Assembly: GCA_008632985.1 (NCBI GenBank)
Contig: QPGO01000077.1
Coordinates: 310,001-374,000, forward strand
From: Psammoneis japonica
Taxonomy: Eukaryota
Length of the DNA stretch: 64,000 nucleotides
Reading direction: 5' to 3'
How positions within the stretch are numbered: the stretch's first letter is position 1; every line of letters begins with the position of its first letter. Position numbers and translations under genes: made by a program. This document shows, piece by piece, positions 1 through 64,000 of the stretch. The notes beneath the pieces were generated by a model, which did no database searches, was not told the DNA's origin, and saw only the letters and a list, made by a program, of their open reading frames with translations.

Positions 1-12
1 GAACTGCAAGAC

Positions 13-2958
13 ATGATGGACGAGTTGGAGATTTCGTCCAAGATTCATCGAAGAGTGATTGCGCGAGCACTGGAGTCGTCACTTGAGGATCATCAGGAAA
101 AAGAAGACAAGACTACTGCAGCTATCATTGCTGTCGAGACGACGTCCAAACAAGTCGTGCCGGATTTTTTGGCTGCAGAAGAGTACGGCTTGACCGCCTT
201 TACGCCTGTTTCCGAGATGCATGAGTTGGATGGACTCTCCCAACAACTCTTGCGATCCAATTCCAACACGAGTTATGCCGGCGTCCACTTATGTCGAACT
301 GACGGGATGCACGTATTGTGTGGAAACCTGCGTGGACCGAATGGACAAGTCACGCCTATGGATCGAGGGAAAATTATGGACCATGGACAAAGTTTTTGTT
401 CTCAATTGGTGCTGGACAAGTCGAAAGATTTTGTCATTCGTGAGGCGACGCTTGAGGCATACCGTTCCATTGGATCCACCTATGTGGGCCACGTTCTCAA
501 AAACGAGCACGGGGCAAGGCTGGGTGTGGTGTGTCAATTTACGACAGACTCGTTTCACGAAAGTCAACGAGACGCAGAGTCCCTTCGACTCGTGTCTGCC
601 GAGATTGCAGCCATGATGGAACAACAACTCCGGCTACGAAAACAATTACTCGATCGAAACAAGTCTCTTTCAGAACAAGTTGAGACCTCCAAAAAGGAAT
701 ACATGGACATGGTGAGAAATCAAGAGCAGGTACAACGACAAGAAGACATAGCGAAGAGCGAATCACGTTCAGTTGAAGACCCATGTACGAACTCGACCTT
801 GTTGCCGTTTGTCGCAAAGTCATATCTGGCGTCCGAGCTGGAAAGGGAGCACATTCCTGCCTCGGTTGACAAAGAGGCGTTTCTTCTCGGCATGCCAAAG
901 CCACCAATTGGAAAAGACGACATGGCTCGCGTAGCCAGGGTGGAAGCCTTGGGGTTGCACAATATCGATCCAAACTCGCCTATGGCCAAGCAGCTCAAGG
1001 GATTAATCGCCCGGACTTGTTCCTTGTTTGGATTTCCGATCGTGACTATTACGATTCACAACCACATGCATCAATTTTGCTTAGGCATGATTGACAGTGG
1101 CCTTGGCATCATCGACGTCATGGACGTAGTCAACCGTGATGTGGAAGGAACGCCGTTTTGTTTGTCATATACACGAGGCGTCTCCGCCTGCAACTACACA
1201 ATTCTCAAACGACGCACTTTTATGGTACCCGACATGAGCAAGGACGAAACGTTCAAAAATTACGGCGCCACGACAAACAGTCCATTGCGTGCCTATGTTG
1301 GGACCCCAATAATCTCTTCGGACGGATACGTTGTGGCTGTGCTTTGCATGCTGGACTCGGTTCCTAGATACGATTTCACAAAATCTCACGAATTGGAAAT
1401 TGAACGAATGGCTCTCCTCGTCACACAGAGTATTGAGAATTGGGAGCATCGTCGCCTGATGGATCAACTCCTAGAAGAACGTAAGCTTCTTGAACAGCTC
1501 AAAAGCTCCATGGCGATGCAGGCAAGCAAAAAGCGCGAAGCGCCATCTGGTGAGGTCACAATCGTACTAACGGATATTCAGGGCTCAACAGCGTCGTGGG
1601 AGGCTGACGCTGAAGCCATGAAGGAAGCACTGATCCTTCACGATCAAATAATCCGAAAATGCGTCTCTCATCACAGTGGCTACGAGATCAAGACTGAAGG
1701 TGACGCATTCCATTTGGCATTTCATGATCCCTTGGACGCCATTGGCTTTGCCCTTCAGGCTCAGATTGACTTGTACAAGGCGAATTGGTCCGACAATATT
1801 CTTGCCTTGCCCGATGCAGGCGTCGATGGAGACGGCTGTTTTCGTGGCCTTCGTGTTCGGATGGGTATCCACCATGGCAGCGCTACGCCACAGATCAACG
1901 AAGTCAGTGGGCGTGCATTATATTCTGGGAAAACGTTTCGGGTAGCAAAGAGTGTGGAGGCTCTGTGTTTTGGTGGACAGATACTCGCAACGGCCGAAAC
2001 TTGGCGGGTTGTTTCTGAATTGAGCGAACAGTTGGGAACTCCTCAAGTAGTCGATTACGGAGAGTACATACTCATGACGGGAGAATTCATTGACGAAGGG
2101 ATCATTGCAAAGGGGGTGGTACAGTTGGTTCCAAACGAGTTGGCGTATGATTACTTTAGTTTGACCGGGAGCACTGGTAGTAGCCAAGAGGTGCTGGGGT
2201 CAAGAGGACGGAGATTTCCGCAGGTTAAATCGACTCGTAGACTTACTTCATCGTTCCTGGATGCGCCCAACAACAATGGAGCAGTTACCATGCTGTTTGT
2301 TTATCCATCGGGGACCGATGACATTCCTGATGACTTGGCGGACCGGACGTTTTCGATACTGACAAAAGTCGTCCGATCACTTCTCTCAGAAGTGTCACCC
2401 CCGGGGTATGAATGCCAAGAAGATAAAGGGAAATGGGTGATTGCTTTTCACTCCATGATTCCAGCGGTCAAGTTTGGTGTAATGCTCATGAAGGCACTGG
2501 GAAACGCGCCATTGGATAAAAACGTCGATGCATCTAGTCTCATCCGAGTTGGCATTCACTCTGGCGCATTTTCGGGTATGGGTCCTCACAACAAGACCGG
2601 TCGGGCGGATTACGTTGGTCCTGTTGTCAACCGTGCCGCTCGTGTAGCAGCCGCAACGGATCCTGGCAAGGTGTTTGTGGGTATGCCTGTTGTAGATCCA
2701 GCTGCTGTGCCGCCTCCTCCTGACATTGGATCTACAATATCGGTTGATTTGGTGTGCATAACGGAGTTGAAAGGTGTCTCTTGCAAAATAGCATTGTTTC
2801 ATTGTAGAGACAGGGCTGAAAAGGGGAGGATAGTAACTATCTTGAGAGACAAGAGGATTAGGCACGCGCGCAATGGCAATGATGCCGAAAGCAAACCGTC
2901 AAGACCAAAGACGTCCTTGCTTGAGTCGCTGCGTGTCCGTCGAGGCAGAAAAACCTAG
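13..2958 (+). CDS. Soluble class III adenylate/guanylate cyclase with two GAF-like domains and two cyclase homology domains
   Basis: 981-aa intronless ORF. GAF motifs (FCSQLV...YVGHVL...LGVVC; ACNYTI...YVGTPII...VLCMLD). Cyclase motifs TDIQGST, KTEGDAF, GLRVRMGIH and a second domain with IRVGIHSG...DYVGPVVNRAARV. Confidence 0.88.
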   Translation: MMDELEISSKIHRRVIARALESSLEDHQEKEDKTTAAIIAVETTSKQVVPDFLAAEEYGLTAFTPVSEMHELDGLSQQLLRSNSNTSYAGVHLCRTDGMHVLCGNLRGPNGQVTPMDRGKIMDHGQSFCSQLVLDKSKDFVIREATLEAYRSIGSTYVGHVLKNEHGARLGVVCQFTTDSFHESQRDAESLRLVSAEIAAMMEQQLRLRKQLLDRNKSLSEQVETSKKEYMDMVRNQEQVQRQEDIAKSESRSVEDPCTNSTLLPFVAKSYLASELEREHIPASVDKEAFLLGMPKPPIGKDDMARVARVEALGLHNIDPNSPMAKQLKGLIARTCSLFGFPIVTITIHNHMHQFCLGMIDSGLGIIDVMDVVNRDVEGTPFCLSYTRGVSACNYTILKRRTFMVPDMSKDETFKNYGATTNSPLRAYVGTPIISSDGYVVAVLCMLDSVPRYDFTKSHELEIERMALLVTQSIENWEHRRLMDQLLEERKLLEQLKSSMAMQASKKREAPSGEVTIVLTDIQGSTASWEADAEAMKEALILHDQIIRKCVSHHSGYEIKTEGDAFHLAFHDPLDAIGFALQAQIDLYKANWSDNILALPDAGVDGDGCFRGLRVRMGIHHGSATPQINEVSGRALYSGKTFRVAKSVEALCFGGQILATAETWRVVSELSEQLGTPQVVDYGEYILMTGEFIDEGIIAKGVVQLVPNELAYDYFSLTGSTGSSQEVLGSRGRRFPQVKSTRRLTSSFLDAPNNNGAVTMLFVYPSGTDDIPDDLADRTFSILTKVVRSLLSEVSPPGYECQEDKGKWVIAFHSMIPAVKFGVMLMKALGNAPLDKNVDASSLIRVGIHSGAFSGMGPHNKTGRADYVGPVVNRAARVAAATDPGKVFVGMPVVDPAAVPPPPDIGSTISVDLVCITELKGVSCKIALFHCRDRAEKGRIVTILRDKRIRHARNGNDAESKPSRPKTSLLESLRVRRGRKT

Positions 2959-5029
2959 TACCTGCGGTGTAGCGTGTATCCCTGTTCGGCTCTACGGCAC
3001 ATTCGGTTCACGGCTCACTCAAACGGCAGTGCCTTTGACCACAGCACAGCAAGCAACTTAAGTTGCGTCGAGATTGCGTTCCGAAAACAGAATAATGTAA
3101 ACTATTTTGTAGCATCGCAACATCATAGCAAGAAAGAATTTTCGGCTTCCGCTACGGCAGCTTCGCGGTAGAGCCCTTCACCCTTCCAATCACGCAGCCC
3201 TCTGACGATTGCCATCACAATGGCGGAGACTTGCTTCCCAATGTTCGACAAAGAATGCGCAAAGGCCGAACCATGTCCCAGGAGGCAAAAATAGAAAATG
3301 AGCTCTAAAAGGGGGAACCAAATCAGAAGGCTCCAATCATTTGGCGTAAAACTGAAAAGGCTTCATCTGGATTGTTTCGACGCAAATGCAAGAAATCCAT
3401 TCCACAAAGCGGCAAAGACCGTTGCTGTGGCAAAAGAGCCGAAGGCATGTGGCCAAAGCAATGCACAAGCCAATGCACCTTGCCGATGTCTGAACAGGCC
3501 CTGGCCTTTGCTTCATAAAAATGTGTCTTTTGTTGCAGCTGTGCCAAAAGAGTCTGTGGGGAGCTTGGTCTCCTTGCAATGAGTGAGATGCCCCCATTGA
3601 CAATGACTGCCATGCTTCCCGCAAGTCCTGCAGAGATTGTCTCATGAGGCAGTGACAATCAACTGTGAAGCAAGAAGCAGCATTCCAAGAGGCTCCAACA
3701 GCTTCACATTCTGAACAAGTGATGCCAAACCAAACTTGATTCCCAAACTGGCAAAGAGGGTGCCAATCACAATCTGCAACTGCCATGCATTTTGTCAGTG
3801 GATGAGAAGTGCTTTTCCCTTGGCAACAATGCGCTCTGGAAGAAAACTTAAGGAGAGCTGAACCGCCAATGAACCAGAGAGCCAGCAGCAACAGTTTGCC
3901 TGTTCATGTGCAGCTTTTCTCTGCCATGATTTCCTCAAACCATTCCAGAGATGTCAGCCCAGCAATTTCAGCCATGGAAGTGCTGTGCAACACAGTGAGC
4001 TTGTGCAAGTGCATCTTCCAAATGGTGGTCCAATGACCTTGTGCATGGAATTGGTGGGCAATGGCTCATGTGGGGGGGAGTCTTGCGGTGTTTGAATTTT
4101 CATCATGGCATGAACAGAATCCCTCACTCTTGCATGAACATGGCAATGCCCACACAACCAATGAAAAGAAAGACCATTTTTCAGTTTGCAGATTGCACCT
4201 TGGCACCATTGTTTGCTGCGCACTCCCAGGCAAAGAGTCATCTCTGCCAGAGTGCCAAAGCTTCAACTCACCAGTGGAAATGAGCTGCAAGAAGCACAGC
4301 AGCAGTGTGCGCCAGCACATGAACATGCTCCAAAACACTCAGCCACTGTCAAAAGATTGCTGCCACCACATTTGCTCCACCAAAGCAACTGTGCTGCAAC
4401 TCTCTAGATGGCTGTCAGTCAGCCACCATCAGAGAGATCCACTCAATGTGCCCATCATGTGAACAGCAGCAGAGTGATGATGGCTCCACCCCCAGAAGCT
4501 TGCACTGCTGTGAATGGAAAATGATGGCATGGCAAGTGCAAAAATTGAGTTGCTCCAAAGTGTTTTCCCACAATGAAAAGTTGTTTATCTTGCAGGTGGT
4601 GACAAATGCCAGCAAAACATCAAGCCAAAAACACAGCGACATGCACCCATCAATGCACAAGCATCTGCAGGTGGGGAGCTCAGCAAAACATTGCTTTGCA
4701 GCTCTTTCCTGCAAGTGTGATCCAAAGAAAGCTCTCTTCTTCAAATGTTTCAAGAGGGCAGGCAAAAGCTCTGCAGCTCCTGAGTTTTTGAGTGCTGCTG
4801 ATCTTGTTGCTGGCAAAACCTGCACCTGGGGCACAACATGTGTGTCAGCTGCAGAGTGCTGGTGTGGCTGCATGTGATTTTTTGTGGTGTTGGGTGTCCA
4901 GGAAGCAAAGTTTGTGCTTTGTGCCATGCATGTTGTGTCATGTGTTGGTGTCTTTGTTTTTCTCATCCATCAAGAAGAAGCAGGCTTCTCTGGCTTCTGT
5001 CAACCACACATTAAAAAGTGAAGGTGCCC

Positions 5030-7600
5030 TGTTGGAACATCAGGGTTGGAGGTGGTTTTTACAGGACAGACAAAGTTGCATTGGAAGACACACTGACGAT
5101 TGTGGACAACATGGCAAATTTGCATTCGCAGCTTGGTTTGATTGGCAGGTCTTGTGTTCACTTTTTAGCTTCTGTGCCTGGTTGACACAGCAACAGCAGT
5201 TGACAGCATTGGCAAGAACATGTTTGTGAGCCACACCACAGCAAGTTTGGGATTGGCAAGGCTGAATGTGCACCAGTCAGCAGGCCACAAAACTCCAACA
5301 CAGAAGCCAAAAAGTCACAGCGTGACACTCAAAGGAGCAGTGTCATCAAAAGAAGGCTGGAAAGTCAACAGGAATCCAAAGACAAGGCTGGAAAGTTGAT
5401 GAGAATCTAAAGGTGTGCCTCGTGTTGGCAGATCACAGCAAACAAGCCAGCTGAACAAGGGCAAAGAAACACAATCTCTGTGGAGGGCCTTGTTGCTGTA
5501 AAAAGTAAAACTGTCAAGGATTTGCTGAAAGAGGGCACAGCAAGGTTGTGTTGGGGTTGGTGAGACAGAGTGCACAGCTGTTGGTGAGTCATGAATTTCC
5601 AACATGCGTCCCCAGAAATGTGGCAGACAATGACACAGCTGAGTGCAGAAGCATGAATGATTTAAAGGAGTGGGTGTGTGACACCATTGCTTGCCAACAA
5701 GTGGACAACAGGCACCAGAGGGTTGCATGGAAGCCATGAGGAAGATTGGCGAGTGTGTTGGAAGAATGCTTGGGCCAGAGATGCAAGCACTGGCATCTCT
5801 GAGGCAGGAGAGCATGCCAAAAGAGCCGGGTTGCTCATTGGGAGACACTGCATCAGAGAAGGACAAGGCAAGCTGGGGCAAGCAATGTGCAATCTCTGTG
5901 CAAAACAACAGAGTGCAATCTGCAAGACACAGGAAGCCATGTGTGGAAGACTTTCATCACAAACTTGAAGGAGTGATGGAGTTCACAAGAGTTGCAAAGG
6001 AGTGAGGTGTGGCAGCACTGCTGGACATTCTCAAGTCAGATCTTGTTTGATGCAAATGAGAAAACAAACCAGCATGTTCAGGCAGTCAAGGCTTGGAAGC
6101 AGTTGGTGCTCCGTCATCAAGACAAAGAAGAAGTGCTTCAAAATCATTGCAGTTGGTTTGCAAGCATGGTTGAAGTGGTGGAAACATCCTGTGGCAGGAT
6201 TGTCCCAGAAAAAATCACCAAGAAAGAAGATGGGTTCAGCAAGGACATGCTGGTCACATCCAGAACAAAGAAAAGAACAAGTTGTTGTTGGTGATTCTAG
6301 TGGAAGGTGCCAATGAATGTTGGCATGAAAAGACCCACATCAGCAGTTCACACCAGGGGTGTTGACACTTGCCCCAATTCAGCTGAGGAGGCACCACAGG
6401 TGTTGGACACCTGTGGGACCAACAAGAAACCTGATGGTGCAAGTTTTGTGCAGAATGAGAAGAGGCAGATTAAACACTGGAAATGACACACCATTGCCAA
6501 GTTGGGATGACAGGCAGATGGTTGCACAGAAGCCACAAGGAAGTTTGGCAATCTTGTCAAAAGAACACTCAGGTGGGAGATGCAGGCACCAGCATCTCCA
6601 AGACAGGAGAGCAAGCCAAGAAAAGAGCTGGGTTGTCCATCAGGAGACACCACATCAGAGAAGAACAAGGCAATCAGGGGCAAGCAATGCAGCCACTGTG
6701 CAAAACAGAAGAGTGCAATCCACAAAAATGCAGAAAGCAAAGGCATCCATGTCATGGGGCAATTTGCAAAAGCCAGCACCTGTGGCAAACTTGAAGGAGT
6801 GACAGAGTTTGTGAGAGTCACAAAAGAGTAAAATGTGATGGCGCTGCTGCTGGACATGCTCAAGTTGAACTTGCTTGATGCAAACAAGAAGAAAAACCTG
6901 CATGTCCAGGTGGTCAAGGCTTGGAAGCAATTGGTGCTCATCATCAAGACAAAGGAGCTGTGCTTCAAGACCATTGCAGTTGGTTTGTGAGCATGGTTGA
7001 AATGGTGGAAATGTCCTGTGGCAGGATCATTCCAGAAGAGGTGATCAAAAACGAAAATGGGTTCAGCACCAATGCTGATGATGCCCAGAGCAAAGAGAGG
7101 AGCAAGTTGTTGGCAGCTCACATTGGGGGTTGACATGCATCCCAGCTCAGACAAGGAGGCACCACAGGTCATCATGTTGGGTGCCTGTGGGACCAACAAG
7201 AAACCTGATGGCACAAGCTTTGTGCAGAACAACAAGAAGAAGGTTGCATGCTGGAAGTGTGACAAAGTTGAACTTGCAAGGAGAAATTGTCCTGTCAATT
7301 GACTGATGACTCATGTGAAGGAGTGAGTTAGAACATCAGGGTTGCTGGAGGCAGTTTTCATTGTGCGGACAGACAGAGTTGCAGTGCAAGATGTGCTGAC
7401 AATTGTGGACAATGTGGCAAGTTCATGTGCACAACTTGGTTTGAATTGCACAGGTGTTGTGCTCACTTTTTAGCTTCAGCACCAGTTGACATGCCAACAG
7501 TGGTTGACAGCACAGGCAACATGTTTGCAAGCCACACAGTGAGTTTGGGGTTGGTGAGACCAAACACGCATGCTGGTTGGCAAGCCATGAAACTCCAACA
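5030..7600 (+). mobile_element. Degenerate non-autonomous LTR retroelement (Ty1/copia CoDi-like gag, no pol)
   Basis: Homologous ~270-bp LTR-like repeats at 5030-5300 (TGTTGG...CCAACA) and ~7326-7600 (ends AACTCCAACA). Purine-rich tract before the 3' LTR. Gag-like peptides (DKASWGKQ, KLEGV, VQAVKAWKQL, SWFVSMVEMVE) and a decayed zinc knuckle CWKCDKVELARRNCP. Confidence 0.65.
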
Positions 7601-10559
7601 GAAGGTTGCTCACAAGAGCTTCCATGCAGAACAACAGGTTTGTGTTGGCACAAAATCAGCTGCTGAGCAAAAAAAAAAGAGCAAAAACAACAAAAGCACA
7701 CAGTGCAGCAAAAAATCCTCAGCACAAGGAAACCAAAGAGCCACGTCATTGGAGGCAAATGAGGTGTGGACCCATGCTGGTGTGGAAGAAATGGATGCTG
7801 CCTGCTGTGGCAGCAAAGCTGGCACAAGTGGAGAAGAGGAACAAGACCCACACTCTGGTGGAAAAAGCTGAGGGGAGCTGGCCATTGTTTGCCAAAAACA
7901 GACTGTCCAGCCAGACAAGCCCTGCTCAAAAAGATTAAAACAAGGAGCATTCAGGCACACAGGGCTGCACAAAAGACTTTGGCACTGCACTCCTCCTTCC
8001 CATCATTGTCATGAGACACAGGATGAGAGTGCTGTTCTTTGTGGAGCAGCAGTGTGCTCTTGGTCACATGGGGTGAGCCTGAAAGAATCCTGATTGTAAT
8101 GTGGGAAAACCTGCACTGGATTTTGCCAAATGGAGATTTGCCCCATTTCACCTCTGTGACAAAGAAAAAGCAGCATTGTGCAGCACTCTGTGGGGCTTTT
8201 TGGAGAGATGACCAGAGGTTTGCAGGCACTTCTTCTTCACAGAGAGATGTCTGCTGCAACAGCATCTTTTCTGAGTGAAGCACAAGCTGAAAACAACGAT
8301 GCCCATGGCGGCAATCTCACAGGTGGGTTTTTCAGGATGCCAGATTTTTTCATCATGTTCAGCTCAAACTTCTCATCTGTGATGTTGGCAGAGCATGTTC
8401 TCCATGGTGCAGCAGATGCAGTTCATGGCTTGCTCAAACAGAAGTGTCTTTGATTGTGTCACATCATGCAATCTGTGTTGTGTTGAGATTGCATTCCAAA
8501 AACAGAATGATGGAAACTGGTTTGCAGCATTGCACCGGTGCTGGGACAACAAAGAAATGTTGGCTTCCATTGCAACTGCTTTGTGGCAGAGCCCTTCACC
8601 CTTCCAATTGTGCACCACTCTAGATGTGACTTCACCTGGCACATGACAAATGGAGCAAACATGTCTTGCATGACACCGCATGCACCACCATGTGCAATTG
8701 TCTTGCCAAGCCCTCCTCGACAGGGGCATTTTGCTTCTTGGCATTCAGCCATGCACCTGAAATGAACAGCTTTCTCCATGTTGTCTAAGAAATGATCAAA
8801 GCAAATCACAACAAATCAATTGCATTTTCCAAGAGACCAAGCTTTTGAATCTGATTTGAAAGAAACCACAGCAAGACAGAAATCACCACGCCACTGCCAA
8901 GGAGACATCTCACCCCTCCAAGGAGGCCCCTGGTTGGTCAGCAAGACAACTCAAGTGTTAAATGAAACAAGTGAGGACAAGCAGCAAAGAACTCTTCTGG
9001 GAACCTTGTTTCCAAGCACCAAGGTGCGGTTCTTGGGTGGAAGAGAGGCAGCAGCATGTTGCGCCATTTGGCTCCATTGAACATGTCAAAACAGCACCTG
9101 CCCAATCATCACATTCTGAAAATTCCCAAATTGACTTGGCCCTTGAGCACATCAAAGACTTTTCATTGCTCAACCTCTGCAGTGAGTGTTCACGACAATC
9201 TGTCTCTTGGCTCTGCAGTGGAAAATTGGGCTGTGCACACAACTCAAAATGGTGTCTCTCTGTTGTTCTTTCCATTCTTCTGTTCACAGGCCAATGATGA
9301 AGCATGTCTCCAAGGTGGAAAAGAAGCAGCCAGCCCTGAAATGCTAAAGACCTGCCATTGCTGCTGTTTGAGTGTGGTTGTTGCTTTTGTGCAAGACAGC
9401 CATTTCACAATGGTGCGCTGGTGTGTTCTTGCCCCCCCACAGATTTCAAAAAATGATTTGCTTGCTGCAATGCACAGAAGAAGTTGATGTGAATTGAGGC
9501 AGCCATCAAATTGTTGTCCCTTCTCCAACCTGTGTGCAAGGTCAGCACTCTGTTTGTTCCATCCAAGAAGCATTTGTTCCAGTGGCTTGCAATGGCATCT
9601 CATGGATCATCTCATGGTGGCATTGTCTCAATGAAAAAATTGCTTTTCTTGCACACATGATGACAAACAAAACAACAAAGGCAGCAACACCAAACCAACA
9701 AGAACATGAAATTTTGGTCAGTGCATGAGGAGCAGCTGCACATGGCAAACTCATGTCCTGTGCAACACTCCATCACTCTCTTCTTGCACAGGCACACACT
9801 TCACAAGAGAAGAAGATCTTTTCAAATGTGTTTCAACAGGACAACAGAGATAGAAGCTCTGGCTCCTGGATTTTTTGGAGCTCCACAGTTGTCAGCTGGT
9901 GTGTCTCTTGGCTGGGACATGTGCCAGCATGTCTCAGCTGTGGCAGCATGCCTGTTGTGCGTTAAACCTGAAGCTGGATTTCTGTGCAGCAGCATGTTCC
10001 AGGAAGTGAGTTCAGTGCTTCATGCCACAAATGTTGTTGTTTGTTGGTGTGCTTTGCTTTGCTGTGTTTGTCACAGCAGAGGCAGGTCTCTGGCACTGGC
10101 GGTTCCTTTCAGACAACAACTGCACACATCGCAAAACAAAGGTGTTGTTTTTCACAAGAATTTCACAAGTTTGCCAACACAAAATGTCTGCTTTGCAGCA
10201 ACAGCAGTCAGAGTGAAACCCATGGAAACCCATGGCACTGCAGGATGCTGATGAGGAAAATGACAATGCTGCAGAGCAAATGGCATGAACCTGTGGGTGT
10301 GGAAGAAAAACAGTGGTGGCTGGTGGTGCATGATTGCACTGGCGGCAAGCAACTCTGGAGAAGAAAACAGCAGCAGCTGCTGTTGCAAGTTGGCAAAAAC
10401 TGAAAAATTGACAATGACACCTCTGCCAGAAAAACATTGTTCACACAAGCATTGCTTGCTCAAGGTGTGACTTTGTGCAGAAGCTCAAACAAGCAGGATT
10501 TTTGTTGGGCACACACACAAGACTTTGGGGCCGGCACACATGGCTCACTGCGCGCTGGG

Positions 10560-10995
10560 TTTTTTTGTGGGATGCCAGGTTTTTCATCATGGCAAGAGCT
10601 CTGCTTGATTTTTAAAGATTTTGAGTTGAATGGCCAGGGCCTTGCTCTAGTGGCCACCGGTCTTGTTCCTCTCTCCACTTCAATTCTCCGTCTTTCGTGC
10701 CACTCTGCGAGGGGGGAATTCTTTTTTGCTGCCCTGCTTCTGCTGTGAGGCAACAAGAGCATGTGCTTTTCCTCTTGCAACAACAACATGCAGAGATTGC
10801 CAAATGTTGCTCGCCTCATGTGGTTTCTCTCACAACCCCACGAGAGTTTTTTGCAGGATGCCAGGTTTTTCATCATGGCAAGAGCTTTGCTTAATTTTTA
10901 AAGATTGAATTGAACTGCCAGGGCCTGGCTCCAGCCACTGGTCTTGTTCTTCTGCACTGTTCAATTCATTCTCCGTCTTTTGTGCCACTCTGCGT
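10560..10995. repeat. Diverged ~150-bp direct repeat, two copies (10560-10710, 10848-10995)
   Basis: GGATGCCAGGTTTTTCATCATGGCAAGAGCT...ATTCTCCGTCTTT-GTGCCACTCTGCG occurs twice; a short related piece lies at ~8330. Confidence 0.85.
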
Positions 10996-11169
10996 GAAAA
11001 TCTCGGGCGGTGTCGGCGGTGTTCGTTGCATCTGTCTCAGTCTCTGCCGGATGGTTTTCTACGATGATCCTGGTATGATCTTTTCGTATGTAGAAAATAT
11101 ACCTATCTAACGTACAGTTGCCGACGACGCGTCTCCTCCGGCATTTTTTTCTCGTTTCTGAATCTCACC

Positions 11170-13084
11170 ATGATGCGCCCGTCGCTCTTGTTGCGTTCTT
11201 CATTCGCTTGCTCGTCGAGCAACTACACCAGTACTGTTACAACGAAATGTTTTTCTACTGTCATCATCACAATTGACGGGTGATTACACTGTGGTGGATC
11301 ATACCTACGATGCGATTGTGGTCGGTGCCGGTGGTTCGGGTTTGCGTGCCGCCATGGGTTTGTCGGAAGCGGGTTTCAATACCGTCTGTGTCACCAAACT
11401 CTTTCCAACTCGGTCTCATACGGTTGCAGCACAGGGTGGCATCAATGCTGCACTGGGCAACATGTCCAAGGATGATTGGCGTTGGCACATGTACGATACC
11501 GTCAAGGGCTCCGATTGGTTGGGTGATCAAGATGCCATTCATTACATGTGTCGTGAAGCGCCACAGGCCGTGTTGGAATTGGAAGAATTTGGATTACCCT
11601 TTTCCCGTACCGAAGGCAAGATTTATCAACGTGCGTTTGGTGGACAATCGTTGGAATACGGAAAGGGTGGACAAGCCTATCGTTGTGCTTGTGCAGCCGA
11701 TCGGACGGGACATGCCATGCTTCATACGTTATATGGGAGGAGTTTAGCATTTGATACGACGTATATGATTGAATACTTTTGTATGGATCTCATCATGAAT
11801 GACGATGGAGAGTGTGTTGGTGTCATGGCTATGAATATGGAAGACGGGACGATTCATCGTATTCACGCCAAGAATACCGTGCTGGCCACGGGTGGCTATG
11901 GCCGTGCGTACTTTTCCTGCACATCGGCACACACGTGTACGGGTGATGGCAATGCCATAGCCATGCGTGCGGGATTGGCCAATCAAGATCATGAATTTGT
12001 TCAATTCCATCCCACGGGCATTTACGGTGCCGGGTGTCTCATGACGGAGGGATGTCGTGGTGAAGGTGGTATTTTACGCAATTCCGAAGGCGAACGATTC
12101 ATGGAACGGTACGCACCATCCGCCAAGGATTTGGCTTCACGGGATGTGGTGAGTCGCGCCATGACTATGGAAATTCGTGAAGGACGTGGTGTTGGACCCA
12201 AGAGTGATCATATTTATTTGCATCTTGATCATTTGCCTGCCGATTTGTTGGCGGAACGTTTACCGGGTATCAGTGAAACGGCTGCCATTTTTGCCGGTGT
12301 CGATGTGACCAAGGAACCCATTCCCGTCTTACCCACGGTCCATTACAATATGGGTGGCGTCCCGACCAATCATCACGGTGAAGTCATTACGAGCAAATTT
12401 GACAAGGACGGCAATTGGAAAGAAGATGTGGTGGTTCCCGGACTCTTTGCTGCCGGTGAAGTGGCGTCCGCATCCGTGCACGGAGCCAATCGTTTAGGTG
12501 CCAATTCACTCTTGGATATCGTCGTCTTTGGTCGTGCCTGTGCTCTTCGTATTGCCGAAACGAGCAAACCGGGTGAAGCCATTCCGGAATTAAAACCGGA
12601 CGATGGCATGGAGAGTTTGGCACAACTCGACAAGATTCGTTTTGCCGAGGGCAATCTCACCACGGCTGAGATTCGTTCCGATATGCAACACACCATGCAA
12701 GAACACGCAGCCGTCTACCGTACCTCGGAAACGTTGGCACAGGGCAAGACGAAAATGGATAACGTGGCCAAGTCCTTTGATGATATTGCCATTACCGACA
12801 AGTCACTCATTTGGAATACCGATTTAAGTGGAAACGTTGGAATTGCGTAATTTGTTGGCGTGTGCCACCACCACCATGCACGGTGCCGAAGAACGCAAGG
12901 AGAGTCGTGGTGCACATGCGCATGAAGATTATCCTGATCGGGATGATGAGAATTGGATGAAACACACCTTGGCGCATTATGACGAAACGACGCATGAAAC
13001 GTCCATTACGTACCGTCCATTCATTACCATACGCTCGATGAAGACGAGTGTGCCACGGTCCCGCCCGTGGCGCGAGTGTATTAG
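11170..13084 (+). CDS. SDH1: Mitochondrial succinate dehydrogenase flavoprotein subunit (apparent frameshifts, likely assembly errors)
   Basis: [62 protein letters not shown]-terminus ...VPPVARVY* recovered by a frame change. Ser/Arg-rich presequence from ATG 11170. Frame breaks near 11270, 12828 and 13018. Confidence 0.95.
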
Positions 13085-13542
13085 AGAGAAATGGATGGAC
13101 AGAAAATGGAGTTTCTAGTCATTTAGAGAGAAGAGAGAGGAGTGTAGTTGTACTTGTAAAAAGAAATGTAGAAAGAGAATTATTATGATTTTGGACTGTA
13201 TTGTATCTCTTACACCCGTTTCAATAATATACCTGTATGACCAACAAGTCAGAACGAAAGCGTTGTCTTGATGGGTCCATTTCTGTTCGTCAGAGCGGTG
13301 TACGCAGATCTCGATCGGGTGGACCCAGATCCAACGGGACCAGAATAAAGAGCCAGCACGGGCTTGAGTACATAGCGTATCTGAAAGAACAAACGGTTTT
13401 CTTTACAATACAGTAGTCTCTAGAGAGATTTCAAAAAGAGAGACTGCAGTGAGCATAAGGTATTTTATAACGAGAAATTCGTGTTGCTCAGGACGACGGT
13501 CTACACAGATCCGCGCAACTGCATTCAAATCGATTCGTCAAA

Positions 13543-14376
13543 TCACCATGACGACAGAGGTATATCAGGCGGGGGTGTACTCCCGCTAATACTGGTAAAG
13601 GTATTTCCCACCGTCATGGGATCAAACGACAAAATATACAGCAGCGCCACTTGACTGAGCGCTACAAGTGCCAAGACAAGCTTTGCCGTGTTGGAGAGTC
13701 CCACGCCTGCGCTCTCCAGTGTGGGTTCCTTTTTCTCTTGCGGTTCCAACTCCAATCCAAGAAAGCGTTTGGCTGCTTCCACGTCTTCTTGTGAACTTTC
13801 CAAAGCATTCGGTGCCACGAGTCGTACTCCAGGAATGACGGTTCTCCAATTCTCTTCCTCCATGACGGCCGATTCGTACTCCTTGGTGGCTGCCACAAGC
13901 ATTTCGGGAGACGGCTTGTTTTCGCCCTCACTCGATAGTTCTTTTGATTTTAATTTTCGCAAGTCTTCTAGAGCTGTTTTTCGACGAGTCACCGCTTGAC
14001 CAATCCCGTTGATTCGAAACTGCAAAAAGGAAAACAAAACGGCAATCACCAAAAACGACGACAATGCCGGAACATTCACGACGGGATCAAAGACGGGTTG
14101 CGATGTTACAGATGCTAAACAACACGAGAAAGAAAAGGGTATCAGTGAGAAATTTCTATCAAACTGGAAAGAAGTCCGACGACAGAGCTTCTTTCTCAAC
14201 ATACCATCTCCAACAAAGTTGCTGATTTCAGACACTGCTTTTCTTGCAGTGTCAGAGTTCGAAAAAGTTTGAACGAAACCAAACCCTGCATCTTTTGCCG
14301 ATGTAGAATATCTTGAGTGGGATGAAAGCCGGTTGCAAGGAGCAAAGCAGGCATGCACCGACGGACGACGCGACAT
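13543..14376 (-). CDS. Hypothetical membrane protein (probable intron ~14110-14200)
   Basis: 277-aa ORF with two hydrophobic segments and a coiled-coil middle; an intron-like GTATGT...pyrimidine tract-AG stretch is read through in frame. Confidence 0.55.
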   Translation of the reverse strand: MSRRPSVHACFAPCNRLSSHSRYSTSAKDAGFGFVQTFSNSDTARKAVSEISNFVGDGMLRKKLCRRTSFQFDRNFSLIPFSFSCCLASVTSQPVFDPVVNVPALSSFLVIAVLFSFLQFRINGIGQAVTRRKTALEDLRKLKSKELSSEGENKPSPEMLVAATKEYESAVMEEENWRTVIPGVRLVAPNALESSQEDVEAAKRFLGLELEPQEKKEPTLESAGVGLSNTAKLVLALVALSQVALLYILSFDPMTVGNTFTSISGSTPPPDIPLSSW

Positions 14377-14798
14377 GGTCGTCAGAGAACAGAGAACGCT
14401 TCGAAAAAGTGGAATGAGAAAAAGATGCCGAAGATGATGATTCGCTGACTCATCCGATCAATCTTTCATTGTTTTATCTATACCTCTGAATACGAATCAT
14501 CTCATTAATCCTAAATGACTGTAGAAAACGTTGGAATCCAAGACAAGTAAATAGTCCAGATACGAAGGAAACATTGATTTCAAATGTGACCAAAAATTTC
14601 GAAACATACCGCGGCATACGTACGAGCTCGCTAATCACGAGAGAAACTGCAACGGTCACTTTTTCACGGAGGCGACAGGCACAGAAGCACGCACAAAGCA
14701 AGAAGGCGCAAAGTCGAAACATACCGCTGCGTGGTTGTTGTTGTCATTACTGTTTGAATTCGATAGGAGAAAGTCAATAAACCCACAGCACAACCATC

Positions 14799-16477
14799 AT
14801 GAGAGGACTCCTATTGGCGTTGATTGCCATCCGATCGGCGGACGCCACTGAGGCTGGAAAACAGTCAATAAACGCCCTCGCCAAATCAGACTTTGTAATG
14901 GCCATGGAGAAAGCTGCTTCTCAAGACCCGGACCTGTTTGCTGAACTTCTTGCAACCTCTGAAAAGCAAAAGCAATTGCTAAACCGAAAACTCCTCAACA
15001 AATCTGTTCGTGCATCTGAAATCGGTGGCGAATTCAATCGGGCACTTGAGGACGCGTCCGGCTTGTCTCTGTTCAATGCCTCGGCGTACTCTGTCAAATA
15101 CACGGGATGTTCGAGACTGGCTGGTTACTCGGATGACCTTGCTCAATATGGCAATGACGAAGTCCTGCAGTGGAAGAACTTTGCTTCCTTTCGTCTCTGT
15201 CCGACCGACTCGTGCGATGATTCCTCGTCCCAGGGATGCAAGTACAATTATGGAGAATACCTTGTTCCCATGACTGACTACCTTGAAGCCGTCAGTGCTT
15301 ATCAGCAGGAGGATATGTCAACGTATTGCACGTACTGTCAGCAATGCATGTACTTTGAAAACTACTTTTACGGTAATCGGCGACTCGACGATAACGGCCA
15401 GGACCATGCTTGCAAATTCTATGACACGTGCGTTGACTACAAGGACGAGTGTACCGCCGGCGACGACGATGCTGCGGGTTACAAGTATCAATCTGGCTAC
15501 GAGCTATTCTTTGAGTGTCAGAAATATGTCAGTGCCGAGGACGGCAACGCCTACTACGTGGGGCCTTCGTGCGGTCGTGATCGTTCTTCCATTAGCATTG
15601 GAGTATTCTCGGATGAGTTTTGCACACAGTCTGTCAACGTTGACATTTACACTCTGACTGGTGTCGAAATTGACAGCAACGAGGTTGCAGATCTTTCTAG
15701 CGGACAATGCATGTCTTGTAGTACAGTCGTAAGTATTTCTTGAACTTGTCCTGATGGGTGAAAGATTTCCGGTTGTGCTTACCGTACCTATATTCTTTCC
15801 TTTTCTCCTATATCATTTATAGGAGAGCAAGTACAGAGTCAATGATGAGGATGACAATGGTATTTTCGACATGTGCGAGGCCCTATATGACGCATCCGCA
15901 AAGTGTGACTACAGGATTTTCGAAGACATTTCTGTGGCATCAGCATACCAATCGACAAACGAGGTGTGTCTGATGTACATCATCGGATTCTGTTCTATGA
16001 TAGATGTTGCTCACTGTACGATCTCACTTTTCTTTATTTCTTTATTGACAGGTTAAAGACCCACACCTTGACCCTGAAGCCAAAACGTGTTCTTACATTG
16101 AAAAGGCTGCCAAAGGAAAGCATGACAAGTGGGGCGTCATTCACATTGACGGCGAGAACCCTTGGATTTACGTCCAAGACAGCGGATTTGTTGGAAAGGC
16201 TAACCGCGTCGCCTACAATCTGAACACGGCCTCCACCGGTCAAATCTGGGCCTTATCCTTGCTTATTTTGGGATGCGTTGGTTTGACCATTATGGCGATT
16301 GCCATGCACCTCCAGAACGACAATGGGCCGTCCCTTTTGATGGGCAATCGTGCCAATCCTGTCGAGACAACCCGCACTTCGTCTGGTAGGTTGACTCGTG
16401 AAGAAATTGAAGCCGCCAGAGGGGGTGGAGACAACATCTTGGTAACCCGAAGTAGCGGAAGCGAAACCTGGGCTTAG
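14799..16477 (+). CDS. Silicanin-like (Sin1 family) single-pass membrane protein, three exons
   Basis: Signal peptide; RXL/RRL motifs; YSVKYTGC...FRLCPTDSC...CKYNYGEYLVPM; Cys-rich acidic lumenal part; C-terminal TM helix and short tail. Introns ~15733-15822 and ~15964-16051. Confidence 0.7.
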
Positions 16478-16818
16478 CAGGTTGGATTGAAAGCGTCAAA
16501 GGTCAATAATTGTGTATGGCGATGAGGTGCTTGTGTTTGTGCCAAAGTAACAAGATTTTTTAAAATTAATAGGAACAACAGTAGTTATCTACTTGAAGGC
16601 CTTTCAAAACTGGTAAACTCATCCTCCAAACACAGAGCTTTAGGTTGAATATCTTTTAGCAACCAAATAGCTTATCACGTCGTGCGATCTCTATTGTAAG
16701 GTATCTCTTTTCCAGCGGTTTGATTACTTCAAACTATACCTGGTACTGTACTTGCATCTGTGGTACGGTAAGTGCTTACCTGTTTTTCTCCCTTCAAACT
16801 CTTCAGCAGCCATGTACT

Positions 16819-18009
16819 CTACGGAAAATGCTTCGAAAATCCACAAACATTAACCAACACATCTTTGGAATGCACTGACATGTTTGGTCCCATCGATACT
16901 TCATAGTACGCATGCTTGACACCATAGATACACTGATGATATGTCTTTGCACCGGGAGCTCCTTTGCAGAGCCTGTTGGCTTCACACAGGTTCTCGTCTG
17001 TCAAGACAAAGCCGCCGCGTGCACGAAACTGGGTACGCGACGAAAAGTCCTGTCGCTTCCGACCCAGTTGACGCATTGCCAATTCATAAAAGACGGCATG
17101 GCCAAAGCCATGGCGACATTCTCGAACGACATCGAGTCCGGGAATAACACCAAAGGTTTTGTTCTGAGGCCCTTCATAAATGAGGTCAGGACTACAAATT
17201 TCTACCGCCAGATCAAATGGAAAAGCATCAAAGAAGGTTGGTACCATTACGGGAACATACTGCCAGATGAATCCATGCTGTGAATGAAAGGGTACCATAT
17301 CGGGAGGCTCCTCTTCTTTGGTCATTCGTTGCAATTCCTCAATGACGGCCCGGGGTGTTGACAGCCGCTCTCCAGTCGTTGGGTCAAGAAGCAAGGACCC
17401 ATCTCGTATGAATTTGTCGGCTGAAATTGCTCCAACCCAGTGGTGCAGGGCTGGGAGACATCCCGTACACACGTCTGTTTCATTGGGCCACCGGTCACTG
17501 GGAATTCCGCTGTACAGACTTTCGGGGCGGTGTCCGGCCTCATTTGTATTTGAAATTTGGAAATTGCGTACTCCCAGGACCTTGGCGGCATGTAACGTTT
17601 CCCGTGAAAAGCTATAGGTTTCAAAGAGTTCCAAAAAGACGCGACGAAATCCTACTGTATCCAAAGCCTTGTCCACAACGTCGGCCAGCGGTCCTATATC
17701 GACGAAATATGATTCGGCCGCAGCCTGCAAAGTATCGTTCTGCATGATTTTTATGGAGGCGATTGCTGCGTCAAGGCGAATCTGATTCATGACATTAACG
17801 TACAGATTGTTATTATGATGTTCCGTTTGATGGCTCTGATGTTGCAAGAGAAAAGAGCCAAAAAAACCCAAAGTGACGAGAAGAAAATTTGATAGAAAGT
17901 GGCGAGTGGTGCGCCATGGAATTTTTGGTCGTTTCATCGTTTCCTCTGCATTCACCGCCGAGCCAGAGTCAGCACCACCTGTGACCTGTTCTTCTCCGTC
18001 CTCTGACAT
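16819..18009 (-). CDS. Hypothetical type II membrane protein with Cys/His motifs (CLPALHHWVG, HSQHGF, CRHGFGHA)
   Basis: Long open frame with an N-terminal TM segment. Start uncertain (in-frame ATG at 18009; further ATGs upstream, e.g. 18090). Confidence 0.6.
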   Translation of the reverse strand: MSEDGEEQVTGGADSGSAVNAEETMKRPKIPWRTTRHFLSNFLLVTLGFFGSFLLQHQSHQTEHHNNNLYVNVMNQIRLDAAIASIKIMQNDTLQAAAESYFVDIGPLADVVDKALDTVGFRRVFLELFETYSFSRETLHAAKVLGVRNFQISNTNEAGHRPESLYSGIPSDRWPNETDVCTGCLPALHHWVGAISADKFIRDGSLLLDPTTGERLSTPRAVIEELQRMTKEEEPPDMVPFHSQHGFIWQYVPVMVPTFFDAFPFDLAVEICSPDLIYEGPQNKTFGVIPGLDVVRECRHGFGHAVFYELAMRQLGRKRQDFSSRTQFRARGGFVLTDENLCEANRLCKGAPGAKTYHQCIYGVKHAYYEVSMGPNMSVHSKDVLVNVCGFSKHFP

Positions 18010-18118
18010 TGTCAAGGGGACACATTCTTTCTTTGGTAAGTTCATTGTCAAAGTGCAAGGATTGTTCACAGGTGACACATCATGGCACATGCCGCGGCGC
18101 GCCACAGTCCACAGTTAA

Positions 18119-18608
18119 GGTGGTACGGGTACAAAAGTGGGCCAGATTCTACGCACGTAGAGCTTAGTATGTTTTCTACACAAATCGCCAAAGTCGGCTC
18201 GCCAACTTGAACCCTCTCCAGGACGATGGAAACTTGGACATTTCACATAACAAAGCGTTTGGACTACTTAATTACACTCCCCTCGACTTGTTTATGAAGA
18301 GAAGTTACAAGTTTCCATGGGTTTCTCGTTTTGTATAGCTCTTTTAAACTCGAACGTCGCGATTTTGGCACCTTTCTGATTTGATTCGTTATATATCCTC
18401 AGAAACCTATGAAAACTTGTAACTTCTCTCCCTAAACAAATCGAGGAGAGTGTAATTAAGTAGTCGAAACACTTTGTTATGTGAAATGTCCAAGTTTCCA
18501 TCGTCCTGGAGAGGGTTCAAGTTGGCGAGCCGACTTTGGCGATTTGTGTAGAAAACATACTAAGCTCTACGTACGTAGAATCTGGCCCACTTTTGTACCC
18601 GTACCACC
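18119..18608. mobile_element. MITE/foldback element with ~208-bp inverted arms and TTAA target duplication
   Basis: TTAA|GGTGGTACGGGTACAAAAGTGG ... CCACTTTTGTACCCGTACCACC|TTAA. Arms near-perfect; ~75-bp spacer. Confidence 0.9.
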
Positions 18609-19029
18609 TTAACATATAACAACGCGCCAATTTTTAGTCGAAGGGTTCCTCAGATTGATTCCCGTTTGAGAGATGTGATGGCGCTTTTCGTTCCATGACG
18701 ACTGAGAGAAGAGACTCTCCTCCCTTCTCTCGGTGTTGCAGTTTTGAGTTCTGCCTTTTACAATTTCTACTCACACACAACTGCTCTTACAATGATTGGT
18801 TGCAAAGTCTACACCGGTAATTTACAGCAGTAGTATGTTAAAGGGCGCACAAACAAAAAGATCAACCGTGATAGGCAAAGAAGAGGCTTCACTGACATCC
18901 ACTTGTTTTAGTCGAAGGGTTCCTCGCACAGATTCGTGACTGAATTTCTTTTTTGCCTCACAAATTGAGCACAGATCAATCAATCATTCATTCAAATTTT
19001 TTTCACACAAGAAGAAAGAAAATAACACA

Positions 19030-19269
19030 ATGGGTTGCGAACAGTCTACACCAGTTTACACCGGCCACGATCCGTACAAAAGAAACAAGAACTACAATCG
19101 TGACACGCAGAAGAAGAAGAAGAAATACTACTCAAATGCCACATACGGTGGTGATGGAGGTGTCTGGGGTGGTGGAGGAGGAGGTTTCTGGGGTGGAGGC
19201 GGTGATGGCGGAGACTGCGGAGGTGGTGGCGGAGACTGCGGAGGTGGTGGAGATTGTGGAGGTTGCTAG
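19030..19269 (+). CDS. Small Gly-rich protein with MGC N-terminus
   Basis: 79-aa ORF after an A-rich leader: MGCEQS, basic KKKKK stretch, GGGGDC repeats. Confidence 0.55.
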   Translation: MGCEQSTPVYTGHDPYKRNKNYNRDTQKKKKKYYSNATYGGDGGVWGGGGGGFWGGGGDGGDCGGGGGDCGGGGDCGGC

Positions 19270-19580
19270 CAAGCTTTGTCTCCCTCTATCAGATGCTATA
19301 AAATAGGAAAGTCCGTTTCTCACACTCACAGAGCTGAAGCAACCTAACGTTGTCTGGCCATTTTGTTTTTTATTGCGTGCATATCGTTACTAAAGTATAA
19401 TAATATATACCCAGTGACAACCTTATGTTGGTGGTATCCTCCTGTAATATATTAATCTTGACATTTAGTGTATAATCCCTTGACATTCTCCTCGACGCCT
19501 GCCGTGTACATTACGCATTGGTTACAATATGCGCCGCTCTCCAGAACGCCCTTTCGATTCTTCACTTTGCTCATACCACA

Positions 19581-20969
19581 TTACATATGATAATCGTACT
19601 CTGGAATGGACACGTAGTGTGGTGTATGATCCACAAAGGGCGTTTGAGAGTAGGTGGTTGGAATATCGAGATGCAAATTCTTGTGCGCAATCACGGCCTT
19701 GAGAGGACCACACTTGTTGGACGGCACTGAAAAGACGGGCGTGGCGGCATTGGCAGGGTGATAAAAGCACTGACCGGGATTGATTTGCTTTTTCACATCG
19801 TCGTTCCCCTCGTCATGAATGGTTCCTGTTCCTTCAATGATGCAAACGATACAATCCACAGCCGCCGACGATGGCGTCATGTGAATGGAATCTCCAGGAT
19901 CGCACGTGATCCAAAGGCATTCGAATTCGGGTACGGGCGGTGTGTACCGTAAGATGCGAGGGTCTTCGGGAACGGGCGCACCCGCATCAATCCACGGTCC
20001 GCCCTGGGTGTAGGTGAGCATGTTTACCAAATTGTCGACATCCTTGAATTTGGGCGTCAGACCTGCTCTCACGACATTATCCGAACAAGCCATGCATTCA
20101 ATAATTTCACCCGCTACATAGGCGTGCGGCTCATTGGCTGCCATGAAGAAAGATTCACCCGGTGCTGTCAAAATGTAGTTCAAGAAAAAGGGAGCCATGG
20201 CAGTGTAATCGTTGGGAAACTGCTGTGCCAGACGCAAGACAGCACGGCAACACTTTCGTTCCCACGCGGGAACTTCGTGCGGGTGCTTGTGTTCGGTTGT
20301 TTGTTCGTGTTGTAGTCGTTTCAAAAGCTTTTCGAGATTTTCGTTTGCCACGTCTTCTGGACAACTCATAAAGGATCGAAACATGCCTTGCAACGCAACC
20401 TTCTTTTTTTCGCTCGTGCTTGCCACAAACATGCCCAATTTCGCTTCGGCATCAACACAGGCCGCAAATTCCTCATGCTTTTTCAGCAACACGGCAATTT
20501 CTTCGAGCCGCCGAAAGCCACACATGGCTTCGAATGGCGTCAAGGCAATGGCCATTTCGGGCTTATGATTGGGATCCTTGTAATTTTGGGGATTCTCGCC
20601 GTGTAGCTTTTGTGCGAGCGTCTTGTCGGGGTGGGCTTGAATGCTCAACGCCTTGCCTGCGGATAGAATTTTAAACAAGAACGGCAGCGGCTCGCCCACG
20701 GCCTCTTCCAAGGTGCGGCCGTCCTTTAATACAGAGGGTCCAGAGGGGTGCGTTCCGACCCATAATTCGGCATAGGGTTTGTCGGGATCGACATAATCGA
20801 CGCAACCGTTTTGCTTGGCAAAGCGCCCAACGCGAGAGTCGAGACCGCGAATGCCCCAAGCGTACTCCTTGACGGAGGGTTTGATGGGAATGACAGAATT
20901 TAATTCGACACCGTTATCGTCGTTCTTATTTGTTGTTGTATGCGAAGTACCGTTGGTTCCGTTCATCAT
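19581..20969 (-). CDS. MPI: Mannose-6-phosphate isomerase, type I
   Basis: YAWG, PYAELWVGTHPSG, LPFLFKILS..KALSIQAHPDK, YKDPNHKPEMAIALT, ECMACSDNVVRAGLTPK. Confidence 0.96.
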   Translation of the reverse strand: MMNGTNGTSHTTTNKNDDNGVELNSVIPIKPSVKEYAWGIRGLDSRVGRFAKQNGCVDYVDPDKPYAELWVGTHPSGPSVLKDGRTLEEAVGEPLPFLFKILSAGKALSIQAHPDKTLAQKLHGENPQNYKDPNHKPEMAIALTPFEAMCGFRRLEEIAVLLKKHEEFAACVDAEAKLGMFVASTSEKKKVALQGMFRSFMSCPEDVANENLEKLLKRLQHEQTTEHKHPHEVPAWERKCCRAVLRLAQQFPNDYTAMAPFFLNYILTAPGESFFMAANEPHAYVAGEIIECMACSDNVVRAGLTPKFKDVDNLVNMLTYTQGGPWIDAGAPVPEDPRILRYTPPVPEFECLWITCDPGDSIHMTPSSAAVDCIVCIIEGTGTIHDEGNDDVKKQINPGQCFYHPANAATPVFSVPSNKCGPLKAVIAHKNLHLDIPTTYSQTPFVDHTPHYVSIPEYDYHM

Positions 20970-21149
20970 GGTGATACCGTATGATAAAGTGACCGGCAGC
21001 GTCAGGAACGGCGTCGTCTTCGTGAAGCAATGACGACATCGCTCGACATCAGGAAAGTGATTTGCGAAGAAGAATCATCATCGATCCGTTATTTATGTAT
21101 TCGCGTCATTATACCGAAAATTAAAATTTCGTAAATATTATTGAACTTT

Positions 21150-22800
21150 GGAACTTATGCAGAAACGAATAAGGCATGCACAAAGCCGTTTCTCAATGTT
21201 CCCATGAGAATGATGTGGCCACACCGACAAGAATTGAAGAGACGATTGGATCTAAGTTTGTTTACAAGGTGCATTGTTTGTTGCCATCTTTGTCAGTTCA
21301 GTTATGTCCTCCTCGAGCAGCTGGGACATCCCCCTGCATGCAAGAGAGTGGGTTGTCTGCATCTGCGCCAAGACAGCCACAGCAGCAGCAGCAGCACAGA
21401 GAGGAGTGAGTGCTGGGTTGTTTGCCAAGGAACCCCCTTTGGCGCCTCTCTGCTCTGTGCCATCCTTTCATTGAATGCAACTGGCACAGTCCCTCAGTTG
21501 CTGGGCAGTCGTTGCTGGGCAGTCAACAGCATTGCAAAGGAGGTTGCATGAGATTGGCTTTGTTCGTGGGCGGCGCTCAGCTGGCGAGGCTTTCTTGAGC
21601 CTTTGTTTTCCACAAAAAGGATGGTGTGGTCATCTCGCAAGTGGCTGCAACAACCCCATCACATGGATTTTTCCCTCTGCATGCATTGACAAAACAGAGC
21701 AAAGAGACTGACTGGGAAATTGTTGAGGGCTCAGAGGGCCTGTGCGGGGGTGGGGGTGGGGGGCCTTTTTTCAGCTGGGGGCCTGCCCATCAAGAGCAGA
21801 TTTGACCTTGCTGGGCTGATCAAGTTGTCAAAAAAGGCCTTCACCTGAGTGAGTTTGACTGGATGGATGCCAAAGCCAGCAGCAGCTCTCTGGTTGACAG
21901 CTGGTTTGAGCTGCCCCTTCTTGCCATTGCTGCTTTGTCTCTCTTTTTGCTGCGCCACACCACCACAGAGCTGCAAAAAAAAAAACGCTGCCGCCACTGC
22001 TGCAAATGGCAGCACCCACTTCTTGCTGAATTACCTCAATTGCTTTGTCATCAGAAGCTTGGCAATGTGGGGAGGAGCAGAGGGCAGGGGAGATGGGCAC
22101 CTGGCACAGCAGCTGAAGAGCGGCTCTGAGCTCCAAATGAAAGAAGGAGGGTGTGTGGTGCTGCAGAAGCACAGCTCCTGCTGAGCACTGTGACAGCTGT
22201 TGCTGACCTTCCACAAACTGAAATCCAGAGGAGAGCAGCAATGTGTCAACAAGAGCTGCTGCAAGAGAAAAGCTTGCAGCCAGAGAAACTCACGGGGTTG
22301 GCAGCTTTTCATCCCTCCTGTCTCAGTTGCTTGTCACAGCTGGTGCTGTGCCTTGCTCTGGTGTGCACTCTTTTGACAGAGTTGTGGAACAAGATGGGGT
22401 TGCCCACTGCACCACGAACTCCAATGAGCACAGCGCATGTGTCCTCTTGCTCCTGGCGCTGCTTCTTGTGCAAAGAAATGATTTCACGCACACGCTCTTC
22501 ACAGTGGAAGAGTCATGTGTGGGATGGAGTGTGGCATCTTGAAATGTCAACCATCATCACCAGAATGTCACAACTCAATGGCCGGTTTGTGAAGTGTGCT
22601 TTCCAACTGTTTTCGAGTGTCGCTTCAAAGACTGTGCTGGTGACTCTTGAGCTGGAGCACACACGATGCACATTGGCAACTCATCATCATCAACAACATC
22701 CACAAGGAGTGGCTCCTTCCTTTGGAATTGTGGTGAGTTCAAGGGACAGACCTCGCACAAGTCACCGAGCGAGCATGCAGCTTAGAGCTTACCCCACAAC
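21150..22800. mobile_element. Second island of degenerate CA/TG-rich repeat DNA, family unidentified
   Basis: Same CpG/TpA-poor composition as 3-11 kb; no recognisable ORF; lies between divergent MPI and SYS1. Confidence 0.6.
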
Positions 22801-22941
22801 TTTGGACTCCTCTGTTCAAAAGGAATTCGACGACTCGTGAATGGGCCGGAGGAACTACGAGCTCTAGCTAGTCGTAATTTTACTGCCAGCAGGCTGTCCG
22901 CAGTCCGCATAGTCAAAAAAAGACACAAAACAACAACAACC

Positions 22942-23628
22942 ATGGCAGGCCGCCGTAGCAGTGGCCGTAGCATAAAAGGAACCAGCCGACCCAACTCTCC
23001 CGACTCGACAAATGAGTCGATAGGCAGTAGTCCTCGAAGAAGACGTAGCCCAGGACCACCACAGCGGCGTAGAGGATCGTCGTCCCAAAAGCAGCGCACG
23101 GCGTTTAATCCAAGACTGATTTTCTCGCAGATAGTCGCGTTGCAGTGTTTTCATTACTTGATTCTCGGTTTTATCATCCAGTGTAACAGCGTCTTGTTTT
23201 CCACGTCCGTGACGGTGGACCGAATCTTTACCGCAAACTATGTCAATCTCTGGACCGCTCGCGGTTGGGCAGACAATTCGGCAATTCTCTTTTCCTCGCT
23301 CATCGGGTAAGTCGTGGGACTCACTTCTTGATGGCCGCATGTGGTGTTCGATGTTTTTAATCACAAAAGATTGTTGTGTACTTTCTCACTGTGCGCTATT
23401 TCCAGGGCCCTTCTTTTGGCAGTGATTGTTGAAAAGGCAAAGAAATGCCTTGATTTCTCTGTAACGTTGTTTCTCATTCACCTTGTGGTTTGCAGTATAT
23501 ACGACGGAGTGCCTAGAACTTGGGATTGGTGGATAATACATGTGCTTGGAACTATAATTATGATTGTATTGGGTGAATACCTGTGTTCGAGACGGGAGCT
23601 GAGTGAGATTCCACTCTTGACAATTTAG
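22942..23628 (+). CDS. SYS1: Golgi integral membrane protein SYS1, two exons
   Basis: FNPRLIFSQIVALQCFHY, IVEKAKKCLDF, WW..., LGEYLCSRRELSEIPL; intron 23307-23405. Confidence 0.88.
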
Positions 23629-23821
23629 CTAGAGATGACACGGCGTTTCACGGGTTGCTGAATCGAACGACGTCGCAAATTTATACTGACATTTTTGTAC
23701 AACAACACGACCAGTAGCGAGTGCAAAATCAGCATTTGTGGTGGATCCTGTATCTTAAGTCCTTGAAAGACTTTGTTTGTAGAAACTGGCATTACTGCTT
23801 GCTCTCGTTCTGCTCTTCGGC

Positions 23822-25338
23822 TCAAGTTTCCCACATGCTGTACTTCCTCCAAACATACGCACATTCCTCGTGAACAATTGCGTGCCTACGTGCAAGCGAG
23901 TCAACATCCTTGTCATACCCTCCACCTACCACAGCTGCAACGGGAATTCCATTTGTCACGCAAGTTTCCAAAACCCAACGATCGCGTCTTCGAATGCCTG
24001 CTTCCGTCACGTTCAAGCGGCCAAGAGTGTCATCTTTGTAAATATCGACTCCAGCATCATAGAGAACCAAATCTGGCTGTACTTCCTGGAGAGCTTTATT
24101 GACATTTTCTTCCAAAATTTTCATGTATTCGTCGTCCTCGCACCCATCTCGGAGTCCAATGTCATATGTCGAATATGCTTTCTGACGAGGATAGTTGGAT
24201 GCGCAATGAATGCTCAAGGTGGAGAGCCGTTGATTACCCAAGTCTCCAAACTTTGCCGTACCTGTCGGTTCAACAACATTTTAATAACAGTGGTTAGAAT
24301 CCCATTCTGAAGATCCGCCACTATTCCTTGAATCTCTCGTAAGAGAGGCTCTTGAGTCCATCAGATTGCATTCTGTGATTTTTTACAGATAGTTTTGATA
24401 AAATGCGACCCGAATTGTCGACGGATGGTCACAGAACACTCACCATCGCCCTGATGCACGTCGCAATCAAGCACCAAAACTCGGCTCACTCCTTGTACGC
24501 TTCCGCCGTTTAGCAATTCATCCGTAACAAAATTGGCGGTGACGGCAAGATCGTTCAAAATGGTATAGCCAGCCCCCATGTCTCGGTGAGCATGATGAGT
24601 CCCTCCTGCCACATTGGATGCAATCCCAAATCTCAACGCCAGTTGTGCAGCAAGCACCGTTCCTGCAACCTCCAAGACGGTTCGTTCCACAAGCTCTGGA
24701 CGAGATGTTTGTTCCCGGAATCCAATGTATCGTCGTTCTTGTTCATCCAATTCTCCCTTCAAGAAGCGATCCAGAAAATCCCCATTGATTGGACCCGTTG
24801 GTTCCGCAAAAAGTTCTCTTGGTATATCTATCATATCCAATGGTCGGAAAAAGTCTTCTTCGTTGCGTACAAGTGGTCTCGGGAGATTCGATTTGGGATG
24901 AGTTTTGGACGACGTCGTCAAGAGGGCATGGGCCAACCGAGCAAACTTGTCCATGGGAAAAGTATGATTTGGTGGCCAATTCGCGAACGAGTAGTTTTCG
25001 TGGTACACAATCGGAGCATGAAATCGATTTGTTGTCGGATCCAAACCGAGTCGCGACGCGGCCAAATTTTGATTCATTGTAAATACGCTAGTTGTGGACG
25101 AAACGGCGTCCGACACTTCCGCATGGGAGAAAAATCTATTTGAATGTGAATTCCACCTGGACTTTGAAAGAAGCGGATCTTGAACTAATACACCAGTTGT
25201 AGATGCACTTTGACGACACGGCGAGGGGTTTCGAGGCGTCGTCCGATGCCTCACAGATTGAAGAGAACGCACCATCAGACAATGATGACTTCTGAATGCG
25301 GGAACTAGCGAGACCGACATGATGGCCATTAACTTCAT
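23822..25338 (-). CDS. Histone deacetylase superfamily protein (class IV/AcuC-like) with organelle-like N-terminal extension, two exons
   Basis: HTFPMDKF, GGTHHA, GYTILNDLA, LDCDVHQGDG, YDAGVD...DTLGRL, GGGY; intron ~24316-24443. Confidence 0.9.
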
Positions 25339-25467
25339 TTGTCGAACAAAATCTCGTCAAAGCATAGTAACCTCTCGTGACAAGGAATGAGGAACGGAAG
25401 ATGACGACTGAGCAGGAAAAAGCGAAGGCCATGTCCGCCACTGACGACGAAGGTCGAAGGTCGCCAG

Positions 25468-25552
25468 ATCAGAAAACCGCGATTTTAGTCACGAATCACG
25501 TAGATTTCTACAAAAGTGGTACTGACGACATTGGCAATTTCAGTCGTGAGTT
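25468..25552. repeat. ~85-bp diverged direct repeat, copy 1 (upstream of HDAC)
   Basis: ATCAGAAA...TTTTAGTCACGAATCACGTA-ATTTCTACA...GGCAATTT..AGTCGTGAGTT recurs at 33993-34081. Confidence 0.8.
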
Positions 25553-25813
25553 CGATGCATGCCGTTTCTATGTAGAGTTTCTATAAAATGTCTTTTCGGT
25601 AGAAGACAAGCAGGTGTGGTAAAAGGGTCTGCGGGAAATCGCGGATTGAGGCGAAAAACGCACATAAATCTTGCAGAAATGTGACGAATGCGGGTCCGGT
25701 CTTACTTATCTTACGGACGCCTGCCAGGTAGGCCTAAGCTGTCGAAGCCAATTGCATCTACAATGTCAGGCTAGAGATTACAAACTGTGCTATTTAGAAA
25801 AACAGAACAATGC

Positions 25814-27128
25814 CTACAAGTAATCATCATCATCTTTGAGGTTGCCCTTGCTGTCCGAATCGGAGTCCATGTCATCACAGCCGCTGACGTGCTCTCCCGC
25901 CGCCGCTGCACGTCCGCACTGTGCCTCACGACTGCGCCTCGCTTCCTTCTTGGCAATTGCAGCATCTAGAGGGGACTGACCAAGAAACTTGATCCTTTCA
26001 ACTGCCTCACCCTCTTCTGGTGGCTTCTCCACCGCCACCAGCTCCATCGAAAGGAGCATGTGACCTTGCGCCTGCTCCACAAGTTCTTCGTTGTCATGAA
26101 CAAATGCTTCGAGCTTCCAACCGGCCTTGCTGCTTGTAGAACAAAAATCACTCTCACAGGGGAATGGAAGGCGAACAGTGTGGGGGCGGCAGAGAACCAC
26201 ACGGTGTTTGCCGTCACCAACGGTCTCTTCAATGCCTTGAGACTTGAGCAGCGCCTGCCCGGCTTGCTCGATTCCGCTTTCCTTCAGGACTTGGTCTTCT
26301 GTAGAGAGCCTAGAAGTGAGAACAGATTCGCGCACACGATCCTTCTTAAACATCCAAGAAGGGATGCGCTCATTGACAATCACCTTGGCGCCGCAATCAG
26401 ACACCTTCGGGTGCCAGTGTGACGTGGCGAAAGGCGGGACAAGGACATCCACGGTCACGTGCATGCGCTTGTCGGACGCCGCCCACGGAGACGCTAAGAA
26501 AAAGTGGCCACACTCACGAGTCATCACTCCCTTCTTCACAAAGGCGTCTGCCTTCTTGTTGCTCCCCACCTTCTTCTTGCTAGAAGACGAAATCGCAGCA
26601 GATGACTTGAACTTTGACGCAAGGTCGTTGTTCACGTCTTGGGACTTCTTGGGGGCAGTCTTTGTCTTGCCCGGCATGCTGGTGCCAAATTCCTCGTCAC
26701 TTGAGCATGCGCCTTCGTCTTCTGAGGATTCGTCTTCGGTTTCCTCTTCCTCGCTTGACTCCTCTTGGTCTTTCACTTCTTCCTCGGTGCGTCGCTTGGT
26801 GCCTGTGGTGAGTCGTGCAATCAAAGCAGATGCCGGCAGACGATGGCATGAGCACAAGAACAACAAAACAAGCAAGAATGGCATTGTTGTGGTGCTCACC
26901 TTGCTTCCGCCTGCCTGCAAGAAGTTCGTCGACTTCCAACTGCTTGCACTTCTTGCGGCACTGCTGAGCGAAAGTCTGACACTTCGGAAGGTCACTGAAG
27001 TGCTTCTCGTACACCTTCTTGACGTGTTGCAAGTCAATGAGCTGCGGATCAATCTCACCAGCTTTGACAAGCTCTGCAAGCCTTTTGTTGTGTTCTTTCG
27101 TCCAACGAGCAGAGCTGCCGTTGCTCAT
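25814..27128 (-). pseudogene. Harbinger accessory gene (putative DNA-binding N-terminus, acidic tract), likely two exons, mutated
   Basis: Exon 1 from MSNGSSARWTKEHNKRLAELV...; long exon 2 open to 25814. Lies inside the TIRs; almost no Tyr codons. Confidence 0.55.
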
Positions 27129-27897
27129 GGCGTTCGCCGTGGCTTCCTCCTGTTGTGGGTTGTGGGCCGTGTTGAGTGTGCCGTGTGAACAGCAAACAGC
27201 AGAGCTGCTTTGGTTTTTCTGAAACGATCGATCAACAAGACTGACACCAATGGACAAATGGCGCGATCTCCAGTGTGTCTCTATGACGAACTCGTGAAAA
27301 CGACATTTTTATCACACATTTTTGGGCCCCCAATTATGTGGGCTGTTTGGTTGTGTCACAGCTTTTCGACAAAAAACTTTGATGGCGCAACTTTGGCTTT
27401 GCATGCAACCCGGACATTACGCAGAATCACCGCTGGCAGCTACGTCACACAAAGACCCGGATGTAAAGCTTTGGTCACAGTTTTTCGCTGCACATCCGGG
27501 TTCTCTAAGCTCGTGTAGAAAGTGTGCTGAGAATCCTGCAGGATTGAAGAAGAAACCCGGATGTGCAGCGAAATGTCTGTGGCCACAACTTTCCGTTGAG
27601 CCAAAGTTTTGTCACACTTTCTAAAAATGTGTGGTAGAAAACGCGCGAGCTCGCCTAAAAAAAAATGCGTCTTTTCCATGCAAGAGCTGCAAAAACATCC
27701 AACTGCATCACGTCGTGCACCCAGCAAACGAGGGATCTACGCATCATGGAGGCAGCATCCCACGTGCGCACCACGCAGCAGTGCCACTACGGTCCACACT
27801 GGAAGACATCCCAGTCCCACCAATCGTTGAGATTTTGTTGTTGCGCTTCACGCTTCATGCTGAGACAACATCATTTTGCTCCGGCCCACCACTCGCC

Positions 27898-28901
27898 ATG
27901 GCCGCTTTTCAACCAGATAAAAAGAGGATGCACTGGCTTGCCCTCGGACTGCAGGACCTCATGAATTTGGGGTGTGGAATGATGAACAGAGGCGACAAGA
28001 AGTTTGGCGCCACAATGACCGAGGACAGGCGTTTTCGTGAGTTTTTTGGTTGCGGCCCAATCGTGGCTCTCGCGCTGTGGAACCTCCTTGTCCACCACGA
28101 CGTGCTGCCCCACGGAGCAAATGCCTGCCACATGCTGTGGGCACTTAATTTTTTGAAATCTGATGGCAAGGAAACTGACCTTGCCGGCAAAGCTGGGGGA
28201 GTCGACGAAAAAACTTTCCGAACGTGGAAGTGGCCAATGATTGAGGCCATTGCATCACTCGAGCCACACTTGGCAAGTGCCCAATTGCGACAACATTTCC
28301 ACATGTTTCAAAAAATTGATTCTCACCCGCATCATTTGTGTTGTTGTTTGTTCTGCCCAGACAATTTGGGAGAATCGCCGCACTGGTGACGTCAGAAACG
28401 ATTGTCCAGTCACTGTGGACGGAACAGACTTTCGTGTCCCGAATCACGGCAGGAAGTTTTACTCTCATAAATTCAACGACTGCGGACTTCGTTACGAAAG
28501 CAGCAGCATGCATTTTGACCGGTCACATTGTGTGGATTAATGGGCCCTTTGCGCCTGGCGTGTACAACGACTTGGACATTTTTCGATCGGCATTGAAGAC
28601 GGAACTGGACAAGGGGGAATGCGCAGAGGCTGACGATGGGCACGTGGGTGAGTCCCCCATCTATGTTAAGTGCCCCAGCAGTTTTGCAAACCCGAAGGAG
28701 ATGGAAGAAATGCAGAGGCGTGCTCTTGATCGACAGGAGACGTGCAACGAACGCTTCAAAAATTGGACAATTCTGGAGAAAAGGTTTCGCCACAAACCAC
28801 TGTCGAAGCATGCCGATGCATTTCGGGCTGTGGCTGTCACAACACAGCTTGCGATTCAAAATGGTGAACCGCTTTTTAATGTAGATTACAAGGATCTATA
28901 A
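27898..28901 (+). pseudogene. PIF/Harbinger DDE transposase (intron ~28273-28360, frameshifted, mutated)
   Basis: DRRFREFFG, HMLWALNFLK, DEKTFRTW, VTVDGTDF, YSHKF...LRYE, GHIVWINGPF..G...D, EADDGH, RQETCNERFKNW..L...FRH. Confidence 0.85.
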
Positions 28902-29603
28902 TTAGATGGGACAATTTTCTTTAGAAACATCATTTTTCTTTATTCCAGCCCTGCAAACAGACAGTGAACCAAAGTTGGTGCCATCCACAGCAAATTGGTG
29001 TCCACCAGTTGAAGGTGTCAAGCCTGGCACAGCACCAATGCTCGGCGACGGCGCAGGGACTCGACGGCTTTCACGACATGCCGCAGTTTCCGATTCTGAG
29101 AACATGATGGTGCGCAAGGCAACCTCAAAAGCAACAATGAGTGTTTCTATAAAGGCCTGGGCACTGTTCTCTTTTTGCAAAACAGCACAGTTCGTAATCT
29201 CTAGGCTGAAATCGCACCGGTGCCACTGCCAGATGCAATGTGTTGTCACACCACTTCCAACATTTCTGCTGTAGATTTTTTGCGTTTTTCGCCTCAATCC
29301 GCGATTTCCCGCAGACCCAAAAAGGATGTTTGTTGGATGTGATCAAAGAAAAACAAAATGCAACAGTGGCGCAGGACCGAACGAGATGGGTCATGATGGC
29401 TGAGTCGGCCATGCATCATGGAAGCTGGTCAGTTTTCGCGCGAAATCTTTGCGTGGAATTTCTGGATTCATTCTGCTCGAGCCTCTGCTCCAACAGCTAG
29501 AAGTGGCTGCCAGCCACTTTGCTGCTCCATGTCGATCCTCCACAACACATCAACAAAGAGCGCCATGAGAATCCAGTGGGTGGGCTGTGCCTGTCTCTGA
29601 AAG

Positions 29604-31469
29604 ATGGAGGACGCCACTGCCAAGGGCAGCGCAAGAGACGAAGAATTCATTGAAGACTTGGCGGGTGCGATCCTGAGTGGGACTGTGGGCGAATTTGTCA
29701 AAGACCAACGGGATGATGAGTTCGCTGCCGATGTAAAAGCCAACAACAATGACGAGTCTCTTCTGTTTCTCAACTCATTGACTTCCTTCAAGGAGTGCTG
29801 GAAGCTCCAAACTGGACATTGTGACGCTCCGATCATCGTTGACGTGGAACTCACTGGTCAGGAAGTTCATTTCCCTTCTCTTGAAGATCACTTGGTCAAT
29901 CTAGTGGCTTCTTGCACATGCCACCACCCTGAACTGGAGGATGCCAAGAACAGCACAACACACATGAGAAACAATGAGAAAGTGGCAATGTTCTTCGGTT
30001 CGGCCTTTGTTCATGGCTGCACTGGGGATGCGGGACCTGATGCGTTGTCCACAGCAGCTAGACACTTGCACGGTGCCATTTCCATGCACTGTTGTGGAGA
30101 CAATTGCCTGGATGACCCCATGCACTGGTTGCTTTTCATGGTTTGGTTTCAGCTTGGAATGCACTGCACGCTCTTCTCTCTTGCCGAGAAAGAAAAAAAT
30201 CCCAAGTCATTTGCGCAAGCAAGCCACTCACAATCGAAGAGTTGGATTGAGGAACACCCTTTGAGGACGTGACAGTGAAACCTCCGGAAAAGGCATTCTG
30301 CATTTTTGTTTCACATTGCTGGCTTGCAAAGGGCCACCCAGATCCCAACAGGATGGAAAAAGATTGGCTCCTGCCACTTTTCAAGCGCACACAGTCACTT
30401 GTGGATTTTCTTGGCAACCCGGCAAAAAAGGAGCTGTCGGCGATTGCGCGAGACTGCGCGGACTGTTCTGCCACTGGAAGTGCAAGCAAGGAAGAAGGAA
30501 ATGATGGTGCCACTGCCCTGGCTTCCGTCACGGCAGTGGCCACATCGGTGGAGCTCTTCTGGGCCACATTCTTCCTTGCCCGTGGGCAGAAAAATGTGCA
30601 GACATGGTGTGATTTCCAGTCTGTGCCTCAGGGACAAGATCCTGCTTCCAGAGAGCTGCACAAGAAATGTCTTGATGAAATTGAGTTGGTTTGCCAAACT
30701 GTGCCAGCACTTGCGATCCCGACTTGTGACTGCTTCTCCCAAGCCTGGTGCATTTTTGAGTGCCTCCAGTGCCTCATTGGTGAACAACCATTCCTTCGGT
30801 TTACAAACGGGGCAGGTGAAGTGTCGCAAGGGATTTGAAACAACTGGATCCTTCAAATGGAAGGGATCCATGGCAGGTTTTGCACCCTCATGGAGCAGGG
30901 AGACAAGCCGGGAATGGTGCTTGAGCAAGTCGGACTCCAGTGTGCAAACGGGGGGGGGGGGGGGCGACCTGGCATTTCTTTCTGGAGCTCTTGAGAGTCA
31001 ATCAAAGGCAGGACGTCACTGCAACTGTCTGGTGAAGATGCATCCCTTGGAAATGGCACATTGCATTTTTCTCAATGACATCATTGATGACAACGATCGA
31101 GTCGAAAAGTGCCGTGCACCATTTGAGTTTTTGACAAAGCTCCGCGCGTCAGCGCGTCTTGTCATTTCTGACACCCCGCAGATTGATGGCAGCCATGAAT
31201 GCAAAAATGCCGTTTCTCTCCAATGGAGCCATCCTCCCGTGGGAGTGGAATGCCTTCCAGGTGCAAAAGAAGATTGGGACACACCTGGATTTGAGGATGA
31301 CATTGTGAAGCTGTTTCAGATGATGCGATCCATTGGAGCATTCCATCGGCACGGGCAAAAGAGTTGTGATGTTGAATGCGATCAGCTCAAAGTGTCGTTG
31401 GAGGACGCGGTGAATCAAACTCCTTGGCACACCATTAAAATTTGTTTTGGAAGCATGAGAACAAGTTGA
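29604..31469 (+). pseudogene. Decayed gene with HET-like (heterokaryon incompatibility) domain
   Basis: FVSHCW...HPDP, WCDFQSVPQ and CFSQAWCIFEC match the SHxW / WxDxxxxPQ / YxxRxWCxxE pattern once Tyr/Arg are restored. Frameshifts ~30270 and ~30830; no Tyr in the overlapping ORFs. Confidence 0.6.
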
Positions 31470-31850
31470 CAGCAAAACGATCTCCATGCTTGGCACCATT
31501 GTCTGAACAAACATTGTTTTTCCCGACTGTGCGCAACATTGCGATTTTGCTTGCACAACAGTGCTCATCATCCAAGACAGTGTCATTGCCCCTTGACATG
31601 CCTCTCACATTTCAACTCCAACGAACCCACTCGCACACAAGACACACCTTGTGTTGCTCTCATCCATCATCGTTCTCTGGCAGATGAGCAAACTCTCACA
31701 GCAACTGCTGCTGCCACACCAAGCAATGAAAGACGTCATGTCCTCTTGTTGGGCCTTGGCATTTAGTGCACACTTCCTGTCCTTTGCATTCTCAAGTCAA
31801 ACAGTGGCGTGGCAGTCCATGTTGCCTTTGCCACCAGTGTCGGTTGGACC

Positions 31851-31934
31851 GACATTCCATTGCTGAGTCGTGACGATGAAAACTGCATTTCAATGACATT
31901 CCATTGCTGTCGTGATGATGAAAACTGCATTTCA
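31851..31934. repeat. Tandem duplication of ~43 bp
   Basis: GACATTCCATTGCTG(AG)TCGTGAYGATGAAAACTGCATTTCA twice. Confidence 0.85.
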
Positions 31935-32614
31935 GACCGCGGTTTTTTGCTGCACAGAAAACAAACGGGGCTGGTGTGAGCACCCCAGCAGCGAGTGTAA
32001 ATGAACAAGTGTTGTCTCTTCGGGGGAAGAGTGTGTTTGTTGAATGTAACCAAAGAAAAACAAAATGCAATGGCGGCGCAGGATCGAATGAGACGGGTGT
32101 TTGGACAACTCGGAGAGCATGCGTCAGAATTTGATTGGACAGTCGACTGCATCCCACGACATGTTGAATGCTCCCAACCATGGCGTTCCTTGATGGCATG
32201 TTCAAGAAAGTTTTGTCTTTGATGGCCCCAATGCTCAATGATCCACACGCTGGACATCCGTTTCTGGGGGACTCTTCCGCTTCTCAGAGTTGAAGGATTT
32301 TGGGGGGGATGACTGGCATGTGTCCATCAGATTGATTTGTCCAACAGTGCAATCAGAGGAAGTGAATTAATCCACAAAAGTCAAGCCTCAAAAATTGGCA
32401 CCAGATTTTGAATGTGCACCATCTGCAGGTTTTGTGTGATTCAAAATGAAACAGCAGAATGAATTGGCTGGGAGATCATTGCCATTCAGCTGTCTTGTTT
32501 TGTGTGGCACCAGAAGGGGACAATTGGTGCAAAGTGGCTGCAACAATGCAAAACTGAAACTGGGGTGTGTGCATCATTTTGCACCTGGCTCTCCAACACA
32601 TCTCCTTTGCTTTT

Positions 32615-33480
32615 TCAGCAGCTGTTCACAATGTTGCATTGCCGAGAAGCGAGTGGGCTAAACCAATGCACCGAGAGAGCAAAAAGAGCAATGGCTGTTA
32701 CAAAACTGATGGGAACAGGTCCATTGTCCATGCAAGAAGCAGAAGGAGAGCTGCCAGGCACAGCTTGCAGCTTCCTGAATGGTGGGTGCAGTGGAAGGAG
32801 CAGTTGAAGAAATGACTTCCGGGACTGTGGGGGGTTCAGAAGGAGAGGGGAAGAAACATCAGCCATGATGATGGGAGACTCGGAAAGAGAGGTGACTGTG
32901 GGGGGCTCAGAAGGAGAGGGGGGGGAAACATCAGCCATGACAGTGGGGGATTTGGAAAGAGAGGCAGAAGGAGAGGAGGAAGAAACTTCAACCTTGTTGA
33001 CAGTTGGGGACTCGGAAGGAGAACTGGAAGCAATGGCTCCCCCACGACCGAGGGGGAAGCAGAAGGGGAGCTGGAAGGAAATGGTCCATCAATGGTGGGT
33101 GCAGTGGAAGGAGTGATGGGAGCATCTTCTTTGCAGGTGCTGGTGAAGTTGCATCTGCCCTGAGCAGTGTCAGCCATTGGACAGCCCACCAGCACCTCCA
33201 ATTCATCCAAACAACCTTCACAGCAGGGGCTGGAGCAGAACTCGATCACATCACATGCGGGCTTGAAAACCCCACAGCTGGTGCCTGGGGGCTGAGGGAG
33301 AATGTCAATGACACTGAGGCAATTTTCACAATCCATCTCCTCTTGATTTATGAGAGTGCATGTGAGGGCTCTGTCTGTCTCAGAACTGCACTCATTTTGA
33401 GACTCGGCTGTCGTGGCAGTCAGAAGAGAAACAACTGTGAGGATCCAAGGGGTGTTCTTTGTGAAAAGCTCCATCATCAT
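32615..33480 (-). pseudogene. Decayed secreted/surface protein: signal peptide, Cys-rich domain, Pro/Ser repeats, C-terminal hydrophobic tail
   Basis: MMMELF...WILTVVSLLTATTAES, a Cys-rich block, PSTAPT/PSASPS repeats with ~70-bp tandem units at 32820-32965; frameshifted. Confidence 0.5.
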
Positions 33481-33992
33481 TGGTGTGTGTTGCAACAAGA
33501 AGCATTTTGGAAGGGTTTGGTTGTCGGGGTTTGGGTTTTGTCGAACGATGTTGGACGTGCTCGGCAGCAGCGGTGTGCTGGTGCCGCCAGAGTCCAGAGT
33601 GACTCTAATTCGGCATGGCGCAGATTGCACCCTGACCAACCAGCATGCAGCCAGGGAAAAAGTGGTGCAACAGCAGTGGCGCCCATGCTGGTTTGCTCAT
33701 TGATGAGATCTCCTTGGAGATCTGCAGCCATCTGCTGGTGCGCAGTTTTGGCTTTGTCTCTCTTGAGAGAGAGGAGGTGTGAGAGGAACATTGTGTGTCT
33801 TTCATCATGAGTTTTGTCATTGGATCAACAGGAGAAGGAGGAGCAGTGCTCTGTTGTTATCTCTGCTGCATCTTCTTGTGTCCTTTGCTCCTTTTGTGCT
33901 TCCTGTGGATGGGGTGGCACCACTTGTCCAAGGGCAGGAAAAACGGAAAAACCCGTTTTGGTTAAATCAAAGAGGGAAGGCGCTTCCATGAA

Positions 33993-34081
33993 ATCAGAAA
34001 CGCGCGCTTTTAGTCACGAATCACGTATATTTCTACAGAACCTGTACTGTCAGTGTCGGCGGCAATTTTAAGTCGTGAGTT
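33993..34081. repeat. ~85-bp diverged direct repeat, copy 2 (upstream of deaminase gene)
   Basis: Matches 25468-25552 in the same orientation. Confidence 0.8.
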
Positions 34082-34197
34082 GCAGCGGCCGCTCTCCGGT
34101 GCGCCAGTGCAATGAGTTGTCGATCTTTCGTCGGCGTTGCGCAAAAACGACGGCCCGAGCCTATCAGTAATGTAGTAAAAACGAAATCGACGTGAAA

Positions 34198-35887
34198 ATG
34201 GTTACCGGTACTTCTAAAGGAAAAGACCCGCAATCTCCGTCACCGCATGCCGAAGGGGCTGTCCGACACAAGGAGAAGAGACGAACCGGAACTTGCCGAT
34301 TTGCCGACCGTGTGGCTCGCATATCCCTTGATGCCTACAATTCTAGTGTTCCAGATTCATTCCGATCTACCCAGCAGCATACTTGTGTGTCTACCATTGT
34401 GGCGCATTTTGCCCCCACCCACGTCGATAACGACGAAGAAGGCCATTTGCAAGTAATGGCTCTAGGAGTCGGAACCAAATTTCTCCCGGAATCAGTTTTG
34501 CGACAGGAAGAAGCAGTATCTTCGGATTCGTATCACCTTCAGAGGGAGACGCCTTGTTATGGAAAGCGTGTACGAGATTGTCACGCTGAGGTTCTGGCAC
34601 GTCGGGCGTTTCGGAGACAGCTGTGCTTAGAGATCCAAAAGGACTTAGCCAACGATGGCGACATTTCTACTAACAACCCAATGAATGCAATGAGACCGAT
34701 TCTTGAACGCTCTGAAACTTTCGACGAGGGTCAAGCTATTCGTTACAGACTGCTACCAAGCGTTACGTTACACATGTATTGTAGTTCTGCACCATGCGGA
34801 AACGCCACGGTACGTGATTAATACGGGGCCGTCATTCTTTGTACTGATGCAGAACGCGCATTTCATTTGTTTACTGTTTGCTTTAAAATCAGTTGAAAAA
34901 GTTTACAAAAATGGAAAAGGAGACGTTCAACAATAAGCTGGGCGCCGATGAATGGCCTTGTGCAGAGCACGAGCCCATTCCATCTCATTCCCTTCGATTG
35001 GGACAGTTTGCACTGCTCGTGAAAAAGGACAATTCCATTTCAATAGAAGAATCAGCCCCACATCCCTCTGAATCCGCCACAAAAGGAAAGGTTTGGCCAG
35101 CCAATCAGAGTGACGATTGGTGTCCACCAGGAACGTCCATTGTTTTGTTCCAAAAGGGCTCTCTGCACACTTGTTCGGATAAGATTTGTCGTTGGAACTG
35201 CCTCGGTTTGCAAGGGTCTTTGCTTTCATCCCTCCTTGATTCTCCCTTGTACATGACGACTCTAACCGTTGGTAGGAAATTGACCGGGTGCATTTGTCGA
35301 AGAGCTGTTTGCTGCCGAGCTTCACCACCAGCAAAGATTGCACCGAGTACTGGCAAATATCGTTTGAACCATCCTGCAATCATGGGGACCGGTGTGTATA
35401 TGGACGAGTCTGGTAGGTATTTTTGCGTTTGCCGGTTATTTGTCTGCTCTTGTTCCCTCAATGGTTGAGACGTTGTTGGCTTGCAGGTGTCATTGACATG
35501 ACTCAGTCGACTTGTGTTGGTCAAGATGTTAGGTTTACAACTTCGCAATGCTGGGCGTGGTGCCCATTGATGAACGAGGCAGAATGCATTGATGGTTCTA
35601 CCGGATTCGTCCATAATTTCGAAGTTGACGCCAAGAATGAAAGCACAACGATATCGAGTGTAAGTACAGCCGCTCTCCTCTCCTTGTTTCGCAGCATTGC
35701 GGCGTCGATACCGCAGTTGAGTCATTTGACAATGGACAACAGGAATCTTTCGTTGTCGGAGCTTCGGTCATTGAAACGTGCTGCATGTCCCGAATACGAG
35801 AATGCCAAGGATGAACTCATGACGAGGCACAGGATCTTTCGACAGTGGAGGAGACGAGAGAATGAAGCACGACTAATCGAGAAGTAA
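34198..35887 (+). CDS. Adenosine deaminase acting on RNA/tRNA (ADAT1/ADAR catalytic domain, no dsRBD seen), three exons
   Basis: ALGVGTK, DCHAEVLARRAF, SAPCGNA, TCSDKICRWNCLGLQGSLLS; introns ~34810-34892 and ~35413-35487. Confidence 0.88.
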
Positions 35888-36105
35888 AACAGTTTCACTA
35901 GGTAGGTGTTTCATTAACTTGACAAGACATATATAGTGAACTGGATCATAATCATCCAACCAGATTGCGTTAACCTTCCATGTATCCAGATCAAATTTGG
36001 GCTGAAGAGACAAACCAAGCAGTTGGGTTAGCGATGAAATCCTAAAGGACGCGACTCTGAGCGCAACTTTGCACTTACTGATTATCCATTTAGAAAGGGT
36101 CACCT

Positions 36106-36636
36106 CTAATCACCACTCTTCCTGGGGCTGGGGCACTCCTTGGCGATATGGCCCTCCTCACCACAGTTGTAACAAGCTTTGTTTCCAGCTGGCTTGGTGC
36201 AATCCGCAGAAATGTGACCAATCCTGTGAAGCAAAAACAAATCGGAGAATTTGTGAGCTCAGCTCGAACGCGGGACCAAAAATGTTCGTTAGGACGCAGT
36301 GCTACTTACTTTCCGCAATTGAAGCAGCGGCGGTACTGGGCACGGGCCTTGTTGATGACCTTACGATCTTCACCTTCGAGGCGTTCATTGCTGCAATCCC
36401 GAGCAATGTGACCAGTCTGGAAAAAAAGTGGAACGATGGGACGAACAAATAATGTGAGCATCCAGAGGAACAACTTTCAATACTTCGCACCTCTTCTACT
36501 GTATAGCTTCACTTACCTGTCCACAGTTGTAACAGGTCTTCTCACGAGGTCCAGAGCGCCTCGGCCTGTCACCCTTGGGTGCTGCCTTTCCCTCCTCGGG
36601 GGCAGCGTCGCCTGCCTCGTTCCACTCTCCTGACAT
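36106..36636 (-). CDS. Small CCHC zinc-knuckle protein (CNBP/GIS2-like), three exons
   Basis: Spliced product has CYNCGQ|TGHIARDC, CFNCGK|IGHISADC and CYNCGEEGHIAKEC; two GT-AG introns. Confidence 0.85.
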
Positions 36637-37614
36637 AATGCTGAAAACAAAACGGAAGAGCGACAAGTTCGATGTGAGCAAAAGCTGGGTCAATGTTTAC
36701 AGACCACGACAAGAAGAGCGCGGCATTGCTGCAAGTTTTGAGCATGAATGACACTTGCGCAACATTACATGTTGTCATTGTCTTCGACATAACGGGGATA
36801 ACCGTCGTGGCTCGCGTTTTCAGCGATGAAGAACAAATACGAGGAATTCCCAACAGCAGAAAACGTATCGTTAGCCAATTACATCCCACAGATGACTACC
36901 ACTATGAACACATGAAATGGGTGACAACTACATGTACGACACGATATATTTATATCTCAACGTCAACAACGGCTGCGACGACATGGTCATCACCCACCTT
37001 GCGATCCTTCTTCCGCCACAAGATGAGCGCCAGCTGCCGAAGCGTCGGGCGGAAGCGTTGAATTGAGAGGGGCCGCGTAGAAATCTACAGGATGTCAATA
37101 CTGGATGTCGCAGTTCGCATCGTATCTTATCAATCAGTCGTTGCCACGTGCGTGACCATATGTTTTGACGTGTCTCGTAGAATATACTCACAATAGTACC
37201 ACGGTTGAAATATCAAAGAAAGATACTCTTCGCCACGTTTTTATATATTGAACGAAGAAACTGATTGACGTGCCATCCGTTGAATTTATGTACTTTATAG
37301 TGGCATAAAGATTATACATGAACTCTCCTCTACGTAGACCATTTGTAGACACATACCAATGTTCCGGCGAACACCTTCACTTCAATATCTGCATGTTCGG
37401 CATGAAGGTTGATTATTTTTTGTCTGTCCTCCGCGCTCACGATCTCTCTCCGCCCTTCATTTTTTCAGCACGATTTCCCTCCGACAAACGCTACTGTGCA
37501 CGAAAAAGAGACAACACACGACCACACGACATCATACATCATACACAAACAAACGACTTGTAGGTGAACTCGAAAGGCAGCTATTCGATACTAATAACAC
37601 AAAAATCTCAAGCC

Positions 37615-39394
37615 ATGCCTTCTGCCAAGAAATACAAACTATTTTCTGCAAAGACCGAAGACGGATCAGTTCCTCTCTGTGCTTTTTATGCTTCGGAAGC
37701 TGGATGCCGAAACGGCGACAGCTGCAAGTTCAAACACGCACTACCCGAAACCTCTCCGCCTGTTGTTGCATCCTCGTCATCATCCGTGGTAAGTTCCGAA
37801 AGCGAAGGTGAGATTGTCGAAAACAAGGACTCCGAGACGGCTGTTAACAAGAAGGACGATGGTATTTTTGCAAAGCCCGGAGCGATTGTAGCCAAGAAGA
37901 CCCCGACAAAGAGTGACAACAACAACAAGCAAAAGAAGAACAAAAAGAAACGAAAGAGTAGCGAAGGTAATGAAGACATTTTTGCCAATCCCAAAAAAAG
38001 TGCTTCAACTACTCCCCCACCCCCTCAACCCAAGCAAAAGAAGCAAAAGGCCTCCAACCCCCCGTCAGCGGCGACCAGTACCCCCGGTCCTTATGCGGCC
38101 ATGGCGGATGCTGCAAAAAAGCTTCAGCACCCACCCTCCTCTTCCAACGATAAAAAGACAAAGGATCCCCCCTCTCAAAAGAAAAAAGCCAAGAAGCAAA
38201 AGCAGGACGATGCTCCTGATTTTCGTAACTTGAAACTCCCGGTTGCGTCGTTCTCTATGCCTTCTGAAAAGAATCAAAAGGATAAGAAGGCGACTCCCAA
38301 AAAGGCTGAATCCTTTGCCGACACGTCAGACATTTCTGTCGAGTCCTCCACCCCGGAACTTCCCCTCCCCAAATCCACCCCTACCGGTCTGAAATGGCAA
38401 GATGCTGTTCTCAAGACACGTGCCCATGAGCGCTACGATGGTTCCTTTTCCTTTGACAAATTCAAGGAAGCGGATCAAGCGGCCGGCATTGGCGCTGCGT
38501 CGGAATGGGTCAAGGCACGGCCGTTTGGATCGTGGTGTGCCAAGAATCCCCAAGCGATTGCGATTGATTGTGAAATGTGTGAAACACAAGATCCCGTGTC
38601 GGGTGTTCGGAACCCCAAAGCACTATGCCGTGTAAGTATTGTCAATGCCGAAAAGCCAGACGAGGTGCTTTTGGACAGTCTGGTCAAGCCGGCGTGGCCT
38701 GTAAAGGATTATCGTACGTGGGTGAATGGTATCAAGGAGGAGGATTTGGAAAATGTGCAGTTTACGCTTCGTCATGCCCAGGCTTTTTGATGGCTCTCTG
38801 CAGTGAAGAGACTGTGATTGTTGGACACGCCTTGCACAATGACTTGGCGGCGCTTGGCATGGAGCATCATTGCAACGTGGATTCGGCATTGCTTTTTCCG
38901 TCAAGGACTCGCCAGACTCGTCTCCCAGTCTAAAGGACCTTGCCAAGTCCGAGTTGAGCCAAGACATGCCAACAAAGCACGACTCTGTCAATGATGCTCG
39001 CGTGGCCTTGCTGTGTCTCGAGTCGTACCTAAAGTGTGACGGAAATGTCAAGCCCGTGGTTCGTACTCCACGTGCCAACAAGAAACACGGCTTTCAATTG
39101 TTTGTCCATCGAGTGCCAAAGGTATGCCAACCATCACATCTGTCCAGCATGTTTTTGACTCACACGTCTATTCAGCCAACCGAGGTGGGTGATATTGAGT
39201 TTTCGGGAGAATCGGGCAAGACGCTAGTCTCGTTTCAAACGACTCGTCATGCCAACTTGGCATTCGACACGTTGGCAGGAAACGAAGAAGCTGACAAATC
39301 TGGACGAATGCAAAAGAAGGTGTTTCTTCGTAATGGAGACTACGTTCGAGTGCGCAAAATGACATTTCCTAGACCGCAGACTCCGGCTTCGTGA
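37615..39394 (+). CDS. CCCH zinc finger + DEDDh RNA exonuclease (REXO1-like) + C-terminal RRM-like region; apparent frameshifts
   Basis: CAFYASEAGCRNGDSCKFKH; AIDCEMCET; IVGHALHNDL; HDSVNDAR. Frame breaks in T runs at ~38788 and ~38897. Confidence 0.85.
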
Positions 39395-39879
39395 GATCTG
39401 AAACGATCACACCTCTCACATATTAGTAGCTTCGAACTTACGAAATAGAGTCGATCGTGATATGTTGAACGATAACAAAGTAGTCGAATGTTATAGCTCA
39501 GAGAGATATTGAAAGACATGAGAAGCGGACAAGATAAATGTACAATGATTCCCCAGTGGCATGTACCATGGCTTAGAGCCTACGTTATCTATCTTCTACA
39601 GTAGGATTCCGAATGGTCCCCGACTAAGATAGCCAATGCAGTGCTATATGTAGAAATGGTTATCAACAAGACAGTCGAGCTCTTGAAAATGCGGCGCGCA
39701 GGTATGCAGGAAAACAAGTGGTGGACGCCTGTGAATGAAAGATCCAAAAAAGATCGTCCCACATACAAAAACAACGTAGAATCTACGTAGGGCCCTACAG
39801 GAGCTGAAATCTTTCGTTTTTTTCGCAACACACTCTACACACCCATAAAAGATCTTCTCTCGGAATCAAAACTAAAGCC

Positions 39880-41522
39880 ATGACGAGTCAATCAGAAGAT
39901 CACGCTCTTTCCCATGTCGGAAAGGCTGCTTACAAGGAGCTATCGACCAAGCACGAAAGGTATCGCGATAAGCTGTGGAATGTGTCGTCCGGTAAAGTCA
40001 TTGGTGATGTACACCACACACCCAAAGACTGCTGGTCGCTCGACGCCGATCCTGCAGCCGGCCATTCGGATTGGTTCAAGGATAAAATTTGCGAAATTAT
40101 GAGTCGTACTCAAATCTGGTGTGATTTCATGAGCCTCGATATTCCCGACGGAGCCTTTATGGTCAAGATCAAGGAGGCACTCGCCAACATTTGTGCCAAT
40201 TCCAAAAAACAAGATGAGAACAAACCAATCACGGTTCGATTCATGTTTGGGCACGTCATCAAACCTCTCGATTGCAACGCTTTGCTAGAAGAGTTAACCC
40301 AAGACCTTGATGATGATGATGCCAATATTCAATTTTGGGTCGGAGCATGGAGGAAGAAAATGTGTTGGAATCATGCAAAAATCATCGCCGTAGACGGACA
40401 ATACTTACATACAGGAGGACACAATTTGTGGGACGACGTTTACCTGCAAAAGGACCCAATCCACGATATTTCGGTCGAACTCGAGGGCAAGGTTGCAATT
40501 GATGCCCATCACTATGCCGATGAACAGTGGAGGTTTATTCAAATCAAGCAATCTACGCTGATTGGCAAATTCAAGAGCATGCTGCCGGACTCATGGTGGG
40601 GGCCGTACCGAACTCGGGTCACTGTAAGTGAATTCCCTCAAGGAAAGGCGTCGATATTCCCACCCATGTTTGATCCTGCAAACGTCAAGCCATCACAAGC
40701 AAAGTAGATGGCGTTGTGCCCATGATTAGCATGGGGAGATATGGTAACATCTTTCATGACGCGAGATCCGCCGATGACGCCTTTCTTGCCATGTTTGACG
40801 CTGCAGAGAGCTCCATTTCCTTGGCACTCCAAGACTTGGGTCCTGTCAACAAGACTGTCAAGGGCAAGAAAATTGTGTACAAGTCATGGCCGAAAAACTA
40901 CATGAGCGCTCTTGGTCGAGCCATGTTTACCAAGGGCGTTGACGTGAATCTGGTATTGAGCAACCCAGGATCGGGTGAGCACAGAGGAAACTACAGCAAC
41001 GGATGGGGGTGTGATGAGGTGGCGGCCGAGATTACAAAAACCATCAAGGAACAGTTTCCCGAGGCGACGGATGAAGATTGTCGCAAAAAAGTGACGGAGA
41101 ACCTACGTGTGTGCTTCTTGAAAACAAAGTTGGGTTCGTGCTGGAACTCTGGCAACAAACAGGGATTGCATTCCAAGTTTTTCATTGTCGACGATGTTTG
41201 CACCTACATTGGCTCCCAGAATCTTTACGTGTTTGACCTTGCGGAATGGGGCGTCCTTGTTGACGACAAGAAACAAACGTCAGAGTTCATCAAGACATTG
41301 TGGGAACCCATGTGGAAGCATTCGTACACGGGCGAGGACTGCGACGTGGAAAAAGTCATGGACGGTCTCGATATCGACCGAGAACCAACAGCGTCTGCGG
41401 CGAGAGGAGGCATGTCGGAAATCGCAGCATTAGAATGCAACAGAAATGTGGAGAACTTGGGAGACTCCAAATTCTACATTGACGAGGAAGTCGAAGAGAA
41501 GGAGCATTGCATCATCTCGTAA
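39880..41522 (+). CDS. Phospholipase D family protein with two HKD motifs (one apparent frameshift ~40705)
   Basis: WNHAKIIAVDG...TGGHN and HSKFFIVDD...YIGSQNLY; no introns seen. Confidence 0.88.
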
Positions 41523-42066
41523 TTTGTCATCGATGATACGAACGCAAGTCACATTTACTATTGCTCACATCGAGTCTCAGCAGTAGATCAACTAATTTTA
41601 GCAGTTACTGCATTGGAAAGTGTCACATTCTCGTCCCACGCCCATTACTGTGACACACTTCACATGCGGTAATTTTGTGTTCCTTAGACATCGACCCGCG
41701 GCATGAGCGAAACAATAGGAATAGCGCAATCTCTGGGCGAGGAATACTGTCTAGGACGATTTTCGTTTTCAAAAGTTAGTTATTGAGCGAAATACGCCCC
41801 CCTCCAAAATCCCCATAGAGAGTATGACAAGTCCTTCATCTGAAGCCAGAGCAAACTAACTTACAGCGAAGCAATACCCTACCTGCTACACAGCCAAGCG
41901 CCCAGAGACAACCGTGTTGCTAATGGCAACTTAGGCGAGTCGTGTCTTTTTCCTGTTCGTTTCAGGAACAATTGACATTGTCGCGACTTTGTTGCACAAG
42001 AGAAGACATTGGAACGAGGGGAGCAGCAAACGGGGATTTAAAAAGTCAGCAGGATGAAGAGGACAA

Positions 42067-45000
42067 TTACGTGACCAGTTTGCTGACCGACTTACCTCTC
42101 TTTCGACGATATGTCGTCGTTGTAGGACCCGGCGGGCATCGCAGCGTGTTCTCGACTAGACTCTGACCTGCCGAGCCTGTAATAGTGTTGGCATCTGATT
42201 CAAACTCTACAGTCAGAGTATCTTCCAAATGCCTGTTTTGAAGCATGGTTTCTTGCCCCTTGGAGCTGCCCGTGTTTGCGTCAATCGATTGAAGTGGGAT
42301 ACTTGGCGTCATAGTTTTGCCTGCCTTCGTTTTCAGCGTATGGCGTGAGCTTGACGCTTCTGGAAGCTGAATGTGAGGTGGAAAAGCATTCTCGTCCTGC
42401 AGGTGTTCAAGAGGGACAGTGATGCACGGAGCGTTTGCGGAAGTCTTATCACTCAACGTCGTTTCCTCCTCAGGGTTGATCAACACGGCGTGATCCGCGG
42501 CGACACTCGACTCATCCTCGTCGCAAAAATCCGTTTCTAAGTAGTGTGATCCGTGAGAAGGAATTCTGTGTTCATTCGAAATCGGTGCTACAGGTTCCCC
42601 AGCTACCGTTCCCGTAATGAAATGGGAATCCCTCATCAACTCGGGAGAAGTATGTCCGTCGCAAACGGCGTAGCGGATTCGAGCATCTTTGCCGTTGATC
42701 TTATTCTCGTGGATCTTCCAGGCTGCAGCGTCCTCGACTGTCAACGCGAATTCTCTCTCGTTAAAAGCAGTTGATGACACTCGTCGCATACGAGCTTCCC
42801 ACGCACACTCCCATCGCTCAAGTATTGTGTTGACATGAGGAACTACGTCACCAGGGCTTCCAGAAAGGCTACAAAGGCACGTGACAACTTCGTCGGTCAA
42901 TCGATATCCATTCAACTCACTTACTTCACACCAAATCGCATGGACAAGATATCTTGCTCTGGTAAAGGTCGAGTCGCGGCGATCGGGAGGGAGCTGTTGG
43001 GAAGCGGCAGGAGGCTCTTGGGTTGTTGATAGGGATGGTAGAAATCGAGAAGTACTTAGCCCCGGAACATTATTCGATGCAAGGGGTATTTCAAAGAGGC
43101 TTTCCGAATCATTCGAAACTTCTGGTTGATGTCTCCGGTGTATCACGGGTGAATGCGGTCTGTTTTTCCAGGCCAGAGCGTCAGCTGCATTTAGTTTCTC
43201 ACCACTCGAGTTGCCAGATGCAATCCGAGATCCACACGCAACAAGAGCAACTTCCCACCTCCGGCGTATAACTGATTCGTCTGGGATGGTAGCATCGAAA
43301 TTTCCAGATAGTTCGCACAGATTCTGAACAACTGCATCTGGCAATCCATGTCCTCGATACTTTGGAACCCCGTTCCAAAGTTTTTCAACAATGGGCTTCG
43401 CCTCTGCGGTGATACGTTGGAGGCGGATTGCCTCGTTCGCACTGGCCATTGATGGATCCGCAGCCTCTTGCCACCGCGCAGCGTTCGAATTGCTCTCCAC
43501 GGATGAATCTTTCGATGTTCTATACAAAGGATCAGAAGTCAAACTTGCAGCGTCAGATTGCAACGGTTCGACGTGAGACCCATTTATTTCCTTCTTCCAG
43601 GCTTTAGCATCCTCTGACGTTATCATGAGGCCCCTCCGTTTCTTACATGCTGCCAGCGCAAGATTCCATCTGTGACGTATAACGGATTCGTTGGGGATTC
43701 TAGCTTGTTGCGTTCGAGACAGATCGCACAGAATTTGCACGACATTATGTGGCAATTTACGTCCGTGACAGTTTGGATTTTCATCCCAAAGTTTTTGAAC
43801 TTGGGGCTTCGCCTCTGCGGTGATGCATTGGAGGCGGATTGCCTCGTGAGATCCGTTTGTTTCCTTCTTCCACGCTAGAGCATCCTCTGACGTTATCACG
43901 AAACCCCTACGTTTCTTACATGCTGCCAGCGCCAGATTCCATCTGTGGCGTATCACGGATTCGTTGGGGATTCTAGCTTGTTGTGTTCGAGAAAGATCGC
44001 ACAGATTCCGCACGACTTTATGCGGCAATTTACGACCACGACAGTTTGGATTTTCATCCCAAAATTTTTGAACTCGGGGCATCGCCTCTTCCGTGATGCG
44101 TTGGAGGCGAGCACGGTATCCCTCATCTGCTGATTCTTTCTTTCCCAAGAAAGCGACGCCGTGCGTTGCACACGACTGATCATTAGATGGCTCCCGGGTC
44201 AGATCCCCTTCGCCCATGGAAGTGGGATGCGGTGCGGCTTGTTCCCGATACAATGTACCAAGTGGCGAATCTGCCAATGCTGCACAAAGCTCAGTAGTCG
44301 ACGTGACGTTGGTCTCTGCTTTCCGTCCAGTCGCGTCCTCTAGTGATACTTCCAGGGTCCGTGGTTTGAATTGACCAGATTCAGCCCGTCTTTTCTGTCC
44401 TGTTCGGCATACGTTCGCCTCTGTCCTCCATGCTGGAGCTTCTTTTGATGACACTTTCACGGTGCATGGTTTGACACCCGTCTTTTGCATGCTGCTGCCA
44501 CTCTCCATCTGTGACAAAACTAGTTCGTCGGGGATTTCAGCGTTGAGTGCTCCAGTCAGACCACACAGATGCTGCACGTCTTGATTAGATAATGGCTGTG
44601 ATGGAAATTCTGCTTGAGGAGATAGCTTTGGAGTAGTATTCGCCTCGTTCGTGCCAGCGACGGAAGGATCCATCGCATCTTCAGAAAGCAACCCAGACGA
44701 AAAATCGTTCGTATTGCTTTTCATCGCTGAATCGTCGAATACTTTAGTTGAATCTGGTTTCTCCGATGTGACGTGTAATCGATGTCGTTTCGTTTCGCTG
44801 GTAGCGTCAGTTGCTGTTGTCGATGGTTCCGTGGGTGCGTGAGACGCTACGTGAGGATCACTCGTGGAATGATAGGTTGACTTCACGCTGCTGTTATCCC
44901 CATCATGTATTTGCGTTCCAGCATTGCTTTCAACGCAACCCTGCTGCTCCACTGAACAACAAGGGATATCCTGTGTTGTGGATGACTGCGTCGATAGCTC

Positions 45001-45201
45001 CTGCCCCGCTTCGGTCTTGCACGTGGAATTCTGTACAGCTGGATCCATGTTGGCGTCTTGCACTTTTGAACGGTCGTCAAAACGCTCTTCTTTGCTCATC
45101 CTCGACTCTACAATTGATTCCTTTGAAGCTTTCTCTGAAGACGATTGATTACTCGCCACTGGGCCGGTGCCCGCAACCATTTTTGTCCCCGCTCCGCCCA
45201 T
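42067..45201 (-). CDS. Large hypothetical protein with four copies of an ~90-aa internal domain
   Basis: 1044-aa ORF; repeats RLQxITxEAxP...W...L...VV..LCxLS...IPxESVIRxRW..AL.AC...DAxAWK. Confidence 0.7.
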   Translation of the reverse strand: MGGAGTKMVAGTGPVASNQSSSEKASKESIVESRMSKEERFDDRSKVQDANMDPAVQNSTCKTEAGQELSTQSSTTQDIPCCSVEQQGCVESNAGTQIHDGDNSSVKSTYHSTSDPHVASHAPTEPSTTATDATSETKRHRLHVTSEKPDSTKVFDDSAMKSNTNDFSSGLLSEDAMDPSVAGTNEANTTPKLSPQAEFPSQPLSNQDVQHLCGLTGALNAEIPDELVLSQMESGSSMQKTGVKPCTVKVSSKEAPAWRTEANVCRTGQKRRAESGQFKPRTLEVSLEDATGRKAETNVTSTTELCAALADSPLGTLYREQAAPHPTSMGEGDLTREPSNDQSCATHGVAFLGKKESADEGYRARLQRITEEAMPRVQKFWDENPNCRGRKLPHKVVRNLCDLSRTQQARIPNESVIRHRWNLALAACKKRRGFVITSEDALAWKKETNGSHEAIRLQCITAEAKPQVQKLWDENPNCHGRKLPHNVVQILCDLSRTQQARIPNESVIRHRWNLALAACKKRRGLMITSEDAKAWKKEINGSHVEPLQSDAASLTSDPLYRTSKDSSVESNSNAARWQEAADPSMASANEAIRLQRITAEAKPIVEKLWNGVPKYRGHGLPDAVVQNLCELSGNFDATIPDESVIRRRWEVALVACGSRIASGNSSGEKLNAADALAWKNRPHSPVIHRRHQPEVSNDSESLFEIPLASNNVPGLSTSRFLPSLSTTQEPPAASQQLPPDRRDSTFTRARYLVHAIWCEVSELNGYRLTDEVVTCLCSLSGSPGDVVPHVNTILERWECAWEARMRRVSSTAFNEREFALTVEDAAAWKIHENKINGKDARIRYAVCDGHTSPELMRDSHFITGTVAGEPVAPISNEHRIPSHGSHYLETDFCDEDESSVAADHAVLINPEEETTLSDKTSANAPCITVPLEHLQDENAFPPHIQLPEASSSRHTLKTKAGKTMTPSIPLQSIDANTGSSKGQETMLQNRHLEDTLTVEFESDANTITGSAGQSLVENTLRCPPGPTTTTYRRKRGKSVSKLVT

Positions 45202-46039
45202 TATTGTTGGTCATGGTGTCGAAAGAAAAATTATATGGTATGTTATCACATCGCGGCGCGGGAAAATAAGACGATGACGTCATGTCGACGTCATTTCTTC
45301 TACTCGCACCGTCCGTCCGCCACACCACACCAATTGTCGTCCGATGATACCGTACCGTTACACCCAAAATTCTACCCAAGTAGTATTTTTCTACTGGAAA
45401 GTGGAATTCTCGTATGTAGAACTGTCAATACGGTGTTGGTATCTTCTAAAAAGATCTACCGTACATCCACTGTTTATTCCACTCAGGTAGAAGGCACAGT
45501 ACCGGTAGAATTTTCGGAGCCAAAAATTCTACCCTGCGCGCCCCTTTCGCGCGATCTAAACCGTCTGTCCTTAGTGAGGTCGGGTGCGACGGTATGAACA
45601 AAAAAATACTGAAAGTTCTAGTACTCGTCTCAATGCGGCATCTCAACCATGAGCGTCGCCGAGTACAACCCCAGCAAATGTGCCAATGCCAACTTCATAT
45701 ATTTTGGCATGGAAAGCAGCACTCACAGGTGTCCTGAGTAGAGCCTAAACATTCGTGCTACTTGTGGCGAAAACAGACGGATGACTTGCACCACTTCTAA
45801 CTTTGACAAGCTCTAAAGCACCTATTTGAGATTGTTATTGTGAGTTCTATGTTTAAATGGTACTAAACAATTGCATTAGACAAAAGAATTGTCAGCATCT
45901 CATCGCACTTCCGCCAGCTTGACAAGAAAACAAGCTGCTCCCCAGCGCTGAATGCACGACCAAAGGTTGCAACCGTTGACATTTCTAGATTGTTCCACAT
46001 CCCCGGCTTGAGATGCATTTTTTAATAACTATTTGGTCC

Positions 46040-46815
46040 GTAATGACCTTGGTACTTTTGCTGCAATGGGTGCTGAGTGGACCTGTGAGCGACGACGAGA
46101 CCGGAGAAACAGTGAGGAGCAAACTCTGCCACACTTAAAAATCATCAAACGCCCAAAACATGAGATGTGTACAACAAACAAACATTACCATCACATTTTC
46201 GACACTATCATTAGCAAATTTTGTTGTTCTTACCTTTGCAGTCCGAAGCCGAGCTTGATTATGAATGCTACTGTGTCAGACGCGGCAGTCCTGTCAGTGT
46301 CCTCTCTGGGAGCAAAAGTCGCGAAACACCCAAGAGGTGAGGAGCAGCAACAAATCCACTGCAAGTATCATTTTTTTTCATAGTCATATTAGTCCATAGC
46401 GGTGTTCATGCCGTCGTTGCAATGGGTGCCGGGTAGACCTGTGAGCGACCACAAAACAATAGAAAAAGTGAGAGAAAAGCTGTGCCCCAGAAAAAAGCAT
46501 CAAACGCCCAAAAGACGGGCTTTGTGATGAATACAAACACAGCCATAAGATTTTGAATAGTTCCTTTAGCGAGTATTGGAATCTCACCTTTGTCCTTAAA
46601 TTACCGAGTAGAAATATCGACGCTACTGTTACCGACGCGGTGGCGCCGCGTGTTTCCTCTCTTGCAGCAAAAGTCATCAAACACCCAAAAGGCAAGGGTA
46701 AGCAAAAAATCCAAAGCAAGCATCTTTTTTTTCATAGTCTCATTAGTCAATATTGGTGTTCATACCTTTGCTGTAATGGGTACCGAGTAGGACTACGGGC
46801 GTTCAAAGGCCATGG
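46040..46815 (-). repeat. Diverged tandem ~355-bp repeat with exon/intron-like punctuation
   Basis: GYAATGGGTRCYGRGTRG motif at ~46063, ~46418 and ~46773; GCAAAAGTC..C.AAACACCCAA at ~46312 and ~46667. Confidence 0.6.
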
Positions 46816-47032
46816 TCAAGGTGACGGCACGGTGTTTTTCGGTGTTTTTTGAGCGTCGCTCGCTTCGTCTTGGAGTTTTTTTTCGGCTTCGCAACTCCTC
46901 GCGTGTGGTTTGCGTAGGTTGATTACTAGCACGTAGCTTCTATACTGATGGCTACGGCTTGGTCTTCTTCCCCGTAGGATGAGTACTACTCTCTACAGGG
47001 TAGAACTGAGGGTAGATTTTTTTGGATGTATT

Positions 47033-47283
47033 TCATCGTGGGACCCCACAAATACGGAGGGACCCGCAACCCGGAAATGTGTAGAGTTCTACGTGAATGT
47101 ATGGGGACTGTTCACGTAGGTTTTGTACCAGAGCTATCTCGCGAACTAGGCGTTTTTTCGGATTTTTGTCGTAGAAACTGTACCAGTTTTGCGTATGTAG
47201 GCTACATGTTTCAGTACCACATACAAAAATTCGCGTAGAGCTCTACAGGAGGGTCCCTCCGTATTTGTGGGGTCTCACGATGA
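47033..47283. mobile_element. MITE-like element with ~33-bp TIRs and putative TATT target duplication
   Basis: TCATCGTGGGACCCCACAAATACGGAGGGACCC ... GGGTCCCTCCGTATTTGTGGGGTCTCACGATGA (one mismatch); TATT on both sides. Confidence 0.8.
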
Positions 47284-47901
47284 TATTGGCCCGGTACGGT
47301 AGAACCGAGCAGACAGAGCACAGAGTAGCCCTCTACTCTAGCTAGCTACTAGAACTAGCTACTCTACTAGTCTAGACTCTAGTAGAGAGCCACCATTGTA
47401 GAGTAGATGGAGACTTTTAACTCCCGAATTTTCCACTTGGCAAACACTGTGATCTGCAAAGAGCCTGGTGTCAAAGTCCAGCACTGCCCTCAGGTCGGTG
47501 TCACGTCCGCGATGTTGAACATCTCAAAATCATGTCATCATTGGCGGCGCATCAAGTGGGGTGAACTCCATCAAATCTTGAACGTCGCAACTTGTTTTTT
47601 ATCTCCAGCATTTTTCGCTGTGGAACAGCCGGAAGGAATAAACGGAACGGAACGGAAATGGGAAACTGCATCGTCCGTACGTCACTACGATCGAAAGATC
47701 AGTTTTGGTTTTGATGCCATTTTGGATTTTGCCATTTATATTAGTCTAGTTTTTAGGACGTTCTGAGTTGCAAGTGTTGCGTCGTTGTGTAAGTTGCATT
47801 CACATTATCGAAAAAGAGACCGCCGGAGGAATTGATCGTATTAACATAGGCACGGTTGCTTCGTTGTAGAGTCAAGAGAAGAATCGAAACGATACAGAAA
47901 A

Positions 47902-48449
47902 ATGGACAATCTCGCACCAGCGCAACTCGACCCGAGCGAAATCCCGGAAGGATTTACCGCGGCTTCAGCGGGAGGCGATAATGAAAAGCAGGCCGAGACA
48001 CAGAGCCGTGAAGCACAAAAGCAAGCCATCTTGGAACAAGCTCTTACACCGGAGGCTCTTGAAAGGCTAAGACGAATCAAGGTGAGTCTGGTGGCTATTG
48101 CAAAACAAGTATCTGTGTCGCATCGCGTGTTGTGTATGTAATGTGATGCTTGTCAGCATATTCAATATTTTTGTAAGTCACCTCACGAAGCGACGTATTG
48201 TTTGTGATTTCCCTCTTGTCTTTTGCTAAGCTCGTGAAAGTCGACAAAGCAAACAAAATCGAATCCATGATTGTAGCAATGGCCATGCAGGGAAAGCTAC
48301 CAGGGAGAATCAACGAGGGAAAATTAATTGAAATGTTGGAGGGATTGGGAGCCCAGCAGGGTGCAACTGGTGAAAACAAAATATCGATTCAACGAAAGAA
48401 ATACGCATTCGATTCCGACGACGATGATGATGACGACGATTTGCTGTAA
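47902..48449 (+). CDS. PDCD5: Programmed cell death protein 5 homologue, two exons
   Basis: ILEQALTPEALERLRRIK|LVKVDKANKIE...LIEML...ISIQRK..DSDDD; intron 48082-48230. Confidence 0.9.
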
Positions 48450-48669
48450 GCTGCCGGAAACAACTCGCTTTCTGCAACCGCGCAGCGGAAGAATGAGGCT
48501 TTTGTCTAGCACGAGTGTGTTATCAAATATGCATTGGAAAAAGTATTCAAATTTTCGTTTGTTCCTTCATCTCTTTTTCTGCAATGATGGCATTAATATC
48601 TTAGCTTCTTTAGGTTGTTTTCGGGACGCACTCCGGCTTGCACTTTGTATGCCTGCTTGGTCATTACAG

Positions 48670-49350
48670 TTACACCGCTGCATTGGCGCTCACCGGTTCG
48701 ACGCGAAGTTGACCTACGGGAATTTCCTCGTAGATATCAACAGTTGCTCCGCCAAATGGATCTGCTTTGACAGTCTCCATTTCCCGTACATTCAGAGTTG
48801 CTCCCTTCAATGACACTTCTCCGCTGTCCTTGTCACGAACATGAGTTATTTGAGCGAACAGTTTAAGCGGCTTTACGGAATCGTTATCTTCCCCAGGAAG
48901 TGCAACACTGCCGGTTTCCAGCTGGAGTAGCATATATGGGTAGAGAGGTTCCTGGAATAGCCCCCAAATCCACAGCCCGTCCTTGCGGTCTTCTGGATCT
49001 TCTGACAGTTTCCAAAACCCGTTTGTGATTGTCAGCGTTTTTGAAGCGCCACTTTCGCCAGTTTGATCAGCAGCCACCTGACGCACATTGCCTTGTGGTG
49101 GTTCGTAACCTTCGTCTTCCAAAAACTGGGCTTCCACAACAAAGAGCTGGTCGACCTTTTTACCGAGTTCTGTTGGGATACCATTCAACGAAAAGGAGAG
49201 TTTCCAGGTAGTCTCGTCCGTCAGCGTAGCCTTGGCCGATAAAGGTGTTGTCGAGAAGGCTCTAGACTGCGTGGGAACTTGCGGAGTGGTAAACCCATAT
49301 ACTGAGCTTGCTGTCGACAGCACCAACAGAATGACGAGAAACGATAGCAT
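48670..49350 (-). CDS. Hypothetical protein, probably plastid-targeted
   Basis: Signal peptide ending ASSVYG-F followed by a Thr/Ser-rich transit-like peptide; LSEDPEDRKDGLWIWGLFQEPLYP block. Confidence 0.7.
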   Translation of the reverse strand: MLSFLVILLVLSTASSVYGFTTPQVPTQSRAFSTTPLSAKATLTDETTWKLSFSLNGIPTELGKKVDQLFVVEAQFLEDEGYEPPQGNVRQVAADQTGESGASKTLTITNGFWKLSEDPEDRKDGLWIWGLFQEPLYPYMLLQLETGSVALPGEDNDSVKPLKLFAQITHVRDKDSGEVSLKGATLNVREMETVKADPFGGATVDIYEEIPVGQLRVEPVSANAAV

Positions 49351-49763
49351 TTGTCTAAAAAGTTCGAGATGCTTTTTCAGACCAGTTGAACACCAAACAA
49401 AACACCGCGTTTCCAAAGCAACCGCTAACGTTTCTGCCAACAGCTGTCGCCGGTTTCCAGTGCTCGCCAATGAGATGTAGGAAATGAAAGTCCTTATTCT
49501 GTAGTTGAACGAATGCGGCAACATAAGAGGTGAGCTGACGAGCGAGCGCGAGTTCAGAGTGATGAAAAGTTGTGAGTCAGTCGCGGGAGAGATGGATGAA
49601 GATAACCCGGAAGGTACGTTACTTTGTCCCCAAGTTGCGTAGAACTTGGTACGTTTCTACCTGGGTCGTGGGTTTTGGTCGCGTGAGTTCGATGATGGCG
49701 GGGCGGGAGTGATGAGTGATGTTGATGTCAAAAAGCAAAACGCGAAGAGGCAGAACAACACAC

Positions 49764-52215
49764 ATGTCAAAACGTGAACATGACAAGGCAGAATACTCAA
49801 CTGCTGTCAGCGCTCACGAGTATGTAGGACTGTCAACTTTCTATGATGAGCACGAATAATATTGAAAAACCAGGTGATCCTCGATTGGGCAGCTTGCTGC
49901 ATGAGGGGCTGAACGGTGACATTGTTTTTGTACTCTGGCCGTGTGATGAGGTATGCTAGAACGTTGCTCCGTTTGATGCGACTTGGTCTACCGTGCATAG
50001 ATCCTAATCATTCATTGTGAATTGCGATGTATTTTATTTACAGGGTGTCAAGCGAAACGGGGGACGACTTGGTGCGGCAGGAGCGCCTGCGAGGTTTCTA
50101 CAGTTTCTTAAAAGCATGGGAACTATCCATAATCCGGAGTATGACATCGATTTGTCATCCATTGAATTGTCGTATTATTTTGTCAACCTAAAAGATCTGG
50201 ATTTTGACAAGGACAAAGGTGCATTGGACAAAGCGCACGATCGTCTAACGGAGATAGTATCCAAAGTGCTCGATTCGGGAGGAGTTCCCTTTTGTATCGG
50301 TGGAGGCAACGACCAATCATTTGCAAACTGGAGAGCTTGAGGCAGTCAGTGGCAAAAGGCTCCCGAATAGGAGTTGTGAACGTCGACGCTCACTTGGATG
50401 TTCGGCCACTTGCCAATGGACAGCCTCATTCGGGTACGCCGTTTCGGCAAATTCTGGACTACGACGCCGCAGCCAGAGACGGGACAACAGTCTTGTGTGA
50501 ATTCGCAGCTCAAGGCAGTCAGTGTAGCAAGGCCATGCGAACTATGTAACTTGCAGGGGAGGCTCGATAATGTGGTTGAGTCAAGTACGAACCGTCGCCA
50601 TGTCCCACTTTAAAGATGTTTTGGCACGCCATCATGCCTCTGGCATAGACCATGAGTTCGTGTCATTCGACTTGGACGCGATCAAAGCTTCTGACTGCCC
50701 CGGTGTCTCGTGCCCATCCAACACCGGTCTCACGGCAGAGGACGCAATAGGAATCATGAGAATGGCGGGGGAGGCAAGGCATGTAAAACTTGTGGACATG
50801 TCGGAAATGAATCCAAAGATTGAGGACTACATTACCCCTCGCCTTGCCGTGCAAATGGCGTATTCTTTTATTCTTGGCTACACGAAGCGCGACCGCGAAT
50901 CAGTTCCTTTGAAAGACCGACACTTGAGCATTCCGCATCGTCGGGCTTTTCGCCTTCGTATTTCCCACCTGAGTCAGTTAGTTTGCGTCGAAGATGTTCA
51001 GAAACAGGGTTTCCGAACGGGCGAGCATATGAGGATACTCAACATTGTCGAGGATGGCACGATTCTTGTGGATCGGAATGGCCGCATTGCTTATGCTGGT
51101 CCAGCCGAGGATGCTCCTGATGTTGACAAGGACGAAGTCGAACAGGAAATTGATGGAGAAGGCAAATCAGCCATACCTGGACTCTGTGATGGACATACAC
51201 ATTCCTGTTGGGCTGGTGATAGAGTGAATGAATTTTCGATGAAGCTAGCGGGCGCCACTTACATGGATATTCACAAGAAAGGCGGGGGCATAGGCTTCAC
51301 TGTCAAACACACCCAACAAACTGACGAAGCGAGCTTGTACACAAGTCTGATAGAGCGACTAGATGACATGAATAAGACTGGTACGACACTTGTGGAATGC
51401 AAAGCGGTTACGGGCTCGATGTTACGACTGAGCTAAAAATGCTGCGAGTAATTGATAAGGCTCATCACAATCTGGGGCACGTAGACGTTGTTGGGAATTT
51501 CTGTGGTGCGCACTCGATTCTACAAGGAATGACGGAGGAAGAAGCCTTGGATTGCGTAATAAACAAAATGATCCCGGCTTTGACTGAGGAGAAGAAACAT
51601 GGTAGAATGGCCTCGACAAGGCTAATTGACGTGTTTGCAGAAGATGGGGTATTTAGCAACTCGTCGACAAAAGCTATTCTCGAAGCTGGAGCACGAATTG
51701 GATTGCTCGGCAATTTTCACGGTGATGAACTCACGTATCAAGCATGCGGCGAACTGGCTGGAAAATTGAGGTGCCGCGCAGTGAGCCACCTAGAGCATGT
51801 CAGCGATGAAGGAATTTCAGCAATGGCAGAAAGCCATACGGCAGCTATACTTCTACCCACTACGGCCTATGTGCTAAGGATGAAGCCACCCCCTGCCCGT
51901 AAACTTATCGACAACGGGGTTCCCGTTGCTCTCGGCTCAGACTTCAATCCAAACGCCCACTGCTCATCCATGGCTCACGTGATGAATCTTGCATGCGTCA
52001 CGATGCATTTGTGTGTTGAAGAAGCCCTTGTTGCCAGCACGCTTAACGCAGCATACTCAATGGGCATGCAAGAGAGTCACGGCAGTTTGGAAGTCGGCAA
52101 GCACGGCGACATTGTACTTGTAAATGCTCGACGATGGGAGCACATCATTTATCAATTCGGTGGCATCCCGCCTTTGTTCGCCGTGATCAAAGACGGAATC
52201 GTAAGACGTTTGTAA
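49764..52215 (+). CDS. Fusion of formimidoylglutamase (HutG, arginase fold) and imidazolonepropionase (HutI/AMDHD1); intron 49951-50043, apparent indel frameshifts
   Basis: Hut[54 protein letters not shown]. Hut[41 protein letters not shown]. Both occur in the single ORF 50570-51436. Start codon uncertain. Confidence 0.88.
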
Positions 52216-52254
52216 ATCCGTGTTATGCTGAGAGTTCTAGTTTACTTTGTGAGA

Positions 52255-55200
52255 TTAAAGGTGCTTCATTGGCATGTTAATGCTGTGCTTTCTCGCCGTT
52301 TCTTCTGCTTCTTCGTACCCAGCATCGACGTGGCGCATGACACCGGTAGCAGGGTCGCCTTGCAAGACTCGTCTCAAGCGCAACTCTGCTTCTTGTGTCC
52401 CATCAGCGACAATAACTTGTCCAGCATGAATAGATTTGCCAATGCCGACCCCACCTCCATGATGTATTGAAACCCAAGTTGCACCATTCACCGAATTTAT
52501 CATGGCATTGAGCAGCGGCCAGTCAGCAATAGCGTCGGAACCGTCCTTCATACTTTCAGTTTCTCTGTTTGGCGAAGCGACAGAGCCGCAATCAAGGTGA
52601 TCTCTCCCTATCACGATCGGTGCTGAGATTTTACCTTGGGCTACAAGTTGGTTGATGCGTACTCCAAACGCTTCTCGTTCGCCCATACCAAGCCAACAGA
52701 TTCGACAAGGAAGCCCTTGGAATTGAACTTTTTCTTGAGCTTGATCAATCCAACGTCGAAGAGGTTCGTCATTAGGAAATAGCTCCTTCACAGCCTCGTC
52801 AGTCACCGCAATATCCCTTGGATCTCCTGATAAAGCAACCCACCGAAAGGGCCCACGACCACGACAGAACTGAGGACGAATGAAGAGGGGTACAAATCCT
52901 TGAAACGAGAAAGCTTTTTCATAGCCACCTGCTTTCGCCTGACCACGAATATTGTTTCCATAGTCAAATACTACGGATCCCTTTTCTTTGAAGCCGACCA
53001 TTGATCTAACTTGCTCCACCATTGACATGATCGACCGCTTTTTGTAGTCCTCGGGGTCGGACTTTCGAAGTCGAAGTGCCTCTGGGTAGCGCATTCCATT
53101 TGGCACGTATCCGTTTAGTTCGTCGTGGGCAGAGGTTTGATCAGTCTAAACAGTTGCCACACGAGGACAGAGTTGAGGGCAATCGTTCCGCAGTAATGCA
53201 TGAGAATCCTCAAAGGATGGGACTTACCACCACGTCGGGGATGATACCTCTTGCAAGTAGCGCGGGGAACACGTCTGCGGCGTTGGCGACAACCCCGACA
53301 GACAAAGGAGTGTTGTTTGCCACTGCCTCTTGACACCACGAAATTGCTTCGTCTAGAGTCTCAGTGAGGCGATCCAAATACCGCGTCCTGATTCTGCGCT
53401 GGGCTCGATCCTTGTCTACTTCGACGCAGAGAGCCACGCCGCCGTTCATAGTGATAGCAAGTGGCTGAGCACCTATGGAATGAATGAATACGAAAATGTT
53501 GAGATCTGCCCGTGAAGAAAAAATGACGACACACAAAACAATTTGTAAGTTAGTCTACGAACCTCCCATTCCCCCGAGCCCTCCTGTGAGTACCAGCCTA
53601 CCAGCGAGAGTTCCATCGTAATGCTGCCTGGCTAATTCTGCAAGAGTCTCAAAGGTCCCCTGAAGAATTCCTTGGCTTCCGATATAAATCCATGAACCAG
53701 CAGTCATTTGGCCATACATGATTAACCCTTTCGCTTCGAGTTCGCGGAAGTAATCCCAGGTCGCCCACGATGGGACAAGGTTGGAGTTTGCTATTAGGAC
53801 TCGTGGAGCATCACGGTGGCTTCGAACGACACCCACCGGCTTTCCAGACTGTACCAATAAAGTTTCATCATCCTCGAGCTCCGTTAGCACCTTTAGGATC
53901 GCGGTCAACGCTTCGTGGTTCCGTGCAGCCTTGCCGGTGCCTCCATACACAACAAGGTGGTCAGGGTCCTCTGCCACATCTGGGTCCAGGTTGTTCAAAA
54001 GCATGCGATACGCAGCCTCTTGTTGCCATCCTTTGCAGTGCATTGTCTTTTTGGGAGCCACCGTCCCGCCATTTATCTCGCTCTGACTTGCGGCATTAAG
54101 AGCGCATTGTACCGTCTTGGAGAGAATCCCGCTTCGCACTAGACGAGCCGCGGCCGCCATGTGCGGTGCCATCTCCACATCTTCTGGAAGAAACGGAATG
54201 TTTGAGCGAACGAGATCATGTGCTGCGGATGTACCTCTCCCCATTTTGGCGTTACTACCAAGCTCTCGACGCCGATACTCGACACCTTGTGCTGCAGCCA
54301 ACAATTCGATTCCCAGAATATTCTCAAGGTTTCGGAGGATACGTCTAGCTTGTCGAACCGAGATGGGACCATTGGACACGTGATCTTCCACGTTTGCTGA
54401 AGTGGGGAGGCTGTCGGCACTAGCAGGGAAACAAAGTGCCTTGTTTTCACTGGCCAGCGCTGCCGAAGTGTACTGTGTAAGCATAAACCCCGAATTCAAG
54501 CCACCCTTTTCTGTCAGAAATGGAGGTAGAATACCATTATTGCTCGCCGGATCGGTAAGGCGATTCAGTCTCCGTTCCGAGATGTTTCCTATTTCAGTCA
54601 TTGCGAGCGAGAGATCATCAAAGGTGAGTGCTAGGGGTTCCCCATGAAAGTTCCCACCGCTCTTGGCAACAGCGGATCCATCGTCTTGGAAAAAGATGAG
54701 CGGGTTGTCCGTAACACTGTTCAATTCAATGCTCAAAATCCGTCTCGCATTTTGAAAGGCGTCAGCACAAGCTCCGTGCACCTGCGGCATGCATCGAAGC
54801 GAGTACGCGTCCTGAGGATCTTCTCCGAGATCGGAACGAACAAACGTGGATCCTTCCAATAGCGCTCGCAGCTCCCTTGCCGTTTCAATCTGACTCGGGT
54901 GCGGACGAACCTTTTGAATGTCGGGATCAAGGGCTGCCGCGGTTCCGTATAACGCCTCCAACGACAACGCACCGGTAATGTTGGCCACGTGCGCACAATT
55001 CTCGGCTTCCACAATCGCTAAGCACCCCAACGCTGCCATCATGGCTGTACCGTTTGTCAATGCCAAACCTTCTTTTGCTTCCAACTCAACTGGTTTTAAT
55101 TCTACTTTTGCCAATGCCTCGGCGCCAGCAAGGACTTTTCCGTCAACCACAGCTTTTCCTTCACCAATCATGACCAGCGACATGTGAGCCAACGGAGCAA

Positions 55201-55648
55201 GGTCGCCACTCGCACCCAATGATCCTTGTCGGGGCACAATGGGATGAACCCTCCGTTCAATCATGTTTAGCAATAGTTCAAGAGTTGTCAGTCGTATACC
55301 AGAATACCCCGAAGCCAACGTGTTTGCCCGAATGAGCATCATGGCACGAACGGCGTCGGCTTCGAGAGGCTTGCCAACTCCGGCAGCATGAGATCGAACA
55401 ATGTTGCGTTGCAATTCTTTCAAATCAGCCTTTTCGATCAAGGTCTTTCGGAATGCTCCAAATCCTGTAGTGACACCATAGACCGTCTTGTTTTCGTTTA
55501 CCATTTCTTGTACGGCCTCTGCACTCTTGTTGACCGCCTCAATCGCATCTCTTGACAGTCGCAACTTTACCGTCTCTTGTTCTGCTTTTGCAATCGCCAC
55601 CACATTTTCAATTGTCAGTTGATGTCCATCAATTGTTAGTTCCAACAT
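52255..55648 (-). CDS. Fusion of histidine ammonia-lyase (HutH) and urocanate hydratase (HutU), three exons
   Basis: [32 protein letters not shown] (MIO), [15 protein letters not shown]. In frame with Hut[80 protein letters not shown]. Introns 53473-53562 and 53146-53227 splice in frame. Confidence 0.93.
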
Positions 55649-56053
55649 TTTCTATTGTTTGATTGGAAGAAATGGGACTTGATGTGATGATGGCGGTGTC
55701 AGAATTTTTTGTCATTTTGGATTTTGCGACCCCAAAAAAAAATGAGAAGCGAATGCTCACGGATGACGGGCAGAACAGAGAGTTTCGGTGGTGTTCCCAA
55801 ATTGTTTCCACGTTTGAGATTCCGGATTCCGATGAAAAGCTGAGGCAATGACGTGTTGAGTACTACAAAAAACGTATGATCTACATACGAGTTTCGCTGG
55901 TACTGATACCACGTAGCATCCGCCCACTTTTGGCCTCTTTCCAGCGCCTTCGACAAAGACAGAGCGTTTCACGGCCGTGCCGTTCTTGTGTTTTGTTTGG
56001 GCAATTGTTTTGATTTGTGAGCGAGCCAACGACGCCCGAGATTGACATCCATC

Positions 56054-59000
56054 ATGTCGAACGAAGTGGTAGAGAATGGTAAACAAAACGGAGAAGCAGC
56101 GGCGGCGGTTCAGCCAATACTAGGCATGGAGGGAACTCCCGCTGAAGCTCCTGCTCAGTCAAAACCCAAACCTACTTTTGCTCGTTCCGACACAGCAGAC
56201 ACGTTGGAATCTTCGGAAGATGTGGACGAAGAAGAAGCGCTGCTTGTTTCCATCGAAAAGCAACAGGAAAAAGAAGACGCAGAGGAAGCGGCACACCCAC
56301 ACCCTCAACCCAAAGACATTGCATCTGCACCGAAATTGCTGCAGGACATGCTGAAAAAGGGAGAAGTAAAGGCGGACGAGTCAGAAGAAGAGTCAGAAAA
56401 GGAAGAGAAAGCGTCGAAAGAGGCCGCAGTAGCGAAAAAAGGAACTGAAGAAGAGAAAAAGGGCGAGGAAGGGGAGGCACCTCCGTCTCCCGTGCGACAC
56501 TACCATACGAGGGTAGGTGGTATCTTTTGTCATTGTTTTGGATCCATATGTCGTGCTCGAAAGGTTGCAGTGCTTTGTTTGGTGCTGTATTGTGCTCAGA
56601 CAGGTCTTAATGAGACAAGTTGAGGGTATACAGTGAGAATGTCGAAGAAGCGGTTCTCCTGCGCTGTTTTTCGATTTTCCCGCTTTTTTTTGTTCCCTCA
56701 CGTCTCGCCCACGCGTCTTTCTTACGATTTTTAAATTTCCCTCTTGTACACAGAGAAGTCAACTGGACGAGCTACTCAAAAAGGCTTCTCAGTACTCTGG
56801 TTTCATCTCCAGAGACTTGGAAGAGCTTCAAGAGTCCTTGACGCAAACCGCAAAGAAAAAAGTAAAGTCAGCCGAAAAGAGCAGAAAGCGCAAGGCAAAG
56901 GCCGGGGGCTCTTCCAAGAAGAAATCGAAAAAGAATGACGGTGAGGCTGCTCTCAAGTCTGCGCAAGAGAAGCACGCCTCCGAAATGCTTCATGCAGGTT
57001 CGAAACCGATCTTTGTCCAGCCACCCAACTTGGCTGCCGGCTGTGTCCTCAAGGACTATCAGCTGGAGGGTGTGCGCTGGCTCACCTCCTTGTTTGAGAA
57101 CGGCGTATCTGGTATCCTTGCGGATGAAATGGGACTCGGTAAGAGAAGTTGGCCCAATTTCACCTACAGCGGATATTATTGTTTTGCGCAAGAGTGAATG
57201 AGTTGCTAACAAACGTCTCTTTTCTGTTCCACTACTGCTGCTATTTTTCATTAGGAAAAACTATCCAGGTTATTGCATTGATTGCGCATCTCTTGACCAA
57301 GAACGTTGCGGGGCCGTTTCTCATTGTTGCTCCTCTTGCTACCCTTCCTAATTGGGTGCGCGAGTTCCAGAAATGGCTTCCGCAGAGACCCGTTCTACGC
57401 TATCACGGCAGTGCTACCGACCGCGATGCTATGCTCAAGGGCATGATGCATCCAAAGCAACGAAAGCTCCCGACCTTTCCCTTTATTGTGACCTCGTACG
57501 AAGTAGCCATTCGAGATCAGTCCAAGCTGGAAAAGTTGAACGAATACACCTATCTCATTGTCGACGAAGGGCAGCGCCTCAAGAATCACCGTTGTACGCT
57601 GCTTGCGTCGCTAAAGCGGCTCAAGGCGAATAACCGTTTGTTGCTCAGCGGAACCCCCATCCAGAACAACTTGGACGAATTGTGGAGTCTTCTCAACTTT
57701 GTAAATCCCGATATCTTTGACGACCTTAAGGTTTTCCAGAGTTGGTTTGGTTTCAAGGATATTGGACAGATTGACAAGGGAGGTACTAAAGAAGAGGCAA
57801 TCATGATGGAACAGCGCAAGAACGACACTGTCTCCAAGCTTCACGAGATTCTTCGTCCGTTCCTTCTACGACGCATCAAGAGCAATGTGCTCTCCGAGTT
57901 GCCTCCAAAGAAGGAGGTTGTGGTTTACTCGGGCATGTCCAAGTTGCAGTCCGGGTATGCGGATCTTATTGAGAAGGGTGTTCTGAGGGATACCCTCATT
58001 AGCCAAGGTATCGAACAGGGTCGTACATTGAGCCAGACAAACAAGCAGATGAATCACCGCAAGAATGTCAACCACCCCTTTTTGTTCGGAGAACCCATTG
58101 ACCCGGCCACTGGAGCGCACCTTGGAACCGCCCACCCGCAGCTTCTCGTCCGTGCCAGCGGCAAGTTTGCTCTGCTTGATCGAATGCTTGATCGGTTGCA
58201 CCGTGACAAGCACCAAGTTCTTATCTTCAGCCAAATGACATCGCTGCTGAATGTAATTGAAGACTACTTGCTCTATAGGAAGTGGAGGTACTGCCGCATT
58301 GACGGTTCAACCAACATTGATGACCGTCAGAGTCAGATGGACAGGTTTAACGCGGAGCAGACGGCAGGCAAGGACGGAACTAGGAATGATAGCGATGACC
58401 GCTGTTTTGTGTTTTTGCTCAGCACCAGGGCTGGTGGTCTCGGAATCAACTTGGTAAGTCATCATGGTTGGGAGCTTTATGCATTCAGCTGCTCTAGAAT
58501 GGAGAGTCTCTCACCTCGTTACCATATGTCTGTTGACTGAAGGCAACGGCCGATACGTGCATCATTTTTGATAGGTACGTCGAGATTGTACAGTACTCCA
58601 TTGACAGTTGACCAGACGTTTTCTTGTTCTCTCAACTCTTTCTATTGTTGTCCTTTCTTCTTCCTGCGACAGCGACTGGAATCCGCACCAGGATTCGCAG
58701 GCAATGGACAGGTGCCATCGAATTGGCCAGACTCGCCCAGTTGCAGTGTATCGCCTACTCACAGCGGGTTCTGTCGACATTGAAATGATGGAGAAGCAGA
58801 TCTCGAAAAAGAAGCTCGAGCGCATGACCATCACGGGAGGCGACTTTAGAAAGGCAGGCAGCCGCTCGGTTGGAGAAAAGATCTCGTCCAACGAGCTGAA
58901 CAAGCTCTTGGAAGACGATATTAAGGATATTCACGCCAAGGGGGCGGATATTGAAAGTATCAAGATCAACGAAGACGAGTTCGATATGATTATGGATCGT

Positions 59001-59105
59001 GAGAAGTTGTTCGCGACGGGTGCGGATGCCATCAAGACCGAGGGCAAAATGTACGATGTTCTAGACGCTGCCAGCGGGGACCTTCTCGGAGGTGTGAATG
59101 CTTGA
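56054..59105 (+). CDS. DDM1: SNF2-family chromatin remodeller, DDM1/LSH/HELLS subfamily, five exons
   Basis: [106 protein letters not shown]; no chromo/bromo/SANT domains seen. Confidence 0.85.
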
Positions 59106-59196
59106 GTGATGATGCGATGAGCGCCTTGAGTTGGGTGCATCGGTTTTGTTATGAAGTTCGTGGAAAAGAGTTATTAGAGATGACACCGTCTTCTTG

Positions 59197-59878
59197 AAGA
59201 GACAGTGGACGACTCTCACCGACCACGATACAAGTAAAGTAGACTTATGGTATTTTGATCCTTTTGCTTGCACGAATTGTGATCAGTATAGAATATCTAG
59301 CTGTGCAACACTAAAATTGACTATCAAAGTTCTTCATTCGAATACACAGCACCTCCCCCGTTCGTTCCCTCTGGAGGATGGCTTATGAGCAGTTCATCAT
59401 ACGTCCCTTGTCGTGCATCTTCCGTCTCTTCAATCGTTACATGATCTGGCTCGTGCCCGTTCAAGTACCTGCTCCAAACAAGCTCGAGTCCAGTCTGAAA
59501 GTTCTTGACATATCGCGGAACGTCCCAATAGGGGTGCAAGAGACAGTGGACGACTCTCACCGACCACGATACAAGTAAAGTAGACTTATGGTATTTTGAT
59601 CCTTTTGCTTGCACGAATTGTGATCAGTATAGAATATCTAGCTGTGCAACACTAAAATTGACTATCAAAGTTCTTCATTCGAATACACAGCACCTCCCCC
59701 GTTCGTTCCCTCTGGAGGATGGCTTATGAGCAGTTCATCATACGTCCCTTGTCGTGCATCTTCCGTCTCTTCAATCGTTACATGATCTGGCTCGTGCCCG
59801 TTCAAGTACCTGCTCCAAACAAGCTCGAGTCCAGTCTGAAAGTTCTTGACATATCGCGGAACGTCCCAATAGGGGTGC
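59197..59878. repeat. Perfect 341-bp tandem duplication of the GT41 gene 3' end and downstream region
   Basis: 59197-59537 appears identical to 59538-59878. Confidence 0.93.
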
Positions 59879-62151
59879 ATGGGGTTTCGCTGTAGACACG
59901 AGTCGATGAGTTTCTTTCGGATTGACTCGAGCATGGTTGCATTCTTCCCGAGAGCAATGGCAATGTCTTCGTATTGTTGTGGTCCATTGTACGCATTCAA
60001 TTCTTCAAGTCCCAAAACCATGTTGGACGACGTTGTGACACGAGAGCACATGTCATCACCGTCACTACGAGTCACAATGGGCACACCGGCATACAAGGAA
60101 TCTTGAGCGACAGTGTGGCCATTGTATGGGTACGAGTCGAGCATGACATTGCAAAAGTCGTGATTCCTCATTTGATGGTCAAATGGGTTTCGTTGCCACG
60201 GGAGAAAATGTATGCGAGAATTCAATTCGTTTCCGTCTCCTTCCACAAAGCTGTCTTCATCGTTATTGTTTTCGGACGTACCCGCAGCCTCGTGAATAAA
60301 TTTGCGGAGATATGGTACGCCCTCTTTGGGATTTTCCAAGAGACAAATCATGCTGTCGGGAACTTCTCTCAGGATTCGAATCCAACTCCGGACAGTTTCA
60401 GGATTATTCTTGAGGAACTTGTTGAAATTGCAGTAGACAATGGATGGCTTCTCGGGACCCACCCCTGGCTTTGCCATGCATCGATTCGCTTGTGGACTGC
60501 CAGTCCCCAACTTGTACGGAGTCTCTGCTGGGGTATAGTCAAAAGTCGGTGCTTTCACCTCGTCCTGAATAGCGTGGCCTTTTGAAAAAAAGTGATTCGG
60601 CATGTAGATAAACTTCTCCGTGTACAAGTTCTCTAGTTCTGGAGGAGACGCAATCTTGTCTGTAAAAATGTAATCCAGATACTGAGCACCATAAGTGCCG
60701 AGAAACTCTTGGTGCAAGATTTGTATAGGCGCCGGTCGCAGAGCAAACAGTCCCTGCGCTCGCTCACCCTGACGAGCATAGCCATCCCATTCAATCAAAA
60801 TGTGGATCCCAGTATCGTGGATCCTTCGTGCCAAGGCCACATGATCAAGCTTGAGTTTTTGCACATCGTGAAAGTAGTCCACGTTGGACTTGACTCGCTC
60901 TCTCCAATCCACTCCCCGCATTCCGTGTTGAATAAACACGGGCGAATCGGCTGGACCCATGGAGAAAATATGAACCTCATACTTGTTCTTGTCAAAAAAT
61001 CGAAACATGTCGTGCGACAAGTACAAGACCGCCTTGGAATTAAAGCCGGATGCGACAAAACCAATCTTGAGCTTAAAGTCGGGCTTTTGCGCCTCACGAA
61101 AGAATCGTTTGAAATCCGCGTCATTGTCATTGCCGTAGGGAAGTCCAGGTGGCAGGGGCTTTAATTTCATGGTTTCCTGATCGATTCTGGCCAGCTTTTC
61201 ATCCAGATACGCCGTACCCTCGGTTACGTAACGTTTCAGAATGGATTCAATCGGATAGCCCAGCATCATGTGTGGGTGAGTCGAGGTGCCCCGTTCCCAA
61301 TGAAAGGTGCCTAATTTTTTGTTCACTGTTCGATACTCGGCTACTTCCTCTTTGGCAATTCGTACAATACGCTCCATGTCTTGATCAAACTGTGTCCCGT
61401 TGAAACCCCAATCAATAATCATGGTTCGGCAATAGACAGCATTCGAACACGAGGGATAGAGTTTTTGGCCCGATTTGAGACAACTCAATTCAAACACATC
61501 AGCACAATCTTCGTATTTGCGGTCACTGAAAAATTTGCTTCCCAAGGCGTACAATTCTTCCGGCGTCATGTTTTCAATTTCGCGACTGGCGGACGGCTTG
61601 TTTTTTGATGAGGTTGTTGTGGTTGTTTGACTCGGAGACGCATCTTTCTTTGTAAGTTCGTCAAGACCAAGTGTCTGTTGGAGCAGCAGTGCGTCTGGAT
61701 GATTCGGATCGACAGCCAGAGCTTGTTTCAGATACATTTTACCCATATCCATTTGACCTCTCCCGACACTCTCGGTTGCAACATAGACAAAGGCATCCGC
61801 CATTTTATCCTGAACAGCAAAACACTGAACAAAGGGTTGAAAGGCTTGCTCCACACTGTATGCATTTCCAGATGACGCATGCATCAGAACGGCACGCCAA
61901 TAGTGCATGGCAGCTCTGTCATACTCTTTTAATCCAAAGAGTCGCTGACCCTCTGCGAGATTGGCCTTGCCATCGGTGTTTGGCACGGTCGTTTCAAAAT
62001 TCAATTCCACGACGGAATTGACAGAAGCAAAGATCGAGACACATAGCATAAGAAATATTATTAGTTTTGAATGCAGCCGCCTCTGTGGTTGTCGGCTCAA
62101 GCAAAGCGACGCCATGTCGGAAAGCGGCAAAGGAGACATCCGTCTCATCAT
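59665..62151 (-). CDS. TPR-containing GT41-family (O-GlcNAc/O-fucose transferase-like) protein with N-terminal hydrophobic segment
   Basis: TPR-like helices; LKIGFVASGF, IHILIEWDGY, FALRPAPIQI, YCNFNKFLK, LDSYPYNGHT..DSLYAGVPIVT. Confidence 0.88.
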   Translation of the reverse strand: MMRRMSPLPLSDMASLCLSRQPQRRLHSKLIIFLMLCVSIFASVNSVVELNFETTVPNTDGKANLAEGQRLFGLKEYDRAAMHYWRAVLMHASSGNAYSVEQAFQPFVQCFAVQDKMADAFVYVATESVGRGQMDMGKMYLKQALAVDPNHPDALLLQQTLGLDELTKKDASPSQTTTTTSSKNKPSASREIENMTPEELYALGSKFFSDRKYEDCADVFELSCLKSGQKLYPSCSNAVYCRTMIIDWGFNGTQFDQDMERIVRIAKEEVAEYRTVNKKLGTFHWERGTSTHPHMMLGYPIESILKRYVTEGTAYLDEKLARIDQETMKLKPLPPGLPYGNDNDADFKRFFREAQKPDFKLKIGFVASGFNSKAVLYLSHDMFRFFDKNKYEVHIFSMGPADSPVFIQHGMRGVDWRERVKSNVDYFHDVQKLKLDHVALARRIHDTGIHILIEWDGYARQGERAQGLFALRPAPIQILHQEFLGTYGAQYLDYIFTDKIASPPELENLYTEKFIYMPNHFFSKGHAIQDEVKAPTFDYTPAETPYKLGTGSPQANRCMAKPGVGPEKPSIVYCNFNKFLKNNPETVRSWIRILREVPDSMICLLENPKEGVPYLRKFIHEAAGTSENNNDEDSFVEGDGNELNSRIHFLPWQRNPFDHQMRNHDFCNVMLDSYPYNGHTVAQDSLYAGVPIVTRSDGDDMCSRVTTSSNMVLGLEELNAYNGPQQYEDIAIALGKNATMLESIRKKLIDSCLQRNPMHPYWDVPRYVKNFQTGLELVWSRYLNGHEPDHVTIEETEDARQGTYDELLISHPPEGTNGGGAVYSNEEL

Positions 62152-62401
62152 TGTTTGCGAAATTTTTGATGGATGTCTACTCGTCTCAAAATGTCTCGCG
62201 CGATCATTTGCATTGCGCGCTCATCGAAGCAGTCTGTCTGCTTGCCAGCCGTCTATCTCTCACCGCAACCATCGATGCGTCAACCAATGGCTGTTTGGCG
62301 GTTGTGCTTTTTGCTCACTTTCTCCGGCTCGCTCCTCGTTTTGCAGCAATCGTTGCATCGACAAGCAGCTTAGACCTTAAACGTCGTAAATCAACATCAC
62401 G

Positions 62402-63790
62402 ATGAAGGTTAAGGCTCTCTCTCGTTCGATTGCGTCCACAGAACGAGAATGTTCCGGTGATTTACGCCGTCAATTTCGAAATCTAGATCCAACGTCCCAT
62501 CCCATGCAACGCGCTCGAGAGTACACTCGCGCCGTCACGGGTGCCAAATTGGAACGCATGTTTGCCAAGCCATTCGTGGGGACGCTGGGAGAGGGACACA
62601 TGGATGCTGTCACAGCGTCGGCCACGTCACGTCGTGCCTTGGTGCCGCTTGTGAGTGGATCGGCCGATGGGGAGATTCGATTGTGGGATTTGGCGAGCCG
62701 CAAACGAGTGGCGACACTGACGGGAGAACATTCGCGTGTCGTGACGGGGCTTGTGTTTGGATTGGACGGGCAAGAATTTTATAGTTGTAGTGATGATGGG
62801 CTTGTCAAGTTGTGGACAACGAATGCTAGAGCAACTAGCGGCAATAGTATCGCTGACGCTGCTGCTTCCTCTCAACATGGTCCGTTGGAAACGTGGAGAA
62901 CACCGGGATCGTTTAAATCGATTGATCATCACTGGCACGAGGAGCAGTTTGCGACTGCTTCTGATGAAAGCGTCAATATTTGGAGTCCTGAACGGAGCTC
63001 GCCTATTCAACGACACGTTGATTTGTGGGGAAGCCACGACACTGTAAATGTTGTGCGATACAATCCAGCCGAGCGAAACTTGTTGGCCCACTGTTCTGCC
63101 GATCGTGGCATTGGATTGCATGATGTCCGAGCAGGAGCCGCACTCAAAAAGACTGTGCTTCAAATGAGATCCAACTGTTTGGAATGGAATCCCATGGAAC
63201 CAATGAACTTTGTGGTGGGAAACGAAGACTACAATGCTTATACCTTTGATATGCGAAAGCTCGATCAACCAACACGAATCTACAAGGGCCACATGAGTGC
63301 CGTCATGAGCGTGGGATGGTCTCCAACAGGACGTGAGTTTGTGACTGGCAGTTATGACAGGACGATTCGCATATTTTCCACAAAGGGCGGAGGTACGGCT
63401 CGGGATATTTACCACACGAAACGTATGCAACGTGTCTTTACGGTTCATTACACGGCAGATCACAAGTACATTGTTTCAGGAAGTGACGACACAAACTTGC
63501 GACTCTGGAAGGCAACCGCATCAGACCAGATTGGACAATTAACATCTCGAGAGGAGGCTGCACTGCGATACCGCCAGACCTTGGTGAAAAAGTATCAACA
63601 CTTGCCCGAAGTCAAGCGTATTAGCAAATCCCGCAAAATTCCCAAAATTATCAAGAAACAGACCGCCATTGTTCAAATACAAAAGGCAAGCTCGGATCGA
63701 AAACAATCCAATCGTATCAAGCATTCCAAGCCGGGGACGGTTGAGTTTCAAAGCGAGCGAAAGAAAACTGTTGTCAAGCAAGTGGATTGA
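62402..63790 (+). CDS. SOF1: DCAF13/SOF1 WD40 SSU processome protein
   Basis: MKVKALSRS, RNLDP..HP..RAREYTRA....KLERMFAKPF, WNPMEP.NF, EFVTGSYDRTIR, YHTKRMQRVF. Confidence 0.96.
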   Translation: MKVKALSRSIASTERECSGDLRRQFRNLDPTSHPMQRAREYTRAVTGAKLERMFAKPFVGTLGEGHMDAVTASATSRRALVPLVSGSADGEIRLWDLASRKRVATLTGEHSRVVTGLVFGLDGQEFYSCSDDGLVKLWTTNARATSGNSIADAAASSQHGPLETWRTPGSFKSIDHHWHEEQFATASDESVNIWSPERSSPIQRHVDLWGSHDTVNVVRYNPAERNLLAHCSADRGIGLHDVRAGAALKKTVLQMRSNCLEWNPMEPMNFVVGNEDYNAYTFDMRKLDQPTRIYKGHMSAVMSVGWSPTGREFVTGSYDRTIRIFSTKGGGTARDIYHTKRMQRVFTVHYTADHKYIVSGSDDTNLRLWKATASDQIGQLTSREEAALRYRQTLVKKYQHLPEVKRISKSRKIPKIIKKQTAIVQIQKASSDRKQSNRIKHSKPGTVEFQSERKKTVVKQVD

Positions 63791-63794
63791 AACA

Positions 63795-63817
63795 TGTGTG
63801 TGTGTGTGTGTGCGTGT
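63795..63817. repeat. (TG)n microsatellite
   Basis: TGTGTGTGTGTGTGTGTGCGTGT right after the SOF1 stop. Confidence 0.8.
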
Positions 63818-64000
63818 TTCGCATTTTCGAGTATGTATTTCAAAGAGTAAATCATAATGCACTCTCGGTATTCTAAGAGTATTGTTAGGAAATTGGTTTG
63901 TAAACGAAGGAATCGCAGGCAAGCACAAAGCAAGCACGCAATCGCATGCATGCCTGTACCTATGCATCGTGCGTACTGTACAAAACAATATACAGCACAA

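Follow-up and report, generated by a model that had tools for sequence, protein, structure and literature searches.

Blocks nearly devoid of TA, and partly of CG, between diatom host genes point to context-specific rewriting of inserted DNA

Why do several stretches of DNA between ordinary genes of a diatom chromosome lack almost every TA and many of the CG steps, and was this composition brought in or imposed in place? The window analyzed here is a 64-kb segment of a nuclear chromosome of Psammoneis japonica, in which three blocks were defined: A, B, and C, the last divided into C1 and C2 (Table 1). The initial annotation described about 7 kb as scarce in CG and TA and dominated by CA and TG, and the counts for block A bear this out. 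Blocks B, C1, and C2 lie beyond the range flagged at that time (3400..10500).

Table 1. Positions of the blocks, repeats and genes in the 64-kb window
Feature	Position	Strand	Remarks
GAF/cyclase gene (ORF)	1-2955		neighbor of block A
Normal-composition copy	2993-3205		outside block A; segment recurs inside block A
Block A	~3490-10970 (7.4 kb)		insertion-like, nearly without TA and CG, CA/TG-rich
Multi-copy core of block A	5031-7605		internal direct duplications, spacing about 800-830 bp
Core duplication pairs	5716-6292 ~ 6515-7117; 6338-6485 ~ 7108-7259; 5031-5305 ~ 7327-7605		
Depleted copy	8408-8623		inside block A; counterpart of 2993-3205
SdhA	11174-12847		neighbor of block A on the other side
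Foldback repeat	18114-18613 (500 bp)		high-copy inverted repeat, arms 213 nt, 96% complementary
Block B	21304-22782 (1.5 kb)		single TA, CG reduced; lies between genes for phosphomannose isomerase and a SYS1-domain protein
Bracketing direct repeat, left copy	25461-25538	+	about 80 bp, normal composition
Block C1	25625-29318		PIF/Harbinger-type DNA transposon; TA strongly reduced, CG normal
C1 terminal inverted repeats	25625-25667 / 29276-29318		43 nt, AAA flanks on both sides
C1 ORF	25817-27124	-	divergent from transposase
C1 transposase	27625-28898	+	split over two frames
Block C2	29319-33985		abuts C1 on the right; TA nearly gone, CG halved
C2 internal repeats	29319-29391 ~ 32026-32098; also 32823-32967		differ almost only by transitions
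Bracketing direct repeat, right copy	33986-34063	+	left/right pair encloses the entire C1+C2
A_deamin gene	34171-35887		ADAT1/ADAR-type; sole deaminase gene in the window

In 2-kb windows across 4001-10000, the observed/expected ratios (o/e) were 0.05-0.10 for CG, 0.05-0.07 for TA, 1.85-1.97 for CA and 1.86-1.94 for TG, compared to mostly about 0.4-0.75 for TA and 0.9-1.17 for CG outside the three blocks. Expected counts were calculated from the density in the window DNA outside the blocks, which is neighboring host DNA and may differ from the sequences that the blocks descend from. On this basis, block A (3500-10880) holds 26 TA against ~272 expected (Poisson P 4e-82) and 43 CG against ~440 (P 9e-131), with a ~1.9-fold excess of CA/TG. 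Block B (21320-22770) has 1 TA against 53 and 26 CG against 86, and C2 (29320-33950) has 15 TA against 171 and 132 CG against 276. C1 (25830-29300) has 43 TA against 128 and shows no CG depletion in the same interval (192 against 207, P 0.16). The depletion in the blocks is real and far above chance. For TA it is ~7-fold stronger than in ORFs or noncoding DNA outside the blocks, and the 15.0 kb of non-ORF DNA there has a TA o/e of 0.68, a CG o/e of 1.04, and an RTAY context at 241 of its 740 TA. The left edge of block A is sharp (about 3485-3516, within ~30 bp) and the right edge is a gradient from about 10530 to 11060. The AA o/e of block A (1.14-1.23) is similar to that of the rest of the window. 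G + C is unchanged in block A because the loss of CG offsets the loss of TA, and is slightly higher in C1 (0.51-0.52). None of the 54 block A ORFs of at least 80 aa has a Pfam match and no homologues were found for ORF 6351-7310(-); Pfam matches are likewise absent from blocks B and C2, and no homologues of the C2 ORF 30279-31466 were found. Only C1 and, judged by copy number, the block A core are shown to be foreign or mobile.

The TA steps that survive are a distinct subset. YTAR contexts account for 18 of the 26 in block A and RTAY for none, whereas outside the blocks YTAR makes up 263 and RTAY 581 of 1734 (Fisher P 1.3e-9). Over all blocks the figures are 41 and 2 of 85 (P 4e-12). The proposal that surviving TA mostly sits in YTAR is therefore correct for block A, and the asymmetry between TAY and TAR is strong. 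By tetranucleotide, ATAC/GTAT is found 0 times against 106 expected in all blocks, ATAT 0 against 46, and GTAC 2 against 58, and the surviving fraction is 0.49 for CTAG and 0.60 for TTAA. The AT>GC change depends on context, and a uniform bias is not seen. None of the three outcomes that the initial annotation named as counting against its proposal was thus observed. Toward the C1 termini most TA survives (12 within 192 bp, 9 within 420 bp), and none of these 21 is RTAY. CpGs in the GCGC context are not depleted in the blocks (48 observed, 40 expected).

The direction of the change and the base that mutates were deduced from what replaced the lost sites. A mass balance was drawn up for C1, where the CG content is unchanged. 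Per kb, the loss of 11.8 RTAY is matched by a gain of 10.0 RTGY+RCAY, and the loss of 11.4 mixed TA sites by a gain of 14.9 YTGY+RCAR; the alternative class, YCAY+RTGR, gained only 5.3. Lost YTAY/RTAR sites are therefore recovered mainly as YTGY/RCAR. A simulation applied CG>TG/CA and TAY>TGY to the window's own nonblock DNA and compared the resulting k-mers with block A. The 3-mer correlation reached r = 0.973 when A on the TAY strand was changed to G, 0.921 when the opposite base was changed instead, and 0.688 without mutation; the 4-mer correlation was r = 0.957. A simple two-strand independence model predicted a survival of mixed sites that is ~2-fold too low. CA and TG are nearly equal in block A (879 and 828). 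Ancestral states were inferred except in one 213-bp pair, a segment of normal composition outside block A that recurs inside it. The two copies are 73% identical in the ACGT alphabet and 91% identical in a purine/pyrimidine alphabet, and relative to the outer copy the inner one has 5 TA>TG, 2 TA>CA, 8 CG>TG, and 7 CG>CA changes (22 forward, 1 reverse). Mass balance, simulation, this pair, and the equality of CA and TG uphold the strand-symmetric A>G change at 5'-TAY-3' (equivalent to T>C at 5'-RTA-3') proposed in the initial annotation, and they support a separate, slower CpG decay beside it. The values of -ln(survival) for TA and CG are 1.09 and 0.07 in C1, 2.4 and 0.74 in C2, 4.0 and 1.2 in B, and 2.35 and 2.3 in A. 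TA loss and CG loss are independent of each other: TA loss is well advanced in C1 with CG intact, so the process that removes TA is separate from CpG decay.

The duplications in the core of block A record the same change. The pairs are 72-74% identical in ACGT and 90-92% identical in the purine/pyrimidine alphabet, and they contain 50 TG<->CA swaps in 985 aligned bp (51 per kb) with transversions at 37 of 985 positions (3.8%). If every ancestral CG or TA, at the 96-104 per kb counted outside the blocks, had been resolved separately in the two copies, about 48-52 swaps per kb would be expected. Duplicates outside the blocks have 0-2 swaps, with transitions about equal to transversions. Word depth in the core, summed over contigs from a public run, is 350-1640 compared to about 56-72 for single-copy DNA, and where contigs join there, about 775-830 bp are either left out or repeated. 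For ~5.3 kb of block A the run gives single contigs at single-copy depth, and in these the window differs from the run's contigs by only three substitutions (TA>CA, CG>TG, and CG>TG), all at surviving sites. Outside the blocks, the 21 listed differences comprise 4 in the forward direction, 6 in the reverse direction, and 11 of other kinds. The process is possibly still active in block A; the run is perhaps the assembly's own sample, and the three differences are perhaps alleles.

C1 is the block with an identifiable occupant. Its transposase has a weak Pfam match to DDE_Tnp_4 (E 0.0086), and its C terminus aligns with 1876 homologues and retains 54 of 62 conserved columns. Four of the eight changed columns fit TA>CA or CG>TG: two are V>A (GTA>GCA), one is R>C (CGC>TGC), and the fourth puts histidine in place of the tyrosine of the conserved D-D-G-Y motif (Y>H). 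Two further conserved Tyr columns hold T and D, which are outside the signature, and two Tyr are retained. TA o/e in C1 is 0.13-0.22 in genes and 0.27-0.91 in intergenic and end segments. Among 80 metagenome loci of the same transposon family, 78 have a TA o/e of 0.40-1.08, so a low TA content does not characterize the family. Of the two outliers, L068 (6 kb) has a TA o/e of 0.09, and YTAR accounts for 18 of its 35 surviving TA; L052 has one TA within positions 1-1233 and becomes dense in TA beyond about 1624. Tyr makes up 0-0.3% of the open frames in the blocks (1.6% in one) compared to 2.4% in host ORFs, a trivial consequence of the lack of TA, and Cys and His are up in most. The suggested replacement of Tyr by Cys/His codons holds in part: Tyr is scarce, but direct Tyr>His/Cys changes are seen only in the C1 transposase and some environmental relatives, where 4 of 145 homologue representatives have Cys or His at two or three of three conserved Tyr columns. 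In C2, the repeat pairs differ by 12 transitions and 1 transversion and by 12 transitions and 0 transversions; C2 is an older insertion.

The initial annotation called the process repeat-targeted, which does not hold for repeats as such. In the window, TA and CG are unaffected in tandem repeats and in short repeats of high copy number, and a large part of block A occurs as a single copy. The foldback at 18114-18613 has a TA o/e of 0.87 and a CG o/e of 1.07 at a summed word depth of 2415 against about 56-72 (~40-fold over-covered). Three tandem duplications have normal TA and CG, and diverged tandem repeats outside the blocks (64-89% identity) have normal TA, transitions about equal to transversions, and 0-2 TG<->CA swaps. 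The blocks have in common that each was inserted between genes of the host, and a Harbinger-type transposon is among them. TA is retained in noncoding DNA outside the blocks, and the process is therefore aimed at inserted or mobile DNA.

Our preferred reading, to which we assign a probability of roughly 0.7, is that the blocks are inserted DNA rewritten in place by two context-specific transition processes, and that the one acting on TA is host-directed editing of invaders. The inserts between host genes, one a Harbinger-type transposon and one holding a multi-copy tandem-repeat family, would undergo a fast, locus-targeted A:T>G:C change at TpA in which G replaces the A of 5'-TAY-3' in the strand that carries this motif. 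RTAY, a target on both strands, would vanish; YTAY/RTAR would become YTGY/RCAR; and YTAR would be partly spared. A slower CpG>TpG/CpA decay would follow from 5-methylcytosine deamination in silenced, methylated mobile DNA. We infer that an enzyme acts and how it finds its targets: adenine in DNA may be converted to inosine by a candidate TadA/ADAT2-like or other deaminase, and we favor chromatin state or small RNA as the means of targeting. The A_deamin gene next to C2 is probably a housekeeping tRNA enzyme.

From sequence alone, A>G on one strand and T>C on its complement look alike, and the same targeting and context could arise by other chemistry. The thymine of 5'-RTA-3' may be modified, for example oxidized to 5-hydroxymethyluracil or a base-J-like derivative that mispairs with G, or error-prone patch repair may misincorporate G opposite T at TpA in silenced chromatin and leave the same TA>CA/TG footprint. 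CpG and TpA are both self-complementary pyrimidine-purine steps, which would suit symmetric base-modifying enzymes, and TA loss with intact CG in C1 would suit collateral errors of a CG-restoring repair. Polymerase-eta-type errors have a WA>WG signature and should deplete ApA too, but AA in block A is not reduced. Runs tests revealed no strand-coherent tracts that would mark repair patches, and the authors of the one comparable case, as described in their preprint, favor adenine deamination (bioRxiv 10.64898/2026.01.13.699255). We regard such chemistry as unlikely, though worth keeping in view. It is very improbable that no targeting occurs and that the blocks are old nonfunctional DNA at the equilibrium of an ordinary spectrum biased to TA/CG>TG/CA, with selection holding the rest. 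Intact recognizable genes are indeed missing from all blocks but C1, and the older-looking a block, the stronger its CG loss. The non-ORF DNA outside the blocks nevertheless has ordinary TA, CG, and RTAY shares, diverged tandem repeats there have normal TA and few swaps, the left edge of block A is abrupt, and TA/CG loss in block A is at least ~30-fold above the per-base background rate derived from the pairwise transversions.

A composition that the inserted viruses or transposons already had on arrival, or acquired by evolution, for example by avoiding UpA and CpG against host nucleases or sensors, deserves scant credence. UpA and CpG are avoided in transcripts of many RNA and small DNA viruses, where suppression is coupled with CpA/UpG excess, and TA depletion in C1 and both metagenome outliers peaks over genes and is weaker in end or intergenic segments. 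Block A, however, is evenly depleted though it has no reading frame. Between copies of one of its duplications, TG<->CA differences are as dense as the full set of expected CG/TA sites, the normal/depleted pair gives the direction, damage extends to conserved residues such as the tyrosine of D-D-G-Y, nearly all family members in metagenomes have ordinary TA, and neither translation nor RNA stability offers an obvious rationale for the strong TAY/TAR asymmetry. GC-biased gene conversion would give a net AT>GC change at TA steps and the slight rise of G + C in C1, but the change is restricted to TpA with an at least 5-fold difference between TAY and TAR, AA/TT are unchanged, and G + C in block A has not moved. 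A sequencing or assembly artifact conflicts with the match between the window and the public-run contigs, although the run is perhaps not independent, and with the same footprint in the unrelated contigs L068 and L052. Gene conversion and artifact together carry almost no weight.

Host-directed rewriting of inserted DNA resembles several known systems in part. Repeat-induced point mutation, or RIP, in Neurospora and other fungi also introduces heavy context-specific transitions on both strands, in blocks, and ruins mobile DNA in place. The C>T changes of RIP fall chiefly on CpA and thereby generate TpA, whereas here TpA is destroyed and CpA/TpG are created. RIP also requires duplicated sequence, unlike the process here, which left duplicated sequences of 340-890 bp untouched and hit single-copy DNA. 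CpG decay of transposable elements by 5-methylcytosine yields symmetric CG>TG/CA products in silenced mobile DNA and explains the CG half of the footprint, but it leaves TpA alone. ADAR and APOBEC3 of animals drive clustered transitions against viruses and repeats by deamination. They act on RNA or single-stranded reverse-transcription intermediates with strand bias, whereas the products here are strand-symmetric; C1 is a cut-and-paste DNA transposon with inverted repeats, so the change hits DNA with no RNA intermediate. The preferred 3' neighbor is G for ADAR and a pyrimidine here. TadA and ADAT2-ADAT3, the candidate enzymes, deaminate adenine after U/T, and TAY would agree with the natural target of bacterial TadA, presumably U-A-C within the anticodon loop of tRNA-Arg. 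Editing of DNA by ADAT2 from amphioxus and trypanosomes is cited, and a 5' U preference of ADARs is quoted, in bioRxiv 10.64898/2026.01.13.699255. In the diatom Phaeodactylum, transposable elements are reported to be methylated in a DNMT5a-dependent manner (PMC9998398).

The closest case is the chlorarachniophyte Bigelowiella natans, in which Mettrop et al. (bioRxiv 10.64898/2026.01.13.699255) report TpA-specific A/T>G/C hypermutation of integrated viral DNA. We found no reports of TpA-targeted hypermutation in diatoms in the literature we searched, and this 2026 preprint, which is not peer reviewed and concerns an unrelated alga, is the one earlier report we found. The statement in the initial annotation that no such genome-defense system had been described is outdated, since the preprint proposes exactly that: its authors give a defense interpretation and suspect adenine deamination. 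By their account, the hypermutation was caught live in mutation-accumulation lines, on giant-virus and virophage DNA. The host here is a stramenopile and B. natans is a rhizarian, and our evidence is the footprint alone compared to mutations measured in B. natans. Depletion is near saturation here (TA o/e 0.05-0.09) compared to a rho of 0.45 reported for the B. natans NCLDV region, and the TAY preference and CpG loss seen here are not mentioned in the main text of the preprint. The likeness is otherwise close. The changes described in B. natans are exclusively TpA>TpG/CpA in discrete regions of foreign origin with an ordinary genome elsewhere, over the long term the footprint consists of clustered windows poor in TpA and rich in CpA+TpG, and DDE-endonuclease and reverse-transcriptase domains are overrepresented among genes low in TpA. 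The TA process in P. japonica shares the dinucleotide target, the direction, and the confinement to foreign DNA, and we therefore read it as probably the same kind of host editing.

Observed/expected dinucleotide ratios (o/e) and exact counts locate three blocks (A, B and C, the last made up of adjoining parts C1 and C2) in which TpA is depleted and CpA enriched. The scarcity of TA and CG with dominance of CA and TG described in the initial annotation for 3400..10500 was borne out by both measures. Of the three depleted blocks, that range takes in only block A, B and C being elsewhere. The 2-kb windows at 4001-10000 have o/e values of 0.05-0.10 for CG, 0.05-0.07 for TA, 1.85-1.97 for CA and 1.86-1.94 for TG, compared with ~0.4-0.75 for TA and ~0.9-1.17 for CG in most windows outside the blocks. 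Over all blocks, CA o/e is 1.67, TG o/e is 1.65 and TA o/e is 0.09, so TpA loss is coupled to CpA+TpG gain in clustered windows. The TA depletion is stronger than in the rest of the 64-kb window, where TA o/e is 0.48 in ORFs and 0.68 in 15.0 kb of non-ORF DNA; the latter has a CG o/e of 1.04 and a normal RTAY share (241 of 740 TA). Block A has a sharp left edge at ~3485-3516 and a graded right edge at ~10530-11060, as placed by 500-bp counts together with exact positions. The sequence in between is complex and not a simple satellite. Expected TA and CG counts were taken from the density in window DNA outside the blocks, with Poisson P values.

Depleted blocks, their neighbours, and selected duplications and genes in the window
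Feature	Position	Strand	Details
Block A	~3490-10970		Counted 3500-10880: TA 26 vs 272 expected, P 4e-82; CG 43 vs 440, P 9e-131
Block B	21304-22782		TA 1 vs 53 expected; CG 26 vs 86
Block C1	25625-29318		Counted 25830-29300: TA 43 vs 128 expected; CG 192 vs 207, undepleted
Block C2	29319-33985		Counted 29320-33950: TA 15 vs 171 expected; CG 132 vs 276
Block A neighbours			GAF/cyclase gene; SdhA
Block B neighbours			Phosphomannose isomerase; SYS1-domain gene
Block C neighbours			Histone-deacetylase-domain gene; A_deamin gene
Old internal duplications of block A	5716-6292/6515-7117; 5031-5305/7327-7605; 6338-6485/7108-7259		
A_deamin gene (ADAR/ADAT1-type editase domain)	34171-35887; pieces 34171-34818, 34887-35465, 35417-35887	+	Pfam, profile positions 16-328
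Arginase-family piece	50528-51433		
Amidohydrolase	51376-52212		
Urocanase continuation	52258-53145		
Aromatic amino-acid (histidine) ammonia-lyase + urocanase N-terminal domain fusion ORF	53558-55651	-	

The TA sites that survive occupy a restricted context. As the initial annotation had noted, most are in YTAR: 18 of the 26 in block A, with none in RTAY, compared with 263 YTAR and 581 RTAY among 1734 TA outside the blocks (Fisher P 1.3e-9). Pooling all blocks gives 41 YTAR and 2 RTAY among 85 surviving TA (P 4e-12). Survival scored per strand-symmetrised tetranucleotide over the pooled blocks was 0 of 106 expected for ATAC/GTAT, 0 of 46 for ATAT, 2 of 58 for GTAC, 8-9% for ATAG and CTAC, 15-21% for ATAA and GTAA, 32% for CTAA, 49% for CTAG and 60% for TTAA. 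The proposed asymmetry between TAY and TAR is therefore present, and these differences indicate that the strand reading TAY is changed several times faster than the strand reading TAR. CpG survival also depends on context. GCGC shows no depletion across the blocks (48 observed vs 40 expected) and CCGG is down only by half; TCGA, ACGG and other CpG contexts are reduced to 0.25-0.33. GCGC accounts for 8 of the 43 surviving CG in block A, and its sparing may stem from a preference of the methyltransferase or from local duplex stability.

Four independent lines of evidence identify mutation in place as the origin of the block composition, and they uphold the mechanistic core of the initial annotation, a strand-symmetric A>G change at TAY on top of CpG decay. 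C1 is the cleanest case for a mass balance because its CG is intact. The loss of 11.8 RTAY per kb in C1 is matched by a gain of 10.0 RTGY+RCAY, and the loss of 11.4 YTAY/RTAR by a gain of 14.9 YTGY+RCAR, with YCAY+RTGR rising by just 5.3. This balance indicates that, on the TAY-reading strand, the A is replaced by G. A simulation applied CG to TG/CA and TAY to TGY changes, at the observed survival rates, to the non-block DNA of the window. The strand-symmetrised 3-mers of the simulated sequence correlate with those of block A at r = 0.973, compared with 0.688 for unmutated DNA and 0.921 when the other base is mutated; the 4-mer fit of the same simulation is 0.957.

The other two lines come from duplicated sequence, for which searches in a purine/pyrimidine alphabet were used; BLAST E-values are miscalibrated there, and hits of ~90 bits or more were kept. 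A segment of normal composition just outside block A (2993-3205) and its copy inside (8408-8623) are 73% identical, rising to 91% when purines and pyrimidines are lumped. The changes from the outer to the inner copy are 5 TA>TG, 2 TA>CA, 8 CG>TG and 7 CG>CA with 1 in reverse, and the two CG products are near equal, as in 5-methylcytosine decay. The old internal duplicates of block A differ by 50 TG<->CA swaps in 985 aligned bases (51 per kb) and 37 transversions. With the CG+TA density outside the blocks (96-104 per kb) taken as ancestral, independent resolution of each ancestral CG or TA in each copy would give ~48-52 swaps per kb. Duplicates outside the blocks have 0-2 such swaps, and as many transversions as transitions. 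From the duplicate and count data, the rate at TA and CG sites in block A is estimated at ~30-fold or more the per-base background. The outcome is strand-symmetric in block A (879 CA vs 828 TG). Strand-coherent tracts of the RIP or APOBEC kind were sought and rejected, runs tests on CA/TG order being weak (z = -2.4 in A, -2.1 in B) and swap orientation between duplicates showing no coherence (z -0.6 to +0.7). A further pair, 10561-10715 and 10847-11000, was dropped as an inside/outside comparison because the supposed outside copy falls within the graded right edge and has been partly depleted too.

TA loss and CG loss are two processes. Expressed as -ln(survival), TA vs CG loss is 1.09 vs 0.07 in C1, 2.4 vs 0.74 in C2, 4.0 vs 1.2 in B and 2.35 vs 2.3 in A, where TA is saturated save for the resistant YTAR sites. 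The ratio of the two losses thus varies among blocks, and in the youngest-looking, C1, two thirds of the TA are gone but the CG is essentially whole. TpA loss precedes CpG loss and is independent of it. The former would be a fast, early process and the latter a slow decay of the kind expected of methylated CpG. Transposable elements in Phaeodactylum are reported to be CpG-methylated in a DNMT5a-dependent manner (PMC9998398).

C1 is a PIF/Harbinger-type DNA transposon with 43-nt terminal inverted repeats at 25625 and 29318, AAA beside each, and two divergent genes. The C-terminus of its transposase has 1876 homologues at E <= 1e-3, and the Pfam match to DDE_Tnp_4 is weak. The transposase retains 54 of 62 conserved columns and, judged by this conservation, appears to be young or well kept. 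Four of the eight altered columns fit the mutational signature: two V>A (GTA>GCA), one R>C (CGC>TGC) and one Y>H in the conserved D-D-G-Y motif. Two further conserved Tyr columns hold T and D, outside the signature, and two Tyr are kept. Replacement of Tyr by Cys or His was rejected for the N-terminal transposase frame, in which the single alignable conserved Tyr column holds an Asp that the signature does not explain. C1 moves as DNA, and therefore what was edited must have been DNA rather than an RNA intermediate. Its two genes have TA o/e values of 0.13 and 0.22, and the intergenic and end segments 0.27-0.91; none of the 21 TA remaining in the two ends is in RTAY. A guide in the form of chromatin state, or of small RNAs from element transcripts, would fit this stronger depletion of the genes.

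All three blocks sit between host genes. The best named relatives of SdhA, the gene next to block A, are all from diatoms (Chaetoceros, Seminavis, Fistulifera and others; 82-88% identity), which assigns the host to this group. The core of block A (~5031-7605) is a multi-copy family built of ~800-830-bp units, with contig joints that skip or repeat one unit. Summed word depth on contigs of the public sequencing run X1 is 350-1640 in the core compared with ~56-72 elsewhere. Outside the core, block A is represented by two single contigs at single-copy depth. Contigs of a second run fall on gene parts only and are absent from the blocks, a pattern not read as expression; a third run placed no contigs on the window. 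Pfam gave just 3 sub-threshold hits among 112 block ORFs and no domain for A, B or C2; homologue searches with ORF 30279-31466 from C2 and ORF 6351-7310(-) from A returned no match, and no viral hallmark was found in the blocks. Direct repeats of ~80 bp at 25461-25538 and 33986-34063, 80-86% identical and normal in composition, flank the whole 8.4-kb C1+C2 and far exceed the usual length of a target-site duplication. C2 contains an ORF (32839-33696, minus strand) of 286 aa with a signal-peptide-like start, a Cys-rich middle (6.6% Cys, 0 Tyr), Pro/Ser-rich repeats and no Pfam match; the block may here have captured what was once a gene for a secreted protein of host type.

The initial annotation called the process repeat-targeted, and this part of it is not supported. 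A MITE-like foldback at 18114-18613 (500 bp; 213-nt arms, 96% complementary; 74-nt spacer) has a summed word depth of ~2415 compared with ~56-72 in neighbouring DNA, an over-coverage of ~40-fold that identifies a high-copy family, and its composition is normal (TA o/e 0.87, CG o/e 1.07). Composition is likewise normal in tandem duplications of 340-890 bp at 43234-44120, 46018-46801 and 59197-59879, and single-copy DNA of block A is depleted. The process should be read as aimed at inserted or mobile DNA rather than at repeats as such. The duplication at 59197-59879, in or beside a glycosyltransferase-41 gene region, is a perfect 342-bp tandem (100% identical) and evidently very recent.

Fungal RIP changes C to T at CpA, creates an excess of TpA and is triggered by sequence duplication. 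The direction is opposite here, with TpA depleted 10-20-fold and CpA enriched, and the trigger does not fit either, since the foldback and the three tandem repeats are spared and single-copy parts of block A are depleted. ADAR-type editing acts on the RNA intermediate of a retroelement and, through retrotransposition, leaves A>G clusters on one strand. RNA hyper-editing of this type is rejected by C1, a DNA transposon with terminal inverted repeats, and by CA counts close to those of TG with no strong strand clustering. GC-biased gene conversion raises AT>GC in all contexts. The context-uniform bias that the initial annotation had named as evidence against its proposal is not seen: the change is restricted to TpA with a strong preference for TAY over TAR, and AA/TT o/e is unchanged. 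Neutral drift of the genome is made very unlikely by the composition of the 15.0 kb of non-ORF DNA (TA o/e 0.68, CG o/e 1.04).

The sole polynucleotide adenosine deaminase gene in the window, the A_deamin gene, starts ~200 bp to the right of block C. It has no domain for binding double-stranded RNA and is probably ADAT1, a tRNA enzyme with a housekeeping role. It was rejected as the responsible enzyme, as the adjacency carries no statistical weight and the protein looks like an ordinary tRNA enzyme. Elsewhere in the window, histidine-utilisation genes are clustered at 50528-55651, in a eukaryote.

The signature extends beyond the window. A metagenome scan with an 11-sequence alignment retrieved 80 loci encoding relatives of the C1 transposase, and 78 of them have TA o/e values of 0.40-1.08, which indicates that the family is not intrinsically TA-poor. 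The other two, L068 over its whole length and L052 over positions 1-1623, share with the window blocks a footprint poor in TA and rich in CA/TG, as well as the YTAR bias. L068 (5999 bp) has o/e values of 0.09 for TA, 0.64 for CG and 1.61 for CA+TG, with YTAR at 18 of 35 surviving TA, and a 290-bp island (3448-3736) retains 12 TA. L052 has 1 TA in 1-1233, few up to ~1624 and dense TA thereafter, the switch lying near the point where the transposase match ends. Cys or His occupies 2 or 3 of three conserved Tyr columns in 4 of 145 homologue representatives. Comparison of block A with the X1 single contigs (5.3 kb) yielded just three substitutions (TA>CA at 4586, CG>TG at 8889 and 10130), each of them forward and at a target site that had survived. 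Outside the blocks, the 21 differences listed are 4 forward, 6 reverse and 11 other. These three events, from a run that may be the assembly's own sample, are no more than suggestive of current mutational activity in block A.

To our knowledge, fungal RIP and APOBEC/ADAR editing in animals were for a long time the only known forms of targeted destruction of invading DNA through point mutation. A TpA-specific AT>GC version was first reported in 2026 from one chlorarachniophyte (bioRxiv 10.64898/2026.01.13.699255), and this preprint overtakes the initial annotation's remark that it knew of no description as a genome-defence system. Since a process of this kind is on record from a distant alga, in that one preprint, the phenomenon does not form a new category. 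What the present analysis adds is its occurrence in a diatom, TAY/RTA as the target motif, saturation that is near-complete, and the footprint of TpA editing ahead of and independent of CpG decay. Literature searches found no description of a TpA/CpA/TpG, RIP-like, hypermutation or deaminase process in diatoms and, judged by titles and abstracts, no follow-up to the chlorarachniophyte work. The chemistry may be adenine deamination, thymine modification or error-prone repair, and a guide presumably selects the target DNA. The most far-reaching reading, held at a probability of about one in three, is that diatoms have an active chromatin- or RNA-guided defence, homologous to the chlorarachniophyte process, that would convert the adenine of 5'-TAY-3' in invading DNA into a base read as G, soon after insertion and well before CpG decay is visible. 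Such homology, if true, would trace the process back to an ancestor shared by much of the SAR supergroup, and the footprint in L068 and L052 would then be what shows of an 'edit-to-death' immunity widespread among eukaryotes and centred on a natural DNA adenine deaminase. The diatom footprint extends the phenomenon to very abundant marine primary producers and a second major SAR lineage, and TAY/RTA is a sharper motif for any candidate enzyme to reproduce. A natural adenine editor of double-stranded genomic DNA would be of interest for base-editing technology. For algal genomes and metagenomes, blocks of this kind also distort gene prediction (through frames that lack Tyr and stops), the annotation of repeats and binning by composition.

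The closest known system is that of Bigelowiella natans. According to the preprint of Mettrop et al. (bioRxiv 10.64898/2026.01.13.699255, 2026), 231 of 302 nuclear single-nucleotide mutations in mutation-accumulation lines fell in one integrated giant-virus region and one virophage region, and 230 of these 231 were A>G or T>C, all at TpA, at ~6e-7 per site per generation. The same preprint describes 124 genomic clusters of TpA-poor, CpA+TpG-rich windows and low-TpA genes enriched in DDE-endonuclease and reverse-transcriptase domains, and proposes an adenine-deamination defence with an ADAT2-like candidate; its text says nothing of CpG, trinucleotide context or diatoms. The rate in B. natans is raised by orders of magnitude, episodic and measured in lines, whereas the process here is known from its footprint. 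The targets in B. natans are foreign; here they include the C1 transposon and the multi-copy core of block A, whereas the rest of A, B and C2 have no recognisable domain or homologue. The change itself is the same A>G/T>C at TpA, giving TpG and CpA, as the mass balance, the simulation, the copy pair and the V>A and Y>H replacements in the transposase indicate. In B. natans and in this 64-kb window alike it is confined to discrete blocks, three of them here, with ordinary DNA outside, and in both TpA depletion and CpA+TpG enrichment coincide in clustered windows.

Follow-up and report, generated by a model that had tools for sequence, protein, structure and literature searches.

A histidine-degrading (Hut) pathway of the formamide type, working, transcribed and carried by two bifunctional proteins, is very probably encoded by a convergent pair of fusion genes, hutG-hutI (plus strand) and hutH-hutU (minus strand), in the diatom Psammoneis japonica (contig QPGO01000077.1, of which a 64,000-nucleotide stretch, hereafter the window, was analysed). 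While the Hut chemistry is already known, the two-fusion layout and the mixed origin of its parts appear to be new. Searches of the full-text literature (subscription journals lie outside their coverage) yielded no paper on these fusions, their layout or their mixed origin, in agreement with the original prediction, which had regarded the layout as undescribed; neither a diatom HGT preprint nor the Seminavis genome paper contains the word 'histidine' in its main text (0 occurrences), although their supplements may list these families.

Gene models and transcript evidence

As originally predicted, the stop codons of the two genes lie 39 nt apart and both genes contain spliceosomal introns (one in hutG-hutI and two in hutH-hutU; Table 1). 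On the plus strand, the Arginase and Amidohydro domains share one frame over their junction (window 50528-51433), and hutG-hutI (49843-52215) encodes 760 aa once three missing bases are put back. On the minus strand (55648-52255), a single ORF holds a Lyase_aromatic (aa 11-481) and a Urocanase_N domain (aa 532-654) with no stop between them, and the removal of both introns gives a HutH-HutU protein of 1073 aa. Two further in-frame donors are possible for intron 2, and the chosen one agrees with the homologues; at the site of intron 1 three homologues (P0009, P0010, P0012) run into an intron-like stretch, so that its position is apparently common to other lineages.

Table 1. Features of the hut cluster in window coordinates
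Feature	Position	Strand	Remarks
Upstream ORF, 31 codons	49764..49859	+	Out of frame, overlaps the true start; within the spliced contig beginning at 49743
hutG-hutI exon 1	49843..49950	+	Start ATG 49843 or 49846; agrees with homologue N-termini
hutG-hutI intron (GT-AG, 93 nt)	49951..50043	+	Skipped in X2 contig 11
hutG-hutI exon 2	50044..52215	+	HutG to ~50890, short basic linker, HutI from ~50945
Single-base assembly deletions in hutG-hutI (n = 3)	after 50335, 50532, 51400	+	Base restored in X1 and X2 contigs; homopolymer runs
Gap between convergent stop codons (39 bp)	52216..52254	.	X2 contig 11 passes through to 53146
hutH-hutU exon 3	52255..53145	-	C-terminal half of HutU, stop TAA
hutH-hutU intron 2 (82 nt)	53146..53227	-	Homologue match; X2 contig end at 53146
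hutH-hutU exon 2	53228..53472	-	NAD-binding region of HutU
hutH-hutU intron 1 (90 nt)	53473..53562	-	Splice joint in X2; sits in HutU glycine-rich motif
hutH-hutU exon 1	53563..55648	-	HutH aa 1-518, ~12-aa linker, HutU N-terminal domain from ~54058

The gene models were compared with the Logan contigs of two runs (X1, depth 62; X2, depth 102) that share a single sample, possibly the source of the window itself. As assembled, hutG-hutI shows three frameshifts, all single-base deletions in homopolymer runs; contigs of both runs put back one base at each of the three sites, and the frameshifts are assembly errors. The X2 contigs (recorded as 'DNA?') skip five GT-AG introns, including that of hutG-hutI and the first of hutH-hutU, and were therefore read as RNA. 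Spliced contigs span both fusion junctions, which bears out the pairing of pathway steps 1+2 and 3+4 that had been proposed beforehand, and the spliced introns likewise uphold integration into a eukaryotic genome. Contig 12 of X2 covers 53561-55633 without a break; for intron 2 no splice joint was found among the X2 pieces listed. Additionally, a single X1 contig (48000-55633) links the cluster to a PDCD5-like gene of the host, which is spliced.

The gene start had been placed at 49764 in the original prediction and had to be moved: this ATG was rejected, as it opens only a short ORF in another frame, and the conserved frame begins at ATG 49843. A spliced contig is unbroken over 49743-49948, thus no intron connects 49764 to hutG-hutI. 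The 3' ends of the two transcripts probably overlap, a reading that stays indirect because X2 contig 11 is unstranded. The GC3 of the cluster genes (0.43-0.53) stands beside 0.47-0.61 in the flanking genes, a repeat search of the cluster flanks returned only short, chance-level matches, and neither fusion protein has an evident targeting sequence, as judged by eye.

Enzyme identities

The four identities proposed from the letters alone stood up, HutH, HutU and HutI by scores above equivalog cut-offs and HutG by a Trypanosoma cruzi-type match. HutH of the window passes TIGR01225 (639.8 vs 539.15) and scores under the cut-offs of the TAL, PAL and TAM models. Its MIO triad (Ala146-Ser147-Gly148) is intact, and the eight HAL active-site residues named for G. 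kaustophilus in PMC11432326 all have counterparts (Y57, H87, N199, Q279, Y282, R285, F334, E421), mapped by motif and not by direct alignment. For HutU, the homologue P0147 reaches 908.7 against TIGR01228 (cut-off 375) and exon 3 of the window alone 471.7; all 11 conserved motifs are present in the window, and the match to the 551-aa bacterial-type urocanase 1X87 (815 bits) contrasts with that to the long T. cruzi-type 6UEK (284 bits). Whole HutI homologues score 410-411 against TIGR01224 (P0129, 411; cut-off 298), the pieces in the window scoring 120 and 276 separately, and the window retains the HxH, His and Asp metal-ligand motifs.

In homologues P0129 and P0121 the HutG half scores 135-153 against TIGR01227, under its equivalog cut-off of 229, although this is still the best arginase-family model for both. 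By profile, its closest solved structure is the T. cruzi formiminoglutamase (325 bits, against 98 bits to the HutG of V. cholerae), which is also the closest solved fold (target-normalised TM 0.90) and is 43% identical to P0121 in the fold alignment (PDB 4MXR/2A0M). In the window and in 14/14 homologue sequences checked, an Asn (the metal ligand N114 identified from 4MYN) replaces a His metal ligand, and the DxHLDVR and PGVSCP motifs are present. These likenesses identify HutG as a predicted T. cruzi-type formiminoglutamase and not as a canonical bacterial HutG (TIGR01227); the enzyme of T. cruzi gives glutamate and formamide (PMC12203737). The best profile and fold matches are thus consistent with the arginase-type HutG and formamide-type last step envisaged originally. 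In the AlphaFold model of P0121 the HutI half is weak (mean pLDDT 70, pTM 0.46, from a 12-sequence alignment).

Ancestry of the four domains

The trees (near-identical duplicates and partial rows dropped; fasttree or LG+G4) and the urocanase scores show that the cluster is chimeric, with a bacterial HutH-HutU and a eukaryote-type HutI. HutH (66-71% identical to bacterial proteins) nests within Anaerolineae in trees without eukaryotic HAL, and one Anaerolineae clade excluding the diatoms was rejected (AU p=1e-4). HutU (69-72%) is prokaryote-type; it stands apart from Anaerolineae HutU in the tree, yet a joint grouping was not rejected (AU p=0.51). Where Anaerolineae have the closest HutH, their hutU lies on other contigs (10/10), and in 3 of 401 Anaerolineae genomes hutH and hutU are in frame with a single stop between them (L100-L102). 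The Anaerolineae 300-of-401 tally takes in an unpublished genome (G349) that enters nowhere else.

HutI groups with Naegleria, Reticulomyxa, Aduncisulcus and animals, and the support for their clade is 100%. A tree that unites the nine HutI rows of this eukaryote clade to the exclusion of the diatoms was not rejected (AU p=0.625), therefore the diatoms may be sister to the clade and not nested in it; grouping diatom HutI with other fused HutI proteins was rejected (AU p=1e-6). Since the HutG clade also takes in members of prokaryotic operons, vertical descent of HutG is only putative; these relatives occur in hutG-hutU-hutI operons, the HutI and HutU of which are 29-35% and 50-57% identical to those of the window. 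The mixed origin, the assembly frameshifts and the true start codon had all been overlooked in the original prediction.

Distribution of the fusions

Both fusions recur in other organisms: 12 of the 13 HutG-HutI matches are whole fusions, and the best 12 of 120 listed HutH-HutU matches hold both domains, with Amphora and Gedaniella among the diatoms carrying homologues. In Amphora the two fusion genes are consecutive models on scaffold112, and we infer the same adjacency in six other lineages from model names and equally long contigs (11 pairs). The locus is thus a eukaryotic metabolic gene cluster, its non-homologous pathway genes being adjacent and their adjacency conserved, as judged indirectly outside the window. 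A metagenome contig scan gave no diatom locus among the best 80 of 443 confirmed, and a plasmid search gave ordinary bacterial hut genes only among 10 listed of 1035 records. Another, unrelated organism has a HutU-HutI-HutG triple fusion (L041, L047) that arose independently and mirrors the diatom composition (eukaryote-type HutU, bacterial-type HutI, and HutG).

Comparison with known systems

Bacterial hut operons of the formamide branch (hutHUIG of Bacillus and Klebsiella) share the chemistry of the diatom locus, and at times a single stop codon separates hutH from hutU within one frame, but they consist of separate, intron-free genes on one strand. A bacterial HutH-HutU fusion was found neither among the matches listed nor in the scan of Anaerolineae genomes, whereas fusions of HutI and HutG do occur in bacteria (P0202, Endozoicomonas cluster; P0227, Planctomycetota; P0208, P0250, P0275) and are unrelated to that of the diatom in trees. 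In animals the hut genes are unlinked and the last step is folate-dependent. The animal pathway (HAL, UROC1, AMDHD1, FTCD; its THF branch is treated in PMC9002059) has a long-type urocanase, unlike the bacterial-type HutU of the diatom, the HutI of which falls in the eukaryotic AMDHD1-like clade. The pathway of T. cruzi (TcHAL, TcUH, TcIP, TcFG) is likewise eukaryotic, with four enzymes, the products glutamate, ammonia and formamide, and the same Asn-type formiminoglutamase; PMC12203737 describes four separately named enzymes and a long urocanase (681 aa), in contrast to two fusions and a bacterial-type HutU. The diatom allantoin synthase Urah-Urad is also a bacteria-derived bifunctional enzyme for consecutive nitrogen-catabolism steps; as described in bioRxiv 10.1101/2020.01.24.918219, it differs in belonging to the purine pathway and in being one fusion made in the donor bacterium, present in stramenopiles and haptophytes, with no two-gene cluster.

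Proposed pathway and alternative readings

In the pathway that we favour, HutH-HutU would take ammonia off histidine and hydrate the resulting urocanate to imidazolonepropionate, the ring of which would be opened by the C-terminal HutI of the second protein; its N-terminal Mn-type HutG would then split formiminoglutamate into glutamate and formamide, the predicted products being glutamate, ammonia and formamide. The enzyme activities, a cytosolic location and the use of histidine as a nitrogen (and carbon) source are predictions drawn from sequence. One diatom ancestor may have acquired prokaryotic hutH (Anaerolineae) and hutU and fused both, with introns gained, and hutH-hutU would have been set tail-to-tail with a second fusion gene, which joins a hutI of the eukaryotic type to a hutG of the T. 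cruzi type. Co-inheritance and co-expression are the most likely purpose of fusion and clustering. Imidazolonepropionate, the intermediate between HutU and HutI, is labile; as this step falls between the two proteins, direct channelling is not an obvious reason for the fusion.

A four-enzyme complex of both proteins that passes imidazolonepropionate from HutU to HutI would be compatible with the favoured pathway, and we consider it unlikely. HutU and HutI are dimers. Given that HutH is tetrameric (PMC11432326), the fusions could build large assemblies, and the triple fusion joins HutU directly to HutI; against this, the diatom HutU and HutI sit on separate chains, the linkers are short and variable, and the HutG-HutI model lacks confident inter-domain packing. 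A broader version, in which the diatom lineage rebuilt the pathway from halves of different ancestry, the two proteins form one four-enzyme complex and overlapping 3' ends provide co-regulation, is put forward as a tentative possibility. A single transfer of an entire hut operon from a bacterium, followed by its rearrangement into the two fusion genes, agrees with the in-frame Anaerolineae pairs and with the operons that contain HutG relatives, but is decidedly improbable: the HutI placement with eukaryotes largely refutes it for this domain, the operon HutI and HutU are distant from those of the window, and grouping with other fused HutI proteins was rejected.

The same proteins might instead degrade a modified histidine (of the ergothioneine, ovothiol or methylhistidine type). 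Diatoms produce ovothiol, and HutU scores 671 and 704 bits against thiourocanate hydratase models; these scores are, however, far under the respective cut-offs (930 and 880), whereas the urocanase threshold is passed amply (909 vs 375). Moreover, HutH retains the MIO triad, His87 and Glu421 and matches P. putida HAL with 412 bits vs 226 for ergothionase, and the scanned ORFs of the window yielded neither a desulfhydrase nor a demethylase, which makes such a substrate very improbable. That the locus is a pseudogene, a contaminant from bacteria or an artefact of assembly might be suspected from the assembled frameshifts and because HutH and HutU are 66-72% identical to bacterial proteins, but is scarcely credible in view of the spliced introns, the X1 link to the host gene and the homologues in named diatoms; pseudogene status was rejected, as the X1/X2 contigs restore the frame.

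Implications

Diatom use of histidine as a nitrogen source had no known genes, and the locus offers a testable route, supplying in diatoms other than P. tricornutum exactly the reactions at issue in Levering et al. With two genes only, it could be transferred into P. tricornutum, or knocked out, while P. tricornutum itself stays unexplained. It provides a clear example of a eukaryotic metabolic cluster in which transferred parts are combined with parts of resident type, Anaerolineae being an unusual donor, and bears on the domestication of horizontally acquired genes and on diatom organic nitrogen use. If the reading as a co-regulated complex were true, it would, together with the triple fusion, show that compact units for scavenging histidine have been selected repeatedly in protists, and these diatoms would be a source of formamide as well as an unrecognised sink for dissolved histidine.

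Gene models and transcript evidence

The two hut genes lie in a eukaryotic setting (genes for SNF2, O-GlcNAc-transferase-like, SdhA, PMI and PDCD5-like proteins in the window carry introns), and diatoms are the closest named relatives of their proteins. As originally predicted, they form two convergent fusion genes, with 39 nt separating the stop codons (Table). The arginase-family domain of HutG-HutI continues into the amidohydrolase domain in a single frame across their junction, and the gene as assembled contains three frame breaks. Two of the three sequencing runs listed from one sample (X1 and X2; the sample may be the window's own source) cover the hut stretch, and their contigs carry one extra base after 50335, 50532 and 51400, all in homopolymer runs. 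As the contigs add a base at each of these sites, the frame breaks are assembly errors, and their correction gives the full-length protein. Despite its label ('DNA?'), X2 was read as RNA, because five GT-AG introns are spliced out of its contigs. One spliced X2 contig (49743-53146) holds the complete hutG-hutI and the final hutU exon, which suggests that the 3' ends of the two genes overlap; a second (53561-55633) spans the HutH/HutU junction. One X1 contig extends from the cluster into host genes at 48000.

Of the span first proposed (49764..55648), the 55648 start stood, whereas 49764 did not: the ATG there opens only a 31-codon ORF in another frame, which overlaps the true start of hutG-hutI. 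The upstream ATGs of this leader could possibly exert translational control. The contigs differ at many allelic positions in the adjacent SNF2-family gene (55900-57500) and at almost none in the hut cluster (48000-55633), suggesting a low-heterozygosity block. The tandem duplication further downstream may be either real or an assembly artefact.

Table. Features of the window
Feature	Position	Strand	Description
hutH-hutU	ATG 55648 to 52255	-	aromatic amino acid lyase domain, then urocanase, without an intervening stop
hutH-hutU introns	53562-53473, 53227-53146	-	removal gives 1073 aa
hutG-hutI	ATG 49843	+	760 aa once three missing bases are restored
hutG-hutI leader	49764-49859		upstream ATGs, including the 31-codon ORF
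Leader ORF	from 49780		15 codons, in frame
ORF	48670-49350	-	226 aa, signal-peptide-like start, divergent from hutG-hutI, X2 contig across; no Pfam match
ORF	42067-45210	-	1047 aa, internal repeats; no Pfam match
Tandem duplication	59197-59879		exact, ~342 nt, 100% identity; 3' end of O-GlcNAc-transferase-like gene

Enzyme identity

HutH, HutU and HutI score above the NCBIfam equivalog cut-offs; scores against the thiourocanate models and those for tyrosine/phenylalanine lyases stay below theirs. The window proteins contain every one of the 33 motif patterns tested, and these take in the counterparts of eight G. kaustophilus HAL residues studied in PMC11432326. HutG does not pass the bacterial model TIGR01227 (135-153, cut-off 229). 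Among solved structures the T. cruzi formiminoglutamase is by a wide margin its best match, with profile scores of 325 bits against 98 for the next HutG; the predicted model of a homologue (P0121) matches the former with a TM of 0.90, and the T. cruzi Asn at the position of the N114H variant recurs in the window HutG. The four enzyme assignments were thus borne out, three by equivalog cut-offs and HutG by the T. cruzi match. The products of the T. cruzi pathway are described as glutamate, ammonia and formamide (PMC12203737).

Origin of the parts

HutH shares 66-71% identity with unfused proteins (the named ones among the listed matches are all Chloroflexota) and branches deep inside Anaerolineae; monophyly of the Anaerolineae HutH to the exclusion of diatoms was rejected (AU p=1e-4, set without eukaryotic HAL). 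HutU is of the short prokaryotic type (69-72% identity to prokaryotic proteins; 815 bits to the bacterial-type urocanase 1X87 vs 284 to the 681-aa T. cruzi-type 6UEK), and it did not group with Anaerolineae HutU in the tree, though such a grouping was not rejected (AU p=0.51). In 3/401 Anaerolineae genomes a single stop separates hutH from hutU in the same frame, so that they are one substitution short of fusion, which is a ready route to it. These loci are L100, L101 and L102 (genomes G385, G216 and G085), and locus L095 has the same arrangement. Where the closest HutH occur, hutU is on a separate contig (10/10 genomes).

HutI falls in a clade with 100% support, every named member of which is eukaryotic (Naegleria, Reticulomyxa, Aduncisulcus, Macrostomum, Toxocara, Nilaparvata), and HutG belongs to an Asn-type clade whose contigs are mixed: some have introns or a low density of genes, others carry operons. 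The hut genes have a codon composition like the host's, and three other lineages apparently share the position of the intron that interrupts the HutU glycine motif; both features point to one old integration.

Distribution

Searching with the HutG/HutI junction, 12 of 13 matches were whole fusions (753-832 aa; the fusions share 50-76% pairwise identity), and with the HutH/HutU exon the best 12 of 120 listed matches bear both domains. Of 1.84 billion representatives, the 150 best-matching included only one cluster that covers HutG-HutI over its whole length. The carriers with a name are two: Gedaniella sp. CCMP2646 has HutH-HutU, and Amphora coffeiformis has both fusions as consecutive models on scaffold112. 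The synteny check proposed with the original prediction gives indirect evidence of adjacency: the consecutive models in Amphora and, in six lineages, 11 protein pairs with an equal-sized 'longest contig' (eight with <900 spare bases). In one species two contigs overlap the pair from either side: that of 4549 nt contains the whole HutH-HutU and the HutI C-terminus, and that of 4605 nt nearly the whole HutG-HutI and the C-terminal part of HutH-HutU; these contents imply, indirectly, a tail-to-tail order there too. Model diatoms were absent from the named matches, and P. tricornutum reportedly lacks such genes (PMC4859558).

Parallel fusions

Two GC-rich, transcript-like contigs, L041 (1-4653, +) and L047 (1-3051, +), carry a triple fusion, HutU-HutI-HutG, in a single frame (1550 aa, 5' end open). 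The HutU of L041 belongs to the eukaryotic type (913 bits to 6UEK vs 318), both HutI domains cluster with bacterial HutI, and HutG is Asn-type. A common origin of this HutI with that of diatoms was rejected (AU p=4e-6); the triple fusion arose independently of the diatom one. Further fusions with HutI-HutG (P0202, P0208, P0275) or HutG-HutI order (P0227, P0250) proved unrelated to the diatom fusion; two such fusions are named as bacterial (an Endozoicomonas cluster and Planctomycetota). In the prokaryote-like loci L013-L015 and L025 the order is hutU-hutI-hutG-hutU, two urocanase paralogues flanking the operon.

Function and layout

The cluster very probably serves ordinary formamide-type histidine catabolism, yielding ammonia and glutamate; use of the formamide nitrogen requires a formamidase. 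This chemistry is already known and T. cruzi has it, whereas the diatom has two fused, tail-to-tail genes of mixed origin, a cluster for which full-text literature searches, in keeping with the claimed novelty, returned no description in diatoms.

The diatom fusions pair steps 1+2 and 4+3, and a labile pathway intermediate is handed from step 2 to step 3. Were channelling the reason for the layout, which we consider unlikely, the two fusion proteins would have to bind each other, as steps 2 and 3 sit on different ones. Because the labile intermediate crosses between two proteins, co-inheritance and co-expression, which fusion and clustering would serve, offer the simpler explanation.
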